DNA of 64,000 nt, taken from the NCBI GenBank assembly GCA_000002445.1, contig CP000066.1, positions 672,001-736,000 of the forward strand, given 5' to 3'. This document shows, in pieces, positions 1 through 64,000 of the stretch; positions within the stretch are counted from its first letter, which is position 1; every line of letters starts with the position of its first letter. The notes beneath the pieces are model-generated. The model had not been told where the DNA came from, searched no databases, and saw only the letters and a program-made list of their open reading frames with translations. Both the position numbers and the translations under genes were made by a program. This stretch comes from Trypanosoma brucei. Taxonomy: Eukaryota.

Positions 1-80
1 TCGAAAGAGCGGCAATGAGCCTGTGGGTGCGGGAATATGACCACCCACACCCGTCCCCCCGCGGGCTTCTGGAACGGAAA

Positions 81-419
81 TTACAAAGGATGAAGGAGGA
101 GCATCACGCAAGCGTCGCCATACCTCCACAAGGCACTGTACCATGTGTCCATGATGCATTCCTTTACATTCTGCCTCCATCCGGGTGGCAAGCTGTGGCC
201 CAGAGAGTTCCCAAAGGGAGTGACGGTACATGGTTGAAAAGGTAACAACGTTGCCATTCGTCTGCAACCCGCCTCCTCCGGTTGAGTTTTTGCGCACCTG
301 AGGATCCGGCTCTGTGGCGTGTTTTCTTCCAGCTGCGTCCTGTTCGTGACGACGGACGTCGGGATACGCGGCGTCATATGCCGCTCCATCTGCTGGAGGT
401 GGCGGTTTCGGCGCTCCAT
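81..419 (-). CDS. Possible small hypothetical protein of about 113 aa. Uncertain.
   Basis: Minus-strand ORF 81-428. The track start is GTG; the first ATG is at 419. A (GTT/GTTT)n-rich polypyrimidine tract lies on the minus strand at about 600-690, immediately upstream, as expected for a trans-splice acceptor region. No recognisable domain. Confidence 0.25.
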   Translation of the reverse strand: MERRNRHLQQMERHMTPRIPTSVVTNRTQLEENTPQSRILRCAKTQPEEAGCRRMATLLPFQPCTVTPFGNSLGHSLPPGWRQNVKECIMDTWYSALWRYGDACVMLLLHPL

Positions 420-606
420 CGGTTTCACTTAGCTCAGCGAACGCCTTTGCCAACTGCGATAGCGATAGCGGACGCAAAGAAACCGTTACGAGTGGTGCCG
501 CGGCACGAGTGAGCACCATACCAGTAACCCGTGGGGAGCTAAACACCCGCATGCTGTCACCAACAGCTCCTTCTTCCCCGGCCCCTTCTACCAATAACTG
601 TTAAGG

Positions 607-692
607 TAACGAAACAACAACGACAACAACAGCAACAGCAACAGCAACGTGAGACAAACAAAAACAAACAAACAAACACAAAAACACAGTTA
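607..692. repeat. Low-complexity (CAA/CAG/CAAA)n tract.
   Basis: caacaacgacaacaacagcaacagcaacagcaacg...caaacaaaaacaaacaaacaaaca. On the minus strand this is a pyrimidine-rich (GTT)n tract. Confidence 0.8.
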
Positions 693-1015
693 AAATAGCT
701 TCCATACACACATTCACTCAACGCCAGAGGGCGGCAAGACACGTTAGATGCAACGAAGCAAACACAGCCAGTGCACAAAGAAAGAATGGTGGATAATAAC
801 ACAAAGGAATTAAAGGTGAGCCAACTAGCACGACAGCGTGTCCACACCTTTCCATTTTGTGCTGTACACTGAATGATCACATCAAGAAGCGGGGGTAAAC
901 TCCTGTCACCGCAGCATAAACCCAAACTGAAGTCGGACTGCAGGAGAGGACAGCCCGGAGACTCTCTACACAACCACCGTTATCGCTGCCTGTATACGTA
1001 TGGGTCCTGCACGGC

Positions 1016-2149
1016 CTACAAAACCTCTTCGTCCCCCAGTGGTGGGAAGCACACCAGTAATCGAACGTTGTCAACCCGCTCAACATTTGTTGGCTGCGCC
1101 GTCACCATACGCGGGCAAGGAATGCTGCCTGTTAACATTTTTTCTAAGTTAGCAATAAGCTGGCCGCTGTAACCTACTGGTCCGCCACTGACCGGGTCAT
1201 TTGAGTTAGCCCCCGCACCGGAAGCATCCCCCAAACCACTAGAATTAGTCCTAGTCAAGCCACGAACCAAACCATGCCCGCCCCGTGGACTTCCGAGGCC
1301 CCCAAAGGATTGCGTGTTGGGACCCCTGGCGGAACTATTACCAGCGCCGCCGCTGCTCGCGGTGGCTCGATACGGAAAGAGTATATCTCTACCAACGAGT
1401 GTCATGGCACTATCGCTTATACCCACGAAGGTTGACGTGACCTCTGAGGGGTACTTTTTCTGTACATGAGTAAAAACCATCTGACCCAAACGGTAAGGTC
1501 TGCTTTTGTGCGGCTCACCGCCAAGAGACTTGCGGGACGCCACAATATCCAAAATGAGACGGCAGCGCGGTGCATTGTGAGGAGGGTGCCACTGCTTCAA
1601 TAAGTTGGCCATAATCTCCTCATCCTCTTCATGCCGATCGCGGGCTGGCGACCGCTGCGACACATATGGGAGTGACGCCCTTCTCCCCCGCGATCCAACA
1701 TTCGTGATGGGAGTGCGATGATGTTTTGATCGCCCAATAACACTCTGTGACAAGGATGGCGTCTCTGAAGGATTGGAGGTCCGCGAGGCAACCCGCCAAC
1801 TGGTTTCCTTCCGCAAGAAAGTAGTAAGAAGTGTACTACTCAGCGGCGCTGAGGGAAGCATCAAAAGTTCCCTCACCGCGTGGACGCGTTGCGTCTGTGC
1901 GGGCAACTTCTCCCAGTAATCAACTGCAGCATTAAAGGCAATTCTGGCTGTCTCCACCATGGTATCCACAAGCTCGAACACCCCGAGCATCGCTTCTTCT
2001 ATTGTGTAGTCCCACTTGAACTCAAAGTTTGCGTACACACAAAAAAAGTTCAAGGGATCACACGCCAGACGGTCACGGAAGTGAGGAAAAATTGTTATAT
2101 TGTGCCTTTGCTTCGCCTCCTTCAAGGGGCCGGCTGTGGTGATGGACAT
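1016..2149 (-). CDS. Hypothetical protein of about 377 aa, with an N-terminal globular region of about 120 aa followed by a long Ser/Gly/Arg-rich disordered tail.
   Basis: Long minus-strand ORF. The track start is GTG at 2158; the first in-frame ATG is at 2149 (MSITTAGPLKEAKQ...). A polypyrimidine tract lies on the minus strand at 2166-2240, with AG dinucleotides before the ATG. No family recognised by eye. Confidence 0.6.
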   Translation of the reverse strand: MSITTAGPLKEAKQRHNITIFPHFRDRLACDPLNFFCVYANFEFKWDYTIEEAMLGVFELVDTMVETARIAFNAAVDYWEKLPAQTQRVHAVRELLMLPSAPLSSTLLTTFLRKETSWRVASRTSNPSETPSLSQSVIGRSKHHRTPITNVGSRGRRASLPYVSQRSPARDRHEEDEEIMANLLKQWHPPHNAPRCRLILDIVASRKSLGGEPHKSRPYRLGQMVFTHVQKKYPSEVTSTFVGISDSAMTLVGRDILFPYRATASSGGAGNSSARGPNTQSFGGLGSPRGGHGLVRGLTRTNSSGLGDASGAGANSNDPVSGGPVGYSGQLIANLEKMLTGSIPCPRMVTAQPTNVERVDNVRLLVCFPPLGDEEVL

Positions 2150-2200
2150 CCGGATCACACCACGAACTGCGACCTGTAAATAGAGGGAAAGGAAACAGTA

Positions 2201-2234
2201 GGGGGAAATAATGGGGGAAATAATGGGGGAAAGG
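2201..2234. repeat. Tandem repeat (GGGGGAAATAAT) of about 2.8 copies.
   Basis: gggggaaataatgggggaaataatgggggaaagg. This forms the C-rich polypyrimidine tract on the minus strand upstream of the 1016-2149 gene. Confidence 0.85.
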
Positions 2235-2714
2235 AATATTTGAGTTGAATGGGGAGGGCACCGTGGGTTTTATACAGAAGAGAGTCAACATAGCAGAAGC
2301 CCGTGACGGAGATGGTCGAAACATTTTGTAAATAATAAGTGTAAAACCAAGAGAAGGCAAAAAATAATAATAATAATAATGTAAAATGAAGCTTCGATCA
2401 ACGGAAACCGTAACTGCCACAATTACAAAGCACCGATAACCTTTATGACTAAAAGAAAAAACGAAAAAAAATATCTTACCTCCCGAATCGCACAATCGTC
2501 TCGAAACTGCATGCCGGCAACACAAAAAGTTTTCAACAACTTTTCGTTGGTGTGAACAGCGTATGAAACAATTCCCCTCACCGGTAAAATCACACATTTC
2601 ATCTTCCTCCGTTTTCGCTTCTTAATTCCCTTCACGTCTCATGATAACGATAGCAGCAACAACGCAACAGTCGTATAGCGTCCAACAATATTCATCTGTT
2701 AAGTTAACACGACA

Positions 2715-2936
2715 CTAAAAACTCCGGACACTCCCTCGGAGACGCTCGACTTCCTCTTCCGAAAATCCCTCATGGAGCAGGCATTTGTAGAATGCCCCAA
2801 TTTCCTTTTGGCAGGCTTCTACACCCTTTAGAAGAGTGCATTCATCACGCGCCTGACGTTCCGCTGGGCACGCGCAGCATATCTTACAAGCCGGTTTTTT
2901 ACCCTTTCCGGTGGCAGCAACTTCGTCACTCGACAT
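2715..2936 (-). CDS. COX17: COX17 cytochrome c oxidase copper chaperone homolog, 73 aa.
   Basis: The internal ATG at 2936 gives MSSDEVAATGKGKKPACKICCACPAERQARDECTLLKGVEACQKEIGAFYKCLLHEGF... This carries the CCxC copper-binding motif (DNA about 2865-2879) and twin Cx9C motifs (C-PAERQARDE-C and C-QKEIGAFYK-C), aligning with human and yeast COX17. The upstream part of the 102-aa track ORF (SVFFSFVFTSL) is a translated polypyrimidine tract. Confidence 0.8.
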   Translation of the reverse strand: MSSDEVAATGKGKKPACKICCACPAERQARDECTLLKGVEACQKEIGAFYKCLLHEGFSEEEVERLRGSVRSF

Positions 2937-2959
2937 AGTACGCCGAGAACGGGGTTGTG

Positions 2960-3030
2960 AATACAAACTGGTGAAAACAAAAGAAAAAAACACAGAATAA
3001 TAGAGAAGAGAGGAAGGAATCAAATAAAGG
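2960..3030 (-). promoter_or_regulatory. Polypyrimidine tract upstream of COX17.
   Basis: The plus strand reads aaactggtgaaaacaaaagaaaaaaacacagaataatagagaagagaggaaggaatcaaataaagg, which is pyrimidine-rich on the minus strand. The ORF caller translated it as SVFFSFVFTSL. Confidence 0.5.
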
Positions 3031-3208
3031 TATCAACGATAGGAGCAGTAGAAGCAAAAGCATTGCAAATGTAATTTAGACATATTTTTTTTCTTCACAC
3101 CTTAATGCTGACCAACCAGAATTATTTTTAGTGCCGCTATGCCCTCATATGTTTGCAAGGGAACTTTTAGCGAGTACATCAACAGGGGCGCACAACATAC
3201 GACAGGGA

Positions 3209-5398
3209 CTACTCAGAAGGGGTTTCACTTACGCTGTGTCGGTTACTTTTCTTATTTTGCTTGCGTCGCGCCCTCCGCCCCGCAGCAGTGTCCTCCACTA
3301 CCCGCCTCTCATCGTCACCGTCACCGTCTCCATCGCTGACCTTATCAACATCGTCCTTCATGCCAACGTTGGCAACGTTTGACCCATCGTGATGACCTCT
3401 GTGCTGCTTGGGCGCAAAATTCTTGTTCCGGAAGTGCGTAAAGTTCGAGCGATTGTTGGTTTTAACATTCTTTTTGGCCTCTTTTACCTTTCGCTTGCCT
3501 TCACCGTCGTCATCACTGTCACTTCCACAACCGTGCCCAGCAGTCTCGCGCTCCAACAACAGTTGTTCCCGCTCCCGTGCAGCTTCCAACAGAAGTTCGT
3601 CAAGATCACCTCCCGCCTTCCTCCCAATTGGGGCCTCAACTTTGGTGGCCGCCAATCTTGCAGTAGTCCCCGCGATTACGCAGCCACAAGGACAGGAGCA
3701 ATCATCAGCAGCAGTGCCCAACTTGGAGCCGCAACCGCCGCAGCTGACCGTTGCATTCAATCGGTGCACAACAACGCCACTATCTTCAACGCACCACTCG
3801 CCCTCTGCACCATCAACGACCCGAAGAAAGCAAACACTGTCGCACGAACCAACCGCCGGTTGGTGCTTACCCTTCAACGCACTTTTTCTCCCTGCCACTG
3901 CCTGGCGAACATTGAAATGGGCTCGGGCAGCATCTGGGGGGTGCGTAAGAAGAGCGCGTTCATGGAACAGCTTCCGCCTACATTTAAGACACAAGTAATA
4001 TCGCATAGACTCAGGTGAGGATTTCACTGCGTCAGACGATGTCTTAATGGAGGGATCAAAATGCACAGGGGGCTTTGGAGGCTTATCCGCAGCTTTTTCC
4101 CCCACCGCCTCCTCCGTTCTGGCGTCACACGGTTGTTGTGGCGACTGCTTGCCGCTAGGAGAGGACCCGAAAAATACGCGAAGAAAGTTGTCGCGCACGG
4201 TAGCGCAGAATTCCTGGTGCTCTGGTGACTCAGCCAACACATCTTTACTGATGGCGTTGTGCACCGCGAGGGCGACGTACTGATAGTTGGCCGGTTCGTT
4301 GTGCATCGTTCGTAAGTATTCATCAGGGATATTTTGTGGCGTGTTCCACGGTGAACCCGTGCCAATGAGTAACTGGGACAGCGATACGTAGTTGCGCAGG
4401 GAATGAACAAATGATGGTCGATAGATTCCCGGCGCATTACTGCTTGTGACACCTTCAGCAGTCGCTAATACATAAATAGGTGGTGTACCACGACCGATTG
4501 CCCCTGTTGTTGCTTCTGACGGAGCTTTGGGAACATGCTTTCTGACTAGTTCACGCATTGCTGAGGAACAGCTCAACGCGCCAACACCATTGTGAAGGAC
4601 AACAGCGGTGGGATTCTTCCTCGTGGCTCCGTGCTCTTTTCCGCAGCCGCCTTCATCCGCTTGATCCAACATGAGCTCAGCGATCAGCTCAGCAGCCCGG
4701 TCCACAGTGTGATTTCCGTCCGTCAGCATGTTTTCACTGTTTCCGTTCGCACCAATATCCTCGGGTGTTACCACGGCTCCGTCTCGCTCGTCTGGACAAA
4801 GGTGCAACACAATCGGTAACTGAAGTTCACCCGCTTTCCGCCACAGCTCCTTGAGTAACCATTCCTGCGCAAAGTGCGTGCCACTGTCTCGGGTAAGGCT
4901 GAACCCTGATAACAACCCAATTACCTCCTGGTGCCTCGTCCACGCTACAACGCCCTCCATCCATTTTTCCTGCTGCTGCTTGTGGGTACGATCCACACTA
5001 TTCACATGCACACCCACCAAACAGTAGAGTTTGCTGCAACCCTCCTCCCCATCCAACACAGATGCTGCAGCGTTGTGCTGCCTGCACAATTCAATGAGCG
5101 CATCCTGCTGCTCAAAATTACCGCACCACGTGAGCGCAGCTCCAACTCCACCCTCCCTTGCTGCCCTCACCAGCAGTTCGCTGTATCCCGTACCGAACTT
5201 GCGGGAGAGAATGGCAACTGAGGCATCTACATGTTGCACATGATCCCTGAAGGTTGGTGGTACTGGAGCCACACGTGCGAGTGGTTGTTGCTTCACGGAG
5301 GAGGCCTTTCTGGCAGCAGGGGCGCCAGGGTTCTTCTTGGAGTGCCGTAGGCTCGACCCCTTCGCTTCACGACCGCCACCACGGTCGACAAATCCCAT
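3209..5398 (-). CDS. TatD-family metal-dependent hydrolase/DNase-like protein, 729 aa, with a basic N-terminal extension and a Cys-rich C-terminal extension.
   Basis: ATG start confirmed at 5398. The central region shows TatD-like motif spacing (DHVQHVD ... GVHVNSVD ... GLLSGFSLTRD ... LPIVLHLCPDERD ... VVLHNGVGAL ... LLIGTGSPWNTPQ). The C-terminal roughly 250 aa contain CxxC-rich stretches (CLKCRRK...; CGGCGSKLG...CSCPCGC). The family assignment is from eye alignment only. Confidence 0.55.
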   Translation of the reverse strand: MGFVDRGGGREAKGSSLRHSKKNPGAPAARKASSVKQQPLARVAPVPPTFRDHVQHVDASVAILSRKFGTGYSELLVRAAREGGVGAALTWCGNFEQQDALIELCRQHNAAASVLDGEEGCSKLYCLVGVHVNSVDRTHKQQQEKWMEGVVAWTRHQEVIGLLSGFSLTRDSGTHFAQEWLLKELWRKAGELQLPIVLHLCPDERDGAVVTPEDIGANGNSENMLTDGNHTVDRAAELIAELMLDQADEGGCGKEHGATRKNPTAVVLHNGVGALSCSSAMRELVRKHVPKAPSEATTGAIGRGTPPIYVLATAEGVTSSNAPGIYRPSFVHSLRNYVSLSQLLIGTGSPWNTPQNIPDEYLRTMHNEPANYQYVALAVHNAISKDVLAESPEHQEFCATVRDNFLRVFFGSSPSGKQSPQQPCDARTEEAVGEKAADKPPKPPVHFDPSIKTSSDAVKSSPESMRYYLCLKCRRKLFHERALLTHPPDAARAHFNVRQAVAGRKSALKGKHQPAVGSCDSVCFLRVVDGAEGEWCVEDSGVVVHRLNATVSCGGCGSKLGTAADDCSCPCGCVIAGTTARLAATKVEAPIGRKAGGDLDELLLEAAREREQLLLERETAGHGCGSDSDDDGEGKRKVKEAKKNVKTNNRSNFTHFRNKNFAPKQHRGHHDGSNVANVGMKDDVDKVSDGDGDGDDERRVVEDTAAGRRARRKQNKKSNRHSVSETPSE

Positions 5399-5839
5399 TT
5401 ACTAGTACCGTGAGCGTTGCGCAAAATACAACACATAATGTACGTATGTGCACGCACATAAGTGAACAGAGAACAGCGGAAAGTGTGGAAATAAGGATGA
5501 ACACGATTATGAGAAAGCAAAAAGAGGGTTTTATTACAAGCAGTGAAGGATAAAGGGAGAAAGTAACGCCGACTCATTGTACAATGAACCCTCTGCCCCT
5601 TTCCCGCATGTACAGCTCGGCGGTGGCGTTTACCGAACGCCACTGCCAACAATACGAAAAGGCAGAGGGTGTGCGTGTGTGCATTCTGGGAATGAGAAAC
5701 CCTGCAAAAAGGTACACCTTTCCTCCACAGGAATACTTGGCACCGGTTCCCTTGCTGTACTCTAAACTCCTTTCACCTTCTTAAATAGCCCTCTCCTCCA
5801 TCAACCCTCACATTATCTGCCTTCTTGCACCCATTATTT

Positions 5840-6649
5840 TTATTTCTGCACTGTGGGCGTCCCGTCTTCGGATCTTCCATCTTCAAGCACCTCCTTCGCC
5901 ATACCAAGCTCATCTAACACATATTGATTGAACCCATTACCTGCTATATTAGGAAGGAATCCTTCGAACACGCCGCGATCTACCTCGCCGCACACAAACG
6001 CCACCGCCTCAATCTGGTTTTGTTTACGGAAGTCAAATATATGATTTGCATCGGCCTCCATTTGCATTGGCACAGGAATGAAGCGCTCCACCCTGAAAAA
6101 CTCCACCGGCGGACACCACGCGCCGCTGTCGCGAGACCCCGCGGCCCCACTAACTTCCTCCCTCCCATCATTAGCGGTGCCAGACGTCTTCCACTCCGGT
6201 TCCGTTGAGGTTGCTGATTCCCTTGTCCCTCCGCTACCGGCCACGAGAGGTTCCCATTCACTGCTCAGCTGCACCGAAAATATACGTATGAGTACTGGCG
6301 TGCCAACCTTCAGCGCTGCTGGCAGAATTGTGTTGCGAAACACGCGGGGGTCAACACTTGAGGCATCCACAAGCACGGCCAGGCGTCGCCGCGGATCACC
6401 GAGATCAGTTGCTGGGGGCGGATAGCGATCCTTCACGGGCCCGCCTCCACCGGCACCGCCGCCGAAACCACTGCGACGTTTTGTTGTTGTATTCGTCCCT
6501 TCGGCTCCGCTCCTCACGGCAGCACCCGCTGCGCTGCTGGAAAAAGCGACAGTTTGGAAAGTCACTTGCGGGATGGATACCGGTGGTTTGAGCCGCAGGT
6601 CGGCACATCTGACACGTGCGCATGTCGATCTAAAAAAGAGTCTCTGCAT
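5840..6649 (-). CDS. Hypothetical protein of about 269 aa with a possible NYN/PIN-like nuclease fold and an N-terminal presequence-like region.
   Basis: The track ORF starts with TTG at 6697; the first ATG is at 6649 (MQRLFFRSTCARVRCADLRL..., an Arg/Ser/hydrophobic N-terminus). The segments RRRLAVLVDASSVDPRVF and EADANHIFDFRKQNQIEAVAFVCGEVD resemble NYN-domain acidic motifs. This is weak. Confidence 0.4.
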   Translation of the reverse strand: MQRLFFRSTCARVRCADLRLKPPVSIPQVTFQTVAFSSSAAGAAVRSGAEGTNTTTKRRSGFGGGAGGGGPVKDRYPPPATDLGDPRRRLAVLVDASSVDPRVFRNTILPAALKVGTPVLIRIFSVQLSSEWEPLVAGSGGTRESATSTEPEWKTSGTANDGREEVSGAAGSRDSGAWCPPVEFFRVERFIPVPMQMEADANHIFDFRKQNQIEAVAFVCGEVDRGVFEGFLPNIAGNGFNQYVLDELGMAKEVLEDGRSEDGTPTVQK

Positions 6650-7158
6650 GAAATCACTCACGTGGATCTCCGCCGTTGGGCTAATGAAGTTATTCAAGTC
6701 CCTGTGTTCAAGCGAGTTCTAAATAAGACGTGAAAAAAAAAAAAGAAAACCGGAAGGTTGCGCGACGAATATTAGGAAGGAAGTCGGACCGATATTGTTT
6801 GTGTTGAAGGTTAGCGAGAGATACGCCCATTTATTTTTATTTATTTATACGCGCGGCCTCATATCTATGTGGAGTAAAACAGAATATCCGCTACCATTCG
6901 TATTTCCAACTTAAATCACCCCTCACCGTGTGCATGTTCCCTACGAAAAGCGGCCGCTAGAAAAGACCCTCAGTTGGCGTCATCATCAGGGCTCTCCAGG
7001 GAACCACCGCGCATAAGGTTTCACAAACGGAGAGTAATCAATCATATAAGAACAACGAGAGCTGCATAAGGTTGGTTGCTTTGCAGCGGTGGCACGGCTG
7101 CGAATTAATATTTCAATTCTCTTCGCTTCGCTTCAGGGAGTGTTGCGAGGCTCATGCA

Positions 7159-8754
7159 TCAACTCCGAAGGGATGTGTCAACTACCAGTACTATGGCCCG
7201 GTCACACATGCCGTAGAATGAAAGGCTCTGCAGCTCATTATCCAGTTGTGTCGGTGCCTCTACCACTCCAGCATCACCTGACACGAAGGACAAATGCTGA
7301 TGGGACGGAGCCACGCTATACACTGCACGCACAAGGGCCTTCAACTTCCCAACTGACATTGAGCTTGGCACTCTCTTGTGTGTGTCCTCGAAACCGTCGC
7401 ATCGGAGGACTATGTTCAGCATCATGTGCATGGTACCATCGTGACTTGCCGTCTCACCTTCGCGGTAGATCACTGTGATAACATCCTTATGCTTCTCTCG
7501 CAGAACATCGAGTAGGGGATATCGCAATGTTTCTTGAGTGACTTTACTCTGACTCCCATCTTGTGCCTCTCCCACCTGCTGTTTTTGCTCTGCAGCCATG
7601 CCTCGCTGGATGTAAAATATCTCTGAGTCCATCCGTTCCTTTGCCCGTACTTGACCTCTGTTCAACGTTGTGATACTCGGGAGCGATGCAACAACGTACA
7701 TGCGGCCGAGTGTCTCATTCCATTGCGGGAATATAGCACTATACGTGATGCGGAATGTGGTTAAGTGGGGACAGAGGTATCGCACCGCATCCAGTGTGCA
7801 TGCATCTGTGATGGTTGGATTCTCATTCAAGCACAGGAGCTCAAGTGGTTGCAGATACGCGTAATCCACGAGGGATCCGTCGCTGGTGTCCCCATCACCA
7901 CGTTTATTACCGCCTCCGTGAGGTACGATGGAAGCACAGGCACGTGTAATGCTGAGATTCGGCATCCGATTACTGGTCAGAAATAACCGTTTCAGGCCGG
8001 GAAACGCTGTGCCTATCGATTCCTGCAAGCCGCTCTCTAAACCCCACGACGACAATTCGTTCTGCGCAAGGCTAAGTGTATTAACCGCGGGAAACCAACC
8101 ACTCTTTATATCATTACCACTGTTGTTATCATTCTTGTTAGCTTCGTGAAGGATGCGATGAGCAGTTTTTTCCTCGTTGTCATCCACAAAGAGGGCAAGT
8201 CGTTTGATGCTGTTGTTGTCTAAGTGCAACTCCTCAAGCAGGGGTAGTTGTACAACGGCCCGTAGTTGCCATATGGATTGCACGCCAACATGATTTAGCA
8301 CCAGCTTTCTCAGGTGTGGCGCCACAAGAAGCGACTCAAAGGGAGAAGCAGAAATCTCTGCAGTCCCCACAGGAAACAACTCGGGGCTATGGGAAAGCTG
8401 AAGGACTTTCAGGGCCGGGAGATGTTGAGCCATGCGCCCCACTTCCCTTATAGTTAGCTGAAAGTTCTCCGACAGATCGACCTCCTCCAATCGGTGCAAA
8501 GCCGCTTGGGCAAGTTCACCAGTCGTACTCTCCGCAACGGTAATGTTCATGCCGCGCAGCACAACATGCACAAGTTTTGAGTGATCCGCCTGCTTCTGTC
8601 GAGTTTTCTCCATCCCAACAAGCTCCCACTTCTTGTTGCGTCGACGCGAGGCCTCACCTACGAGGAAAGATTCGGCGCTGTACGCCGCACTGTCATCGGG
8701 CGCACCATACCGCTCGCGCACGGCGTCCATGAAACTGACTTCCGGACTCGCCAT
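7159..8754 (-). CDS. Leucine-rich-repeat protein with a C-terminal ubiquitin-like domain: tubulin-specific chaperone E-like (TBCEL-type, no CAP-Gly).
   Basis: The track start is GTG at 8823. The residues SFFFLLRAL there are a translated polypyrimidine tract (8778-8798). The ATG is at 8754 (MASPEVSFMDAVRERY...). There are multiple LxxLxLxxN LRRs (LEEVDLSENF..., LKVLQLSHSP..., LEELHLDNNSI..., LNTLSLAQNEL...). The C-terminal roughly 90 aa (VITVIYREGE...VGKLKALV...LSFYGMCDRAIVLVV) form a ubiquitin-like fold, as in TBCE/TBCEL. Confidence 0.65.
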   Translation of the reverse strand: MASPEVSFMDAVRERYGAPDDSAAYSAESFLVGEASRRRNKKWELVGMEKTRQKQADHSKLVHVVLRGMNITVAESTTGELAQAALHRLEEVDLSENFQLTIREVGRMAQHLPALKVLQLSHSPELFPVGTAEISASPFESLLVAPHLRKLVLNHVGVQSIWQLRAVVQLPLLEELHLDNNSIKRLALFVDDNEEKTAHRILHEANKNDNNSGNDIKSGWFPAVNTLSLAQNELSSWGLESGLQESIGTAFPGLKRLFLTSNRMPNLSITRACASIVPHGGGNKRGDGDTSDGSLVDYAYLQPLELLCLNENPTITDACTLDAVRYLCPHLTTFRITYSAIFPQWNETLGRMYVVASLPSITTLNRGQVRAKERMDSEIFYIQRGMAAEQKQQVGEAQDGSQSKVTQETLRYPLLDVLREKHKDVITVIYREGETASHDGTMHMMLNIVLRCDGFEDTHKRVPSSMSVGKLKALVRAVYSVAPSHQHLSFVSGDAGVVEAPTQLDNELQSLSFYGMCDRAIVLVVDTSLRS

Positions 8755-8777
8755 TACCGTGGTAAAAACGGACAATG

Positions 8778-8798
8778 CCCTCAGTAAGAAAAAAAAAC
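8778..8798 (-). promoter_or_regulatory. Polypyrimidine tract immediately upstream of the TBCE-like gene.
   Basis: The minus strand reads gtttttttttcttactgag, with an AG then the ATG at 8754. The 5' UTR is very short. Confidence 0.45.
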
Positions 8799-10252
8799 TT
8801 TGTGGCCGAGTTCCGGCGGACACGAGATGTGTGCACGAAATTAGGACTTCTATCGGTGCCTGTTCCTACAGTTATATACCAACAAAACCAGGAAAAAGAA
8901 GAATGCGCGGTTCCCCAAAGGAAGAGGAAAATATATACGGTAATGACATACAAACATACAGGTACATGTCAGTGGATACACGTTTGCAGTTGAGCGGCTT
9001 TGTAAGAAAGGAATCAACAGGTCAAGGAATAGTGAAGAGGAAATATGAAGAGGGAGGACACAAGTTAACACATAGAGACGGCACTCCAGCACAAGTTAAA
9101 AGACGATTGGCAGAACCCTGCGTGCCGAGTACTGGCTTGTTGTTGTAGTTTTTGTTCCGTATCCCCGCCCCTTCCTGCATGTTTGGTGGTGTAAACAGAC
9201 GTGTGTGCGTATTTTCCCTTTACACGCTTATCGCAGCGGAAGGATATGCAAAAGCAAAGAACGACGGCACAAACAACCAAACAATTTGGCGATTTAAGAA
9301 ATGAAAGAAACGAAAGAGACAAAGTGTCTTCTCCCCTTTTAGTCACTGGGTAGTTTGAAGTGAAAAAGTTTTTCGTATATGTACATTTACTTAAACCTCC
9401 GTACCACGTAAGCAGGAACAACAAGAAGGATACATCGATAAAAAGTAACGCTAGCAAAGGAAAACGAAGCAGTTTATGGTGAGAACAAAAAGGACTAATC
9501 AGCTAGAACTAATGCCCACCACAACACGAAAGAAGACAAAAAAAACTGCATCTCTGCCCGAGTGAATAGAAAATACCTCGCGTATTGATGGAAATGCACA
9601 TGTACTCCTCCCGTACACCAATTGTACTTCACCCCATATGCCCACACAAACACACTAGCAGGCTTATACATGCGTATATATATATACACGCATATGCGTC
9701 GATGTACCTGGTGTGTGTTTCTCATGTGCACAACCTTATGAGCGTATCAACGCGCACCCTGCTCACTTTCTGGGAAACGGTGAGTCACGGTCAGTTGCAG
9801 ACACACCCATATAAACATGCACATAACAAACTATTGCTTACTGGGATCGCTCTCTTTTCACCACTAGACGGTCTCAGCAACGACCTGTTATGGCGTGAAC
9901 GCATTTCGCACGATGAAAACAAATGAACAAACTTGACACAAACAATAAGACTAGCGAGAGGGGGAATGTAATGGAACTTTTCCGATACTTTTTTTTCATC
10001 GGAAGTCAATCAAAGTAATAACAACGAGTGGCCCCCTCTTCTGTTCCGCACTTCAACGTACCCCGCTCCCTCAACTTCATGGGAAAAGATAAGTTAAAGG
10101 GAGGAAGAGAGAGGGGGCTAGTAACTGAGTTAACCCTGGGAACGAGGGCGGAAAGCAACCTCCCGTAATCCCCTTCAGCATACATATTTCTTCGCTCTTT
10201 CTCCCCGTTCCACGCAGGTGGCGAACAGCGTTTGCTTTATTAGAGACATTAT

Positions 10253-13200
10253 TTACGTGTTCCCAACACCCTCCAAGCTTCCCAGTAGCCGCGCGCCGCC
10301 CGAATGACTGTTGAAGGTGAAGTCCATGAAGTGTGGTAGAGCCGTGTTAGCACCTGTGAACTCGGTGCTTTCCATTTTGTGCGAGACGCTATTCTCAGCA
10401 TTACTATCAGAGTTTTGGCCGCTACCCAATGTGGCACAGAATGGTAAACAGAATTCACTCCCCTGCGTTATAAAATTGTGTGACGCCACCGAACTGCGAT
10501 TGCTGTTGAAGTCGTCGTACTGTCTCGACTCTCGGTTAAGGTAGCCAGCCAATATCGGAGAGCGAATATCTGTCGAAGCCAACTCACCTCCTGCTTGATG
10601 GCTTTGCGATAGCACCCGCCGCGTGGCGACGGGTTGGTGACCGACAGGCGGTGGTCGACGCGAGTGATGGCCTACGGTTGGTGAAGAGGTACGTTGACAG
10701 ATCTCTTCCGCAACGCATCGACCCAAGGAGTTGTGCGGGGGGATTCCCGTACGGTTTAACAGCACCGCTCCACGCTTTTTTGACCTACTGGGCACATAAT
10801 CGTCCACGTCGTACGCCACACCCGTAAGTGTATCGGGTAACTCTGCCGCCGGGTGATATACCATCTCAGTAGCCTTACCGCACTCCGTTGCTGAAGTGGA
10901 GTAAGTTGTTCTAGATGAAGAAGAGGCCACAGATGCGTTGAACTTAGGCGATAGACACACACCCCTTACGGAACGTCGTTGACCTTCCTCTCCCACTTGC
11001 TGAACCTCTTCCGCAAGTTTCGTTTCACATTTCGTGGGGGTACACACTGGCCTTTGGTTGTCCTCACCACCATCAACATGGCTGCCCACGTTGACGGTGG
11101 TTCCCAAAGGCGAACCTAAAGCTACCGTCGATGTTGAAAACCCATTGCGAATCCGATCCTCCACCCACTCCATAGCCATCTGCTCCGGAGTCCGAACGTC
11201 CTCTGCACTTGGACCCGAAGAATGCCCCATATCTTTCCTCTTATATGGTTCGGACGGGAACCCCTCTGCAGATGTTGACGTCACCGCGTTAGGTGTTTGT
11301 GGGGCCGACACTGACCCAAAGAAGTCAATCCGCCTCCCTAATTTTGGTTCGCAGTTCGGCTCGTTTGTTTCCTCCTCCTCCCCGAAGTCCGGCTCAGGGG
11401 TGGTGTTGCACTCTGATATCGCCGACAACACCAATCTTTCCCTGGGGCAAACAAGTGGCGTGTGAGAACTTTCTTTCATCCCTTTGAATTCTTCCTCCTC
11501 TTCCACACCGCCTGGAACAATGTCTAAAGGGAATGCTCGAGCCCCTTCTGTTGAAAAGGATACAGAGGCGCTCTGCTCTACCAGCCGGCTCCTCGCTGAA
11601 TTGGTGCGGAGGTCATTATAACGAGAGTGCCGCTTGCGAAGCCCTCGCTGTTGATCGGCCACCCGCTTGCCTGTGGCCGTCACAGCGTGGGGGAAATAAC
11701 GCAGATCATCTGCAGCTCGGAGACGTGGAACGTACGGCGGTTTGATGCCTCCCGACAGAAATAGTTCCCGCCATTCTGCGGGCCGCTGAATTGGGAAACG
11801 GTGTAGGAAATCTTGCGCGAACGGTGCGCCCGGTGGTCTGACAACCTCCGGGTCCGAGGTTCCTTTGGTGTCACTACGACAGCTTCGGCTCGCGACACTT
11901 GCCCTTCTGAGTGAACGGAAACTAGCCAACGGCAAGCCCATCAAGGGGAAAGCTTGGTCCAATGTTGTGTCCGTAGCGTCGCTGACATGAGGTAAGCAAG
12001 AGGTGGCATTACAACTAAGCGTCGACCCACCGGAATTCCTCTGGCCGCAACTGACAATGGATGTTTTCCTCGTGCAGTACAGCTGCGAAGTAGCGTAGGG
12101 ACATAAGAAGAAGGGATGTTCCAAAACACGCTCACCGCAAAGCCGTTTTTCGGGCGACCGCTGAAGTAATGCAAGAATCAAATCCTTCAGTAATGTACAT
12201 GCCTCTGTCAGCTCTTCTGTTGCGTGTTCCGTGAAGGCGTCGCTACTCTCGAGTGACACGGACCCCACAGGAAGAGGGTGGTGTTCCGTGGAGCTCGCGT
12301 TCGCCCTCTCACCACTGGGTGCCGACCACGTTTCCTCAAAACACGTAGCCGTATCATATACGCTCAACGTCTTTTCTGTGACTTCTGAATGCTCAACCAG
12401 ATCTGGGAGGGGAAACGTCCAGAGGGCGGGACCAGATGGTCGCAACGGCTGCCCAGCACTGTCGCCACCGGGCCACGGAGCCGTTGCATGTTGTCTACCA
12501 TCACCCCGCTCGACGAGAGAACCGCGGAACGGCCGGTGGGTGCCGTACTCCTCCTCATACTGGCATGTCAATTGTGCAACACGCGCCGCCAACTCGAGCT
12601 CAGTGATCATGAAATCCCCGGGCTGCAGCTGAACATCGGTTTCAACGATGGATTTCATTATATCGTACCGGTTATTTGCATCGAATGGTCTGCGCCCGTT
12701 TGCCATTTCGAACAGCATGCAACCAAAGCTCCACCAGTCAATACGAGAGTCATGTGCCTCACCCAACAGCACTTCTGGACTCATGTAAAGCGAAGTGCCG
12801 GCATGGAAATCTGTTCGGGTCCCCGAGTCAATCGTACCACCCGCACCCGGAACGCCGCGGTATTTGGCTACACCAAAGTCTGCAAGCACAACATTGCCAT
12901 CAGATGTCATCAGAACATTCTCCGGTTTGAGATCACGGTACACAAAACCCTGCGTGTGCAGATACTGCAAAACTAGAGCGATTTCGATGGCACAAAATAC
13001 TATAATCCGAATAGGCGTGCGACTATCATCGGGGGCGAAGCGCATGGAGGAGAAACGTCCTGGTGAGGGCGGCTGCCTTAAGGGTGACTCGGAAACAATA
13101 ACTTTGCTGTCCGCTAATCCTGACCCTTTCCGTTGGTTGAACCCCGCGCCTCGATGCAATTTACGACGCATTTCCCTAATCCACGGCTTCGTCTCCAGGA

Positions 13201-14038
13201 ACACATACAAGTCACCACCCTGTGCGAAGTCAAGGACGAGGTAAAGGCATGACTGGCTCTGAAATGCCTGGTGAAGGTTGACTAAAAAGGGATGCTTGAA
13301 TGATGCAAGCAGATGCCGCTCGGTGAATGTACATTGGACGCAGTCCTCATCCCACACCTTCTTCTTGGATATCTTCTTGACAGCATAAAATGTATGCGTT
13401 TCTCTATGTCGCGCCAACGTTACCTCAGCAAAGGTGCCCTTACCTATATACGCCAGCAGTTCATAATCCCTAAGTGATCGAGCGGCAGAAGAAGAGTCAC
13501 TCTTGTAGATGGTCCAACTCGGCGATGAGCCTCGGCCCAACCCACTTAAGGCTACATCTTCCCATCCACTCACTTTGAGCGGGGTGTTCGTCAAACTCTT
13601 CACCTCCGAATCCTTATCGTCTTCTACGGATCTATCAGCCGCATCCGCAGGAATAGGAAGGGGTGCTTGACGCTTGCTATGCCCACTAAGGGAAATATCA
13701 CTCCTACTGATTTCACCCAGAAATTCCTCGTGCCCACCATCAATAGAGCCTAGAAGAAAAGTGAAAAAGGCATCGTCATCACCATCCCGTGGTAAGTTTC
13801 CCTCGGAAATACTGCTCTCTGGGGCCGTTGCGCCCGGTGATTTTTTGGTCGTCTCCCCCAGATCCCGGTGGCCTTCATTTAACCTCATTGGGGTGAAGGC
13901 ACTTGGTTGTTGTACATCCGCCTCCGGGGCTCCAGTTTCCTTCATTTTGGTGGTTGTGAGCACATCTGTACTTCCCTTTGCCTTAGACGCGCCTCTCATC
14001 CACGAAAACGCACTCGCTACTCGTTCATAGAAATTCAT
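10253..14038 (-). CDS. Serine/threonine protein kinase, AGC-like, about 1260 aa, with inserts in the catalytic domain and a roughly 600-aa low-complexity C-terminal tail.
   Basis: The track start is TTG at 14089; the ATG is at 14038 (MNFYERVASAF...). Kinase motifs present: IGKGTFAEV (Gly loop), YAVKKI (Lys), YRDLKPENVLM (catalytic loop), DFGVAKY, SPE, DWWSFGCMLFEM, and subdomain XI PEKRLCGERVLEHPFF. There is an insert of about 50 aa before the catalytic loop and about 170 aa between subdomains X and XI. Confidence 0.85.
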   Translation of the reverse strand: MNFYERVASAFSWMRGASKAKGSTDVLTTTKMKETGAPEADVQQPSAFTPMRLNEGHRDLGETTKKSPGATAPESSISEGNLPRDGDDDAFFTFLLGSIDGGHEEFLGEISRSDISLSGHSKRQAPLPIPADAADRSVEDDKDSEVKSLTNTPLKVSGWEDVALSGLGRGSSPSWTIYKSDSSSAARSLRDYELLAYIGKGTFAEVTLARHRETHTFYAVKKISKKKVWDEDCVQCTFTERHLLASFKHPFLVNLHQAFQSQSCLYLVLDFAQGGDLYVFLETKPWIREMRRKLHRGAGFNQRKGSGLADSKVIVSESPLRQPPSPGRFSSMRFAPDDSRTPIRIIVFCAIEIALVLQYLHTQGFVYRDLKPENVLMTSDGNVVLADFGVAKYRGVPGAGGTIDSGTRTDFHAGTSLYMSPEVLLGEAHDSRIDWWSFGCMLFEMANGRRPFDANNRYDIMKSIVETDVQLQPGDFMITELELAARVAQLTCQYEEEYGTHRPFRGSLVERGDGRQHATAPWPGGDSAGQPLRPSGPALWTFPLPDLVEHSEVTEKTLSVYDTATCFEETWSAPSGERANASSTEHHPLPVGSVSLESSDAFTEHATEELTEACTLLKDLILALLQRSPEKRLCGERVLEHPFFLCPYATSQLYCTRKTSIVSCGQRNSGGSTLSCNATSCLPHVSDATDTTLDQAFPLMGLPLASFRSLRRASVASRSCRSDTKGTSDPEVVRPPGAPFAQDFLHRFPIQRPAEWRELFLSGGIKPPYVPRLRAADDLRYFPHAVTATGKRVADQQRGLRKRHSRYNDLRTNSARSRLVEQSASVSFSTEGARAFPLDIVPGGVEEEEEFKGMKESSHTPLVCPRERLVLSAISECNTTPEPDFGEEEETNEPNCEPKLGRRIDFFGSVSAPQTPNAVTSTSAEGFPSEPYKRKDMGHSSGPSAEDVRTPEQMAMEWVEDRIRNGFSTSTVALGSPLGTTVNVGSHVDGGEDNQRPVCTPTKCETKLAEEVQQVGEEGQRRSVRGVCLSPKFNASVASSSSRTTYSTSATECGKATEMVYHPAAELPDTLTGVAYDVDDYVPSRSKKRGAVLLNRTGIPPHNSLGRCVAEEICQRTSSPTVGHHSRRPPPVGHQPVATRRVLSQSHQAGGELASTDIRSPILAGYLNRESRQYDDFNSNRSSVASHNFITQGSEFCLPFCATLGSGQNSDSNAENSVSHKMESTEFTGANTALPHFMDFTFNSHSGGARLLGSLEGVGNT

Positions 14039-14261
14039 CTTGAGGTAAACGTTTCGAGTGTACCTAAACGTCGCACACGTCGAATCCAAATAAATGCAAA
14101 TTTGCTTTTTTTTCTTTCGTTATTTTTCCTCCCCCTTCAGTGGTGATGAGCGGCAAACTGACCAGTAAGCTTCCACTGCAGCAGATTGTTCCAACAATGA
14201 TGATAATGGTAATAGTAACAATGGGAAACCAACGCGCACGGTTACCCAAAACCACACAGCC

Positions 14262-14290
14262 GCAATGAAAAAAGAGAAAAGGAGGGCTAG
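14262..14290 (-). promoter_or_regulatory. Polypyrimidine tract upstream of the kinase gene.
   Basis: The minus strand reads ccctccttttctcttttttcattg, followed by AG (ctgcag at about 14180) and then the ATG at 14038. Confidence 0.45.
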
Positions 14291-15014
14291 CTACCGATGA
14301 AACTATACAAGTGAAAAAAAAAAAATTAAACTCCTTTTTTATTTCGATGACACTCCTAGAGAAACGACAGGGTAGTCTTATCACCCTGGTGCCCTCCTGT
14401 GAAAGACAATACCTCTCTCTCTTCCGCCCCCTTTCCTTCTGTAGCACTGTGAGGGAGAACAACAACTCCTATTGTGTGCGATTTTCCTCCGGTTTTTGGT
14501 GGGTCAGAAGTTTGAGACCTCTCTCTCTAAAAAAAGAAAGAATATTAGCGCACTTGCAAATAGAAACAGCGTGTATATTTTTTTCTATTTGAAAAAAAAT
14601 ACAATATATATATATATGGGCTTATGTACGTGTGTGAATCTTCAGACCTTTCTGGAATCCCTCAGTTCTCTTGACTAATGGGAAAACTTCGGAAATAGTT
14701 TGATGTCAAATAAACGTGTGAAGTTGAGTTATACAGCGGTCAAGAAAGAAGGGAAAAGACGAAAAAGAGATTTTTTTTTTTAAAGGAAAAAAGGAGAAAT
14801 GTAAGTTCGTTGCAATTAACAAAGATTATTTTTAATGACATTTATCTTGTGGTACATCTGACTAGATGCTTATACGTTGAAAAGGGCCAAACGATTCTCC
14901 AGAAGCTGCAACAACCGGTTCGTGTAAAGGAGCGCTCAGCCCTGAGCACACAACGCGACAGCTCCACCGTTTTATCTCCCCCCCCCCCTCATCACTTCCG
15001 TCTCGTCGCACTCA

Positions 15015-16181
15015 CTAGGCGAATGCCTCCAAAATACCCTTCTCAAGAAAGGCTGAAAGCTCCTCATTATCTCCCGTGTATTGCTCCAAATCTTCCACAA
15101 CCCTATACACGTCAAGACTATTCTTTGGCCTGGCAATGACGAGTTGCATTACATCCTGCTCCGTCCACTGGCGGCGTCGAGGCTCGGGTGTGGCAGCATC
15201 AATGAAGGTGACACCGCCCCTACTAAGTCGACCTGCACTTGCACCACTGGCTACCGGATGCTGATCACTGAGAAACATCGCGAGTGGAACAGTAGGCTGA
15301 GCAAACAACTTACGGGCTCGATCTTCCACAGGTCGCCTTTCATGCCACTTGCCTTCGTCCTTCCCTGAAGCTGGCGATTCATCGCCGTTCTGGTTTGCTA
15401 CTCCAACACGCCTCTGCAACTCACGCAACACAACGTTAAGTCGTGCGGCACTTTCCCGCTCTGCATCACGGCCTTGTTGTTCCCATAGTGAGAGTAGTGA
15501 CTCCATCCCTCTCACATGGCCGACAGTTCCTGGCCGATGCTTCTCCAACAGTCGTAAGGCCTCCGCCTGCACCGAATCATCAAAAGCGCCAATACTCTTA
15601 TCAACGCTATCTTCATTTCTACCTTCTTCATTTTCACACGCAGCTGCTGGTGCGAGTTGTTGGTTCTCCGCCTGCTCATCAGCGTGGGCCTCCAGTCTAC
15701 TAGCACAAGCGGTACGGAGACGACAGGGTTGCCTGTTATAAATGCTTGAAGGGCCGTAAATTGCCCGAACACCATCATTGCCACTAATGGTGGAGTAGCG
15801 GCTTAGGTAACGCAGCACTCTCACCTCCGTTAAAAGTACCACCAGATGAGACGCAGCGGGTGATGCAAGTAATGCGCTGTTCTTTGGGGGATTTAAGAGA
15901 CCCACAGGTGGTGTGGACATGAAACCCGAATAGGAGGCCTCAGAAGACTTTAGAACCGCATCGGGTGGATAAAAGAAATTGGATTGGGTGGCAGTTGCCA
16001 TCGATTGACTACCTGCTTTCGGGGCAGTAATCCGCTGGCTCTGCTGTTGAGCAATGCTGCTGTTCCCAAGGAACTGAAGCCCAAACGACGGCTGATGTTT
16101 CCCGTTCCGCTCATCACGTCGACGGCGAAGCAGCGAAAACACCTCACCGTTTGTCATGGGAACGCCTTCTGAAAGGATCAT
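15015..16181 (-). CDS. Hypothetical protein of about 388 aa.
   Basis: The track ORF begins with TTG and translates the polypyrimidine tract (SPFFFSCICT). The first ATG after the AG acceptors is at about 16181 (MILSEGVPMTNGEVF...). Conserved-looking C-terminal helical segment EQDVMQLVIARPKNSLDVYRVVEDLEQYTG (UBA/CUE-like?). No confident family. Confidence 0.5.
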   Translation of the reverse strand: MILSEGVPMTNGEVFSLLRRRRDERNGKHQPSFGLQFLGNSSIAQQQSQRITAPKAGSQSMATATQSNFFYPPDAVLKSSEASYSGFMSTPPVGLLNPPKNSALLASPAASHLVVLLTEVRVLRYLSRYSTISGNDGVRAIYGPSSIYNRQPCRLRTACASRLEAHADEQAENQQLAPAAACENEEGRNEDSVDKSIGAFDDSVQAEALRLLEKHRPGTVGHVRGMESLLSLWEQQGRDAERESAARLNVVLRELQRRVGVANQNGDESPASGKDEGKWHERRPVEDRARKLFAQPTVPLAMFLSDQHPVASGASAGRLSRGGVTFIDAATPEPRRRQWTEQDVMQLVIARPKNSLDVYRVVEDLEQYTGDNEELSAFLEKGILEAFA

Positions 16182-16842
16182 CTCTCTGTCTAACACCGCT
16201 GCCTGCGCCCGTGCACAAATGCGAGTACAAATACACGAAAAAAAAAAAGGAGAGGCCTCCAAAGTTCCAGTTCTGTTTCCTTTGCCTTTATTTCCACTAG
16301 GTCAAGGTCACGACTTTGCTGTTAACGCCTGTGCGACTTTAAGTGTCAAACGCTGTCGCTTGTTGCTATCAGACAAGCCACACCACTTTCGCTTCCAGTG
16401 TAGGCCTACGACAGCGCTAACTTCAGCCAAAGCGACAAAACATATATAAACATACGTACGTGTATATATAAGAAAGACAGTACGAAGATGATCATAACAG
16501 CAATAAAAACAGTGAGAATGATAAACAAGTACCAGTTTGTGAACAACTAGCTGTGAAAACAGAGCTCTGACGGTTAAATAGTCTGAGAAACGAGGGAAAA
16601 TGTACTGACGTGCGGTCCTGGCAACAGTCACTTGCATACACATCAATACATCTGTATTGAAATATTTCATGTCCCCTTCCAAGTCGCACAGTACCAACAC
16701 GGAATCGAAACGTTAAATTTACAAACAAAAAAGGCAGTAATAAGGGTAAAGGTGAGAAAGGGAGCACTCACGCGACTGCTGCAGAGAGGGAAAGAATTTC
16801 CCGCCCTTCAGACGAGGCGTCGCTATTTTTCCTTTTCTTTGT

Positions 16843-16859
16843 TTGTGTGTATACGTGTG

Positions 16860-16895
<36 letters not shown>

Positions 16896-16896
16896 G
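16843..16896. repeat. (GT)n microsatellite of about 50 bp, slightly interrupted.
   Basis: gtttgtgtgtatacgtgtgtgtgtgcgtgtgtgtgtgtgtgtgtgtgtgtgtgtgg. Confidence 0.9.
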
Positions 16897-17179
16897 ATAA
16901 GGGGGAAGGAATATTGCCGGTAACGTTAATAGGAAAGGAAAAGAATTTTTAAAAAAGCAGTTAAAAAAGGAAAGAAGTAGAGCGCGTGGTATATTTAGCG
17001 CAAATCGAATAGGCATTATTTGAGCCACAAACCCTCTGCTGCCTGATAACCTCATTCCCCTCGAAAAGAAAGAAAAAGAAGGAAAGGAAAAAAGGAAAAG
17101 GAACGATATACATCTTACCACGTCAAGGGGGAAAACATACATCATTATATAAGTGCATATACATACTTCCACGTATATT

Positions 17180-17181
<2 letters not shown>

Positions 17182-17212
<31 letters not shown>
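17182..17212. repeat. (TA)n microsatellite of about 30 bp.
   Basis: tatatatatatatatatatatatatatat in the intergenic region downstream of the PFK2 gene. Confidence 0.9.
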
Positions 17213-17216
<4 letters not shown>

Positions 17217-17653
17217 CCCTTTTCCTTTATTAACATACTCCCTTATCGAAACACGATTTTTTCCCCGCACTCCTTCCATTTTACTCTCGCGTTGTCTTCC
17301 TTCTTTGCTTTGCGTTAGACGTACTTCTGAATACGCTTTCACAGATTCCCTCCTCGTGAAATCTCTTGTTGCTGTTTAGAGAACTTGTACACAAACTTAG
17401 GCGGCCACCGCAGCTGAGACGAAAATGCGGTGGACGTCCACAGTTGCATACAAATCAATGGAAAAGAGGGAAAAAACGTGATATAATATAGCAAAAACAT
17501 AACGAAACGAAAAGGTAAACCGACAAAGAAAACAAAAAAAGAGGAAAACCATAACGATACACAACCCTAGAAGCAACAGTAGTGACAACAATTGCGGCTG
17601 CGGATATGAACCTGCCGTCCCGCACAGACACGCACACACACATAAATATACGA

Positions 17654-17678
17654 ATATATATATATATATATATATATT
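17654..17678. repeat. (AT)n microsatellite of about 24 bp.
   Basis: atatatatatatatatatatatat, immediately 3' of the PFK2 CDS stop (17701). Confidence 0.9.
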
Positions 17679-17700
17679 CCCTCACCTTCCGTCGTCTCAC

Positions 17701-20700
17701 TCATTCGCTCGGCTGCAGTGGGCGGTCACAGGGCTTTACCAGCTGGTGTACGGTTATATCACCCTTCACGCTAATTTCTACTACAGCGTGTGAAGGGAGG
17801 CGCAAAGCTGGAGCCATTTCAGGCAACGCATCAGCAAAGAATGCGAGAACCCCTTGCGCTGGTACGGATGAGGCGACAACAAACACCGGACCACGCACCC
17901 GCATGACGGCCATAAGTGCCGGCTCCAACCGAACATTTACCTGCCTGCAACTCTCACCGTTGGGAAACTGCACGCAGTAAGAAAGACGAGGGTCCGCCCC
18001 GTTGGGAACATGGAGAAAGCGGCGAAGGCCCTCCGCACATATATTAGCAGCGTCTGATGCGCATTCTGCCGTCCCCAGTAACGGTGGCTCCTCTTGCTGA
18101 GCCTTCTCTTTTCCAGGGTCAGCAACTTCATCATCCGCTGCGATATAGGAACCACTCCCCATCGGCGAGCCTGCGTAGAGAAGCTTGCAGAGTTTTGAGT
18201 ATCTGATCCGTACCTGCTTAACTGTCCGACCGCAAAACCGCCCAAAATTGATTCTGTCGAGACCGGGAAGTGGACAAAGCAACTCCGCCAGCGGCACGCA
18301 AAAGCCGCCGCATCCGCGAGCCCCCCTCGGGAAACTGCTGCCATCGTCGCTGCTGTCCGGCTCTAAAGCCTGTTCCAGTGGCCGCAGTGTATTCATAACG
18401 TTCGGATTTGTTCCGTGAAGCACGACCATGTTGGGTGCATCCCGCTCCAATATAAACCGCTTTAGGGCATCCGCAAACTTCTCACCAAGAGGGGTGAGGC
18501 GGTCATCCCCGCCGTATATGTGTTTCCTGTCACCCACGGTTTCCCCGGGAACCGCAATATAAATGGGATGAGCAACAGGGTGAAGATTTAATAAAAAGAA
18601 CGAGATGAGACTTGCTAGTCCGCAGGGAATCTTGTGAAGAATGACATGATGCTTTGCATTGATAATGCGAATGAAACTAATGCCTTCATCCGCATCCAGC
18701 TGCTCGTACACCTTTTCATACTCCGCAATCCGAGAGTAAAATGCGGAGATCACCTCACCCGCGTCCTTGACATTCTTAAAGTCATCATTACCACACTTTG
18801 CACGTAGTATGTTCTCTGTGATGAGGTTTAAATCATTGCACACTGACTCAATGAATATTACTCTACAGTTGATGTTGTGTTTCTTTGCTTCCTGTTGCAA
18901 GCACTCCAACAAATACTTCCTGCGAGCCTTCGTGGTGTTTGTTGCGTCAAACACGCCACAGGCCACCCGATGGTGGGCAATAAAATGAATAAGATCTCCA
19001 AAAGCAAGAGTTGCCACCTTGTCACGCATTTGCTTCGCCTGCAAATTTTGCGGATCATAGAAATCTGCACTGCACGTACCCTCCACACCGAGGAGCCTAC
19101 GGCGGTAGTTCCCGACATTAAACACACGACAGGGAACTCCCTTCCAATTAAGATAACGTGCGATCCGTCGGCCAATAAACGACTTCCCCCGTCCCGGTAA
19201 CCCCACCATACAAACAATGAGGGAAACCGCATCCGACACAGTCGTATAACTTGAGGACATGTTGGCAATGTCGTCCACTGCATTAGGTAATCTCCCTTCC
19301 GCCCCTTGATCCCTCACCCTGTTCAAGCAATCTCTCGCACGGTATTGTGCCACCATATCAGGGGGGAGGGCGGAAAAGAGAACGCTATCGCCCGGTGACA
19401 CGGCCAGCGGTGCCTTGGATCCCCATCCACGCGTCCCTTTCGTATCCTTCACTGTAGACTGCGACGCGGATCCCTTTTTGCAGCTGGGAAGTGAAATGGA
19501 CGGCATCGCTGGCGAATTTCCACCACATGAAGGTCCTTCTGTTGCCGCAGCGCCACATGTGGGCGTGCCGTGATAATTTGGGGAAATAGAGCCGTTACCA
19601 CGGCTTGAATGAACGTGATGATGTCGCTGCTCCTTTTTCATCTGAGCATGCTTCGTCACCGCCACTAGAAGGCGGCACACACCACTATGACGGTTCTCCG
19701 CAGCCCAATCAAGCGGCGTACGACCCGTGTTGTCGATTGCCGTAATGTCGGCACCAAACGATATGAGAACGCGCACTACGGATTCGTTTCCTCCGAGCGC
19801 CGCCACGTGAAGCGGGGTGCAACCATTGTAATCCCGTTGGTTGACATCTACTAGTTTCCGTTCTAGCAAATAGTGCAGCTCCGATGAATTACAGGCGCGG
19901 ACAAGAGCAAATATATTCCACGCAGAGACTTCACGTTGAAGCCAACCGAGTTGAACCTGCAAGAAGCCCTTGCGTCTCTGCAGTTCGGCTATGAGAGCGT
20001 TGCGACACTTCTCACGCGCCGCTAATGGATCATTAGGATCTGGAATGCTGAGCTGGGGCAATAGTAACCCCTTCCTCTTGTGGCAGCAGGAAGGCGACGC
20101 GCGGCGTTCATCGAATTTGCACATATCCTCCTCAGGGCATGATAGGCACCGCGAGTGATGAGGCATCTTGTCTATTGGCAATAACACCTCTCCTTTACTC
20201 CTTAGTCCTCGTCCAACATTCCGCACACAAGATTCTAGAGGGAGTGACATGAACCTTCCACGTTTGCACATACCCAATTGCTGTGAAGAGGCTACGGACA
20301 CACCATCGCTATCCCCTGAGGTTGCATGGCCCAAATTCCCCAGTAACGACGCCCCAAACTCTGAAACCCCGCATCCCCCCACGCTTGAAGCCGCACCACT
20401 GGCCAAAAACGGCGAGGCGTGGCTGCTACTCCTTAGTGAGGGGCTCCTGTGTGATGGACTTGCGCCATAAATATGAACCCATTCCTGTTCATTGGAATCT
20501 TGTGAAGAAGGCGGGTTCCTTCTCACATCTACTCCCATAGGTCCTCCTCTTCCCTCTGCCGCATCCACTTCTTCCTCTTTCCCTCTTCGTCCAGGGGTAA
20601 CTGAAATAACTTCACATGGCGGTCGTCTCCCCTCATCGGTGGAGTCCGCCGCGGCCTCATTTCCTTCTTCTCCTCCTCTTCCTCCTATTTTTGTTGCGGT

Positions 20701-20772
20701 CGTTGCTGTTTTAGAGGTCGTTTCCAACAACTTTTCCGACAACGCGCAACAAACGTGATTTTGTGGATTCAT
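17701..20772 (-). CDS. 6-phosphofructo-2-kinase/fructose-2,6-bisphosphatase family protein with N-terminal ankyrin repeats. The phosphatase catalytic motif is degenerate, so it is probably a monofunctional PFK-2.
   Basis: The track start is TTG; the ATG is at 20772. Ankyrin repeats: NGCTPLHVAALGGNESVVRVLISFGADITAIDNTGRTPLDWAAENRH (DNA about 19650-19900). The PFK-2 P-loop VGLPGRGKSF is at about 19176-19205. In the FBPase-2 domain, IYIAVPGETVGDRKHIYGGDDRLTPLGEKFADALKRF aligns to canonical IYLCRHGESELN...GGDSGLS.RG..FA.ALRKF, with RHGES changed to VPGET (DNA 18538-18552). Confidence 0.85.
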   Translation of the reverse strand: MNPQNHVCCALSEKLLETTSKTATTATKIGGRGGEEGNEAAADSTDEGRRPPCEVISVTPGRRGKEEEVDAAEGRGGPMGVDVRRNPPSSQDSNEQEWVHIYGASPSHRSPSLRSSSHASPFLASGAASSVGGCGVSEFGASLLGNLGHATSGDSDGVSVASSQQLGMCKRGRFMSLPLESCVRNVGRGLRSKGEVLLPIDKMPHHSRCLSCPEEDMCKFDERRASPSCCHKRKGLLLPQLSIPDPNDPLAAREKCRNALIAELQRRKGFLQVQLGWLQREVSAWNIFALVRACNSSELHYLLERKLVDVNQRDYNGCTPLHVAALGGNESVVRVLISFGADITAIDNTGRTPLDWAAENRHSGVCRLLVAVTKHAQMKKEQRHHHVHSSRGNGSISPNYHGTPTCGAAATEGPSCGGNSPAMPSISLPSCKKGSASQSTVKDTKGTRGWGSKAPLAVSPGDSVLFSALPPDMVAQYRARDCLNRVRDQGAEGRLPNAVDDIANMSSSYTTVSDAVSLIVCMVGLPGRGKSFIGRRIARYLNWKGVPCRVFNVGNYRRRLLGVEGTCSADFYDPQNLQAKQMRDKVATLAFGDLIHFIAHHRVACGVFDATNTTKARRKYLLECLQQEAKKHNINCRVIFIESVCNDLNLITENILRAKCGNDDFKNVKDAGEVISAFYSRIAEYEKVYEQLDADEGISFIRIINAKHHVILHKIPCGLASLISFFLLNLHPVAHPIYIAVPGETVGDRKHIYGGDDRLTPLGEKFADALKRFILERDAPNMVVLHGTNPNVMNTLRPLEQALEPDSSDDGSSFPRGARGCGGFCVPLAELLCPLPGLDRINFGRFCGRTVKQVRIRYSKLCKLLYAGSPMGSGSYIAADDEVADPGKEKAQQEEPPLLGTAECASDAANICAEGLRRFLHVPNGADPRLSYCVQFPNGESCRQVNVRLEPALMAVMRVRGPVFVVASSVPAQGVLAFFADALPEMAPALRLPSHAVVEISVKGDITVHQLVKPCDRPLQPSE

Positions 20773-21755
20773 CAACGTTTTCTTTACTTTGCTTTAATAT
20801 TGTTGTTATTACTGCTGTTATTTGTTATCCCCCACTCTTCAGTTCTGCCCTTACAGAGCCCGCTGTCCTTACGCGACTATTGTTTTCGGAACTATGCGGT
20901 ACCTCTTCCTCTCCTCTTTTACTTTCTTTATTTTATTTTTATTTCCTTCGCTCCGCGTATAGGGGAATATTATGGGGCAATAAAAATAACAACTGTTATT
21001 AATAACTAATAACTAACAATAATAATGACTGGTAACTTGATAAGACACGCCGTTCCTTGACCTGCTATTTTTCCAGATTCTTCTCCCCTGGCTTAGCTTA
21101 ACACTTCTTTTCTTTACTTCAGAAGGGCAAAAAAAAAAAAAAGAACGCAGAAGAAATAAGTGGAATAACAATGATGTAAGCAGTGATTAATAGTAATGAG
21201 CGAAAAAAAAAAACCGTGGCACCGCACTAACCTGAAAGTATATTTAATTAACCTCGCCCCAAGTCGCTTCAATCAAACACCACCAACGTGATGAATAGGA
21301 GAAGGGAAAAAACAAATGAAGAGACGAAATGAAAGAAACATGTGCAGGCGCGCAAACATATTAATAACGCACGCGAACACTTATATTTAGGTGTTCATGT
21401 TTTACCTAAATTTTTGCTTATGCTTTCACGATCATTTGTACATATGTTTAAGATGGTAAACGTTGCGCGTGCTCAACTTAACAGCATTTTCTACAAAAAA
21501 ATAATAATAGTAGAAACACCAACAAAGAATGGCGTCACTTTTCTTTTCTTTTTTTTTAAAAAAAGGAAAACGCAGTGTCCCTCCTCCTTTTTTTTCGTGA
21601 GCGTACCTGAAAAAGGCGATTAAAAAAAAACAAAACAAAAATCTCAGTATAGACAATCGACATTAGTACGAAGTTCGCAAAAAAAACCAAAAAAATAATA
21701 TATATATATATATATACATATGTATGATCTTTTTCTTTAAAAAAAAGATCTAAAT

Positions 21756-23060
21756 TCATGAAAGGAAATAAACCTTCATTTCCTTGGAAGGTCTGAAAAG
21801 GTTACATAGCACCGCGAGTGACATAAGACCAGCTCGGACAGATATTACCGTCAACAAAACAATTCGCAGGCTCGCAGCATCCGCCGCAGCAACTTTTTGT
21901 AATTTCGCAGCATCCCACCCTTCTGTAAGAGCAATTTGCGCCACGGTGAGGGCCGTGCAAGTTATATACAACGGTACAATCGGCTTCAACAATAACATCC
22001 ACGGACTTTTAAGCGATACCTCAACTTCCCACGAAGCGGCAGCAGCAGCGTTAGGCGCAACATCACCTCCATGGGAAATGTCTTTGTGCTGTTGCAAGTG
22101 ACTTTGTGTTTTGACTCCTGCATTTGAATGCCTCACATCACACCGTAAGCCAGGAGCCACTACTGTTGCAGCATTGCTACACGTATCAACATGTGAAGTG
22201 ACGGGATTGCACGAAATGGGGAAACGCGCACCGTCAATAATACCCTCGCGACGGAACAAATGCTGAGGAAGAGGATTAATACCAGCGGGGCATCTATCAC
22301 TCACTTCCTCAGCGCACTGTTTATTTGCAAACCTCCATGCAAATGGCGTCAAGGAGGCAACTAAAAGTAAAATGAACAAGAACTGAAAAGCAGCACCCTC
22401 ATAACTGTGTGTGATGGCAATGTACAGAAGTAGTGAATCCTCCACCGATTCTTTCTCCCACGCTACAAAAATAATGAGCCACAAGAGTGAAAAGATGGAA
22501 GCGCCTGCGGTTAGCGAACTCATCGTCACCTCCATATGGTTCATGTATAAAAGCAGCACTTTGATTGCGTGGCGGTTTCCTTCCGCGGAATCAACTGGTT
22601 CGGGGAGATGTAAAGGCCGAGCTCCTATACCTGCGCTGTTATGTGTCTTAATTCTACATCCAATACATGACGACTGCGGCTGCGGCATTTCACGCATCAC
22701 ATCAGAGACAACGTCATCCCCCGTCAACTCTCCGCATTTGTTTTGCTCAACGACAGGCACGAACACATTGGGGCGCGATTCCAAAACAACGTGTTTCCGC
22801 TGCGGTGGGATCCCCCGCTGCAAATCACAATTACAGCCCTCACGAACAGCCTCTGGACTCTCCGGTTCAGCGAAGAGATTTATGCCAACGAACCCATCGT
22901 CAAACTCATCAACGTCTTGCACGTTCCCTGTAGAAATTCCACCATGTGTTGTGTTGTGAAGTCCCCGCTGGTGTCGCCTGCATGACGCGCGTGGTGTGTT
23001 GGCATGAGATGAAGGACAAGTTCCAAATGGGTCAACATATGAAGGAACTGACTTTTGCAT
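21756..23060 (-). CDS. Hypothetical multi-pass membrane protein of about 434 aa.
   Basis: The track start is TTG; the ATG is at 23060 (MQKSVPSYVDPFG...). Several hydrophobic helices (IFSLLWLIIFVAW, FQFLFILLLVASLTPFAW, LLLKPIVPLYITCTALTVAQIAL, IVLLTVISVRAGLMSLAVL). No family recognised. Confidence 0.55.
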   Translation of the reverse strand: MQKSVPSYVDPFGTCPSSHANTPRASCRRHQRGLHNTTHGGISTGNVQDVDEFDDGFVGINLFAEPESPEAVREGCNCDLQRGIPPQRKHVVLESRPNVFVPVVEQNKCGELTGDDVVSDVMREMPQPQSSCIGCRIKTHNSAGIGARPLHLPEPVDSAEGNRHAIKVLLLYMNHMEVTMSSLTAGASIFSLLWLIIFVAWEKESVEDSLLLYIAITHSYEGAAFQFLFILLLVASLTPFAWRFANKQCAEEVSDRCPAGINPLPQHLFRREGIIDGARFPISCNPVTSHVDTCSNAATVVAPGLRCDVRHSNAGVKTQSHLQQHKDISHGGDVAPNAAAAASWEVEVSLKSPWMLLLKPIVPLYITCTALTVAQIALTEGWDAAKLQKVAAADAASLRIVLLTVISVRAGLMSLAVLCNLFRPSKEMKVYFLS

Positions 23061-23722
23061 TGAGATTGCTCTTATCGTCACCAGTAATCCCTTTTGCCTT
23101 TGATTTTTTTTTAAAATGGAGCTTCTTCTCACAAATGTAATGACTTCCACCTCACCAAACTCACACAACGACGGTCTAGAAGACGAAGGGGGGAAATGAC
23201 GTTATAATGTGGGAAAAGATGTCTGTTTTCTTCGCGTTTTAATTTTATTTGGGGACCTTTGTATAAATTGCCTTAACAAACATTCATGAACACTAAATAA
23301 CCCCTGCAACACAAATTCTCAGTTGAAGAAGAGAAGATACGGAGGAAAAGAATAATACGAAAAACAAAAACTGATAAATTAAGTCAGTTCGGAACACATG
23401 CAAAGAAGATGTGAAAGCTTCTACTTGTACAACTAACAAAAGCAATTTCGTTATACAATGAAAAAACACAGCGGCAGGTGGAAAAAAAACATTCTTCTAG
23501 AGAAAAAGCAACAAGTCTATGCCCGATAGATCCTCTTCCTCCTACCCCCTTCGGTACTTAGAAGGCAGAAGAAGCAGAGGGAGATCGTACCCACAAGCGG
23601 GAAATGATCGTTGTATGGTAGAGAAGGAACCGGATTCCAACTCTGCTGCTCACTTATGATACGCAAACTGCTTAGCATTACACACACACGCACACACCCT
23701 TATCAACTCGCATGAATCTCCG

Positions 23723-26700
23723 TTACTTCCGCTTTGCCGGCCGCTTTCGCAGATCCTCTGGCACGTAATCACGCCTATGATCCAAAGGCTGTTCGTAGTT
23801 GAGATGCCGCCTTAGCGTTTCATGTAGATGTGTGGCTGGAGCCGTATCCTCCAAATGTTCAGATCCGCTTCCACTTGATGTTAATTTGGTGGTCTTCGCG
23901 GTGTTGGCGGATGTAGAGGTACTTTCCGTCTTTGTTGTTGATGTTCCCGCAGGTGACGATGGCTTCGGCATGTGATGGCGGTGCTGCTTACTCACGGGTT
24001 CCTGTTCAAGGTGAAAAGAGGAAGAGTACCGAGTTGTCTCGGTCGTCTTCGAAGACGAGCCTTCAGCATTGTGGAAATGCCGGTACACGTCACAGCAACC
24101 TTCTCCAAGCAGAGAAACAATGGGCCGGGCAGCGGCCGCAACATTGGCCGTTGGCACCGTACCACGGCGTCTAGTGAACTGTGGGGTTCCGCCCTCAGTG
24201 AGGCTGCTAGTGTGAGCTGAAGAGAGCCACGAAGAGGAATCAGCGGCATCTATTTCCATTAGCAGTCTCCTTCGAACATCCCGCTCCACTGGTTCAGTGG
24301 AATCCTCGTCATCGTCATCTGTCGTTGCTGTTGCCCTCCCGTCAGTCACAGCAATTCCGACACGTTGTTTGGGATACGTTGGTTGTCTCCCTTCAGCCGC
24401 CATACTCGCTTCCCGCAGCTTTTCCCCAAACGTCTTCTCCGTCTTTCGAGGGTCAAACTCACGCATCCACTCGAATATGAATTTTGTAATGGGGTCACGA
24501 ATTCCAGTTGAAGGTGCAGCTTTCGCCGGATCATCTCCCGCGGAGGCATAAGAAACATCAGCTGGAGCAGCAGGAAGAGAGTGGCTTCGCTCCACCCTTG
24601 TGTGCCTAACCACCTCAGACATCACAGGAGACTGCCTCTGAGCCGCCAACCTCTCATTCAGCATGCTTTCCAAAATATGTTGCTGTTGTTTCTTCTCCCT
24701 CTCCACACGGACGATGTGCTCGTGCTCCCAATCCCACATCATCACAAATGAATACCGCATCATCTCTTCTTGCTCACACACCAACTGCCGGCGATGGTAC
24801 TCGCCCTCCTCACACAAACGACGTGCCTCAGCGAGCTGCTCCTCATGGATGGCCCTGTGGACAAGTTGAGGCTCTCCGGATACTGGGAGATGTGGAGGGA
24901 CGGATGAAATGGGGAGTAGAAGTGGCAGGGGCGGAACCGTTTCTTCCGGAACATTCGGCGCCGGTATCTCTTGTCGCAGCGGTGGGACATCTAAAACCGC
25001 GACTTGCGTAACAGTGCCACCGAGTCCACTAGACTGCAAATCAGGAAGTTCAAGCCGTGGTAAAGTCTCCTCAGTTGAGCATGGTAGCCGCGGGTCTTCA
25101 GTCATGGGACCCGGACCCTCTGTCATTTGGCGCCACTGCTGCATCCCTTCGTGTAACTGCTCTGCTGCTTGCGGCAGCAGCCGCGCAGTGGTTAGAAGTT
25201 GAGTTACCGGTGCCACATCGAGGACGATTCTGATCGTGTTACCCCCAACCGCCCCATCAGAGATGACCGCGGGATCCCCGATAGCACCTTCCACTGCCAC
25301 AGCAACATTGGAAAGCGTCGCGGCTGATGGGGTTACAAAATCGCCACCGGTAACTCCGCCTACGTCTTGTTGTTGTTTCAGCTGCGGCTGCAAATGAGCA
25401 CTAGTAGTCTCTATCTCTGCTGACGGTGACCGAAGTGGATCATCACCCGCTCGGATGATTTCATGAACCCACTGCGGGCTTTCCTGTGTCATTACGCCTT
25501 CCAACTGAGCATGCGCTGAATGAAGCGAAGGAGATCCCACACTGGGTGTTGCTTCTGCCTTTCCTTCTTGGGCGCTTTCATCATTCCTGATGCCACATTC
25601 CTCTTCAACAGAGTCTTTTTCGGCACCTTCCACCGCATCCGCGATGACCCTTACCAACTCCTCTTGAATGTGGTGCAGTAGTGTTTCCTCCCGGCTCACA
25701 CTTTCAAATGCAGGAGCACCGAAAGAACCGTAACGGTTCCTTAAACCTTTCACAGTTTCTGCCATTTGTAGTTGTGTTATGTCACCTGGTTCTTCGTCAG
25801 AGGCAGCCCTATCATTCTCCAGAATTCTATGGATTTCAGCTCTCACAATGTCACTTTCGAGAAGCTGCATCAGTTCGCCAAATAGGTCTCCCTCAACTCC
25901 TTCTTCAATGACACAGCGAATCACGTCGCTAGAAATGAGTTCACATAGCCGCCGCTCAAACCTCTCCCCCACGCCTTCTTCGAAGGAAGTGGACGGTTCA
26001 CCGAATTTCCGTTTGTTGCCACCAATCGAGAGCTCCTTAATACGCTCTAAACGACGCCTTGCCTCCAGCAGCGACTGCGCCTCAACAGCGCGCAGCTCAG
26101 CTCGACGGCGCGGAGTTAACTCATCGCGCTCAACACCGTAGAAGTAGGCATCACACGGCCGCTCAAGTCCTCCTTCAACATTGTTTGTAGGAGGTGGTAC
26201 GTGAAGATTAACATCAAAGGCATTTTGGACCATCCGCTTCCGGGCCAACTCGTCTGGGGTGAGATTGTCGCCGAGCAAAACAACGCTGCGCATAAACATC
26301 GCTTCCGCCTCACGCCGACCACAGCCACGGCTGTCACCAATGGCGGCAGCAGCTGCGGCGTCCTCAAACGTACGTGTTAAACCACCCTCGAGCCTAACAG
26401 TATCCGGTAGGTCGTCTCGGAATGAAGGAAAAGATGAAGCGAGGGCAATTTCTTCGGTATTCTCAAATCCACGGGCTCTATTAATCTGTGCGTTCTTGAC
26501 ATCAAACGCATAAGAAGGCACAACAGATCCGATATTCTCTTGAGTGGCACTTAGGGAAGGCTGTGAACCGTTACCTCGTGGGGATGCAGCGCTGTTCCTC
26601 TTGGACTGCGACGCAGAAGTGGCACGGCCCTTTGCCGTTCCACCCGATGATAGCCCACTTCCACGCTTAACGGCTACACCTCTCATTTTCGCTGAGGCCG

Positions 26701-28807
26701 GCAACGACCCGCTTGCCCTTCGGTCTTTAGAGACGGAGCCACGCTTCCCAGATTCAGGGTCACAAAAATCCTTCGCGGCCTCCCCTCCTTCATCATCAGA
26801 AAGAACCACAACCTCTTCCGTTCGTGCCTTCCCGCCAGCTTGAGGTGAGGGGCTGGGAGAAGTTGTGGTGGCCCCTTCACCTTCCCCTGGAAGGAGCACA
26901 ACCTTGAAGGGCCCCTTCGTTGTTGACTGGGCCCCCTCACCCCCGCTGGGCTCAGCAGAAGTCCCCGGTTTGTTTCTAGCGACGCTCTTTTCGGGTGGCT
27001 GCCTTCTTCCCACCTTTCGCGCAGGCAAGCCACCGCGCCGGGCCTTTGATGGCTGATTACGACCTTGGAAAGGTGAAACTTTGCTCACAGGGGTCCGCGT
27101 GCCCGTTTCGCACAGCACCTTGGACACCATTTGCTGCATCGCGCGCTGTTGCTGTAACTGCGATGCATGCTGCATTCGTTGTTGACGCACTTCCTGAGCC
27201 GCAATGATACGCTTAGTCTCTTCAGCGTTCACCCGCTGTTGGTTCATCGTGAAATTGTGCATAGCCTCCGCCGCGGCCTTCTTCTCCCTTTCAAAGGCAT
27301 CCTTCTGATTCTGCACGAGTTCCGTCCACGCCCGACGCTCGTCACGCAAAATACGTTCGTATTGTTGGTGAACCCGCTGCAGCTCCTCCTTTATTACGTG
27401 AGGGGGAGGGATGGGTCGCGGGGGGGGAATCGGGGGCTCAGGCTGATTAGACATAATTGTGATAACGGGCGGAATCGATCGTTGCGGGCTTCGACGTAGT
27501 TGCTGGTGTTGCTGCTGCTCCGTTCGCTGAACCATTCCTGTGGTATGATGCAGCTCTGGTACTTGCATGGCTTCTGGAACGTACAAATTGAACAGTGGAT
27601 CGGGACGCGGTGCCATAAGACGCCTCCGCGCCGCCTCCTGTTGCTCCTTTGAGTGTCTTCGAAGGCTTTCCTCCTGCGCTGCGGATAGTCGCTCGAGCAG
27701 TCGGCGCTGGTCCTGAAGCTCCTCTATCAGTTCCCTGGGTATCGTTGGTAAGGATCCAGCTACAAGCCTCGCCAACTCCTCTACTGACGGCGGCTTCGCC
27801 TTCGCGGCACGAGGCGGCGGTGACACAACCGGTGGCGCGGCCTCCCCTCGCACCGCGCTGCCCTTTTTCCCAGTAAAAACGGGTATCTCATTTTTAGGAC
27901 AGTGAATCCGCTGGGCCTCCTGACAGCGATGGATGCACGCCACAACGTCTGGACGATCTGACTGTACACTATAATCAAGAAGCCGCATCGCCTCTTTCAC
28001 ACTTTCAGAGTCGGGAAAGATGTCCCGAAGGTTGTCACTAGATGTGCCTCGTTGCTGCGCTTCCAGCAGCAATACGTCGTTGCCCCGTGCAGCCGCAGAA
28101 CCGTGAAGTATCGGCGCCACATAACGGTCCGGATCAAAGTCGGATTCTCCAGCTGAAGACGAGGAGTCCTCAACGCCAGAGCCTGCTTCATGGATGCCTA
28201 TGATGCTGTGAGCCTTGCGCACACGACGGCCCTGCCTGTTTTTGATTCTCTCCATACGAAGTTTCAGCCTTCCGAGATCGTCAAGGATAGCCTCCGGGGA
28301 ATCGTGATCGGGCGCGTTGCCCAAAGGAGGTGACAAGAGACGAGATGGCGTGAGCACTTCCTTTTCAGTAAGCAACGCCTCATCATCTCCCCGCAGCTTT
28401 TCCTCACGCGCGACCTCCCGCCAAATATCATTTATTCGATAGGTATCTGGATGTATCGTTTGACCCTTCAGCTCTTCCCGTGTGCGGTGAAGAGAATCCT
28501 TCCAATGAGACTGGAACTCACGTTCGGCCGTCTCGTCGTCCACATCGTCGTGGTCATGGCCTGCTGTGAAACTGCCATCGCCATCAGAGAAGACAAGACC
28601 GGCATCAGACTGCAAATGCCCATCTGCATCAGCCATCATTTCGAAGCTGTGAAACTCTTGCAGCACCTCACGCCTTGAGGCAGCTGCCGTCTCGGACACC
28701 GCGCCACGGACGAGACTGGGAACAGTAGTGGCAACACTCGTGGAGGGCCTCATGCGCTTGTAAAGGAGTGTGGGTTTTTCGGTTCGTATGGGAATTGTGA
28801 GAGACAT
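23723..28807 (-). CDS. Large hypothetical protein, 1694 aa, with Gln/Glu/Arg-rich coiled-coil and Pro-rich segments.
   Basis: ATG confirmed at 28807. Uninterrupted 5.1 kb ORF. Coiled-coil-like region ERILRDERRAWTELVQNQKDAFEREKKAAAEAMHNF...QQRAMQQ, and a proline-rich stretch PPIPPPRPIPPP. No enzymatic motif seen. Confidence 0.7.
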   Translation of the reverse strand: MSLTIPIRTEKPTLLYKRMRPSTSVATTVPSLVRGAVSETAAASRREVLQEFHSFEMMADADGHLQSDAGLVFSDGDGSFTAGHDHDDVDDETAEREFQSHWKDSLHRTREELKGQTIHPDTYRINDIWREVAREEKLRGDDEALLTEKEVLTPSRLLSPPLGNAPDHDSPEAILDDLGRLKLRMERIKNRQGRRVRKAHSIIGIHEAGSGVEDSSSSAGESDFDPDRYVAPILHGSAAARGNDVLLLEAQQRGTSSDNLRDIFPDSESVKEAMRLLDYSVQSDRPDVVACIHRCQEAQRIHCPKNEIPVFTGKKGSAVRGEAAPPVVSPPPRAAKAKPPSVEELARLVAGSLPTIPRELIEELQDQRRLLERLSAAQEESLRRHSKEQQEAARRRLMAPRPDPLFNLYVPEAMQVPELHHTTGMVQRTEQQQHQQLRRSPQRSIPPVITIMSNQPEPPIPPPRPIPPPHVIKEELQRVHQQYERILRDERRAWTELVQNQKDAFEREKKAAAEAMHNFTMNQQRVNAEETKRIIAAQEVRQQRMQHASQLQQQRAMQQMVSKVLCETGTRTPVSKVSPFQGRNQPSKARRGGLPARKVGRRQPPEKSVARNKPGTSAEPSGGEGAQSTTKGPFKVVLLPGEGEGATTTSPSPSPQAGGKARTEEVVVLSDDEGGEAAKDFCDPESGKRGSVSKDRRASGSLPASAKMRGVAVKRGSGLSSGGTAKGRATSASQSKRNSAASPRGNGSQPSLSATQENIGSVVPSYAFDVKNAQINRARGFENTEEIALASSFPSFRDDLPDTVRLEGGLTRTFEDAAAAAAIGDSRGCGRREAEAMFMRSVVLLGDNLTPDELARKRMVQNAFDVNLHVPPPTNNVEGGLERPCDAYFYGVERDELTPRRRAELRAVEAQSLLEARRRLERIKELSIGGNKRKFGEPSTSFEEGVGERFERRLCELISSDVIRCVIEEGVEGDLFGELMQLLESDIVRAEIHRILENDRAASDEEPGDITQLQMAETVKGLRNRYGSFGAPAFESVSREETLLHHIQEELVRVIADAVEGAEKDSVEEECGIRNDESAQEGKAEATPSVGSPSLHSAHAQLEGVMTQESPQWVHEIIRAGDDPLRSPSAEIETTSAHLQPQLKQQQDVGGVTGGDFVTPSAATLSNVAVAVEGAIGDPAVISDGAVGGNTIRIVLDVAPVTQLLTTARLLPQAAEQLHEGMQQWRQMTEGPGPMTEDPRLPCSTEETLPRLELPDLQSSGLGGTVTQVAVLDVPPLRQEIPAPNVPEETVPPLPLLLPISSVPPHLPVSGEPQLVHRAIHEEQLAEARRLCEEGEYHRRQLVCEQEEMMRYSFVMMWDWEHEHIVRVEREKKQQQHILESMLNERLAAQRQSPVMSEVVRHTRVERSHSLPAAPADVSYASAGDDPAKAAPSTGIRDPITKFIFEWMREFDPRKTEKTFGEKLREASMAAEGRQPTYPKQRVGIAVTDGRATATTDDDDEDSTEPVERDVRRRLLMEIDAADSSSWLSSAHTSSLTEGGTPQFTRRRGTVPTANVAAAARPIVSLLGEGCCDVYRHFHNAEGSSSKTTETTRYSSSFHLEQEPVSKQHRHHMPKPSSPAGTSTTKTESTSTSANTAKTTKLTSSGSGSEHLEDTAPATHLHETLRRHLNYEQPLDHRRDYVPEDLRKRPAKRK

Positions 28808-29652
28808 TGCAGCAAAAAGTTACGGCAACGTTTCCCGGCAGTAACCTTTCCTTGGTTTACTAGTTGTCACCGCCTTATGTTGATAAACAGGGATTGTTTT
28901 CCCGCCTGGTCCCTTACTGTTCACGCTTGCACGTGGCTTCCGTGGAAACTATATGCCAGTGACGGAGGAATGAGCGGTCCGAACAAATTGCAGAAGCCCG
29001 TTCACACCACTGGGTGCCTTTCCGGCCCCTCTCCTACTCGAAGTTGGCTGATTACAATTTCCTTTCCTCTTTTGTTCATTGTGTTCCAAAACCACATGAC
29101 GCATGCAGATGTGTAAGAATTGACAGATTTGTTGTGGTGTGACAAAAATAAACAAGAAACAGTTATCTGAAAGGAAATTAACGACGTTAGCATATGGTCC
29201 TTGTGAATAAAAATACAAGAAAAAAACTAACAAAGTTATCCTTTTAACGTTAAAAGGGTCAAATCGAAAGCAAGGGCGGGCACACAGCCTGTTTCTTTTT
29301 TATTGTGTGTGGATGCTGCTGGAACCCTTAAACAGAAAAAAAAATAAGCAGAAACAACGAAAAACGCCCCGAGACCCAAATGTGCAGTGGTTCGCTCAAC
29401 CATTATATTCGCCTCAGCAGCTGGAGTTTTCACTACAACGCACTCCTTCGCCCCCTGCTAAGGTAAGTGTTAGATTGAAAAGAATAGAGGTGGAGCACCG
29501 CTCAAATCGTACGGTTTCCATGGCGCTGCGCCACTGGAACGGTGCAGGAGTACCACACAATCTACCTCCAAAAGTGATGAGGGAAGCTACTGCCATCATT
29601 CCGAACGTGACACAGGTGCTTGAGCTCATAGCCCCAGCCACGATCCTCTCCA

Positions 29653-30573
29653 TTAACGATCTAAGAACCATTTTTCCCAGAATGTGCGGGCTGTATCCTC
29701 TACTGCCAGTTCAAAGACTTCAACATGACACTTGTCAGCCTCTTTCTCCAGTGATGTCTCCTTGTGCCGGCGACAAATCGGATCGTTGTATCGCACAATA
29801 AAAGTGAGGTCCTCATTGAACCCAGAAGTGTCAGCTTCACCTGTACTATTTTTGACTCCCACTGTCTCTAGAAGGGGTAGCCGCTCATCTACACGATGTT
29901 CCTCCTCCCTGCATGCCAGCCTGTGCTGCATCCATCGTCCCTGATACACGACAGCTCGGTCAAGATCGAAGTTTCCGTACCGTCGCACCAGGGGATCCAA
30001 CACCACAGAGAAAGATTTGGGCGTCTTAACTATGTCATCCAGCTTGAGACAATGCATGAGGAGCCGATTATCTCCTCGAGGGTCAAAGCGAAACCGACCA
30101 AATGCATCTCGCTCCAGCAACAAACATTCCTTCACAAAAGCCTCCACAGGTGCTTCACATGGGTGAAGTCTTTCACCAGTCACAACGTCTCGAGGAAGGG
30201 CCTCAAACCGCAGCGTCGTATGCTGCAAAAGATGATCCGTACGTACGTCACTCGCAATAAGGGTGCGTAACAGAGCCGCAGCTCCCACCTCTGGGCTACC
30301 GCTTATACTCATCAACTGCACATAGTAACCACAGATGGCATAGAGCTCATACGCGAGAAGTCGTGACAATGGATCATGCCTTATAGCCGCATAGAGATGG
30401 GATTCGGGTTGTTGCCTTCTCCATGCAAGGTCCATGTCCAGCAGCAGCCGATGCGCTTCCATCTCTGCCTCCTCAAAAAGCGCACGAAGATCCCGCTGCG
30501 GTGATTGTCCCTCAAGCATCCGCTGAAACCCTTCAGCCAGCAACATTCGTGGCAGGGCCGGTAGCGGCACCAT
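29653..30573 (-). CDS. Hypothetical protein of about 306 aa. The start is uncertain.
   Basis: The track ORF (to 30669) starts with TTG. The first in-frame ATG is at 30573 (MVPLPALPRMLLAEGF...). The 32 codons upstream still look coding-like. An out-of-frame ATG lies at 30678-30680, so a frameshift or an N-terminal extension is possible. Confidence 0.5.
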   Translation of the reverse strand: MVPLPALPRMLLAEGFQRMLEGQSPQRDLRALFEEAEMEAHRLLLDMDLAWRRQQPESHLYAAIRHDPLSRLLAYELYAICGYYVQLMSISGSPEVGAAALLRTLIASDVRTDHLLQHTTLRFEALPRDVVTGERLHPCEAPVEAFVKECLLLERDAFGRFRFDPRGDNRLLMHCLKLDDIVKTPKSFSVVLDPLVRRYGNFDLDRAVVYQGRWMQHRLACREEEHRVDERLPLLETVGVKNSTGEADTSGFNEDLTFIVRYNDPICRRHKETSLEKEADKCHVEVFELAVEDTARTFWEKWFLDR

Positions 30574-31303
30574 CTCCAGTGCGCCCAGCACGCGCTGGAT
30601 GAGATGTTCCTGGTGGATGAAGGCGTGCCTGTAGAGAGCGGCGGCTGAACCCGGTCCCTCTACTCGCAACGGAATGACATTCCGAAGGAAACTCCACTCA
30701 ACTCCTTTAGTTGTGGTGGCCGCGTAGGGCCCCGCTGCAGCAACAGCAGCCGCTGTGAAGCGGGATGGCGCTGCCGTTGCGGTGACGGGGAACCAACCCC
30801 TCTACTAACCTATCTAACTAAAGGATAGTGAGTGACTGTGGCACCCGTTTCTTGTTGAAATGAGGAGGTGAGAATAGAAAACGACGAACAAAGGGAAAGG
30901 AAACCGTGTGCTCCGGATTAAGCACCGTCTCCCTTACAACACTCAAAAATGCTCTCATTGGTTAATAATCCGCCAGCTGCATGCGATTACGTGGCACCCA
31001 GCGGCACTCGATACTTTTGTGTTGCTCTCCCTCCTGCACTCACACATTCTTAAACGCGATTTAATTAACTTCACTATCCCCTCCGGTGGGTCTCCCCTAA
31101 GTGGTTCTCTTCTTTCACCACCATCGAAACACACGTAACTTCTCTTATTCCTGGATCCCGCGTCCATGCAGCCGGACATATCAGAAGCGCATTCTCTCCA
31201 CAGCAGCTCCTTTGCTTGAAAACAACACATATGCAGTAAGGTACAGACATAAAGTTAGGCTGTAATGGAACTCACTCTTTATCCTCTTCTATTGGAACTG
31301 GGG

Positions 31304-33919
31304 TCAACCGCGTTTTGTGTTTCGTTTGTTCGCCTTCCTACCGCGGCCCTTCACTTTTCGAGGCGCATGCCGCACGTATCCGGGAACCTTCGCTGACGGA
31401 TCGAGTGGCTTGTAATTTCGGTTGAAGCGCGACTTGTTGAATTCCTTCGCTGCGGCCTTCTTTCGTGCACGTGCGGAAAGCTCTTTGCCGGACCCTCCCT
31501 TGCTTCCACTTTTTGCTCCAGTGAGCAGCGCACGGTCCTTTGCTCTGCGACTCTTGTCAGGTTCTTCGTTGTCATCATCGTCATCATCACCGCTGTCATC
31601 CTTGAAGCGAATTGGCACCGAGTTACACGTTCCAGCTGTGCGTCTCGTCACGAGATCTCCAACTACGCGGAATGCCTCGGGATGCTGAATAAGGAAATCC
31701 ATCAGACTTACGCCGAGGACACCGTCGAAACGTGCGTTAAAGCGGAACCACCTGCCGACAAGATTTCCAACATCACCAATGTACATGGGCCGAGGCTTGC
31801 GTGGCATCGCCATCAGAATTTCTTCCACTGCCTGCTGCTGTAGCTGCTTCACCCTCAGTTCACGATTCATCACTATTGGGAGATCCACCCATGGCAATGA
31901 AACTGATTCTCTTACGACTGATCCAGTGCGTACCGGCAGCATGCGCCGTAGCTCTCGCAACTCGTCTGCGCTCGGGGTTGTCTTTCGAGCGGATAAGGTG
32001 GGCTTTTTCTTTAGAGCTGGTTTACCCTCCTGAAGCAAAAAGCAATTCGAAAGAAAGCTGCGTAGCGGGCCCACATCACTTTGAAGCGTTAATGACCACA
32101 AGGTACGCTTCTCCACGTCCTCCACTGCGAGAGAGTATCCCGCAACAGCATCATAGAGAAAATGCATAAGAACAACAAGGTACTTTGCAAACGAGGGACC
32201 AAGCTTAGTTCCATAGCGACCCTCTAACCTTAGCACAGCGTCCTTGCGCGCTTTGTCCATTTGTATCAGCGCCTCGGGCCCCTTCAAAGTTTTCTTGACA
32301 CCCCACGCAGCGCCCCATGCATCAATAACACCGACGGTTGTATACGGATATAAATAGCAGAGCGTCGCTTGCAGAGCCAGGTTTGGTGCCGAACTGTAGT
32401 GATTAAAGTACTTTTTCCTCTCGAACTCAGACGGAGGAGGGAATTTACATTCGGTCGCGTCGCCCTCACCGCTGTGTGCGTTATCCTTGAACCCATCGAC
32501 AGTACTTCCACTCTCAGCTGAAGCAGCAGCGGTTGTGTTGCAGTGCTGTGTCCCGTCCTCAGCAACTATCGGCTGAATTAATCCTATTACTCGAGTTAAT
32601 GCGCGTATAGCCATGTCCTTCAAGGTAGCGCCCTGGCTCGCCTTAAAGCGAGAAGAATGATCCACAAGCTCACGGAGTACATACGCCAGAACATGGTGCG
32701 CATGGGCCACACTCGCCGCTCCAAGAGAAGCTAAAAAACTGTTGGCAAGAACCTCCTCAAACGCACTGCGTTCCGTGCTGTAGAGCCGGACGAGATGCTG
32801 CAGTGCTCCCCGAAGGTCGCCTCGCGCAAGGGACGTCGACACGTTGTTGTCGAAGCGAAACAGTCTTGCTTTCTTAGTTTTTTTTTCGTCATCTCCCTTC
32901 TCACCCTGATTGGTGTTTGTGACTCCGGAAGCATCGAATAAGGAATGCAACTGAACGGGAACATGCAATAGTGGTTTCACAAAATGCGTAATCTCCTCCT
33001 CCTCCTCGCCCGGAAGTTCTTCTCTCATCGACTCCCCAGTTTCCCTGCTATACAGAAAAAAAAGGGCACGCATATGCACCGACTGGAATTTACCTGCATC
33101 CTTCACACCAGGAAGCGTGACCAAAAGATTGTTTGGCGTTGAAAACCACGCCGCTGCTGAGCCATCACACAAATTGCCCACTATTTCCTGCGTCGTTATT
33201 ACCACTCGCCGCTCGCCTCCAAAGTAGTTGAAAGGGACTACTTCAGGGCTTGATGCCTCAATAGATTTCACGACAAGCTGCATTAAATGACCAAGACCGC
33301 TGCAGCGACAGGCCCAAGCCATGGCGTGCGCTCCAAGCGCATCGGCGGTTATTACCAGCACCTTCAATGGCTCGCTATCGGCCTCATCCCGCAATTGTGG
33401 TTTGTGCAATAACTCAGTCACTATATGACTTGCGGCTGCATGTGCAGCTGACCAAAATGCAACTGATCGCTCACTTGAAGCGCCACCAATGATGGCACGG
33501 GGGACACCAGGTAAAAGTTGCGGTTCCACACGCCCCTCATCATCTCCCCTCGGGAGCGGCGTCCACGGTCCTACGACAGGTCTGGCCGGCAGCTTATCGT
33601 CCTTTTTATTTTCCTCCTGCTCCCTCCCGGGAATTTTTTCTCCTTTCCTCTTCTTTTTACGTAACTGCGTTTCATCGCCGTTTGTCGCAGCAGCGCTGTT
33701 TCCGTTAGCCGTATCCCCCTCATTGCCGGTAGTTGCACCACGTGGTTGTTTGGCCCTTACTACCCCACTCTTATGGAAGGTACGGCGGTGCTGAAGCCAG
33801 TTCTTTGCGAAGCATTCCTGACCACAAAAAAAGCCCCGATCGGTAATAAGTTCCGCCTGACATAACGGGCACTGGAAGGATGACGCAGACTCATTGCAAC
33901 CGTCACACTGACGCTGCAT
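31304..33919 (-). CDS. Zinc-finger (MYND/C6H2-type, N-terminal) domain protein, 871 aa, with a basic Lys/Arg-rich C-terminus.
   Basis: ATG confirmed at 33919. The N-terminus CDGCNESASSFQCPLCQAELITDRGFFCGQECFAKNWLQHRRTFH has a Cys6-His2 MYND-like spacing. It is followed by a Lys-rich linker, a large alpha/beta region of unknown family, an acidic DDDDDNEE stretch, and a basic tail. Confidence 0.7.
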   Translation of the reverse strand: MQRQCDGCNESASSFQCPLCQAELITDRGFFCGQECFAKNWLQHRRTFHKSGVVRAKQPRGATTGNEGDTANGNSAAATNGDETQLRKKKRKGEKIPGREQEENKKDDKLPARPVVGPWTPLPRGDDEGRVEPQLLPGVPRAIIGGASSERSVAFWSAAHAAASHIVTELLHKPQLRDEADSEPLKVLVITADALGAHAMAWACRCSGLGHLMQLVVKSIEASSPEVVPFNYFGGERRVVITTQEIVGNLCDGSAAAWFSTPNNLLVTLPGVKDAGKFQSVHMRALFFLYSRETGESMREELPGEEEEEITHFVKPLLHVPVQLHSLFDASGVTNTNQGEKGDDEKKTKKARLFRFDNNVSTSLARGDLRGALQHLVRLYSTERSAFEEVLANSFLASLGAASVAHAHHVLAYVLRELVDHSSRFKASQGATLKDMAIRALTRVIGLIQPIVAEDGTQHCNTTAAASAESGSTVDGFKDNAHSGEGDATECKFPPPSEFERKKYFNHYSSAPNLALQATLCYLYPYTTVGVIDAWGAAWGVKKTLKGPEALIQMDKARKDAVLRLEGRYGTKLGPSFAKYLVVLMHFLYDAVAGYSLAVEDVEKRTLWSLTLQSDVGPLRSFLSNCFLLQEGKPALKKKPTLSARKTTPSADELRELRRMLPVRTGSVVRESVSLPWVDLPIVMNRELRVKQLQQQAVEEILMAMPRKPRPMYIGDVGNLVGRWFRFNARFDGVLGVSLMDFLIQHPEAFRVVGDLVTRRTAGTCNSVPIRFKDDSGDDDDDDNEEPDKSRRAKDRALLTGAKSGSKGGSGKELSARARKKAAAKEFNKSRFNRNYKPLDPSAKVPGYVRHAPRKVKGRGRKANKRNTKRG

Positions 33920-34431
33920 CTCAGACGACGCGCGAATTTTTTTTTATAATTGATTAGTAAACAATACCTTCTCCGGACACCCTGCACTCTTCCGCGTGGC
34001 GTGGGATACGCTGGAGGCTGAAACACCACAGAGCCACGTCCTCTTCCGCTCCTTTTCCACGGTCGTGGAAATTTGGTTAATGTTCAAGTTGAAGCTGCGT
34101 ATGTAGGTGCTTCTGCGGCAGCTTAGGGAATCTTACATGCAAAAAGGATCATCGTTATGATAATGATGATGATGATGAAAAAGGGGAGGAGGGGAGTAGT
34201 AGAAAACGGATAGAAAAAAGTGAATGAGCATTCGTACGTGAGTGATTGAAGGCGAGACAAGGAAGAAAGGATAAACGTGAAGATAGCCAAAGGCTTCTTC
34301 ACGGTGCTACCATTCAGATAAATTTCGATACCACTGCCAATAAGTCTTCCAAGGAAAAAAATAAAAAAAGATCTTAATAAAAGGCACGACTCCTAGCGAC
34401 AAATACAAAAGATTCTTAAATCGATGTGCAA

Positions 34432-34466
34432 ACACACACACACATATATACGTATACACGTATAAA
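34432..34466. repeat. (AC)n/(AT)n compound microsatellite.
   Basis: acacacacacacacatatatacgtatacacgtat. Confidence 0.8.
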
Positions 34467-34554
34467 AATGCAAGTTGTTACTCTATAAATTTGTCGCTTT
34501 GTGTTTTTTTTATGATTATTCTCTATAGTTGCTGAGTGGTAAAAACCGTACCAC

Positions 34555-37500
34555 TCAGCAGTGATGTTTCGACCTGGGGGAGTACAAAATGTGCGACATG
34601 CTTGTATGTGTCGTAGTGGTCGATAAAAGCCGCTCCTCTGAGTTCGCATCAGGGCTCAACTTCAGCTCACTACTGGAACTTTCGGTTGGTGGTTGGGGAA
34701 GATGCTTACCTTTGGTTATTCTTTTTTTTCCACCTTTCGAAGGCGTCGTGCTCTGGAGCACTGGGCCGCTATGCGACGAAATGAGGAATCCATAACGTTT
34801 TGCCGCTTCGAGGTCTAACTTGTAAAATGCCTCGATATAAGACGGTGTCACGGAACGCGAGCTGTAAAACGAAGATCCACAAGCCTTCTTTGGAGTGCTG
34901 GCCACCGAAGCAACAGTGCGGTGGCTGGTGGTGCTGGCCCTCCTAACTATCCCCTTTAATGCATCCATATCCTCCTCATCAAGGGCGGTACCTTCGTTAG
35001 TCAGTGCGTTACTGCTTTCGTCCCTCGACAGTTTGGCATCCCGTAGACTGGATGTGCTGCGATGACAACAGCTCCCCTCTGCTTTAAAACGCCACACCGC
35101 ATCTCGGCGGCGAACGGGTGAAATAATCGTTGCGGCTCCCGACTGGCCACCTACACACCTCCCTTCAGGTTTTCTCCCGTAGCGCGCGTCGCTCGGTACT
35201 TTGATGGGACCATACGGCTGTCGTGGTTCCTCGTAGTCGCTCCACACACCAGGGCCTTCTTCATATGGAACACGCGCCACCTTGATAGCTTTGCGGTCTG
35301 ATTTGTAATCGCGGGGGCATCGGGGGTTGATCGGGGCAGGTCGTGACGCACTCACACGATGCTTAGCTCTCGCCTCAGAAAATAACTGCTGCCACACCTT
35401 TTCCTCACTCTGGCGCTTCCATCCGGCCGTTGGTCTCAAGTAGCCTGGTGGAACTTTGGGCCTGTTCACAGCTGGCCGACGTGATGAACCGCGACTCGGG
35501 CCCCCCTTACATGACCGTTTCTTGTTTCCCGCTTCATCAGTGTTCAACGCCGTGCTGGCGCTGAGAGTACTCTCGCCAAATCGGGGGGAAGAGGAACACC
35601 CACTACGAAGGGAGGCCCTACCCGCTGCCTCGCCCTTGAACCCGCTTCCTATAGTCTCGTCGTGCATTGTTGATAATGAAACATCAGGTATTGTCAAAGT
35701 TTCTTGACTTTTACTCCTGTGACTCAGCAGTCTTCTGCTTTCCTGTCGTGGCATAGGTGTGGAGGTGGGCGATCGCTCAGCCGATTCAAACGGAGCCTTA
35801 CTTGATCCCATGAGGCTCGGTCCCACATTTTTCCCCGCTGCACTGTCACTGTTACTCCCCTTCCCAACGGTCCTCATCGAAAATGGGTCCACATCATCAT
35901 CCTCGTCGCGAACACTTTCAAAAATAAATTCGGTAGTGATAGATCCCACTTCGACTCGGTCATCACTGACTGCAGCGGCATTGCTGTTTCCTTGGCCTCC
36001 GTGACCACCGTCCTCGGCATCATCACTGTCTAAAGAAATTGTCACCGTCGTAACAGACTGGAGGGGAGTGCCCGACACCCCACAATGTACTTTTGCCGCG
36101 GTGTCCCCACGCACCTTCACCTCCTCCTCCCCCGCCGACGATAACTCGCCGAAATCTATCTCGGAAAATCCTCTTGACGAGTTGCTATAGATGATATCAT
36201 CATTGTAGGGACGTTGCGTCGTCGATCTCAGATCTGGGAAGGGCTCACCAGAGAATTGATTGAAGCAACATGTGGAACCTCCCCTACGCGCCACCGCAGC
36301 CTTCAGGGAGCAGGGGACAATATGTCGGTTCGCTAAAGAAAATGTAGCTTCCGCCTCCTCCACCGGATTTATGGGTCGCTTAAAAATGTCGCGGTTTGTT
36401 TTACCACCATCGGCCCTTGCAGCGTTCGGAACCCTTGACGGCCGTCTGCCAGAACCAGAAAGTGGCGTCTTATCGTTCCTTCTTGCTGTCTTGCAGGACT
36501 TCAAGACTGCAGAAGAACTTCTTCGCCCACTGTGACCTGCTTTCCGAGGTATCTCACTCACTTGATCCCTTGCAGCGGCAGCAGAACCGCGCAGAGGTGC
36601 TGATACGAAAGAGCCACTCTTATCGACGCGGCTAGTGGAACTACCAGCAACGGGAAACTGTGGTGAGGGTGAGCTCACTTTACTCACTGAACCTGTGGCT
36701 TCGGGAAGACTCTTTGATCGGTCACATCTCACAACAGCTACAGTACCCGTCGATGGTGCACGCACGGTCGCTGTGGTGGTGCCAGTGGAAGTGTTGAAGC
36801 TGGTGAAGTTGTTGTTGGAAGTGCGTGTCAAGGTGTTGGATGTGGGGTCCCACTCGAAGAAGACAACCTCATTGGGCGTATCCGAATCCGAAAGAGCTCT
36901 GTTATTACTCGTGTTTCTTGAGCACATCGCTGCGCTCAAAGCGGAAGTGAATGCCGAACCATCCTGTGTCGTGGACGCGTGTGATTCCGGTTCCGTCACG
37001 AGCGACCGGTCGTAACAGCGACTTGGATCCTCCGTCCCGCGAGGGGAAATGTGCGAGTGTTCTCCACAGCTCCCCTTTTGTGCGCCCCTCCTGGGCACTC
37101 CAACTCTTCTGTCAGATCCGCTGGCAACAACACTGGAGGGAATCGCACTGTAGGTGAGATGCAGGGCTGCCCTAGACTGAATTTCCTCTGCTACCAACTT
37201 TTCCCGAGCCAAATTCTCACACAGTGCAATATCCTTCATCTCAAGTCTGCACCTCCTCCTCTTCGCTTCGCACTCCCGGTACTCAGTTAATGACTTTAGC
37301 CCTAAACTGAAAACCCTCTGTATTTCTTCGCGTTCGTGACCTTCTGCCTGATACAGCTCAATCTGCCGTACATACCGTTCACTTTCTATAAGTGTTAGAA
37401 GACGTTGAGCCCACTCCTCCACCCAGTTTAAATGGCCCAATATTCCCATGTTACTCCCTCTATCGCTAATCATGCGCAACTGATTCTTCGCTTCCGATAC

Positions 37501-39231
37501 GATGCTTCTCCTTTGACATGCTTCCTGGAGGTAGATGGGCTCACGTTGAAACGCTGTCAGCTCAATGCGATGGTAATGAACAATAAACTGGAAGGCTGCG
37601 GACTCCGCGCCAATCACAAGTATCCGCTTGCCCAGTTCCTCAGATACAACACTCCGCAACTGTGCTTTAACCTCCCATATCTCGTACGAGCGGTCCATTG
37701 AGGTAGAACACAACCTGTCGGGCGAGGGTCTACTAAAGGATCCTTGTCGGCCGCCTTGAACAGGGCTGTCGAATACCCCCCACGAGCCCGCGGGGGCACC
37801 GCTTACGCTTTGATATGTACCAGCCGATGGACCTTTCTTTTCCTTTTCTTGTGAATGGGAAGAAAAATCATTGCGCGACCTGCCACCTTGGCCCACCACC
37901 GGAACGTCCGTCTCCAACTGAGCACCGCATGACAGCAGTGGAGGTCTGATTTCTTCACGTGGGGTCCTGAGCGGCGACATGCGCTGGATTGGGCAGGTCC
38001 GCACCCTTTCCCCTCTTCGGGAAGAAGAAGTTCTGGTAGGAACTGAGTTTGCTCTCCCGACTGCACCCGCTTGACTGCGAAGCTTACAGGATTGCGCTCC
38101 AGGCCCGCCCCGAGCTAAAACAGTTGCGTGCTTCACGGCACACCAGAGAAGCATTTCACGCAGCAATCGAACATAAGCTTTCGTGATTTTACGACGGTCC
38201 CTTTGCTCCTTTTCCATGATCATTAGCATATCCTTCTCATTCCTAACGGACTGCAGCGCCTCTATCAGTGGTCCTGTTCTGCAACGCTGCCGAGCCAATA
38301 CTGCACCCGAAGCAACCGGGGTAATCGGTGAAGGAGAGTTGCGGTATCGCCCCGCTGCTCTCCTGAGAGCAACACTACCAGCAATATTCCTGCTGGTCTC
38401 TTCCTCGTCATCAGACGAGGCCCACACACCATCAAACTGAACCAATAAGGAGCTGATGTTGTACAACGTTGGGAAACTGCGGCCGCCACACACCCGTCTC
38501 TTCTTTCTATTGTACGTTGGCACAATAACAAGGGAATCCGCAGACGACTCATCTTCAGGCAGTGATGAAGAGGCCACGACGAGTGTTGGTGACATCCTGG
38601 CCTGTGGGTTCAGCCTCCCTCGCCTCTCTCTGAAGTCGGGGGTGTCAACGGGAGAAACTAATCGGCGATCGCAAGGGGTGGACAGGCGGCGAATGGGGGT
38701 GGACGCCCTCCGATTAATCAAAGGCGTATCAATGTGCCGTTGTGGCGAGACGTAGCGCCGAACGACTTGCCGCAGGGGGCTTGGAGATGAAACAAATCGT
38801 GATACGGCATGGGAACTAGATGGCGCACGCTCGGAGCGGCTTGTCCTGATGCTGATATTGGAAGGTGGTGGAGGGAAATGCGACTCGTCAGCAAACAAGC
38901 GTATTTGCTCTTCTGAAATTTCTACTACGCTACGATCCTTCAATGGCGAGGTTGGCAATGGTGACACCAGCCGGTTCACAATGGCACTTCGCGCAACGTC
39001 ACGGCTCCGTTCTGAGCTGGCGGAAATTTCTTCTACTGAATGAAACTCGGAAAGTGGGCCACGGGAAGGCGGGCCGCCGACCGGCACATTCACGAGGACC
39101 GACTGCACGTCCTCCGAGGAGTAAACAGTTGGCTCGCTTCCCACAACTAATGACCTCTCCTCCACCTCTTCAAGCTGCACATCCTGAGGCTCAAACACCT
39201 GTGAGTGTACCTGCCCATCATCACTTTCCAT
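34555..39231 (-). CDS. Large Ser-rich low-complexity hypothetical protein, 1558 aa.
   Basis: ATG confirmed at 39231. Uninterrupted 4.7 kb ORF. Very Ser/Arg/Pro-rich and predicted to be largely disordered. No domain recognised. Confidence 0.6.
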   Translation of the reverse strand: MESDDGQVHSQVFEPQDVQLEEVEERSLVVGSEPTVYSSEDVQSVLVNVPVGGPPSRGPLSEFHSVEEISASSERSRDVARSAIVNRLVSPLPTSPLKDRSVVEISEEQIRLFADESHFPPPPSNISIRTSRSERAPSSSHAVSRFVSSPSPLRQVVRRYVSPQRHIDTPLINRRASTPIRRLSTPCDRRLVSPVDTPDFRERRGRLNPQARMSPTLVVASSSLPEDESSADSLVIVPTYNRKKRRVCGGRSFPTLYNISSLLVQFDGVWASSDDEEETSRNIAGSVALRRAAGRYRNSPSPITPVASGAVLARQRCRTGPLIEALQSVRNEKDMLMIMEKEQRDRRKITKAYVRLLREMLLWCAVKHATVLARGGPGAQSCKLRSQAGAVGRANSVPTRTSSSRRGERVRTCPIQRMSPLRTPREEIRPPLLSCGAQLETDVPVVGQGGRSRNDFSSHSQEKEKKGPSAGTYQSVSGAPAGSWGVFDSPVQGGRQGSFSRPSPDRLCSTSMDRSYEIWEVKAQLRSVVSEELGKRILVIGAESAAFQFIVHYHRIELTAFQREPIYLQEACQRRSIVSEAKNQLRMISDRGSNMGILGHLNWVEEWAQRLLTLIESERYVRQIELYQAEGHEREEIQRVFSLGLKSLTEYRECEAKRRRCRLEMKDIALCENLAREKLVAEEIQSRAALHLTYSAIPSSVVASGSDRRVGVPRRGAQKGSCGEHSHISPRGTEDPSRCYDRSLVTEPESHASTTQDGSAFTSALSAAMCSRNTSNNRALSDSDTPNEVVFFEWDPTSNTLTRTSNNNFTSFNTSTGTTTATVRAPSTGTVAVVRCDRSKSLPEATGSVSKVSSPSPQFPVAGSSTSRVDKSGSFVSAPLRGSAAAARDQVSEIPRKAGHSGRRSSSAVLKSCKTARRNDKTPLSGSGRRPSRVPNAARADGGKTNRDIFKRPINPVEEAEATFSLANRHIVPCSLKAAVARRGGSTCCFNQFSGEPFPDLRSTTQRPYNDDIIYSNSSRGFSEIDFGELSSAGEEEVKVRGDTAAKVHCGVSGTPLQSVTTVTISLDSDDAEDGGHGGQGNSNAAAVSDDRVEVGSITTEFIFESVRDEDDDVDPFSMRTVGKGSNSDSAAGKNVGPSLMGSSKAPFESAERSPTSTPMPRQESRRLLSHRSKSQETLTIPDVSLSTMHDETIGSGFKGEAAGRASLRSGCSSSPRFGESTLSASTALNTDEAGNKKRSCKGGPSRGSSRRPAVNRPKVPPGYLRPTAGWKRQSEEKVWQQLFSEARAKHRVSASRPAPINPRCPRDYKSDRKAIKVARVPYEEGPGVWSDYEEPRQPYGPIKVPSDARYGRKPEGRCVGGQSGAATIISPVRRRDAVWRFKAEGSCCHRSTSSLRDAKLSRDESSNALTNEGTALDEEDMDALKGIVRRASTTSHRTVASVASTPKKACGSSFYSSRSVTPSYIEAFYKLDLEAAKRYGFLISSHSGPVLQSTTPSKGGKKRITKGKHLPQPPTESSSSELKLSPDANSEERLLSTTTTHTSMSHILYSPRSKHHC

Positions 39232-39931
39232 TTATATGCCGTCTGCACTTCCCCTCCCCTCCACAAGCACACAAAAGTAGTTGTTCCTCAGGATGATTCA
39301 CCGTCTATCTGGTACTCTACTAATCTATGCTAAGGAAAAAAGGTAAATAAATAAGACAACAATTAAAAGAAAAAAGAGATACAGATGCAAGGGAAGAGAA
39401 GAGGAAAACGTCAACTACACCTACACGGATGACTGTTAAGTGGTGAGGAATAAGTTCGCGGAGGGCATAACCTACGAGTAGAAAGAGGGTAAAGTAAACG
39501 GCAGCGGCACTAAAGCGCGCGCATCCGCTCTTACCCACGCCCGCGCTTCACTCCGCCCAACAGCACATCGTATTGTCCTCCCATGCCGAACCAAACAATC
39601 CGCTGTCACTTCCGTCCAAATGAAGGTATATCAAAAGGTTATGGAGAAGAAGAGGCGGAAGAAGAATAGAACAGGGAAGGACGATATAAAACAAAAGTAA
39701 ATGCATTTGAAGCAGAAACGAAACAAAAACCACTGAAGGACACGGGGAGGCACAAGCAGATGAAGAAACGCTTGCGTCACTGGAATCCAGTGGAAGTGAT
39801 TAAATATCCTCCCATCGATTCTCTTCCTGCTCAAAGACACCACAACGCACGTGGATACGCGTGCAGGGGCACAAACACACACTTGCGTCTGGTGCACTGT
39901 TGCAACTCTTGCTCCATGCAATTTCCTCCGG

Positions 39932-42900
39932 TTAGCCTTCGCACCAAACTAAGATATCACCTGTACAGTTATCGAGCTCTTGCAGGCAATCATCCATGGA
40001 GTCACTCTCGCAGGCGAGCATAACATTCCACCTAGATCCCCTCTCCAGAGTTGTCAAGCCCTCACGGAATGGCTGGTGTAAATCCAGTTGCTGTGAAATT
40101 AATTCAAAGAGTGAAACAGGCTTGTGAGTAGGCAGAACTCGAGTAATCCCTTCATTTGAAATCCGCAAACCATTTAGCAGAAGCAACATATCCTCCGGGC
40201 TGGTGTACACGGCTGGATTGGGCATCACATGAACATGATGGTGGAGTGGTGATAGCGTAGTTTCCTGCGGCTCCAAGATTATCTTTGGTGAATGCATGGA
40301 TTCGACATAACGCCTTAGGAGACCACAAAGTGAGGTTGCACTAGGTGTGCCACCAGCAGCTTGTGAACCGGCAGGGTGAGCGTCAAATGCACCATGTGAC
40401 CAACCCAATTGCTCATCCAGCTCAGCAATAGTTGTCTGTTTGTGTTGTCGGAGCAATGGGCAGACGTACTCCTCTACAAAGCAAACAACACCTGTAGGAG
40501 GAGTGGAAAATGGGAGTACAACTCGCACATAACGAGTTGTCGTATCCGTATTATCGACGTGCCACTCAAAAAAATGTGGTAAACGATGTACCGCCGTCGT
40601 AGCCAGGCACCTTGCCCCTTCTTCTTTCACTGTAGAGTTCCAGCGCTCACCCTTCACGTCATTAGGTAAATACGCATACAGTTCGGTCTCACTTAGCAAG
40701 ACGTACTGCCCCGTTTCCCCGCTACCACGCTCCAGGTGATGTAAATGAGCCTCCCTTCTAATTTTCGCTAGCAGCTCCCAGAGGCACGCATCATCCTGGT
40801 CGCAGACGGGCCGAACCATCTCCACCTTCGCGAGGAGTTGCCCATTCCGGCACTGACGGCCGACGCGACGCAACAGCGATGGAAGGTCGCCGAACATCGG
40901 GGCGAAACGCGAACTCCAAGAGAGGGCCTCAGCTATCAACCCCAACGGAATATCCACATCAGCGGGAAAAAGACGTACAATGAGGCGAGCATAGAGCAGC
41001 CATGGACTGACCGGCCCTTTGTACGCCGAAACAATAAGGTCCACATCATCCCTTTTCTCCTCCCCGTGTGATGATGCGTTTGACAGCACTTCAAAAAACA
41101 AACCATCAAATGCCTCCACAAAGGAAGTAAGCGAACCGAGAGTCACCACAAAAGAACCCCAACGAATGCGGCGCATTAACCTGCGAACTGGGACGCCCGA
41201 AGGGGCAGAAACATGGGGCAAAATCAGGTCAAACACAGCGTGCAGAATAGTCTGAACAAAATGCAAAAGTCGATCCGGCCTCTGTGTTTTTAGCACTCGG
41301 GAGATCTGAGCCTCAAAAGTTAACCGAGAGGAAACGGCAGGAGGTGGAGGCGGAGGCGGAGTGGCGGGCAAGGAAAACGCAGGAGTCAAAACCTCGCCTT
41401 TCGCTGTGTGATTTGTCAACACAACATTGCACAGCTCCTCGTCAATCCGATAAGGTCCTTCGGCGGAGCGCAAAATGTCCAGGAGCTCTTTGGATTGCAG
41501 CGAAAGCCGTTCCACCTGCAACCAGCGTTCCAGTAGGGTAAGTGGAACCACACAGCTACCGTTCTCACGCATAGCACCCCTGCAACAGGTGAAAAAAGGT
41601 TCAATCGCCTCTGTATAGAGCTGAAAGGCACTTCTTGATGTTGTACGAAAGGCTTCAAATGCTCGTAGAGCCCGATCCTCCCGCACTGACAACCGAACGG
41701 CATCACCATCCCTCAAGCCACATTGAATGTTGATACTAGAATCACCTTTGGCAGTATCTGCAGCGAGGACATCATAACGAAGTAGCACATTTAACAATGT
41801 GTCACTATCGCCGTCGTTTTTGCCATTGTTCTTCGGTAGAAGAGCGCCGCACAACTCTCCATAAGTTACAGGAACGTTACCAAAGTGTCGTTTTCTCAGA
41901 AACGCCACAGCACGCACTACGAGATCCGTCTCGCGATGAAATGTAAGATCTGATGGTGAGGCAGCAACACAGGGCTTTTGCAACCCCTCACTATGTCCCG
42001 CTGCCAACCACTCACTTACCTCTTCGGCGGTAACGTTATCAGACGGTCCGGTGAGGTGCCCGTGCATAACGACCAGTTTCCCTTCCACATTTACCACATT
42101 AAAGTGTGCGGGGAACTGTGTTAAGGCCTCTGTGAGACTTTTCTCACCTATCCAAGCTGAAGCAGCGGGCCAACATACCGTAGCAGATAATTCACTAATC
42201 GGTATACCCGTCGGCTGCTTAACCAATGAAGCCTTGACTGTTTGCATCAACTCCAGCGCCATGGACAACCGCGCTTCTTCCGAAAACTGTAGGCGGCAGG
42301 CCGGTTGAGCTGGCCCAAGACGCTTGTAGTTGCAGTCAAATGCACTCAAGGTCCAGCAGAGCGTCGCATCTGCCGCGAATGCCGCTACATCATCCCTCGT
42401 CATGTTCCGTAGCGGCTGGGGAAGATCATCACCACCCCTCTCCACCAGTTCTTCCACGCGCTTTCGGGCCACCTCAATCCACGCACCGGAGAGTACTTCA
42501 TCAGTCTTAACACTTTGTTCCACACCACGTTGTATGAGCGGTCCAACTTCTTTATTCCACCAGAGTTGCAGCGCAAAGAGGCGGGGAGATCCCAGTTTCA
42601 TAGCGTCCGGATGCAAGGTAAAGCAGCCATCTTGGCGCTGATGTAGTAACGTGTCACTGGTGGCAAGTGACACAGCGCCCCTTACGAGGGTTGCAGCAGT
42701 ACGATACGCCTTATTGTTGCAATTGGAGCTACACAATCCCCTTGGGTGAAGAAGGGCGACACACGAGTCAATATGCAATTCGTTTTGTAACGATAAGTCG
42801 TGCGATGCTCCGCAAATGGCGGGCCCCGGAGCACGAGGAACCAAAGGAGGTGAGACACCAGCCCCATAAACTATTCGAAAGTGTAAGTAAGGAACTACAA

Positions 42901-43342
42901 CACCGTGGAGCAGTGTGAGAAGCGTCTCATCACAATCCTCATGCATGTTCAAATCAAGGTCAGCGCACGAACCCACATTAACACAAACAATGGAAGAACG
43001 ACGGCAAAGTCCTCTTGAAGTTTGTCCACCACCAACACACGGTGGCGCCTTGTCCCCTACTGTTGTACAAACCAGTCCCCGCTGCTGAAGCGCAAGCATA
43101 TTTTCTTCAAAGGAGGCGACTGCCAGACGGTTATCGGTACTTTGGTCCATTATCCCTGCATAATAGGGACGATGGCCATTGCACCGTAGGAACAACCGCT
43201 GCGCATCTTCCCAGCGGCACGCCGCCTCGCAGTTAATCGGCAGTGCGTACAACGCCTCCAATTGTTGTGTGATCAAGGAACGATTTACCCGTGACGACGA
43301 AGGCTGCAAGACACGCTCCAGTTGAGCCCATGCTTTCTTCAT
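39932..43342 (-). CDS. Hypothetical protein of about 1136 aa.
   Basis: The track start is GTG at 43351; the ATG is at 43342 (MKKAWAQLERVL...). A GA-rich tract on the plus strand at 43378-43458 is the polypyrimidine tract on the minus strand. Contains a poly-Pro stretch (PPPPPPP). No family recognised. Confidence 0.65.
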   Translation of the reverse strand: MKKAWAQLERVLQPSSSRVNRSLITQQLEALYALPINCEAACRWEDAQRLFLRCNGHRPYYAGIMDQSTDNRLAVASFEENMLALQQRGLVCTTVGDKAPPCVGGGQTSRGLCRRSSIVCVNVGSCADLDLNMHEDCDETLLTLLHGVVVPYLHFRIVYGAGVSPPLVPRAPGPAICGASHDLSLQNELHIDSCVALLHPRGLCSSNCNNKAYRTAATLVRGAVSLATSDTLLHQRQDGCFTLHPDAMKLGSPRLFALQLWWNKEVGPLIQRGVEQSVKTDEVLSGAWIEVARKRVEELVERGGDDLPQPLRNMTRDDVAAFAADATLCWTLSAFDCNYKRLGPAQPACRLQFSEEARLSMALELMQTVKASLVKQPTGIPISELSATVCWPAASAWIGEKSLTEALTQFPAHFNVVNVEGKLVVMHGHLTGPSDNVTAEEVSEWLAAGHSEGLQKPCVAASPSDLTFHRETDLVVRAVAFLRKRHFGNVPVTYGELCGALLPKNNGKNDGDSDTLLNVLLRYDVLAADTAKGDSSINIQCGLRDGDAVRLSVREDRALRAFEAFRTTSRSAFQLYTEAIEPFFTCCRGAMRENGSCVVPLTLLERWLQVERLSLQSKELLDILRSAEGPYRIDEELCNVVLTNHTAKGEVLTPAFSLPATPPPPPPPAVSSRLTFEAQISRVLKTQRPDRLLHFVQTILHAVFDLILPHVSAPSGVPVRRLMRRIRWGSFVVTLGSLTSFVEAFDGLFFEVLSNASSHGEEKRDDVDLIVSAYKGPVSPWLLYARLIVRLFPADVDIPLGLIAEALSWSSRFAPMFGDLPSLLRRVGRQCRNGQLLAKVEMVRPVCDQDDACLWELLAKIRREAHLHHLERGSGETGQYVLLSETELYAYLPNDVKGERWNSTVKEEGARCLATTAVHRLPHFFEWHVDNTDTTTRYVRVVLPFSTPPTGVVCFVEEYVCPLLRQHKQTTIAELDEQLGWSHGAFDAHPAGSQAAGGTPSATSLCGLLRRYVESMHSPKIILEPQETTLSPLHHHVHVMPNPAVYTSPEDMLLLLNGLRISNEGITRVLPTHKPVSLFELISQQLDLHQPFREGLTTLERGSRWNVMLACESDSMDDCLQELDNCTGDILVWCEG

Positions 43343-43377
43343 GGAACACACCGCTAAACACTACTTATAATGGGCGA

Positions 43378-43458
43378 TTTCAAAAAAAAAAAGGAAGGAG
43401 GAGGAAAGGAGAGGAGAGGAGAGGAGAGGAGAGAAGGAAAAGAAGGGGGAAAAAAAAG
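43378..43458. repeat. Purine-rich (GGAGA/GGAGAGGAGA)n tract. It is a polypyrimidine tract on the coding (minus) strand.
   Basis: aaaaaaaaaggaaggaggaggaaaggagaggagaggagaggagaggagagaaggaaaagaagggggaaaaaaaag. It lies 36-116 nt upstream of the ATG at 43342. Confidence 0.85.
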
Positions 43459-44117
43459 TACAACCATGTTTCGAAGGCCACAACGCTTCAGTTGTTCTTT
43501 TTTTTTTGCGTATGCGCGCGTACGTGTTGCTTGTACAATCACGGGTGTGGAAATCCCAACCCGCTTAATCACACCTTTCCCCTTTTCTTGCACTCTCAAC
43601 TCCCAACTGCTCTTTCCCCTCAGTCTTTCATTATTCTTCACAGTCAATTTAAGCTTCGTGAAGGTGTATTCGCGCATGCTCTCAGCCTCATCCCTTCTCT
43701 CCGCAAAAGTCCGCACAAATAAATTACAAACAATTTACAGCACACTGTCGCATCCCCCCACACAGTATTAGGAGCAGTAGCTCCTGCATTTATTCGTAAC
43801 CTCCAGCCCACACCACCCAAGAGAGAGAAAAAAAAGATTCGTGCATAGATGAGACAGTAGGAGTTAACAACATCAGAGGCACAAACGTTTATGGCTTTGA
43901 AGCGACGCCATCATATCGGCTCACATGCACACATTCCTGAGCGCACTAGCGCTGCAAAATGGGCCACGGCACCGACGTATATCATTCAACATACCTCTCA
44001 CCTTTAACCGGTGTATGCGCATCGAAGAATAAATCGAAAAACAAAAAAGAAAAGAACAAAAGAACAAAAAAACAAAAAAGAAGAGGATTTAAAAAAAAAA
44101 CTAGACATAAATGTACC

Positions 44118-47100
44118 TCACACCGCCGATGATGCGTAGCCCACCTCAACAGCGTGCCAGAGAGCCTGCAAATGCAACGCCACACCGTCATCGGAAACGC
44201 TCCCAGGCACCACAAAATGGTCCAGTCGTTGGCAGAAAGCAAAAACACCGAGCACGCCAAGGAACGACTTCCCCACCCCTCCGCCAACTTGCCGCGTGGC
44301 TCTCACACCATTTGGTCCTTTATCATTCATGGCTGAAACATTTACACCGAGTGCGAGGCACAACTCTTCCAATACCTGGGCTGGCAACACCCGCTGCAAA
44401 AGGAGGATATCTGCAGACCGGCGAATATTTTGCTTTACCCACATTCGGCTTCCAGGGTGGGACGGGATTGCGGCAGGGCACTGCTTTGCAACCTCGCCAT
44501 CCAACAGAGGCATCAGCACCAGATCTGCAAGTAACTCGCCTAACGCTGCTCGTAATTCCCCCTGGGAAGACTCGTTGGCTGAGCGGCGGAAGTTGGAGCT
44601 TGAGATTGCTCCCGCACTATCATTCAACTTTCGGTCATTATCTTCTTGCTGCTTATGAAGCCGTCGCTCCAGCACGTGTGGTGCAAGTAAAATCAACTCG
44701 TCATCTTCCGTCAACGGCGGAACAATAAAGGCAAACAAGTGCACTAAGAAGGATATCCAAAGCCGCAGTAATCCGAGCGGCTGAACTTGAAAACCAAACA
44801 CCATATGATGGATAACCCTCACAAGGATACGAAAGACAACAATATCTTCCGTTGTGCAAAACGTAGCCTGCCGACCGAGGTAATCGCTCTCACTCTCACT
44901 CAAAAGCTTTATTTGCTGTTCCCACTCCGTGCGGAGCCGCAACAATTCCTGCGACAACGTGCGGAACACAGACATGAGCAGCAGCGTCCCACAAGGTGCG
45001 GGGAACTGTACCGGCACATCGCGGCGTAAAATATCCTCCATCGCGTCAACCACCGTTCCCCCATCGGTATCCTCCCTTTCAGAAACCAACAGAGAGAGAA
45101 AGGGATCACCCGTGCAATCACCGAATATCTCTGATGCTATATCTTCCGGCGTTCGCTGCCCGCTGACAACTTCGGAAAGCAGTTGGTACAATTCGGATGC
45201 TGCCCCCTCAGAGCCAAATGAATCCCGCAACCTTGTGCCTAATATCCCGAACAGAAGGAGCCGTATCCTCAAACCGCGCAAATTCCACGGTATTGACATA
45301 AACCCAGACGTAACAAGCAAAATCATGCACTGTTGCCGCTCCTGCCTGTCAACAAAAAACGCATCTGTTTCATCCGTTGTGGCATTTTCCTCCACAGCCG
45401 TCACGTCTTCCTCATCCTCCTCCCCACCCTCACCCTCACCCTGAGGACTGCAAAGGATTGACAGGATTGGGAGAAGAGTACACTTCAATACCTCATGTCC
45501 CTGTATGTTTGTCCTTCCTGCGCGGCTAAATAGTGCGAAAACACCGTGAAGAAGACACATAACTAAAAAGCTATTTTCCCTAAGCGCATTCACAACTCGT
45601 GTGTGCACGTACTGGGTGTGCCACTGCATCAACTCATCCCGCAACTTAACCTCACTCGCCTTCTCCCCAGGTAAAAGGGATGCAATTGAGCCTTCCAAAG
45701 CATCGTGTCCCTTGTAAAGGATCATATCATGTAGCTGACGAAGAAGCGAGACAAACTCCCCTTGCTTCACAGGCGATAGAATCGAAAAGCAGCTCGGATG
45801 GTAGACACAGAAAAAGAATTCAACCATATACGATAGCCAAGTAGACCCGCCGTCCATAGCGTGTTTGCCTTCATCCTCACGCGGACGCTTGCCGGCAGAG
45901 AAAAAATATTTCTGTGAAGCCGACAAGTGCTCTATGTGCTGCTCCACCAGCTGGCGGTGACACCGCTGAATAGAGGAAATAACGGACTCCGAGACTGCAG
46001 GTACAGCCGTCAGCGGCACATCCTCTACGGCCATTTGCCCATGAACGAAGCACCGCACGACACGCACAGCGTTCCCCCATGCTGTGGCTGCTTCCTTCTT
46101 TACCCACTCCTTAATGACGATGTTGACGGAAAGCGCCGGTGGCAGATGACCAGGGGCTGATTCCGCTTCCAAAGTACACCTCCAGAAGAAGGGTTGATGG
46201 CAGGTCACGGTGTGGACTGATGCAAAGGAGTTACTGGCCGGATCACCACCTGCAAGCAGGCGCATGGAAAGGTAATCCCGCAGATTTGATTGAAGCTTTT
46301 CGAAAAACATGCGGCGCGCGCGCAAATGTATGCGATCGGTAATAGTAGTAGTAGTAGCAGTATCAGTATTAGAAGATGCCGAAGACGAAGATACAGAGGG
46401 AGGTGCGGCAAGTAACGCATGAGCCCCCTTGTAACCTGTGATGAGCAGCATCAAAAAGAGCCACTGTGTTTCGCTCAGCGCCGCCTCCACATCCACCTCA
46501 CACCGCTGAAAAAATGAACCGATTTCTCTCCATACTAGTGCCACCACACTATCGACGACACGGACCACCTCCTCATTCATGCGGACACCACCGGTTGGAA
46601 GGGCCCCGCCCCTCGCTGACATTCCACATACAACGTAATGCACGCCCTCCACCAGACGCTGGATACTATTACGGATAATGCAATCCATCACGATGCATAT
46701 TCCACGAAATGATCCGGCCCCTCGAACCACACCCTCTAGTTCGTTTATCAACACCTCGTACTGTCGAGCCTCCGCCTTGTCGTACTTGGATAGGTCCCAC
46801 AACTCAGGCCCGCCGGAAGCATCTTCGGGGATGGGGTGCCTTTGCTCTAACATATTTAAAGAGCACAACTCCCTTTCTATCGCATTTACGATCGCTTCGA
46901 GCAGGAACGTGCCGCCCAACTCGTCACACCCCTCGCTACACCAGCACCGAAGCAATGGTCCTAGGAGAGTTTGACGCCAGTACGGAATTTCTGCCATCCG
47001 CAAGAATGTCGAGTAGAGCATTCGGCCCTTTTCTCCCTTAGGCACACACAACAGAGAAGTTTCATTTTTTGCAGAAGTTGACGCTCCAGTATCGGACGAA

Positions 47101-47426
47101 CTCGCCTCAGGGGCAAGATATTTGCAGAGCTCTGTGAGGTAGGACTCCTGCACAACGGGATCCGTTGCAGAAGAAGAAATACACTTTTGTTCACTATTAG
47201 CGGTTTTACCAACTTTTGTCTGCCCTGACGCTACGTCAACAATGGTGTTCGATAAGCAGGTCAGTAACCTACACGTCTGTGCAGGGCCGCGGAGGCAGCT
47301 GAGGAAGTTAACCTTCCACTGGGCGTCACTGCACTGCCCTCCATTTCCCGTATCTGAGCTTTTAACTTTTACCTCTACCCCACCGCCGGGATCTTTTTGT
47401 TGCGGCGCTGGCGAGAACACATACAT
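44118..47426 (-). CDS. Hypothetical protein, 1102 aa, probably an alpha-helical solenoid.
   Basis: ATG confirmed at 47426. A 3.3 kb ORF containing an in-frame (GTA)n repeat that encodes a Thr-run (TATTTTIT at about 46343-46374). No catalytic motif seen. Confidence 0.65.
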   Translation of the reverse strand: MYVFSPAPQQKDPGGGVEVKVKSSDTGNGGQCSDAQWKVNFLSCLRGPAQTCRLLTCLSNTIVDVASGQTKVGKTANSEQKCISSSATDPVVQESYLTELCKYLAPEASSSDTGASTSAKNETSLLCVPKGEKGRMLYSTFLRMAEIPYWRQTLLGPLLRCWCSEGCDELGGTFLLEAIVNAIERELCSLNMLEQRHPIPEDASGGPELWDLSKYDKAEARQYEVLINELEGVVRGAGSFRGICIVMDCIIRNSIQRLVEGVHYVVCGMSARGGALPTGGVRMNEEVVRVVDSVVALVWREIGSFFQRCEVDVEAALSETQWLFLMLLITGYKGAHALLAAPPSVSSSSASSNTDTATTTTITDRIHLRARRMFFEKLQSNLRDYLSMRLLAGGDPASNSFASVHTVTCHQPFFWRCTLEAESAPGHLPPALSVNIVIKEWVKKEAATAWGNAVRVVRCFVHGQMAVEDVPLTAVPAVSESVISSIQRCHRQLVEQHIEHLSASQKYFFSAGKRPREDEGKHAMDGGSTWLSYMVEFFFCVYHPSCFSILSPVKQGEFVSLLRQLHDMILYKGHDALEGSIASLLPGEKASEVKLRDELMQWHTQYVHTRVVNALRENSFLVMCLLHGVFALFSRAGRTNIQGHEVLKCTLLPILSILCSPQGEGEGGEEDEEDVTAVEENATTDETDAFFVDRQERQQCMILLVTSGFMSIPWNLRGLRIRLLLFGILGTRLRDSFGSEGAASELYQLLSEVVSGQRTPEDIASEIFGDCTGDPFLSLLVSEREDTDGGTVVDAMEDILRRDVPVQFPAPCGTLLLMSVFRTLSQELLRLRTEWEQQIKLLSESESDYLGRQATFCTTEDIVVFRILVRVIHHMVFGFQVQPLGLLRLWISFLVHLFAFIVPPLTEDDELILLAPHVLERRLHKQQEDNDRKLNDSAGAISSSNFRRSANESSQGELRAALGELLADLVLMPLLDGEVAKQCPAAIPSHPGSRMWVKQNIRRSADILLLQRVLPAQVLEELCLALGVNVSAMNDKGPNGVRATRQVGGGVGKSFLGVLGVFAFCQRLDHFVVPGSVSDDGVALHLQALWHAVEVGYASSAV

Positions 47427-47677
47427 CCAACCACCACCCAGGCGGTGTAGATGTAATGTCCCTTCGGATTGCGTCCACCTGCGCTGTAATACACATCAAC
47501 ACGTATACATACACAAAGAGAGCAAAGAAAAATAATAACAAGGACAGAAAAGGAAGGGAAGAAAGATACGAAAGATGAAACTAAGAGGAGGGATGCAGCA
47601 AATAAATGTGCATTTATTTCAAGCAGAAATGCAGCCACTTAGATGCCACAAATTATTGCAGTAAGAAAGAAAGAGCA

Positions 47678-47745
47678 TGTGTGTAATGTGTGTGGGTGTG
47701 GGTGTGGGTGTAGGTGTGTGTGCGTGTGCGTGTGTGCGTGCGTGA
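47678..47745. repeat. Degenerate (GT)n/(GGGTGT)n microsatellite.
   Basis: atgtgtgtaatgtgtgtgggtgtgggtgtgggtgtaggtgtgtgtgcgtgtgcgtgtgtgcgtgcgtg. It sits in the intergenic region between the 48110-51544 and 44118-47426 genes. Confidence 0.85.
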
Positions 47746-48109
47746 TTGGGTGCATCAGTGCGAGTATGCGCATGCAGTGCGCACACCCAGTGCATCCCAC
47801 ACCTTCAACAGGCCGGGAGGCAGCACAAAAACAGCAAATAATTAAAACAGTTACGACAACGAGAAAGGGAAAATGGGCGGCTAAGAGCTTGAGTCCTAGC
47901 CACATGCAAAAGTGAACATACACACACACGCACAAACACGTGTCTATACAAGTACGGTTGTATATTTGGGTGTATATAATAATGCTATCTATGGGTCCAA
48001 CAACAGTAACAAGTGAAATACCTCTTTGCTACAAGGTCTTACTACTGTTGGAAAGGTAGTGCCGTCATAAACTACAAGACACTTCTTTATCAAATTACCC
48101 ATGACCTCG

Positions 48110-51100
48110 TCAACGGCGCACACGCCATGCCTCTATATGCTCAAACTTCTCCCACTCACAGGTCATAAACTCAGTAACCTCATCCACGTATCGATATAAG
48201 GATCTCTCCTTCTTCTCTTCTATGAGCAGTACAATGTACCGCAAACATGTTTTTGCATCTCCGATGAGACGAATACAGTTCAGCGTTTCCCTCCTCTTAA
48301 CCTCCACATCGTTATTATGGCCACTGCCTCCCACTTTTCTTCCCCCTGCTGCCTCACAGGCATCCGGCATGTTACTCTCATCCACTCGTGTGCAATTCAA
48401 CTCCTCTGGGGTAAAGGCGTAGTGTTCCACAACCTCTAGTGGCACCTCCGTGTCTAATAGCATACCGCTATTTTTAATTATTCCCGCACATTGCTGTCGT
48501 TCTTGCAAAAACGATTTATGCAACAAATCCTTGTCACAACCTTGAGCCGTAAGAGCCTGTCGCTGTGTTGCAATAAGAACAACAACGGTTTGAAGTGCTT
48601 GTTGGACGGCCTCAGCATCTTCGTGAAGCTGTTCAACCCACTCATCACATGCCTGCTTACACTGCAGAGCAGCAGGATTTGTAGACGGGTAAAATGGCGG
48701 GGGAGAGAGAATCGAATGCGATTGATTTGACCCCCTGCTATGCCTGGTATCCTCCGACTTGGGGGTTGAGGAATCGACAGCTCGACGCTTAGGTGTTGTT
48801 GCACCAACTAATATTGCCTTGGTGGGCGTTCGCTGGGAAGAAGGCGAAAAGACACGGGGGCCTTGCACACTTGCCTTCTGTAAAGAAGGCGCCACCTTTT
48901 GTTGCCGCCCTCCCGCAATGGAGTTACGTTCATCCACCTCTGGTGTCAGTCTGCCCATATCACTCAAGAATCGTTTGGCAATCGTCGAGATGGCTTGTTT
49001 GTCGTTCGCATGGCCACGGATTGGTGAAAGTTTATATGAACCTCCCCCTCGACTCACTCTCCCCCTCTCCGGCGTCCTAGTGCACGCTTCCTGTTTGGAT
49101 CGTGCAATGCTAGTGGGTTCACTTCCACATTTGCGTGTTTCCATTCTCCCACGGAGCTGCACCCATTGCCTGTGATTAAGCGATTCGTCCCGGCGGACTC
49201 CCACATGACGACACTTTTCCTCGTCGCGCTCCTCCAAAGCGCCACGGTGGGAACCCTTGCCTGCAGACTGAGGACCAACAGAAGCTCCCCTTCTTTGTGC
49301 CCAAACTTTGACTGGGGTACGGCACGCGCTGCCATCCGGCTGATCAGCCCGCCGCGGGGTTGTATTCCCCTCCTCCATCACATAAACAGTGACTTCTGCC
49401 TCGTTGTCCTCCAACTCCTCCCCCTTGTCCGGACTGCGCATCGATGGTGAATCCACAGAAACGCTTGTACTCCTCCCTGTGTTTGTGACTGCTCCATCGT
49501 ACGACTGTTGCACACTCGCCAGGCGTTCCGCCAGTACGTCCTCCAAATACTTCTTCGAGTCTATGGCGAGCTTCTTCAGCAACTCATTGTGAAGCGGTAC
49601 CCCTTTCCTGGTAGAGGCACGGCGCTGTCGTTCCTTCGTCTCTTCTTCACTTTTTCGCTGCATTTCCATGGCCCTCGTTGCACGAGACATTTTCAAACTG
49701 TCACTATAACCTGTTTTCCCACCAATCGTCACCCCACGCGTAAGTAAATGCATATAACTTCCACACTGGGAGGAGCGCCCGTCCCCTTTATGAGTAGACG
49801 TAGATGCGCCGCCTCGGCCAGTAGCAGCGCTTACAGGCTCACTACTGTCCCACGTCTTGCTGTTTTCGATTTGCGAACTCCACCCACCCCCTTGCGCGAA
49901 TGTAAGGCGGATTCCGTCAATGAATTGTAGCGAGGGGCAGAGGTTACGGAGCATGGGTCGGAAGCAGTTCTGTATACGTTCCATAACGGGGTTCCCACGC
50001 AACATCAAATGTTGTAGCCCTTTGGTGAGAGACAACGGCCGAATTGATGCCTGTGTCTCAAGTCTGTTGTACGACAAGTCGAGAGTCTCCAGTAAAATAA
50101 GATGTGCGATCCCACCCACGAACTCAATTTCGTTTCCACCCAAGAACAAGTGGGATAAGGAAAGGTTGTTCTCAAGACCCGTCATGGAGCAGATACGGTT
50201 ATGACGAGCGTTGAGAAGGGTGAGCATTCGGCACTTCTCCAAACCGCTAATCTTACGCAGCTCGTTCTCACTCACGTCCAGACGTAGGAGCGAAGGAGGC
50301 AGCGGTTCTAGGGATTTCAAGCCGTTGCGACTGAGGCAAAGGACCGTCACCGACCGAAAAGATGCACCCGCTCGGGGAGCCGTCGCTACGCGCGGGCCTC
50401 TGTCCTCAGGGCTGCTATCGGGTCCCTGAGAGCTCTTAGCCCTCACCACACTCCAAATATCATCTGTGTCGTACAGCGTGCGCAGCTTTCCAGTTGAAAC
50501 AGAATCTGTCAGATCCATGACAGATGTCAGAAGTGGACTAAGATTTTCAGTAAGATCAACACGAAACTCGTCGTCCCTGACAGAGGATGATCTATAGTGT
50601 TGCTTTTCCTTCGGTACGCTCCGGGCTGGAGTGCCTCGCACCTCGCAACTTCCGGCCCTCTTCTCACCATTACCCATACGTACACCAGCAGAGGATTGTC
50701 TCTGCAACTTATTACCACCAGCTTTGCACGTTTCTGGAGGGAGCCGGGGGGGAGTGCAACTGCCTTTCGCCTGATTCTCCCGCCCTTGTTTACTTCCCCC
50801 TCGCTTTCCACCTCGTGATGTCCCCGAGGGTAACCCCGTGGACACACGTTTCATCGGTGAGCCCGACACCAATTCATTGCATGACTCATCGCTCACAACA
50901 CAAGCATCAGTGGAGGCTGCGGGAGTCACACTACCGGAGGCACTGGATGGCCTCTCCGAGCCGAGCAACGCGTGCCGTCGCTTCTCGAGAGCCATCGAGT
51001 CAACACCACGGCATGAAGAAGCGCTCTGCGTTTGGATAGACGAAAGCGAGCAGGCACTCACAGGCTCACTACTTGGGCGGCCTCCACCAGCAGTCGTAAC

Positions 51101-51544
51101 ATCCAACTTCACAACACAGGGAGAGGATGACTGAACACGAACCTCTTCGATACGCTGGGCTGCGGCGGCTGTGATGCTATTCGCCCGAATATCCATGTAT
51201 AACAAAGGCGGAGAACAGCGCGAAACAAGGAGTGACAAGTGGGTAACGCAATTGTCCGTTAGAGAGTTTTGGTTCAGTGTTAGCGCCCAGCGGCTGATAC
51301 CGTGGACGCGAAGCATGGCAGTGGTGCCGAGCTTTATTAGAGCCTCTGCCGCTGCAATAACCTCCCTGTCTCCTAGGCCAAGGCCGTTCAGTGCAAGATG
51401 CGCTCCTGAGCCATCCAAACGTACACACTGGGCACACTTACTGGCAAATGCGGCTGCTTGAGATACACCTTGCCGACACAGTTCAACACGTAGCGAATCC
51501 CTGAAGATGGCCGTGAAGGATGACGGCGTATCGTCGCGAACCAT
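48110..51544 (-). CDS. Leucine-rich-repeat protein, 1144 aa, with SDS22-type LRRs plus an N-terminal RNI-like LRR region.
   Basis: ATG confirmed at 51544. Central LRRs: LSRNGLKSLEPLPPSLLRLDVSENELRKISGLEKCRMLTLLNARHNRICSMTGLENNLSLSHLFLGGNEIEFVGGIAHLILLETLDLSYNRLE. The N-terminus has LALNGLGLGDREV...LTLNQNSLTD repeats, followed by a Ser-rich linker and a helical C-terminus. Confidence 0.7.
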   Translation of the reverse strand: MVRDDTPSSFTAIFRDSLRVELCRQGVSQAAAFASKCAQCVRLDGSGAHLALNGLGLGDREVIAAAEALIKLGTTAMLRVHGISRWALTLNQNSLTDNCVTHLSLLVSRCSPPLLYMDIRANSITAAAAQRIEEVRVQSSSPCVVKLDVTTAGGGRPSSEPVSACSLSSIQTQSASSCRGVDSMALEKRRHALLGSERPSSASGSVTPAASTDACVVSDESCNELVSGSPMKRVSTGLPSGTSRGGKRGGSKQGRENQAKGSCTPPRLPPETCKAGGNKLQRQSSAGVRMGNGEKRAGSCEVRGTPARSVPKEKQHYRSSSVRDDEFRVDLTENLSPLLTSVMDLTDSVSTGKLRTLYDTDDIWSVVRAKSSQGPDSSPEDRGPRVATAPRAGASFRSVTVLCLSRNGLKSLEPLPPSLLRLDVSENELRKISGLEKCRMLTLLNARHNRICSMTGLENNLSLSHLFLGGNEIEFVGGIAHLILLETLDLSYNRLETQASIRPLSLTKGLQHLMLRGNPVMERIQNCFRPMLRNLCPSLQFIDGIRLTFAQGGGWSSQIENSKTWDSSEPVSAATGRGGASTSTHKGDGRSSQCGSYMHLLTRGVTIGGKTGYSDSLKMSRATRAMEMQRKSEEETKERQRRASTRKGVPLHNELLKKLAIDSKKYLEDVLAERLASVQQSYDGAVTNTGRSTSVSVDSPSMRSPDKGEELEDNEAEVTVYVMEEGNTTPRRADQPDGSACRTPVKVWAQRRGASVGPQSAGKGSHRGALEERDEEKCRHVGVRRDESLNHRQWVQLRGRMETRKCGSEPTSIARSKQEACTRTPERGRVSRGGGSYKLSPIRGHANDKQAISTIAKRFLSDMGRLTPEVDERNSIAGGRQQKVAPSLQKASVQGPRVFSPSSQRTPTKAILVGATTPKRRAVDSSTPKSEDTRHSRGSNQSHSILSPPPFYPSTNPAALQCKQACDEWVEQLHEDAEAVQQALQTVVVLIATQRQALTAQGCDKDLLHKSFLQERQQCAGIIKNSGMLLDTEVPLEVVEHYAFTPEELNCTRVDESNMPDACEAAGGRKVGGSGHNNDVEVKRRETLNCIRLIGDAKTCLRYIVLLIEEKKERSLYRYVDEVTEFMTCEWEKFEHIEAWRVRR

Positions 51545-52156
51545 TTTTATAAAAACTACCGAAGCTGAGCACCTTATACAAAATAATAATATATATCTCT
51601 ATACTTAGCTTATATATAAATATATATGTGTCCTGGTGCCTTGCCACTGCGCCACAGAAATGAGAAGAAGATGGTCCAGCGAGTTTGTGTCACCACACAA
51701 CAGCAATGAATATGGCAAAAACGGGACTGCAAGAGTCGGAAAGCAAGTGATTAAGAGGATGCTAAAGTGGAAAAATGGTGCCATCAAATATGATGGCGAG
51801 GAAAAGTACGTGACCAAGCATCCCTCACACGAGCTAGATACAAATACACAAATAGAGAGAGAACATTCGCACAGCAGCGAAAAAATGATGACGGCACGAG
51901 ATTTTCGTTTTTGTGTACAAGCTTCTGCTCCCATTTTCCACCCATGGTGATTGTGAGAAACGATGGAAAAATTACAGAATGCAAAAGCGTCCCCAGCTAT
52001 GACTCAACATTCGAAAGAAAAAATATCGCTTCATGGCAAATAGGGGAAAAAGCGAATGATCCAACGAAATCTCAAAGATAAAAACCATTTACAGCGAGCA
52101 AAAAAAGTACGTGCACCACAACGGTAACTAAGCTGTGCCAGCTCGTGACTCACAAC

Positions 52157-54166
52157 CTATGAAAAGCAAACGACGTTCAGCAGGATGACAAAAAGCATGT
52201 AAGAAACACCACCACTGTCCTCCTGTACTTGCCTACGTGGCTCCGGCGAGGATAATGGCTCGTATGCGGACAGAGCCATGTAGCGCAGGCCATCCCACGA
52301 ACCCTCCTGCCTTGAGTGAGTAGGCGTCATTGCATCCAGACGAGTAAACCCAATCTTCTTTAACACCTTGTAGGCCATTCGATCCCAATCCATGGACCGA
52401 TTCTGTGTCGCTCCCGTTACCGTGTAGTGTACAGTCGGTGGAGACAACCATATGGCCCACTCTACACACGGGAAGGCACATTTCGTTGAGCGGGAATCCT
52501 CCATCGCCTTGCTTCGGTAATTCTGATCCCACATATATTGTTGCCAATCGGTTTCTCCGGGGGCCGCAACTGTCGGCTCCGCGCCGAACGGGGGCCACCT
52601 CGTGTAGGGGCCGCGCAACAGTGTTACCTTCTGCTGCCTCCATTCCTCAGCGAATGCTCGCATCACCTCCACCCAATCTTTCGTCTCCCAAGCCTCGAGC
52701 AGATCCTCCATGCCCAGGTTCGTGACAAACACATTCACCGGTTCCTGAATGTTGTCAAGGAGTTCGACTAGCGCCTTCCTAGGCGAACTCGCACGACGCT
52801 CAGTAAGGTTATAGTTTATTTTTCTATATAAACAATGTATGACAGAATTGCCCACTTTTTTCTCCAGTGACTGGCAGTTTTTGTAATATTCGTTCACAAT
52901 GGCACCGCCCGCAAACAACACTACGGTCGGTTTCCCGCTAAACATCGACATCCGCCTGCAAATCATAGGGAAAGGATCCCTCCCCTCACCCGAAACAATG
53001 CGCAACCGGCAGGTAGTTGGAACCCAAACAAGATGACTGTTTAATCCCCTAGGGTCCGTAAGCATGCTAGGATCACCATAGCAATAGCGATCACCCTTCG
53101 TGCACTGAGCTGCAAGCGGGTGCGGGGACCCCAGTGGTGTACTGGAATCCGCCCCATCAAGGAAACGCACCCACTGACCACCTTCAGAGGTGTTGTAATT
53201 CGTAGATGCATTGCAGAGAGGCGGAAGAGCAGCCGTTGCCGGTCGGGGCGCAGGCACTACCCGAATGCGTAATGGACTTCCGTATACATGCCGCTGCACG
53301 TCACAGATGCTATTATACGTAAACACACTACGGGTTGTGTCATTTCCCCACCCGCTAACGACACCAAGTGTACGAGACCCCCAAGGCACACCTGTGTTAC
53401 TGTTGAGGTGTACCATCTTCACCTCCAAAGTATAATTGCCCGGGTCGGGGACTCGGAAACGGACAATCCGCGATACAAAGCTACCCGCCTTGCTCGCGTC
53501 CAATCGGGGAGTGGGCCGTATTACCTGGGCAGCAAGCACGCGGTTCTCGTTAAAAAGACGTGCAATGAATTCAACGTCATCAATGCAGGCTTTATTTTCT
53601 TTCGACTCCAGACATGTACCACATTGTTCCACTTCAACACTTTGACTCCATCCGCCTGCAGTTACCTCCAGTATGTCACTTGCTAATGGTAGCGAGGCAC
53701 GCAACACGAAGAGATATTTGTGTTCCTCGTTGAACCAATGGGAAAGCATATAACGCCCACATGCCGGATGAGGGTCCCGAAACATTTCATGGTACGTGAT
53801 CTGAGTGTGGAAAAAGTGATGAGGGCTCTGGCTATTCACTTCGTCGTATTCAAAAACGTGCCGGTTGTACAGCTGAGAGCATGTCATTTGCCGATAATCA
53901 TCGGGTGGCTTAACCATCCAGAAGCTTGCAGGAACCTTCGTTACGTTGTACGAGAACGGCCTAATAGACAAGGTTGGCGGAAGATGAGTTGTATATTCCA
54001 AACCCTTGTCCCTTCTCCTACTCACAGAAGGTTGCGGTTCTCCTTCAAGTGGATCTGGAGGAAGACTACGGTACGTTACCAACGTGATGAAGAAGGTTGA
54101 TAGTAACAAAACCACCAACAGTGCTGTGGCATTTATCCTAAACCCCAATAACCTGCCAATCATCAC
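52157..54166 (-). CDS. Type II (signal-anchor) membrane protein, 669 aa, with a large lumenal domain and many N-glycosylation sequons. Possible Golgi glycosyltransferase or hydrolase.
   Basis: ATG ATG is confirmed at 54161-54166. The N-terminus MMIGRLLGFRINATALLVVLLLSTFFITLVTY is a short cytosolic tail plus one transmembrane helix. There are multiple NxS/T sites. The catalytic family is not identifiable by eye. Confidence 0.6.
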   Translation of the reverse strand: MMIGRLLGFRINATALLVVLLLSTFFITLVTYRSLPPDPLEGEPQPSVSRRRDKGLEYTTHLPPTLSIRPFSYNVTKVPASFWMVKPPDDYRQMTCSQLYNRHVFEYDEVNSQSPHHFFHTQITYHEMFRDPHPACGRYMLSHWFNEEHKYLFVLRASLPLASDILEVTAGGWSQSVEVEQCGTCLESKENKACIDDVEFIARLFNENRVLAAQVIRPTPRLDASKAGSFVSRIVRFRVPDPGNYTLEVKMVHLNSNTGVPWGSRTLGVVSGWGNDTTRSVFTYNSICDVQRHVYGSPLRIRVVPAPRPATAALPPLCNASTNYNTSEGGQWVRFLDGADSSTPLGSPHPLAAQCTKGDRYCYGDPSMLTDPRGLNSHLVWVPTTCRLRIVSGEGRDPFPMICRRMSMFSGKPTVVLFAGGAIVNEYYKNCQSLEKKVGNSVIHCLYRKINYNLTERRASSPRKALVELLDNIQEPVNVFVTNLGMEDLLEAWETKDWVEVMRAFAEEWRQQKVTLLRGPYTRWPPFGAEPTVAAPGETDWQQYMWDQNYRSKAMEDSRSTKCAFPCVEWAIWLSPPTVHYTVTGATQNRSMDWDRMAYKVLKKIGFTRLDAMTPTHSRQEGSWDGLRYMALSAYEPLSSPEPRRQVQEDSGGVSYMLFVILLNVVCFS

Positions 54167-54235
54167 CTCTTTGGTACCAAAATCAACCTTCCTCCACTAG
54201 AGGGAGGCTTCAACGAAGTATTCAAGGAGTCGACG

Positions 54236-54290
54236 CCAAAAAAAAAAAAAAAAGAAGAGGAAAACAGAGGAAAGGGGGGTTGAAAGTTAC
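54236..54290 (-). promoter_or_regulatory. Polypyrimidine tract upstream of the type II membrane protein gene.
   Basis: The plus strand reads gacgccaaaaaaaaaaaaaaagaagaggaaaacagaggaaaggggggttg, which is pyrimidine-rich on the minus strand. It lies 70-125 nt upstream of the ATG at 54166. Confidence 0.5.
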
Positions 54291-54538
54291 CCTTGAAGGT
54301 GGACGCACAACACAAATACACATACAGCAAAGCAGTGGCAAAAACAATAATAAAGTACAATGGTGGTGCATCGCACGACCTTAATGTTTCGAGGGGGGAC
54401 AAGGTTGGTACAACAGGACCCACTCAGATGTACAAATACCTGCTGCGTCGATTAAACGGTTACGAATACAAGGAAAAAAAATACAAGAAAATGACTGAAC
54501 CTAAAAATCCCCCCCTTCCGTTCTGTGAAGAATCGATC

Positions 54539-57500
54539 CTACGCAGCCAATTTGCCCTCGACGAGAAGGGCGTAGAGTTGCTGGTGTGCCTGCGCACCTG
54601 CAGCTTGAACAACGTCAGTGGCGGTTTGAAGCAGTAGACGGCGTCGCATAAGTGCACTTCGCCTCTCGTACAGGAGTTCTAAAAGCACCGGAACGACTGG
54701 ATGTGTTGGAAGGCCCAACTTCACAAGATGGCTGGCAAGCTCAACAATGAGAAGCAGATCCGCTTTCCAACTGCTAGTGGCCGTTTTCTCGGCACCCTCC
54801 CCCGCACTTTCGGATGTGATAACAGCGTATAAGATGTCAGCGCACTTCTCTACAAGCGTGACGTCATGCGATGGGTGGGTTCGAATACTGGATGAAAGGA
54901 AAACGTGGATATCCACGGGCGTGAGTGTTGACACGTCACTAGAGATTCCACCCAGTTCCCTCAGGGCAGATGCGGCGCTGGTTAATAGCAACGTCGTCGC
55001 TTTCGTGGCTGGCTCCGTATGCACTAAGGAAAAGAACTTCAGCAGCGATATGTACTGCAGCAGCTTGAAGAACACACCCGGTTGCTTCGCTAGCTCCACA
55101 GTACGCGAAGTCATCATAGAGATGACCCCATCTTCCAAGTCAACGTGGGCTACAGTAAAAGCCTCAGCTAGGGTTACGAGATCACTGATGCTGCAGTCGT
55201 CCACAATTTCCTTGAACCGCTTCCCCACCGCATCAAACAATGTCTTGGAGCGCACGCCGCACTGAACGAAGAGTCGTGTCAGCTCAGCAAATGCCTGGGG
55301 AGGGGCTTGGGGAAACAAAACCGAAGCGGCATGATCCGTCATGCAACGAAGAATATTATACTCGGTCGAGTTTTTCCTTGCGATGAGCTGCAGAACGGCC
55401 ATCATGGTTGACATGGAAAGCGCCGTGTGATGCTCGGCCATGTTCTGCAGAACCAAATGACACGTCGGGTCATTTGGAAATGCCTCTGTGAGACACTGCA
55501 AAACAAGCACGGCGTTGCCTGCCACGAGTGAAAGTGAAGCAGGGTCGCTCTGAAGAAGGTGACGGACCAATCCTAAAAACACCGGTTGAGCAGCCGTAAG
55601 GCACGCAGTTTGAACGCTCTTGTCCCATGCAGCGTTCACGCCACACATCACCAAACGGACGGCGAGCGGCAGGGAAAACTTCAGTTTCACATCAGCCACT
55701 CGGGCGAGTAGCACGCCAAAAAGATACTGATGAGTTATTTGCGCAGTTGCATAGCTCTCAATACAATCCACCACCTCCTCTGCGCTAAACAACTGCCGTG
55801 TTTGGATGGTGCGAAGGATATACGCCTTCATTACGCGATCACGTAACTCCCCGTAGACATCCTTATCCAACTGCGAAAAGCCCTTTAAGACAAGCGGTAC
55901 ATCCGACGATGGGCACTGCTGACGCGCCCGCAGAACCGAACCTGCCAAAGAGGAAGGAAGGTCAACCAAAAAGGCAAGATCCTCCGCTGGGAGGGAACCC
56001 CCAAGTCGCTGCAGCTTCGTTGCGATGCGAACCACAATCCCAGCTTCACCAGGCGTCAGTATGTGACCAGAGTTAGTAACACGCCGTAATATCGCTGCGT
56101 AGGAGAACTGACCACCGTCGTCAAGTTCACACAAAGTCTGCAGCGCTGACGTGGTCTCCTGAAGGGAAAAAGAAGAACTTAATGAAGCCGCTTCCTCCGC
56201 GAGAAGGTTACGCAGCGACCGTACAGTTTCGGTGTCGGTGGGTACATGATAGTTCACAAAACTTCTCAACACTGCCGACACATCACCGGCAAGCAGCAGA
56301 GGACTAACAGCCATCACCATCTCGAGATACAATCCCGTGAGGTTCTCCTTCCGTAGCTGGCATACAGCCGCAGCGGAGGTGAGTAATCGGGCCGCTATCT
56401 TGCTAAGGTGGCGACGCCTCGCCCCATCCTCTGTCTCTGTTGCACATCGCTCCTCCATTACTGCCACTCTCACTGCCGTGGCCAACTGCGACAGCAGCTG
56501 GGGCGAAAGATGGTGAATTGTGTGGGGTGTGCACATAACCACCGTCATCTCGCTAAGCGCCTGAAGCCTAAGCGCATCTTTGGAACGTTCTTCTTCACTA
56601 TTCTGCTGCTGCAGGAACCGCGTGAGCGCAGGGTCCAAAACATCGGTACGAAAGGCCTGAAGCTCTGCTGGCTCCGACTCGATCGTGAACTCGGAGACAA
56701 GGCGGAACAGAAGGTTTACGAGGGAAAGCACGTGAGAAGGGTTTTGTGTCATGACAGCATTGCTACCCCCTCGTCGGATGGCTGCCGCGACCGGCTTCAA
56801 GTGAGCTGCGACAACATCATTAACAACAATACTGCAGTACCGCTGCCATGAGGATCCTGGTAAACGTACTCGGGCGAGGTCACGCTGCTTGGCGCCTACG
56901 TGTGTAACGAGTTCATCCATCCTATTCACCGTCTCGAATAGCGAGGGGCCGTCACCTTCAGCGCCACCGCTACAAAGCAACGATTTAACAACAGTAGAAT
57001 GGAGGCCAACAAGCTGCTTGGCCACAGTTGCATCCATCCCACAGGACGCCGCGTACACAGTAAAGTTATGAACGCCCTGAAGGAGCTTCTTAGCTGCCTC
57101 ACACTCCGCAGTACCCATTGCACTAGACCTTTTAGCCCAGCTTAGCTGCCGGAGCGCACATTCCACAACACGCGGAACAAATAATGCCGTAACCTCCGAA
57201 AGTGAGCTTTCGACATCCGGTAAGGTGGCATTCGATGACTCCCGCTGTGTGAGAGGTTGGTAGCAACCAGCAAGCTGATACCGTTCTACGAACATGTCAA
57301 TCAGTACCGTTAAACCGTCCGAGAGGTAGTAATAAGAGCCTTCCCGCTCCAATAGTGCCAGCATTGATACAAGGTGGGCACTCAGCTTCTTTTCCTCTCC
57401 TCGCACAAGCAGTTCCACAGAAGTAGAGAAAGCCAAGTGCAGAACTGTTTCTAGCGGAACAGAGTTAGCCTTTGTAACATTCGCAGCAGCACCGCCGCGC

Positions 57501-59566
57501 TGTCTTTGCCGCTTGGAAGTGTTCGGTGCCTCGCCGTCACCATTTCGCCCCCGCTCAAGAAGATCTCGAATGGCCTTTGGCTCCTCAAGGGTTTCCAGCG
57601 GTGTCATCCCCGCCCTTGTGTCAGCCCGAATGCGAGCCTCGATTAATGAAGCACACTCAGATGTTAACATGGTAGATATCCTCGCGGGCAGTGGATCAAG
57701 AGCAAACGAACGCGAAAATAAGGAGGCAGCGTAAAGTACTTCAAGCACCTCCACGGCGCTGTGCCCCACGCATAAGCCGCTACTCAAGACGGCCTCGGGA
57801 CAATATCCAGCGGCAAAGAGCCCAAAGGCCACCTTCGCCCGCCGGGACCGTGGCTCTGCGTGATGTATAAGGGCGGGCCCCGAGGGATTGTCTCCAGAAA
57901 AAACTCCCGATGAATCACATGCGCCATTTCTAGTAAATTCCCTCCTCTCCTTAGTTAGTTTACACGAAAGCTTCTTCACCGCGGATTCGTCTGCTCGTTC
58001 GCAAAAGAGTGCGGCAGCTGTAACGACGGCCGCCCGAGTGGAATCGCAGAGGTCCTGCGATGGCAATGATTGAACCACACGGGCAACATCGCTCTTGCAG
58101 AGAACATCAATGAACATCAGGGGTCGTGTACCCACACCTAAACAGAGGTGCTGAAAGCTGTCTGTCATATCATGTTTCAGTCGATCACGCACAGGTGGCG
58201 GCAACGCTGCACTTGCCCCATTCAAGACAAATAAACCATTCAATAGATCGAAAGCGAGCATGTGTATGTCTCCAACGCTTATGCGTTGTAACTTTTCTGT
58301 CACGGCACTGTTAACACGTTTGATCGCAGCAGACTGTATTTGAGACGTGCAATCCTCCCACGATTTTTTCGTACGCGCCGAAATATGGTCATGATCATTT
58401 GCAATAGAGATGGCAAGAAAAAGAACCGCCAAGTCCACCACAACATCGCTAAGGGAATGTGGTTCATCGATACGGTTGGCCTCCACCACACCACTGGCAG
58501 CAGGAACAACGAGCTCATCAACCAGGCGCAGTGTAACGTCCCCAATCCATTTGCTATTCTCACCATCAGCATTTTTTTTCGCGGCAACTTTCCTCTTCTT
58601 TTCGACCCCACCAGTGGGAGGAGCCTTGGTGGACGGTTTGGCCTCCAGCTGATTTTGCCGCAACTCCAAGGACACCCAAAGTACCGCCTTCTTAATTGCA
58701 GCTGCAGCATCACGCTGTTGCTCTCTCGCTCTCGCCCCCGTAACCTCACCCTGCCACGTAATTACACAGTCAAGCAATTTCTCCATAATTTCCTGGTACA
58801 CGACAGTATTACAAAATGTACTCGTCCTATATACGCGCAAAAAGGCCATAAGTGCTTGTAACTGCTCCACGTTCCTTGCAGTTTCGGCAGCACCGTGAAC
58901 AATGACTCCCTCACGGGTGAGACATTTCTCTTCACATGCCCTCAATATGAGGTGAAGGGACGGGTACCTCTCCCGATATTTCACCGCACGGGCAATGCAA
59001 GCTCCGATTGTGGCTATTTTAATTGTACCTGGACCTTTAACACCTGTAGAGCCACGTGCGGGAGGGGTCACCACTTTACTCTCCACCTGCTGAGCCTCGC
59101 ACCCCTTCTCCGAATCCTCGAGTGAAGCATCAGCGCAGACCGCATTCCATTCCTCCACCACGAGGCGTGTGTCAATCTTCACCTTTTGTATTCGCACTTC
59201 ACTCGATGCGTCAGAACTACCAGCAGCCCCAACTTGTGACTCTTCCTTCGCCTTCCCACCCGATGAATTCCTCGGGCGACGTGATGAGACCCGCTTGTTA
59301 ACTGCAGGCACCGCCGTCGCAACCCCACTGGAAAGCTCCCCCGCCCTGTCAGCGAGCTCATCAACTATGGAAATGGTTTTCTCCTTTATCCCTTCTTCCA
59401 CCACCACTGGTTCATCTGATGGAGGCTGGCCAGTAGATTTGGGCTTGCGTCTTGGAGCGAATAGACGTACGGAGGTGCTAAAGAATCTGGCATTACTGTA
59501 AGGAAAACTTAGCCCACTTGTAAACTTGAAAAACACACGCGAACGACTACAAACACGCAATAGCAT
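54539..59566 (-). CDS. Large protein of about 1675 aa with a predicted mitochondrial presequence and a mostly alpha-helical body.
   Basis: The track ORF extends to 59767 through a translated polypyrimidine tract (FSFFSYFLVSLSFCLHLFLLFLL) and an (AC)n repeat (GVCVCV). The ATG is at 59566: MLLRVCSRSRVFFKFTSGLSFPYSNARFFSTSVRLFAPRRKPKS. This N-terminus is Arg/Ser-rich with no acidic residues, typical of a mitochondrial targeting sequence. The rest is Leu/Ala-rich and helical. Confidence 0.65.
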   Translation of the reverse strand: MLLRVCSRSRVFFKFTSGLSFPYSNARFFSTSVRLFAPRRKPKSTGQPPSDEPVVVEEGIKEKTISIVDELADRAGELSSGVATAVPAVNKRVSSRRPRNSSGGKAKEESQVGAAGSSDASSEVRIQKVKIDTRLVVEEWNAVCADASLEDSEKGCEAQQVESKVVTPPARGSTGVKGPGTIKIATIGACIARAVKYRERYPSLHLILRACEEKCLTREGVIVHGAAETARNVEQLQALMAFLRVYRTSTFCNTVVYQEIMEKLLDCVITWQGEVTGARAREQQRDAAAAIKKAVLWVSLELRQNQLEAKPSTKAPPTGGVEKKRKVAAKKNADGENSKWIGDVTLRLVDELVVPAASGVVEANRIDEPHSLSDVVVDLAVLFLAISIANDHDHISARTKKSWEDCTSQIQSAAIKRVNSAVTEKLQRISVGDIHMLAFDLLNGLFVLNGASAALPPPVRDRLKHDMTDSFQHLCLGVGTRPLMFIDVLCKSDVARVVQSLPSQDLCDSTRAAVVTAAALFCERADESAVKKLSCKLTKERREFTRNGACDSSGVFSGDNPSGPALIHHAEPRSRRAKVAFGLFAAGYCPEAVLSSGLCVGHSAVEVLEVLYAASLFSRSFALDPLPARISTMLTSECASLIEARIRADTRAGMTPLETLEEPKAIRDLLERGRNGDGEAPNTSKRQRQRGGAAANVTKANSVPLETVLHLAFSTSVELLVRGEEKKLSAHLVSMLALLEREGSYYYLSDGLTVLIDMFVERYQLAGCYQPLTQRESSNATLPDVESSLSEVTALFVPRVVECALRQLSWAKRSSAMGTAECEAAKKLLQGVHNFTVYAASCGMDATVAKQLVGLHSTVVKSLLCSGGAEGDGPSLFETVNRMDELVTHVGAKQRDLARVRLPGSSWQRYCSIVVNDVVAAHLKPVAAAIRRGGSNAVMTQNPSHVLSLVNLLFRLVSEFTIESEPAELQAFRTDVLDPALTRFLQQQNSEEERSKDALRLQALSEMTVVMCTPHTIHHLSPQLLSQLATAVRVAVMEERCATETEDGARRRHLSKIAARLLTSAAAVCQLRKENLTGLYLEMVMAVSPLLLAGDVSAVLRSFVNYHVPTDTETVRSLRNLLAEEAASLSSSFSLQETTSALQTLCELDDGGQFSYAAILRRVTNSGHILTPGEAGIVVRIATKLQRLGGSLPAEDLAFLVDLPSSLAGSVLRARQQCPSSDVPLVLKGFSQLDKDVYGELRDRVMKAYILRTIQTRQLFSAEEVVDCIESYATAQITHQYLFGVLLARVADVKLKFSLPLAVRLVMCGVNAAWDKSVQTACLTAAQPVFLGLVRHLLQSDPASLSLVAGNAVLVLQCLTEAFPNDPTCHLVLQNMAEHHTALSMSTMMAVLQLIARKNSTEYNILRCMTDHAASVLFPQAPPQAFAELTRLFVQCGVRSKTLFDAVGKRFKEIVDDCSISDLVTLAEAFTVAHVDLEDGVISMMTSRTVELAKQPGVFFKLLQYISLLKFFSLVHTEPATKATTLLLTSAASALRELGGISSDVSTLTPVDIHVFLSSSIRTHPSHDVTLVEKCADILYAVITSESAGEGAEKTATSSWKADLLLIVELASHLVKLGLPTHPVVPVLLELLYERRSALMRRRLLLQTATDVVQAAGAQAHQQLYALLVEGKLAA

Positions 59567-59630
59567 GACTTCCACAAGTGTGCCGCGTGTCTGTGAGGGT
59601 GATTCCCCTTTTCCTTTTGTTTCAGTTCTT

Positions 59631-59646
59631 ACACACACACACACAC
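59631..59646. repeat. (AC)8 microsatellite in the 5' leader region of the 54539-59566 gene.
   Basis: acacacacacacacac. The ORF track translates it as GVCVCV. Confidence 0.85.
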
Positions 59647-59696
59647 CGCCCCTCTTCTCCTGTTTCGGTACTGGTAATAAATTTATGTGCACACGC

Positions 59697-59765
59697 AGGA
59701 GGAAAAGGAGGAACAAATGCAAGCAAAAAGAAAGAGAAACAAGAAAGTAGGAGAAAAAACTGAAC
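59697..59765 (-). promoter_or_regulatory. Polypyrimidine tract, a putative trans-splicing/polyadenylation signal, upstream of the mitochondrial-protein gene.
   Basis: The plus strand reads ggaaaaggaggaacaaatgcaagcaaaaagaaagagaaacaagaaagtaggagaaaaaactgaac, i.e. a CT-rich tract on the minus strand. It lies 130-200 nt upstream of the ATG at 59566, with AG dinucleotides between. Confidence 0.5.
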
Positions 59766-60031
59766 AATCACCACCTAAATGGTGCCCCTGCCAAAAAAAA
59801 AAAAAAAGAAACACTCGCTGAACGAATCATGAGTGAATTCATTTAACAAAAATCGACGCATTGCCGTACAGCACATTGAGCATTGCGGCGAACGGCATCA
59901 CCGGGCCTCCAACACTCAAAAAGGAAGGAAAATAAAAAGAGGAATGAAAGAAAACACCAACAAGGAGGCCAACAACAAAAACAACAAACTTCAACTTAGA
60001 GGACAACCATTCACAGTGCTGTGGATACTCG

Positions 60032-61735
60032 TTAGCTCCCCAGCCGACCATGCCGCAACACCGACCTTACATCCGGAACGACCAACAGGGCCTCGAGCAA
60101 TGGCATCAGGGCAAGCAATACACCATCTCGCGTATCACCATTAGCGGCATCAGGCGAAGTAGGCGGTGCAAAGGGTGGAATAAGCAGTGCATTGTCACGG
60201 TTTGCCGAGACGCACTCCTCCGAGTTATCAATCATTATCATTAGCTCAGGAGGCACCTTAAGAATACGAATATCCTTAACAAGTATCATATCTCCTAGGC
60301 AACACGGTTTGCCGCTGGAAGCACCAACTGCCTGCCCGCCTCTTTCGGGTGTACTGGCATAAAACGAAGATCTCAGAGGAGCTGCAGGGCGAGCATCCGT
60401 AATCGTTGCGGAGCTGGACGAGGGAGTGCGGCAGTCTGAGCTGTTTCCAGGATTAGATTCCCTTGGAGTGAATATTTCAGACGCATCAGTTTGAGTTACC
60501 AACTGGTTTACAGCAAAGCGCCTCACCTGCCGACAGTGCTGTCGGTAATAACGACGCCCAATGCGGTGATCTGGGTCCAGACGGCGCAAGATTGAGTCCG
60601 CGTAGGGTTTTGTAGAGGACGTGAAGAGAACGAGGTTGAACAGCTTCGCTACCGTCTGAATAAATAAACGGACGTACGGTCTCTCCCATACGTGAAAGAG
60701 CTCGGCTCCAGAGGCCGTTGGAATCACCTCGGAAAAAGATGGTGGTTGACAGGAGGCGTTTACATTCGTTGACACGAAACACAGCGTCTCGTCCAGGTCA
60801 ACAATAAGAACCTTCTGCCGCGTTGCTTGATAGGACAACACGTGATGCGCGGTGATTGAGGCGATAGGTTGGGGTTGTGTCCTTGGCTCAACCTTGCGGT
60901 TAAAGTCCACCCGCTTGCTGCTCTCACGCCTGTAAACAACCGATGTCACACCGGGAATAATTCTACTAGAAACAGTAATGCCAGTGGGAGCTACACCACC
61001 AGAAAGCACGCGAATGTTCCTAGCCCTGGCTCCCAGTGTACCCTGCTGAGGGCTTGCAGAACTGCTGTACTCATCAGTGGTTAAGGTAATATCATCATCC
61101 CTCAGACCATGCCGAAAAGCTGAGCGGCTGCTGGCGTGCGGTGGCCACTGCGGTGCCGTGTGCCTCCCCGGAAGTCCCGATATGGTCGGCGGCTGGATGG
61201 GTCCCACGACGTTGCATACCAGATGGTACAAACTCTCAGAGTAGCAAAGGTGATAACACGGTGATACAAGTTTTCTGGTACGTGGATTTTGCAAAAGTAA
61301 TGTTACATCGCCCCTAAAGTGCCCCCGTACGAGGCGTGGTACCCAGCAGTCAGAGCCTATGTTGCTTTCACTGCAGTTTTCGCTGACTGACCCATCTGAC
61401 CGCTTCTCCCCATCATCTCTTCCACTAGCCGCCTCTGACTCATCGGTAACATCAAATGATATGTTGTATGCCTCTGAAGCCGAAAGTCCACTGGATGATG
61501 CACGCATTCCTTCACTGTTTCCGCTACGGCGATGGCGCACAAACATTGCCTTCCTCCTCCTGAGGGCCGTTAGACCTGGGGGATAACTTAAATGGCTTCT
61601 TCCAGTGAAGAAGCAAAACACAACATAAAGTGACTTGCCAATGTGCCGCCACGACTCCACACCATCCACTATGATCTGAATGAAAAAAATTATAAGCGGA
61701 GTAATGATGCTTAACAAACCCCGAACATTTAACAT
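60032..61735 (-). CDS. NIF/FCP1-like (CTD small phosphatase family, HAD DxDxT) phosphatase with an N-terminal transmembrane helix, 567 aa.
   Basis: ATG confirmed at 61735. N-terminal hydrophobic helix LLSIITPLIIFFIQIIV. The catalytic motif KVLIVDLDETLCF (DNA about 60785-60799) matches the FCP/SCP/Dullard family (DLDETL). A roughly 300-aa Ser/Pro-rich region lies between the helix and the catalytic domain. Confidence 0.75.
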   Translation of the reverse strand: MLNVRGLLSIITPLIIFFIQIIVDGVESWRHIGKSLYVVFCFFTGRSHLSYPPGLTALRRRKAMFVRHRRSGNSEGMRASSSGLSASEAYNISFDVTDESEAASGRDDGEKRSDGSVSENCSESNIGSDCWVPRLVRGHFRGDVTLLLQNPRTRKLVSPCYHLCYSESLYHLVCNVVGPIQPPTISGLPGRHTAPQWPPHASSRSAFRHGLRDDDITLTTDEYSSSASPQQGTLGARARNIRVLSGGVAPTGITVSSRIIPGVTSVVYRRESSKRVDFNRKVEPRTQPQPIASITAHHVLSYQATRQKVLIVDLDETLCFVSTNVNASCQPPSFSEVIPTASGAELFHVWERPYVRLFIQTVAKLFNLVLFTSSTKPYADSILRRLDPDHRIGRRYYRQHCRQVRRFAVNQLVTQTDASEIFTPRESNPGNSSDCRTPSSSSATITDARPAAPLRSSFYASTPERGGQAVGASSGKPCCLGDMILVKDIRILKVPPELMIMIDNSEECVSANRDNALLIPPFAPPTSPDAANGDTRDGVLLALMPLLEALLVVPDVRSVLRHGRLGS

Positions 61736-62432
61736 CAGCCGCGCGGGTGCAGACTAGGTGTAACCGGAGGCGAACCTATACGCTTTTGTCCCTAATATTT
61801 CCGTTTTTTTTCTTTTTGTTCCTGCTGTGCACTCGTTCGTGCCTGTAAGGTAGCACCAATTTGTCCGAGCGGGCTTATGAAAAAATAACAATAATAATAA
61901 TAATGCAAATTGCGCACGAAACACAAACGTACAATAGTTTTTTAAAAAAAAAAAAGAAAAAGTATTCAGTATTCAAACATGGCCGGGAGAGTACAGTAAA
62001 GACGTTAGTGTGCGTATATCTTTTGTGACGGCAGCACTCATGGGGGACATGGCGGCCCACAAGGTGATGAGCGCAAACGCAGGCAGCAAGAGGGGAACAG
62101 TAAAGAAGTGGAAGCAAATACACTGTTACTCGATTGTTAATACAAGTCTTTATACGTGAAACACCATTTATTATTTTTTTAAACTCATCTTCTCTCCACT
62201 TTTTTTTTTACGGCAACACCCGCCACCGCAGCGGGTCCGTCCCACTTCCCTTTAGCATACGAAAGAAGTGTGAAGAGGAGCGAAGTGGTACATTTTACGC
62301 AAAAAAAAAAAAACACCTTTACTTCCGTCGTGTGAATCCTTCATTCTCCTCCAAAAACTGAGTAGCCTACGCTTTGCTTTGCTTTGCTGAAGGTGTACAG
62401 GCCAACCGTTTATATCACTACTGACCTGCTTA

Positions 62433-63527
62433 TTAGTCCATATCAGCTCCGTAGCCGCCGTCTGCAACCTCCAGTGGATTTTCCACCTGCTGCCTCATTG
62501 CCTCTTCTCGCCGCTGTCGTTTTGCCTGAAGTCGTTCCTCTCGCTTGCTTTTCTTCCGTGCAACGTTTTCATCCTGCTCTGCCTTCCGCTTCGCTCGCTC
62601 GTTGCGCTTGGCGCGAACCCTTGCCTCATCCCGTGCGACCAATTCCGCAGACTTTCTCAAAAACCTGTGAAACAAAACCTCGCCCGTCGCGAATCCATTT
62701 GTCACCTTCACCAGCTGTAACGTGAGGCGAGGCCCAATTTCCTGAAGCTTAATGCGACATTGTTCACGATGCTTTCGAAATGGCACTGCCAGCGGAACTT
62801 CCTCGCCCTCACCATCAGTGTCAGACCAAACATCCTCGCGCTCTAGAACTTCGTCTATGGACTCTAACTGCCCAAGCTTCGTCGGGCACCGGCGCTCAAG
62901 AAGCTTCTTCACCGTTTTACTTACACCAACAGCCTTAGCATTGATATAATAGTGGCGGACTTCCACAACGTGCTCCACATGATCGTAGTGAAATAGGCAA
63001 ACACGTTGAATATCCGTGTTCTTCACGAGTTGAATATTAACCGTTGGGAACATCCCCTTAAATGTTGTCTCAAGCAGTGGTACCTCAGGCCGGAGCCGCG
63101 CATCGGGGTGAGTGAAGTTGTTCAACACAACAATTGGGGCTACATTCCACACCGCATTGCCGAGGTTTGCGGGTCGTCGCTGTTTTGCCACAATCTCATC
63201 TCTGAGAGTAAAGGAAAGCACGCGAAACGTTAACGTCGGACCATTTGAGAAGCGCATGATACGAAGGGATGTGCCATACGATGGAGCGGTGAATAACTGC
63301 AAGTGCGAGACGCTAAGTGATGAGGCAATAACAAGAAAATCCTTGAGAGAACGGTTCTCCCCGCGGAGCTTTTTACTACTCCATGGGAGGAATACGGCTC
63401 GCCAATCATGCATGAGCGAACGAACGCTTCCTCCTACCTCACCTCTGTAGATAATAATAGACTTTGGTGTTGCCTTGTCTGCCTCAGTGGTGTCCACTGT
63501 CCCCGGCATCTTTTTAGATTTCCCCAT
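62433..63527 (-). CDS. Brix-domain ribosome biogenesis protein, Ssf1/Peter Pan (PPAN) homolog, 364 aa.
   Basis: ATG confirmed at 63525-63527. PKSIIIYRGEVGGSVRSLMHDW...LKDFLVIASSLSVSHLQLFTAP...SLRIMRFSNGPTLTFRVLSFTLRDEI aligns along its length with yeast Ssf1 (PKSMVIRVGQ...LKDFVVMCGPLGVTHLFMFTQ...SLKIARTPQGPTVTFQVLDYSLGRDI). HYYINAKAV corresponds to HYFIDIREV. The C-terminal tail is Lys/Arg/Glu-rich. Confidence 0.85.
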   Translation of the reverse strand: MGKSKKMPGTVDTTEADKATPKSIIIYRGEVGGSVRSLMHDWRAVFLPWSSKKLRGENRSLKDFLVIASSLSVSHLQLFTAPSYGTSLRIMRFSNGPTLTFRVLSFTLRDEIVAKQRRPANLGNAVWNVAPIVVLNNFTHPDARLRPEVPLLETTFKGMFPTVNIQLVKNTDIQRVCLFHYDHVEHVVEVRHYYINAKAVGVSKTVKKLLERRCPTKLGQLESIDEVLEREDVWSDTDGEGEEVPLAVPFRKHREQCRIKLQEIGPRLTLQLVKVTNGFATGEVLFHRFLRKSAELVARDEARVRAKRNERAKRKAEQDENVARKKSKREERLQAKRQRREEAMRQQVENPLEVADGGYGADMD

Positions 63528-64000
63528 CTTTGCCCTACTTCTCCTTTCTTCTCTTTTCTTTCTTTTTTTCAGGGAAGGACTAACAACAGAGGGACGAAAT
63601 CTCCAATAAAAACAAACCTTCCTTCCTCTGTTATCTTAGCCGTCGTAAAACAACGTTCATTACATTGTTAATTCAATTTGTTATAGACGAAGGCGGGAAA
63701 AATAAAAAGAAGAAAGGGACAATGAGGAAGGATTGAAAGTAGGTTGGACAAAAGAAAAACAAATGGAGTTAATTCAATTGGAAGGCATGAGCATCAAAAA
63801 TGGAATCCAAAGTAGACCAATGTGACAGTGTCAGTGCGCTGCAAGTCCACATATGATACCGTATTATTATTCGTTTTTTTTTGTCGCTTCGTACCTTCAA
63901 ACGATTAGGGAACATCAAATGCAATACAACCTAAAGACGACAAATAATAACACAACACATTACGAGTACACGCAATCGGTCACACCTTCAGTGAAGCCAG

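What the first reader, a model, noticed from the sequence alone, without database searches (positions are those of the whole stretch)
17701..20772. Ankyrin-repeat PFK-2/FBPase-2 fusion with a substituted FBPase catalytic RHGE motif
The protein combines N-terminal ankyrin repeats, an intact 6-phosphofructo-2-kinase core (P-loop GLPGRGKSF) and a fructose-2,6-bisphosphatase-like domain. The Arg-His-Gly-Glu signature, which carries the phospho-acceptor His, reads Val-Pro-Gly-Glu (IYIAVPGETVGD against canonical IYLCRHGESELN). The flanking FBPase-2 residues (GGDDRLTPLGEKFADALKRF) are conserved. This predicts a kinase-active, phosphatase-dead regulator of Fru-2,6-P2, the activator of trypanosomatid pyruvate kinase. 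Ankyrin-containing and apparently monofunctional PFK2/FBPase2 isoenzymes are known in trypanosomatids. Here the His-to-Pro substitution can be read directly from the DNA (18538-18552).
Basis: partly seen in the sequence, partly recalled or inferred. Interest (0 to 1): 0.55.

Follow-up and report, generated by a model that had tools for sequence, protein, structure and literature searches.

The report
Known kinase-only trypanosome PFK-2 enzyme

Summary
Window 17701..20772 (minus strand) encodes a 1023-aa protein. It has a disordered N-terminus, a long helix, ankyrin repeats, a complete 6-phosphofructo-2-kinase domain and a C-terminal fructose-2,6-bisphosphatase-like domain. In that last domain the RHGE motif reads VPGE (V741, P742; codons 18550-18552 and 18547-18549).

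The alignment to human PFKFB3 is gap-free across this site. The loss goes well beyond the histidine. All 11 kinase catalytic or substrate residues are kept (one Thr-to-Ser change). All 11 canonical phosphatase residues are replaced, including the catalytic Glu (R840) and the second His (S968). The dead domain still folds like FBPase-2, and it is conserved among trypanosomatids at least as well as the kinase domain.

The protein is 100% identical to XP_843864.1/Q582Y3 of T. brucei brucei TREU927. It is 1018/1023 identical to GenBank AAS77611.1, deposited as "6-phosphofructo-2-kinase [Trypanosoma brucei]". Monofunctional, ankyrin-bearing PFK-2/FBPase-2 isoenzymes of trypanosomatids were described by Chevalier et al. 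(FEBS J 2005). The same loss of the RHG histidine recurs in fungal and oomycete homologues.

Verdict: real feature, correct interpretation, already known, low interest.

The parts
17701..20772 (-). Complete coding sequence (1023 aa plus stop codon) of T. brucei 6-phosphofructo-2-kinase with ankyrin repeats and a pseudo-FBPase-2 domain
   Evidence: ORF list and translation. Exact match to XP_843864.1/AAZ10305.1/Q582Y3.
20038..20772 (-). N-terminal region aa 1-245: poorly conserved, predicted disordered. Contains an RxRxxS motif (RGRFMS, aa 171-176).
   Evidence: 10-29% identity to orthologues. pLDDT below 50 for aa 1-235. Motif found.
19897..20028 (-). Long predicted helix aa 249-292 leading into the ankyrin repeats; possibly a coiled coil or an N-terminal cap (inference)
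   Evidence: DSSP helix 249-292, block-mean pLDDT about 69-91. 36-69% identity to orthologues.
19657..19896 (-). Ankyrin repeats (about three; two canonical repeats at aa 316-348 and 349-378)
   Evidence: Pfam Ank_2, Ank, Ank_4, Ank_3 and Ank_5. DARPin and ankyrin hits in PDB. 62-87% identity to orthologues.
19258..19602 (-). Linker aa 391-505: poorly conserved, mostly predicted disordered
   Evidence: 9-27% identity to orthologues. pLDDT below 50 for aa 392-397, 399-483 and 488-499.
18577..19239 (-). 6-phosphofructo-2-kinase domain aa 512-732 with all catalytic and substrate-binding residues
   Evidence: Pfam PF01591, 206 bits. PDB phmmer E 1e-56 to PFKFB3. 11/11 residues kept.
19177..19203 (-). 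Walker A / P-loop GLPGRGKSF (aa 524-532; K530, S531)
17743..18567 (-). Pseudo-fructose-2,6-bisphosphatase domain aa 736-1010: histidine-phosphatase fold without catalytic residues
   Evidence: AF2 model with pLDDT 86 and pTM 0.86. Foldseek TMt 0.84-0.87 to the rat liver FBPase-2 domain 1tip/1fbt. All 11 canonical residues replaced.
18538..18552 (-). VPGET in place of RHGE(N/S): V741 (GTT) and P742 (CCC) replace the Arg and the phospho-acceptor His
18253..18255 (-). R840 at the position of the catalytic Glu (E322 in PFKFB3, E327 in rat liver numbering): LDRINFG against LNEIDAG
17866..17871 (-). S968-S969 at the position of the second catalytic His and the following Gln (H387-Q388 in PFKFB3): VVASS against VICHQ
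18286..18366 (-). Insertion 1 in the pseudo-phosphatase domain (aa 803-829): variable, low confidence
17992..18177 (-). Insertion 2 in the pseudo-phosphatase domain (aa 866-927): variable, low confidence

Best explanation
The gene encodes the monofunctional 6-phosphofructo-2-kinase of Trypanosoma brucei. The kinase domain transfers the gamma-phosphate of ATP to the 2-hydroxyl of fructose 6-phosphate, making fructose 2,6-bisphosphate, the allosteric activator of trypanosomatid pyruvate kinase. The C-terminal domain descends from a fructose-2,6-bisphosphatase but can no longer bind or hydrolyse the product. It is kept as a folded partner of the kinase domain. Breakdown of the regulator is left to separate paralogues with active FBPase-2 domains. 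The ankyrin repeats and the disordered N-terminus most likely provide protein-protein contacts and regulation.

Shown here: the domain architecture, the residue pattern, the fold, the conservation and the identity with the database entry. Inferred: the enzymatic activities, the structural role of the dead domain and the role of the ankyrin repeats.
For: Pfam 6PF2K scores 206 bits and the ankyrin families match. The alignment to PFKFB3 is gap-free across the RHGE site. Kinase residues are kept 11/11 and all 11 canonical phosphatase residues are replaced, and the same pattern holds in all nine trypanosomatid orthologues examined and in 16 environmental relatives.

The AF2 model of aa 501-1023 has pLDDT 86.3 and pTM 0.86. 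It matches whole PFKFB1-4 chains (E 1e-34, TMt 0.80-0.86) and the isolated FBPase-2 domain (TMt 0.84-0.87). Pseudo-phosphatase segment 928-1010 is 65-89% identical to orthologues, against 58-79% for the kinase domain.

The protein is identical to XP_843864.1/Q582Y3. It shares a 90% cluster with AAS77611.1, '6-phosphofructo-2-kinase [Trypanosoma brucei]'.

PMC8483307 states that Fru-2,6-P2 activates pyruvate kinase and that the paralogue Tb3 (Tb927.10.4520) has FBPase-2 activity, citing Chevalier et al. 2005. PMC10917290 states that T. brucei PFK is insensitive to Fru-2,6-P2.
Against: No enzymatic assay can be run here, and the primary paper (Chevalier et al. 2005, PMID 16008555) is not in the held library. 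Its experimental results are therefore cited from memory and through secondary citations. Thr48 of the P-loop is Ser here; this is conservative and is shared by canonical RHGE-bearing homologues such as P0106.
Confidence: 0.9

Rival explanations
1. The dead phosphatase domain has acquired a new job beyond scaffolding. It could act as a regulatory, ligand-sensing or partner-docking pseudoenzyme module that, with the ankyrin repeats, controls kinase activity or location. This would add to the kinase-only reading, not replace it.
For: The segment aa 931-960 (SYCVQFPNGESCRQVNVRLEPALMAVMRVR) is the most conserved 30-residue block of the whole protein (0.88). Segment 928-1010 is more conserved than the kinase domain. 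New residues, including C933 and C942, are conserved in Trypanosoma orthologues and in some environmental relatives.
Against: All basic and aromatic residues that hold the sugar phosphates are gone, so binding of Fru-6-P or Fru-2,6-P2 in the old pocket is unlikely. Strong conservation can also be explained by packing against the kinase domain, as in the mammalian enzyme (whole-chain TMt 0.80-0.86). There is no direct evidence for any ligand or partner.
Confidence: 0.2
2. The protein is still bifunctional, with a residual or alternative-mechanism fructose-2,6-bisphosphatase activity, for instance direct attack by water as in His-to-Ala mutants of the rat enzyme.
For: From memory, a His256Ala mutant of the rat testis enzyme keeps part of its activity; its structure, 2bif, appears. 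The fold is retained.
Against: The loss is not limited to the nucleophilic His. The catalytic Glu, the second His and every phosphate-binding Arg, Lys and Tyr are also replaced. Pfam His_Phos_1 falls below its threshold. Separate FBPase-2 paralogues exist.
Confidence: 0.03
3. Both halves are inactive and the protein is a pure scaffold.
For: From memory of Chevalier et al. 2005, one of the two PFK-2-like T. brucei paralogues was predicted to be inactive because metal-ligating residues are substituted.
Against: In this protein the equivalents of the metal and ATP ligands (K530, S531, D609) and all Fru-6-P-binding arginines are present. The depositors named the near-identical clone 6-phosphofructo-2-kinase. 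The kinase residues are invariant across 38 aligned homologues.
Confidence: 0.04
4. The VPGE reading is a sequencing error, a strain-specific mutation or a misalignment.
For: None found.
Against: The same residues occur in TREU927, in T. b. gambiense DAL972 and in an independently cloned T. brucei gene. [LV][PS]GE is found in T. congolense, T. vivax, T. cruzi, T. rangeli, T. grayi, T. melophagium, Phytomonas and a 1614-aa unnamed database sequence (P0010, presumed trypanosomatid). The alignment around the site is gap-free.
Confidence: 0.01

Closest known systems
T. brucei 6-phosphofructo-2-kinase, GenBank AAS77611.1 / UniProt Q6PY95. This is one of the four PFK-2/FBPase-2 isoenzymes of Chevalier et al., FEBS J 2005;272:3542, most likely the one they called Tb1 (label from memory).
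   Same: 1018/1023 identical, same length, same VPGE. The window protein itself is the TREU927 reference allele XP_843864.1/Q582Y3.
   Different: Five amino-acid polymorphisms between strains, none in a catalytic position.
Mammalian bifunctional PFKFB1-4 (e.g. human PFKFB3, PDB 2AXN; rat testis 1BIF)
   Same: Same two-domain core and fold (E 1e-34, TMt 0.80-0.86). Kinase catalytic and substrate residues identical apart from Thr48Ser.
   Different: RHG His, catalytic Glu, second His and all phosphate-binding residues replaced. Two insertions in the phosphatase-like domain. About 500 extra N-terminal residues with ankyrin repeats. Only 26% identity.
Fungal monofunctional PFK-2 enzymes (S. cerevisiae PFK26/PFK27; Myceliophthora PFK2-C)
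   Same: Same outcome: kinase kept and FBPase-2 domain inactivated by substitutions in or around the RHG motif, with synthesis and breakdown of Fru-2,6-P2 divided among paralogues (PMC9721465). Yeast-like hits here carry T/A-N-GE in place of RHGE.
   Different: Independent losses. The yeast-like sequences still keep the second His and several Arg residues, whereas the trypanosome protein has lost everything. The fungal enzymes have no ankyrin repeats.
Environmental ankyrin-PFK-2 relatives P0061-P0076. Their organisms are not named in the database; a kinetoplastid or other euglenozoan origin is only a guess.
   Same: 41-53% identical over the aligned kinase plus pseudo-phosphatase region; BLASTP gives 37-50% over mostly 94-98% of it. 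Most carry ankyrin domains. Kinase residues are intact and phosphatase residues degenerate.
   Different: Shorter (505-869 aa), lacking the long insertions and the long N-terminus. Some keep the His (LHGE in P0061, P0062 and P0066) or have TNGE, which suggests stepwise decay of the site.

Membership tests
PFK-2/FBPase-2 (PFKFB) family | 6-phosphofructo-2-kinase domain (Pfam PF01591) above the curated cutoff | tested here: met
   206.2 bits against a cutoff of 27, profile positions 8-221 of 223
PFK-2/FBPase-2 (PFKFB) family | Walker A Lys and Thr/Ser, Walker B Asp, catalytic Lys and the Fru-6-P-binding Arg, Thr and Tyr residues of the kinase site | tested here: met
   K530, S531, R557, R558, R583, D609, T611, R617, K659, R681, Y685: 11/11 kept
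PFK-2/FBPase-2 (PFKFB) family | C-terminal domain with the histidine-phosphatase (FBPase-2) fold, fused head-to-tail to the kinase | tested here: met
   Foldseek TMt 0.84-0.87 to 1tip/1fbt and 0.80-0.86 to whole PFKFB chains, using a model with pLDDT 86. At sequence level Pfam His_Phos_1 is below threshold (15.7 bits against 21.7).
Bifunctional PFK-2/FBPase-2 (active phosphatase half) | RHG motif with phospho-acceptor His, catalytic Glu and second His, plus the phosphate-binding Arg, Lys and Tyr residues | tested here: not met
   V741, P742, D748, R840, V851, L865, S931, C942, S968, S969, Q973: all 11 canonical residues replaced
Bifunctional PFK-2/FBPase-2 (active phosphatase half) | Measured fructose-2,6-bisphosphatase activity | not testable with these tools
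   Needs an enzyme assay
Trypanosomatid ankyrin-containing monofunctional PFK-2 (Chevalier et al. 2005) | Identity with the described T. brucei gene product | tested here: met
   Exact match to XP_843864.1/Q582Y3. 1018/1023 identical to AAS77611.1, '6-phosphofructo-2-kinase [T. brucei]'.
Trypanosomatid ankyrin-containing monofunctional PFK-2 (Chevalier et al. 2005) | Ankyrin repeats N-terminal to the kinase domain, with the architecture shared by orthologues across Trypanosomatidae | tested here: met
   Pfam ankyrin families at aa 290-371. Orthologues in eight other Trypanosoma species or subspecies and two Phytomonas have the same precomputed domains.
Trypanosomatid ankyrin-containing monofunctional PFK-2 (Chevalier et al. 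2005) | PFK-2 activity of the protein | not testable with these tools
   I recall recombinant activity being reported, but the paper is not held. Only the depositor's name for the protein supports it here.

The most novel reading that the evidence does not exclude
The catalytically dead FBPase-2 domain is conserved more strongly than the kinase domain across trypanosomatids. It may not be only a structural remnant. It could be a repurposed pseudoenzyme module, for example an allosteric sensor or a docking surface working with the ankyrin repeats, that sets when and where Fru-2,6-P2 is made in the parasite.
Probability: 0.15. Interest if true: 0.45.

Novelty: already known. Interest (0 to 1): 0.12.

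Why it matters
Fructose 2,6-bisphosphate controls pyruvate kinase in trypanosomatids, and so the end of glycolysis, on which bloodstream T. brucei depends. The enzyme that makes it is therefore of metabolic interest and a possible drug target. The gene, its ankyrin repeats and its one-sided activity were described in 2005, and the protein is annotated in the reference genome. This finding therefore adds no new biology.

This analysis adds three modest points. The site-by-site count shows that the whole phosphatase active site is gone, not only the His. The dead domain keeps its fold and is under strong constraint. Environmental relatives show intermediate stages of decay (LHGE, TNGE).

Tried and rejected
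(1) I tried to read Chevalier et al. 2005 (PMID 16008555) and Rider et al. 2004 (PMC1133864). Neither is held, so their content is cited from memory and through secondary papers.

(2) I tried to recover the TriTrypDB gene ID and the labels of the four isoenzymes from the literature. Only Tb3 = Tb927.10.4520 and Tb4 = Tb927.8.1020 were found. Calling this gene 'Tb1' remains my recollection.

Neither protein search returned them, and I judged a third search unlikely to.

(4) The bacterial-type promoter and terminator scan around the gene gave no excess over shuffles (9 against 7.7, and 10 against 6.4). It is irrelevant for a trypanosome polycistron.

(5) I modelled the full-length protein to look at ankyrin docking. 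Only pLDDT and secondary structure are returned, so nothing can be said about domain packing.

(6) Sequencing error, strain-specific mutation and misalignment were considered and rejected.
Full report
**What is there.** The region 17701..20775 holds one long minus-strand ORF. Its first ATG is at 20772 and the protein is 1023 aa. Pfam finds three things:
- ankyrin repeats at aa 290-371 (Ank_2, E 9.5e-15);
- a 6-phosphofructo-2-kinase domain at aa 512-732 (206 bits against a cutoff of 27);
- a sub-threshold trace of the histidine-phosphatase family at aa 934-1005 (15.7 bits against 21.7).

The P-loop GLPGRGKSF is at aa 524-532.

**Is VPGE homologous to RHGE?** Yes. phmmer against all PDB chains aligns the C-terminal half to human PFKFB3 (E 1e-56). 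The stretch running from the last part of the kinase domain through 'iyiavpge' / 'iylcrhge' and 'ggddrltplgekfadalkrf' / 'ggdsglssrgkkfasalskf' contains no gaps. A second matched stretch aligns 'vfvvassvpaq' with 'vlvichqavlr', so the second catalytic His is also replaced.

**Site-by-site test of both active sites.** I used human PFKFB3 as the reference. My recalled sequence proved identical to chain 2axn_A over all 520 residues. The literature residue numbers all pointed to the expected residue types, except that PFKFB3 has Ser302 where other isoforms have Arg. The results below come from a MAFFT alignment of 38 sequences.
- Kinase residues K47, T48, R74, R75, R98, D124, T126, R132, K168, R189 and Y193 correspond to K530, S531, R557, R558, R583, D609, T611, R617, K659, R681 and Y685. 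That is 11 of 11 kept, with one conservative Thr-to-Ser change that some canonical enzymes share.
- Phosphatase residues R252, H253, N259, E322, Y333, R347, K351, Y362, H387, Q388 and R392 correspond to V741, P742, D748, R840, V851, L865, S931, C942, S968, S969 and Q973. None is kept.
- The position of Arg307 (rat liver numbering) is N791.
- The contrast is far from chance (Fisher p = 7e-7).

This wider loss matters. To my recollection, a His-to-Ala mutant of the rat testis enzyme keeps part of its activity (its structure, 2bif, is listed). Loss of the His alone would therefore be weak evidence. Loss of the whole site is strong evidence.

**Fold.** An AlphaFold2 model of aa 501-1023, built on a 39-sequence alignment, has mean pLDDT 86.3 and pTM 0.86. 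Confidence is low only in two insertions, aa 816-822 and aa 868-905 of the full protein. Foldseek against the PDB returns whole PFKFB3, PFKFB1, PFKFB2 and PFKFB4 chains first (E about 1e-34, target TM-scores 0.80-0.86). It also returns the isolated rat liver bisphosphatase domain (1tip, 1fbt; TMt 0.84-0.87 at 17% identity). The C-terminal domain is therefore a folded histidine-phosphatase-like domain without a catalytic site, i.e. a pseudo-phosphatase.

A full-length model shows the following:
- aa 1-235 and most of aa 392-499 are predicted disordered;
- a long helix spans aa 249-292 and runs into the ankyrin repeats;
- the two-domain core follows.

**Identity.** The exact protein sequence is in the public collection as XP_843864.1 / AAZ10305.1 / UniProt Q582Y3, '6-phosphofructo-2-kinase/fructose-2,6-biphosphatase, putative', from Trypanosoma brucei brucei. 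It lies on a 1,653,225-bp record, which I infer is chromosome 3 of TREU927. The same 90% cluster holds AAS77611.1 / Q6PY95, deposited as '6-phosphofructo-2-kinase [Trypanosoma brucei]'. That entry is 1018/1023 identical and also reads VPGE. Orthologues with the same domain content are found in T. b. gambiense (99%), T. congolense (60%), T. grayi, T. melophagium, T. vivax, T. cruzi, T. rangeli, T. conorhini and Phytomonas. All of those examined carry [LV][PS]GE at this site.

**Prior knowledge.** Chevalier et al. (FEBS J 2005;272:3542, PMID 16008555) described the four PFK-2/FBPase-2 isoenzymes of trypanosomatids. The paper is not in the held library, but several held papers cite it:
[quoted passage not shown] - PMC10917290 notes that T. 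brucei PFK itself is not affected by Fru-2,6-P2.

From memory, the 2005 paper reported three things. Each protein has at most one active domain. Two of the proteins carry ankyrin repeats. The PFK-2 candidate with intact metal ligands is the active kinase. The window protein has those ligands (K530, S531, D609), which fits that candidate.

**How ordinary is the loss?** Among the other homologues retrieved, the kinase residues are nearly always kept, while the RHG His is replaced repeatedly and independently:
- yeast-like sequences have T/A-N-GE;
- several oomycete paralogues have R-P or R-V;
- other protist sequences have R-S, R-A or R-V.

PMC9721465 documents monofunctional PFK2 and FBPase-2 enzymes in S. 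cerevisiae (PFK26, PFK27, FBP26) and in Myceliophthora. It also documents replacement of the RHG histidine. Splitting synthesis and breakdown of Fru-2,6-P2 among paralogues with one dead half is thus a well-known evolutionary pattern.

**What this analysis adds.**
1. The dead domain is under strong constraint. Segment aa 928-1010 is 65-89% identical to orthologues, against 58-79% for the kinase domain. The block aa 931-960 is the best conserved of the whole protein. By contrast, the N-terminus, the linker and the two insertions are at 5-37%. The simplest reading is that the kinase needs this domain as a folded partner, as in the mammalian enzyme. A new regulatory or docking role is not excluded.
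2. Shorter environmental relatives (P0061-P0076) are 41-53% identical over the aligned core in the multiple alignment. BLASTP gives 37-50% over mostly 94-98% of it, and most carry ankyrin domains. They show intermediate states: LHGE (Arg lost, His kept), TNGE, and Asp at the Glu position. This suggests stepwise decay of the site. Their source organisms are not named in the database, so their relation to trypanosomatids is unknown.

**Surroundings.** Of the 21 ORFs of 200 aa or more in the window, 19 lie on the minus strand. The two on the plus strand lie within longer minus-strand ORFs. This is what a trypanosome polycistronic unit looks like. The neighbours are unrelated to the finding: a protein kinase, an LRR/ubiquitin-like protein, a TatD-related protein and a zf-C6H2 protein. 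A polypyrimidine tract followed by AG lies about 345 nt upstream of the ATG and is consistent with a trans-splice acceptor (inference).

**Verdict.** The feature is the already described T. brucei PFK-2, so novelty is 'already known' and interest is low.

Noticed in passing
window 1-64000: 19 of the 21 ORFs of 200 aa or more are on the minus strand, and the two plus-strand ones lie within longer minus-strand ORFs. The whole window looks like one trypanosome polycistronic transcription unit.
   Followed up: partly
window 10253-14089 (-), 7159-8823 (-), 3209-5398 (-), 31304-33919 (-): The neighbouring ORFs encode a protein kinase domain protein, an LRR plus ubiquitin-like domain protein, a TatD-related protein and a zf-C6H2 (MYND-like, mRNA-binding) protein. 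Five other neighbouring ORFs have no Pfam match. None has an evident link to Fru-2,6-P2 metabolism.
   Followed up: partly
window 16840-16895, 17174-17212, 17654-17677, 21698-21725: There are dinucleotide microsatellites in the intergenic or UTR regions: (TG)28, (TA)19, (AT)12 starting 24 nt 3' of the stop codon, and (AT)14.
   Followed up: no
window 20245-20262 (-), aa 171-176: An RxRxxS motif (RGRFMS, followed by LP.ES) lies in the disordered N-terminus. It is shared with T. congolense (RGRYMSLPVES), and T. grayi has RSRAQSL. It could be a basophilic-kinase phosphorylation site, reminiscent of the regulatory sites of mammalian PFKFB enzymes. An RRAS motif at aa 223-226 is not conserved.
   Followed up: partly
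window 21117-21150 (-): A polypyrimidine tract (a run of T and C including 14 consecutive T) is followed by AG about 345 nt upstream of the ATG. It is a plausible trans-splice acceptor for this gene.
   Followed up: no
proteins P0061, P0062, P0066 (LHGE); P0063-P0065 (TNGE); P0075 (RQGE): These environmental PFK-2 relatives (several with ankyrin domains) show partly decayed RHG motifs and Asp or Glu at the catalytic Glu position. They look like intermediate stages between bifunctional enzymes and the fully dead trypanosomatid domain. Their source organisms were not identified.
   Followed up: partly
window 18253-18255 (-), aa 840: At the catalytic Glu position T. brucei has Arg, whereas other Trypanosoma orthologues have Ser, Thr or Asn and the environmental relatives mostly Asp. 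The site is free to vary once the function is lost.
   Followed up: no

What the first reader, a model, noticed from the sequence alone, without database searches (positions are those of the whole stretch)
60032..61735. Membrane-anchored NIF/FCP1-like phosphatase with a 300-aa spacer
The DLDETL catalytic motif is typical of the SCP/Dullard/Tim50 HAD phosphatases. It sits about 300 residues after an N-terminal hydrophobic helix (LLSIITPLIIFFIQIIV). The helix-plus-NIF architecture resembles Dullard/Nem1 (lipin phosphatase at the nuclear envelope) or Tim50, but the protein is far longer than either because of a Ser/Pro-rich spacer. This suggests a lineage-specific membrane phosphatase, for example in lipid metabolism or mitochondrial import.
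Basis: partly seen in the sequence, partly recalled or inferred. Interest (0 to 1): 0.5.

Follow-up and report, generated by a model that had tools for sequence, protein, structure and literature searches.

The report
Trypanosome Nem1/CTDNEP1-like ER–nuclear-envelope phosphatase
This gene (Trypanosoma brucei Tb927.3.2820) encodes an apparently active aspartate-based protein phosphatase anchored at the ER and nuclear envelope; it is most likely the parasite's version of the yeast Nem1 / human CTDNEP1 enzyme that switches on lipin, so it is an expected but still unstudied component and not a new kind of system.

Summary
The ORF (60032–61735, minus strand, 567 aa) is real. It is T. brucei TREU927 gene Tb927.3.2820, annotated "hypothetical protein, conserved". 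It has a strong NIF/FCP-homology domain (Pfam E = 7e-32) with every HAD catalytic motif invariant across kinetoplastids. The domain is split by a 76–164-aa disordered, non-conserved insertion.

Its closest solved and named relatives are CTDNEP1 (Dullard) and fungal Nem1. SCP1 scores about 20 bits lower, and Tim50 far lower. TbTim50 is a different gene. Published TrypTag data place the tagged protein at the nuclear envelope and ER, not the mitochondrion, with protein abundance peaking in G1.

The N-terminal hydrophobic element is conserved in position, but it is only marginally TM-like in many orthologues. It may be a hairpin or amphipathic anchor, as in CTDNEP1. The "spacer" is not plain Ser/Pro filler: two blocks in it (aa 131–200 and 266–310) are conserved across trypanosomatids. 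Fungal Nem1 has the same anchor–spacer–NIF layout and a similar length.

Best reading: an ER/NE Nem1/CTDNEP1-type phosphatase, probably acting on the lipin TbLpn. The substrate and any Spo7-like partner are inferred, not shown. Moderate-to-low interest; a new member of a known kind.

The parts
60032..61735 (-). Coding sequence of Tb927.3.2820 (567 aa plus stop), 100% identical to XP_843875.1 / Q57ZN0
59838..61852 (-). Extent of transcript-sized public contigs (Logan assemblies L001-L003) covering the gene. The 5' UTR is at least 117 nt and the 3' UTR about 150-195 nt. The first AG after the upstream pyrimidine-rich tract is at 61875/61874 and is the likely trans-splice acceptor (inferred).
61592..61735 (-). 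N-terminal membrane-anchor module, aa 1-48: hydrophobic helix 1 (aa 7-23, 61667-61717) with a conserved mid-helix Pro13, a polar linker D24-G25..W29, a short hydrophobic stretch 2 (aa 35-45, 61601-61633), then G45-R-S47-H48 (S47 and H48 invariant)
   Evidence: (helix 2-44, pLDDT about 70)
61346..61555 (-). Variable linker 1 (aa 61-130), Ser/acidic-rich, 9-20% identity to orthologues, predicted disordered
61136..61345 (-). Conserved block A (aa 131-200): WVxRRLxxGxKGE ... LVSPxYxLCxSESLHxLVxNVVGPIQPPTxSxLPxRHTAPQWPPH; 10 invariant columns; detected only in trypanosomatids
60941..61135 (-). Variable linker 2 (aa 201-265). It contains the semi-conserved TTDEYSSS motif and a non-conserved, chance DDDIT (aa 213-217). 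The strain polymorphism A236S lies here.
60806..60940 (-). Conserved block B (aa 266-310): VVYRRESSK ... IASITAHHVLSYQATRQKVL, directly preceding the catalytic domain; 13 invariant columns
60512..60805 (-). NIF/FCPH domain, N-terminal half (aa 311-408). Motif I is D313-L-D315-E316-T317 (60785-60799), motif II is T372/S373, and the substrate-orienting Arg is R398 in RRYYRQHC.
60281..60511 (-). Variable insertion inside the NIF domain (aa 409-485), rich in Ser/Ala/Thr/Pro, disordered in the model, 10-14% identity. It measures 76-164 aa in orthologues against 8 residues in CTDNEP1 at the same beta-hairpin loop. Strain polymorphisms R465I and L480P lie here.
60035..60280 (-). NIF/FCPH domain, C-terminal half (aa 486-567). 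Motif III is K487, motif IV is D503-N504, and the C-terminal helix carries PDVRSVLRHG (S558/V559 align to CTDNEP1 S232/V233).

Best explanation
Tb927.3.2820 is a catalytically competent, Mg2+-dependent aspartate-based (HAD/FCPH) Ser/Thr protein phosphatase of the CTDNEP1 (Dullard)/Nem1 lineage. An N-terminal hydrophobic module tethers it to the ER and nuclear-envelope membrane, and a long, mostly disordered tether presents the catalytic domain to the cytosolic/nucleoplasmic face. The most likely mechanism follows yeast and animals: it dephosphorylates the phosphatidate phosphatase lipin (TbLpn, Tb927.7.5450) at the membrane. That would recruit and activate lipin and steer phosphatidic acid towards diacylglycerol and triacylglycerol instead of ER/NE membrane expansion. 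Its G1-peaking abundance would fit re-activation of lipin after the closed mitosis. What is shown: the fold, intact catalytic motifs, closest similarity to CTDNEP1/Nem1, the N-terminal hydrophobic module, and ER/NE localisation (published tagging data). What is inferred: the substrate (lipin), the membrane topology, any regulatory partner, and the roles of the trypanosomatid-specific blocks A and B and of the catalytic-domain insertion.
For: The Pfam NIF match is E=6.9e-32. All HAD motifs are invariant in 16 kinetoplastid orthologues, and most are invariant in a 40-sequence alignment that includes CTDNEP1 and Nem1, with a residue-by-residue map to CTDNEP1 D67/D69/E70/T131/R158. In PDB sequence searches CTDNEP1 ranks first by single sequence (2.5e-15) and by profile (3.7e-21, 78.8 bits), ahead of SCP1 (57.4), Tim50 (28.8) and Fcp1 (20.8). 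The domain AF2 model (pLDDT 77.7, pTM 0.72) has the CTDNEP1-NEP1R1 crystal structure as its top Foldseek hit. The named non-kinetoplastid homologues are only fungal Nem1 and vertebrate CTDNEP1. Of the 142 nearest non-kinetoplastid cluster representatives, 92 are closer to CTDNEP1/Nem1 and 14 are closer to SCP1. The TrypTag source data list the gene under 'nuclear envelope' and 'endoplasmic reticulum' in the G1 protein-abundance cluster. The N-terminal hydrophobic module is conserved in position, and fungal Nem1 has the same layout. The candidate substrate exists. TbLpn is a phosphoprotein lipin with PAP activity and conserved lipin phosphosites (PMC3654991), and it complements yeast pah1-delta, including the nuclear-shape defect (PMC5703613).
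Against: The margin over SCP-type phosphatases is moderate: about 20 bits by sequence and only a few-fold in Foldseek E-value. I could not run a reciprocal search against the other 13 T. brucei NIF paralogues, some of which are 247-283 aa and so Dullard-sized. Another paralogue could therefore be the true orthologue. No Spo7/NEP1R1 partner could be looked for. The N-terminal module shows no detectable sequence homology to the CTDNEP1 or Nem1 N-termini. No experiment links this protein to TbLpn, and no paper discusses it. In the TrypTag lists, 'nuclear envelope' may simply accompany a general ER signal.
Confidence: 0.65

Rival explanations
1. It is an ER/NE-anchored SCP-like phosphatase whose physiological substrates are not lipin. 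Candidates include nuclear-envelope, nuclear-pore or lamina-like proteins, ER proteins, or the non-canonical RNA polymerase II CTD. The resemblance to CTDNEP1/Nem1 would reflect shared ancestry of small FCPH domains plus a convergent membrane anchor.
For: SCP1-3 are strong second-rank hits by sequence and fold. Kinetoplastids have an expanded FCP family of 14 genes in T. brucei, with no CTD phosphatase assigned. Trypanosomatid-specific conserved blocks and a large insertion next to the substrate groove could mean different partners or substrates. The S558/V559 pair matching the CTDNEP1-NEP1R1 interface is also present in SCP1 (DDVYSVL), so it does not discriminate.
Against: CTDNEP1/Nem1 consistently outrank SCP in all six kinetoplastid orthologues tested. 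ER/NE localisation and an N-terminal membrane anchor are the hallmarks of CTDNEP1/Nem1, not of the soluble nuclear SCPs. The RRYYRQHC stretch is identical to CTDNEP1.
Confidence: 0.25
2. It is a Tim50-type protein of the mitochondrial inner membrane involved in protein import, as the automatic UniRef name suggests and as the first reader offered as an alternative.
For: UniRef labels the cluster 'Mitochondrial import inner membrane translocase subunit TIM50'. Tim50 also combines an N-terminal membrane segment with a NIF domain.
Against: The characterised TbTim50 has DLDET at 242-246 and DLDRV at 345-349, so it is a different protein. Tim50 scores only 20-29 bits against 59-79 for CTDNEP1. The TrypTag source data list the gene under ER/NE and not under mitochondrion within its cluster. 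Other automatic names for the same cluster or its orthologues disagree with each other ('TFIIF-stimulated CTD phosphatase', 'CTD nuclear envelope phosphatase 1A-like').
Confidence: 0.02
3. It acts directly on a lipid, for example as a membrane-bound phosphatidic acid phosphatase as reported in vitro for TbTim50, and not on a phosphoprotein.
For: Recombinant TbTim50, another NIF-domain protein, hydrolyses PA in vitro. The enzyme sits on the membrane where PA is made.
Against: The substrate-orienting Arg that holds the peptide backbone in CTDNEP1 and SCP1 (R158) is invariant here as R398. The family's characterised members are protein phosphatases. T. brucei already has a dedicated lipin PAP.
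Confidence: 0.05

Closest known systems
Human CTDNEP1 (Dullard), catalytic subunit of the CTDNEP1-NEP1R1 lipin phosphatase (PDB 8ujl/8ujm)
   Same: It is the best solved match by sequence and by fold. Motif I (DLDET), RRYYRQHC (with substrate Arg R158=R398), the KD and DN motifs and the C-terminal DVRSVL are identical or invariant. Both have an N-terminal hydrophobic membrane-binding element and both localise to the ER/nuclear envelope.
   Different: CTDNEP1 is 244 aa, with the amphipathic helix about 30 residues from the catalytic domain. Here about 290 residues intervene, including two trypanosomatid-conserved blocks. The beta-hairpin loop after RQHC is 8 residues in CTDNEP1 but 76-164 residues here. 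The N-terminal modules show no detectable sequence homology. The partner subunit and substrate are untested.
Fungal Nem1 (Nem1-Spo7 complex, Pah1 phosphatase), e.g. Trichophyton Nem1 P0028, 534 aa
   Same: The overall layout and size are the same: an N-terminal hydrophobic region, then a roughly 200-aa Ser/Arg-rich low-complexity spacer, then a C-terminal NIF domain. Fungal Nem1 proteins are the only named non-kinetoplastid hits for the full-length query. The BLAST score to the catalytic domain is similar to that for CTDNEP1.
   Different: Identity is only about 32-35% over the catalytic domain. Nem1 has no large insertion in the catalytic domain. Its spacer shows no similarity to blocks A and B. 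Spo7 dependence is unknown for the trypanosome protein.
Human SCP1-3 (CTDSP1/2/L), small CTD phosphatases
   Same: They share the FCPH fold (TM-score normalised to the target 0.8) and the catalytic motifs, including the substrate Arg.
   Different: SCPs are soluble nuclear enzymes with no membrane anchor. They score about 20 bits lower than CTDNEP1 with the kinetoplastid profile.
TbTim50 / yeast Tim50
   Same: Both have a NIF domain with a membrane segment N-terminal to it. TbTim50 retains DLDET.
   Different: It is a different gene and a different compartment, with much weaker similarity.

Membership tests
NIF / FCP-SCP aspartate-based phosphatases (Pfam PF03031, HAD superfamily) | Profile match above the curated threshold | tested here: met
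   110.8 bits against a cut-off of 21.8, E=6.9e-32, in two stretches split by the insertion
NIF / FCP-SCP aspartate-based phosphatases (Pfam PF03031, HAD superfamily) | Motif I DxDx(T/V), with both Asp aligned to the catalytic nucleophile and general acid | tested here: met
   D313/D315/T317 align to CTDNEP1 D67/D69/T71 and are invariant in 40 sequences
NIF / FCP-SCP aspartate-based phosphatases (Pfam PF03031, HAD superfamily) | HAD motifs II (Ser/Thr), III (Lys) and IV (acidic pair/DN) | tested here: met
   T372/S373, K487 and D503-N504 are invariant or nearly invariant
NIF / FCP-SCP aspartate-based phosphatases (Pfam PF03031, HAD superfamily) | FCPH/HAD-like fold | tested here: met
   In the AF2 domain model (pLDDT 77.7, core mostly above 90), every Foldseek PDB hit with E<=1e-4 is a CTDNEP1, SCP, Tim50, Fcp1 or UBLCP1 structure
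CTDNEP1 (Dullard) / Nem1 subfamily | Closer to CTDNEP1/Nem1 than to any other NIF subfamily (forward direction) | tested here: met
   PDB profile scores: CTDNEP1 78.8, SCP1 57.4, Tim50 28.8, Fcp1 20.8 bits. Named hits are only Nem1 and CTDNEP1. Among the nearest representatives, 92 are CTDNEP1/Nem1-like and 14 are SCP-like. The margin is moderate.
CTDNEP1 (Dullard) / Nem1 subfamily | Reciprocal best hit or monophyly: no other T. brucei NIF paralogue is closer to CTDNEP1/Nem1 | not testable with these tools
   The sequences of the other 13 T. brucei FCP genes (listed) could not be retrieved. None appears, by length, among the 150 best representatives.
CTDNEP1 (Dullard) / Nem1 subfamily | N-terminal hydrophobic or amphipathic membrane-binding element | tested here: inconclusive
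   The element is present and conserved in position (aa 7-23 and 35-45). Hydrophobicity is TM-like in T. brucei (KD 2.24) but 1.3-1.6 in Leishmania and others, and a simple Hessa-scale sum is +2.5 to +7 kcal/mol. No sequence homology to the CTDNEP1 or Nem1 N-termini was detected. No dedicated TM predictor was available.
CTDNEP1 (Dullard) / Nem1 subfamily | ER / nuclear-envelope localisation | tested here: met
   I looked this up in published experimental data and did not measure it here. The TrypTag source data (PMC9981465, Extended Data Fig. 7 source file) list Tb927.3.2820 under 'nuclear envelope' and 'endoplasmic reticulum' only.
CTDNEP1 (Dullard) / Nem1 subfamily | Obligate regulatory subunit Spo7/NEP1R1 binding a hydrophobic surface opposite the active site | not testable with these tools
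   No access to the T. brucei proteome and no multimer prediction. The residues equivalent to CTDNEP1 S232/V233 are conserved (S558/V559), but SCP1 has the same pair, so this is not diagnostic.
CTDNEP1 (Dullard) / Nem1 subfamily | Dephosphorylates lipin/Pah1 | not testable with these tools
   This needs biochemistry or genetics. The candidate substrate TbLpn exists and is phosphorylated.
Tim50 | Mitochondrial inner-membrane localisation, or identity with the characterised TbTim50 | tested here: not met
   The motif positions of TbTim50 differ. The gene is not in the mitochondrion list of its cluster in the TrypTag source data. Similarity is weak.

The most novel reading that the evidence does not exclude
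Trypanosomatids, and possibly Euglenozoa more widely, may have rebuilt the Nem1/CTDNEP1 module. The trypanosomatid-specific conserved blocks in the tether (aa 131-200 and 266-310) could act in cis as the stabilising and activating element that Spo7/NEP1R1 supplies in trans elsewhere. The 76-164-aa Ser/Thr-rich insertion beside the substrate groove could be a phospho-regulated gate. Together with G1-restricted protein abundance, this would couple lipin activation and ER/NE membrane supply to the cell cycle in an organism with closed mitosis and no canonical lamins.
Probability: 0.12. Interest if true: 0.55.

Novelty: new member of a known kind. Interest (0 to 1): 0.3.

Why it matters
The lipin pathway (Nem1-Spo7 / CTDNEP1-NEP1R1 acting on Pah1/lipin) controls the balance between membrane phospholipid synthesis and fat storage, and it shapes the nuclear envelope in yeast and animals. 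In trypanosomes the lipin TbLpn has been described as a phosphoprotein with PAP activity, but I found no upstream phosphatase named for it in the searchable literature. Pinning Tb927.3.2820 as the likely Nem1/CTDNEP1 counterpart gives a concrete, testable candidate for that missing step in a divergent eukaryote with closed mitosis. It also corrects a misleading automatic 'TIM50' label. The result is useful but unsurprising: the family, fold, localisation and probable pathway are all as expected.

Tried and rejected
1. Shorter protein starting at Met64. Four public gene calls are 504 aa, but the underlying contigs contain ATG1 in frame plus 83-117 nt upstream. ATG64 is preceded by AGGAGGAGGAAGG, a Shine-Dalgarno look-alike that I infer a prokaryote-style gene caller would favour. 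The first 60 aa are also conserved across kinetoplastids. Rejected.

2. Second catalytic motif. DDDIT at aa 213-217 fits DxDxT but is not conserved in orthologues. It is a chance match.

3. S558/V559 as evidence for a NEP1R1-like partner. The pair is conserved, but it is also present in SCP1, so I dropped it as a discriminator.

4. Full-length AF2 model. Mean pLDDT was 42.5, so I used it only for the N-terminal helix and for disorder.

5. Search for blocks A and B outside kinetoplastids. The word-indexed search returned only 83 candidates and one orthologue fragment, which is uninformative. A local profile search over 160 NIF proteins found no significant match.

6. The afdb50 fold library was unavailable.

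7. Literature searches by gene ID, orthologue IDs, protein accessions and 'Trypanosoma brucei' + CTDNEP1 found no study of this gene. The Han 2012 NEP1R1 paper, the Urbaniak 2013 phosphoproteome and the Alsford 2011 RIT-seq paper are not held.

8. Organism names for the second-tier relatives. Most come from unnamed metagenome or read-archive assemblies.
Full report
**What is there.** The window is Trypanosoma brucei brucei TREU927 DNA. The 567-aa product of ORF 60032..61735 (minus strand) is 100% identical to XP_843875.1 / Q57ZN0, "hypothetical protein, conserved", on a 1,653,225-bp contig. The TriTryp phosphatome table identifies Q57ZN0 as Tb927.3.2820, one of 14 T. brucei "FCP" genes. The L. 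major orthologue is LmjF03.0890 and the T. cruzi orthologue is Tc00.1047053508181.124. Every ORF of at least 200 aa in the window lies on the minus strand, apart from two that overlap longer minus-strand ORFs, as expected for a trypanosomatid polycistronic unit.

**Checking the observation.**
- The motif DLDETL is at aa 313-318.
- LLSIITPLIIFFIQIIV is aa 7-23 and is the most hydrophobic 19-residue window in the protein (Kyte-Doolittle mean 2.24).
- Pfam NIF (PF03031) matches at E = 6.9e-32, in two stretches.
- The PDB sequence search aligns D313/D315 to the catalytic aspartates of human CTDNEP1.
- Using the numbering in the CTDNEP1-NEP1R1 structure paper (PMC10690229), the residue map is: D67/D69/E70/T71 to D313/D315/E316/T317, T131 to T372, R158 (substrate-orienting Arg) to R398, and S232/V233 to S558/V559.
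- Motif III (K487) and motif IV (D503-N504) are invariant among 16 kinetoplastid orthologues. K487 is also invariant, and D503-N504 nearly invariant (at least 90%), in a 40-sequence alignment that adds CTDNEP1 and Nem1.

The enzyme therefore looks catalytically competent.

**Is the N-terminus translated?** Four public gene calls of 504 aa start at Met64, which raised the possibility that the hydrophobic helix is not part of the protein.
- The contigs behind those calls map to window 59838-61852. Two of the three include ATG1 in frame plus 83-117 nt of upstream sequence.
- ATG64 is preceded by AGGAGGAGGAAGG, which I infer attracted a prokaryote-style start-site model.
- An in-frame stop lies 7 codons upstream of ATG1. 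The first AG after the upstream pyrimidine-rich tract is at 61875/61874, a plausible trans-splice acceptor.
- Residues 1-60 are conserved at the protein level across Trypanosoma, Leishmania, Phytomonas, Leptomonas and Angomonas. S47, H48 and P52 are invariant; G25 is nearly invariant; a mid-helix Pro is present in most orthologues.

ATG1 is the start.

**Anatomy.** The "300-aa Ser/Pro-rich spacer" description needs revising. Ser is 14% and Arg 10%, but Pro is only 6.5%. The table gives mean identity to the T. brucei protein, first within Trypanosoma (7 sequences) and then in the other eight trypanosomatid orthologues of the alignment.

| Segment (aa) | Trypanosoma | Other genera |
|---|---|---|
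| Anchor module, 1-60 | 0.50 | 0.30 |
| Variable linker 1, 61-130 | 0.20 | 0.09 |
| Conserved block A, 131-200 | 0.62 | 0.43 |
| Variable linker 2, 201-265 | 0.35 | 0.13 |
| Conserved block B, 266-310 | 0.76 | 0.59 |
| NIF N-half, 311-408 | 0.78 | 0.67 |
| Insertion, 409-485 | 0.14 | 0.10 |
| NIF C-half, 486-567 | 0.72 | 0.61 |

- The insertion sits in the beta-hairpin loop after RRYYRQHC. That loop is 8 residues in CTDNEP1 but 76-164 residues in the orthologues.
- The insertion is disordered in the domain model.
- The three amino-acid polymorphisms seen among T. brucei-group sequences (A236S, R465I, L480P) all fall in variable segments.

**The N-terminal element.** AF2 predicts a helix over aa 2-44 with pLDDT about 70. 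The module has four parts: hydrophobic stretch 1 (aa 7-23), a polar D-G-x-x-x-W linker, a short hydrophobic stretch 2 (aa 35-45) and then G-R-S-H. Hydrophobicity passes the classical Kyte-Doolittle 1.6 threshold in T. brucei and some other species, but it is only 1.3-1.6 in Leishmania, Phytomonas and Angomonas. A simple Hessa-scale sum is +2.5 to +7 kcal/mol. I therefore cannot call it a classical transmembrane helix. A hairpin or in-plane amphipathic anchor is equally plausible. That matters because the supposed TM helix of CTDNEP1 was itself shown to be an amphipathic helix required for liposome binding (PMC10690229). No dedicated TM predictor was available.

**Family placement.**
- With the single sequence, CTDNEP1 (8ujl) scores 59 bits, SCP1 37 and Tim50 20.
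- With the kinetoplastid profile the scores are CTDNEP1 78.8, SCP1 57.4, SCP3 52.4, SCP2 46.4, Tim50 28.8 and Fcp1 20.8 bits.
- The full-length homologue search returned 27 kinetoplastid-type proteins and then only fungal "nuclear envelope morphology protein 1" entries.
- The domain-only search returned vertebrate CTDNEP1 entries.
- The domain-only AF2 model (mean pLDDT 77.7, pTM 0.72, core mostly above 90) has the CTDNEP1-NEP1R1 crystal structures as its top three Foldseek hits (E = 4.5e-14). SCP1-3 follow closely (about 1e-12), then Tim50 (3e-8), Fcp1 and UBLCP1.
- An exhaustive profile search of 1.84 billion cluster representatives gave 8 representatives matching the whole profile (over 660 bits). 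A second tier (124-228 bits) matched chiefly the NIF domain, followed by a continuum.
- I classified the 142 non-kinetoplastid representatives by BLAST against the CTDNEP1 fragment printed, a fungal Nem1 and SCP1. The SCP1 reference was the fragments printed joined by 22 residues from my memory. The result was 92 closer to CTDNEP1/Nem1, 14 closer to SCP1 and 36 ambiguous. Five of the six kinetoplastid orthologues tested clearly favour CTDNEP1 or Nem1 over SCP1. In the Phytomonas one (P0011) the three references score almost the same.

The preference is consistent, but the margin is moderate (about 20 bits). I could not run the reciprocal test against the other 13 T. brucei NIF paralogues.

**Experimental data in the literature.** The TrypTag genome-wide tagging paper (PMC9981465) lists Tb927.3.2820 in the source data of Extended Data Fig. 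7. [quoted passage not shown] It does not appear in the mitochondrion, nucleus or cytoplasm lists of that cluster. This is what is expected of a Nem1/CTDNEP1 enzyme, which localises to ER/NE membranes, and it is incompatible with a Tim50 role. Separately, the characterised TbTim50 has DLDET at 242-246 and a second DLDRV at 345-349 (PMC8546626), so it is a different gene. The UniRef label "TIM50" for this cluster is an automatic name. Other automatic names for the same cluster or its orthologues ("TFIIF-stimulated CTD phosphatase", "CTD nuclear envelope phosphatase 1A-like") disagree with it.

**Comparison of architecture.** The claim that the protein is "far longer than either" is true for Dullard (244 aa by the paper's numbering; a 242-aa homologue is P0042). 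It is not true for Nem1. The Trichophyton Nem1 recovered here (P0028, 534 aa) has a hydrophobic region around residues 100-135, about 200 residues of Ser/Arg-rich low complexity, and then the NIF domain. The anchor-tether-NIF layout is therefore ancestral or recurrent in this subfamily.

The features particular to trypanosomatids are blocks A and B and the catalytic-domain insertion. A profile of aa 1-60 weakly matches the N-termini of several second-tier proteins (E = 2e-4 to 4e-3 in a 160-sequence set). These share a (K/R)-W-[IL]-W hydrophobic helix followed by a second hydrophobic stretch. Blocks A and B match nothing outside the eight full-length representatives. Neither profile matches CTDNEP1 or Nem1 N-termini. 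Most second-tier proteins come from unnamed metagenome or read-archive assemblies, and one is from Colponema.

**Mechanism.**
- Shown: an intact FCPH phosphatase domain, an N-terminal hydrophobic module, and ER/NE residence.
- Inferred from what is established for Nem1-Spo7 and CTDNEP1-NEP1R1 (summarised): the enzyme dephosphorylates lipin at the ER/NE membrane, which promotes lipin's membrane binding and conversion of PA to DAG.

The candidate substrate exists. TbLpn (Tb927.7.5450) is an 806-aa lipin with PAP activity. It has two mapped phosphosites and five residues that align with known lipin/Smp2 phosphosites (PMC3654991). It rescues the growth, respiratory and nuclear-shape defects of yeast pah1-delta (PMC5703613). 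That TbLpn paper does not mention Nem1 or Dullard, and none of my searches found a paper naming a TbLpn phosphatase.

The G1 abundance peak would fit a model in which lipin stays phosphorylated during S to M, when the ER and NE must grow for a closed mitosis, and is re-activated in G1. This is my inference, not a result.

The roles of blocks A and B and of the insertion are unknown. Possibilities are docking of a partner or substrate, cis-stabilisation of the catalytic domain, or phospho-regulation.

**Rivals.**
1. An ER/NE SCP-like phosphatase with non-lipin substrates. I cannot exclude this (confidence about 0.25).
2. Tim50. Refuted.
3. A direct lipid phosphatase. Unlikely, because the peptide-orienting Arg is conserved and a dedicated lipin exists.

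**Novelty and interest.** The gene was catalogued as an FCP-family phosphatase in 2007 and was localised by TrypTag. Some orthologues already carry automatic "CTDNEP1-like" names. No searchable paper analyses it. It is best described as a new, uncharacterised member of a known kind, with lineage-specific elaborations. A specialist would not be surprised. Its value is as a concrete candidate for the missing lipin phosphatase in kinetoplastids and as a correction of the TIM50 label. Interest 0.3.

Noticed in passing
window 61544-61561 (minus strand): AGGAGGAGGAAGG lies immediately upstream of the internal ATG for Met64. Four public gene calls on read-archive assemblies start there (504 aa), although the contigs contain the upstream ATG1 in frame. 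This is probably a Shine-Dalgarno-biased gene-caller artefact that puts truncated versions of the protein into protein databases.
   Followed up: yes
window 1-64000: All ORFs of at least 200 aa lie on the minus strand, except two that overlap longer minus-strand ORFs. GC skew is negative throughout. This fits a single directional polycistronic gene cluster typical of trypanosomatids.
   Followed up: partly
window 62433-63527 (minus strand): The upstream neighbour is a 364-aa Brix-domain protein (PF04427, E=4e-34) with a Lys/Arg/Glu-rich C-terminal tail. It is presumably a ribosome-biogenesis factor.
   Followed up: partly
window 54539-59767 (minus strand): The downstream neighbour is a very long ORF (up to 1742 aa as listed from a TTG; the true ATG start is probably internal) with no Pfam domain at E<=1e-4. 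ORFs at 52157-54166, 44118-47426, 39932-43351, 34555-39231 and 29653-30669 also have no Pfam match.
   Followed up: partly
window 48110-51544 and 31304-33919 (minus strand): There is a 1144-aa protein with weak leucine-rich-repeat matches, and an 871-aa protein with an N-terminal zf-C6H2 / MYND-like mRNA-binding zinc finger (E=6e-11).
   Followed up: no
protein aa 236, 465, 480 (window about 61028-61030, 60341-60343, 60296-60298): The amino-acid differences between TREU927 and other T. brucei-group sequences (A236S, R465I, L480P) all fall in the non-conserved linker or insertion segments. This is consistent with relaxed constraint there.
   Followed up: yes
database names for P0001/P0034 and orthologues P0004, P0006, P0039: Automatic names for the same protein cluster and its orthologues contradict each other: 'Mitochondrial import inner membrane translocase subunit TIM50' (UniRef), 'TFIIF-stimulated CTD phosphatase' (T. 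equiperdum) and 'CTD nuclear envelope phosphatase 1A-like' (T. grayi, T. conorhini, T. rangeli). Only the last agrees with the evidence gathered here.
   Followed up: yes
proteins P0046, P0048, P0050, P0051, P0052, P0055 (not in the window): Unnamed eukaryotic proteins from metagenome and read-archive assemblies share the NIF domain, with insertions in the same loop in the two read here (P0040, P0047). They also share an N-terminal (K/R)-W-[IL]-W hydrophobic helix plus a second hydrophobic stretch, but they lack blocks A and B. They may be more distant relatives of the same lineage; the organisms could not be identified.
   Followed up: partly
window 62365-62390 and 61880-61975 (minus-strand intergenic region): The intergenic region upstream of the gene contains a short (CAAAG)n-type repeat, long T and A homopolymer runs and a (TTA)n stretch. 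These are ordinary trypanosomatid intergenic low-complexity sequence and probably include the polypyrimidine tract for trans-splicing.
   Followed up: no
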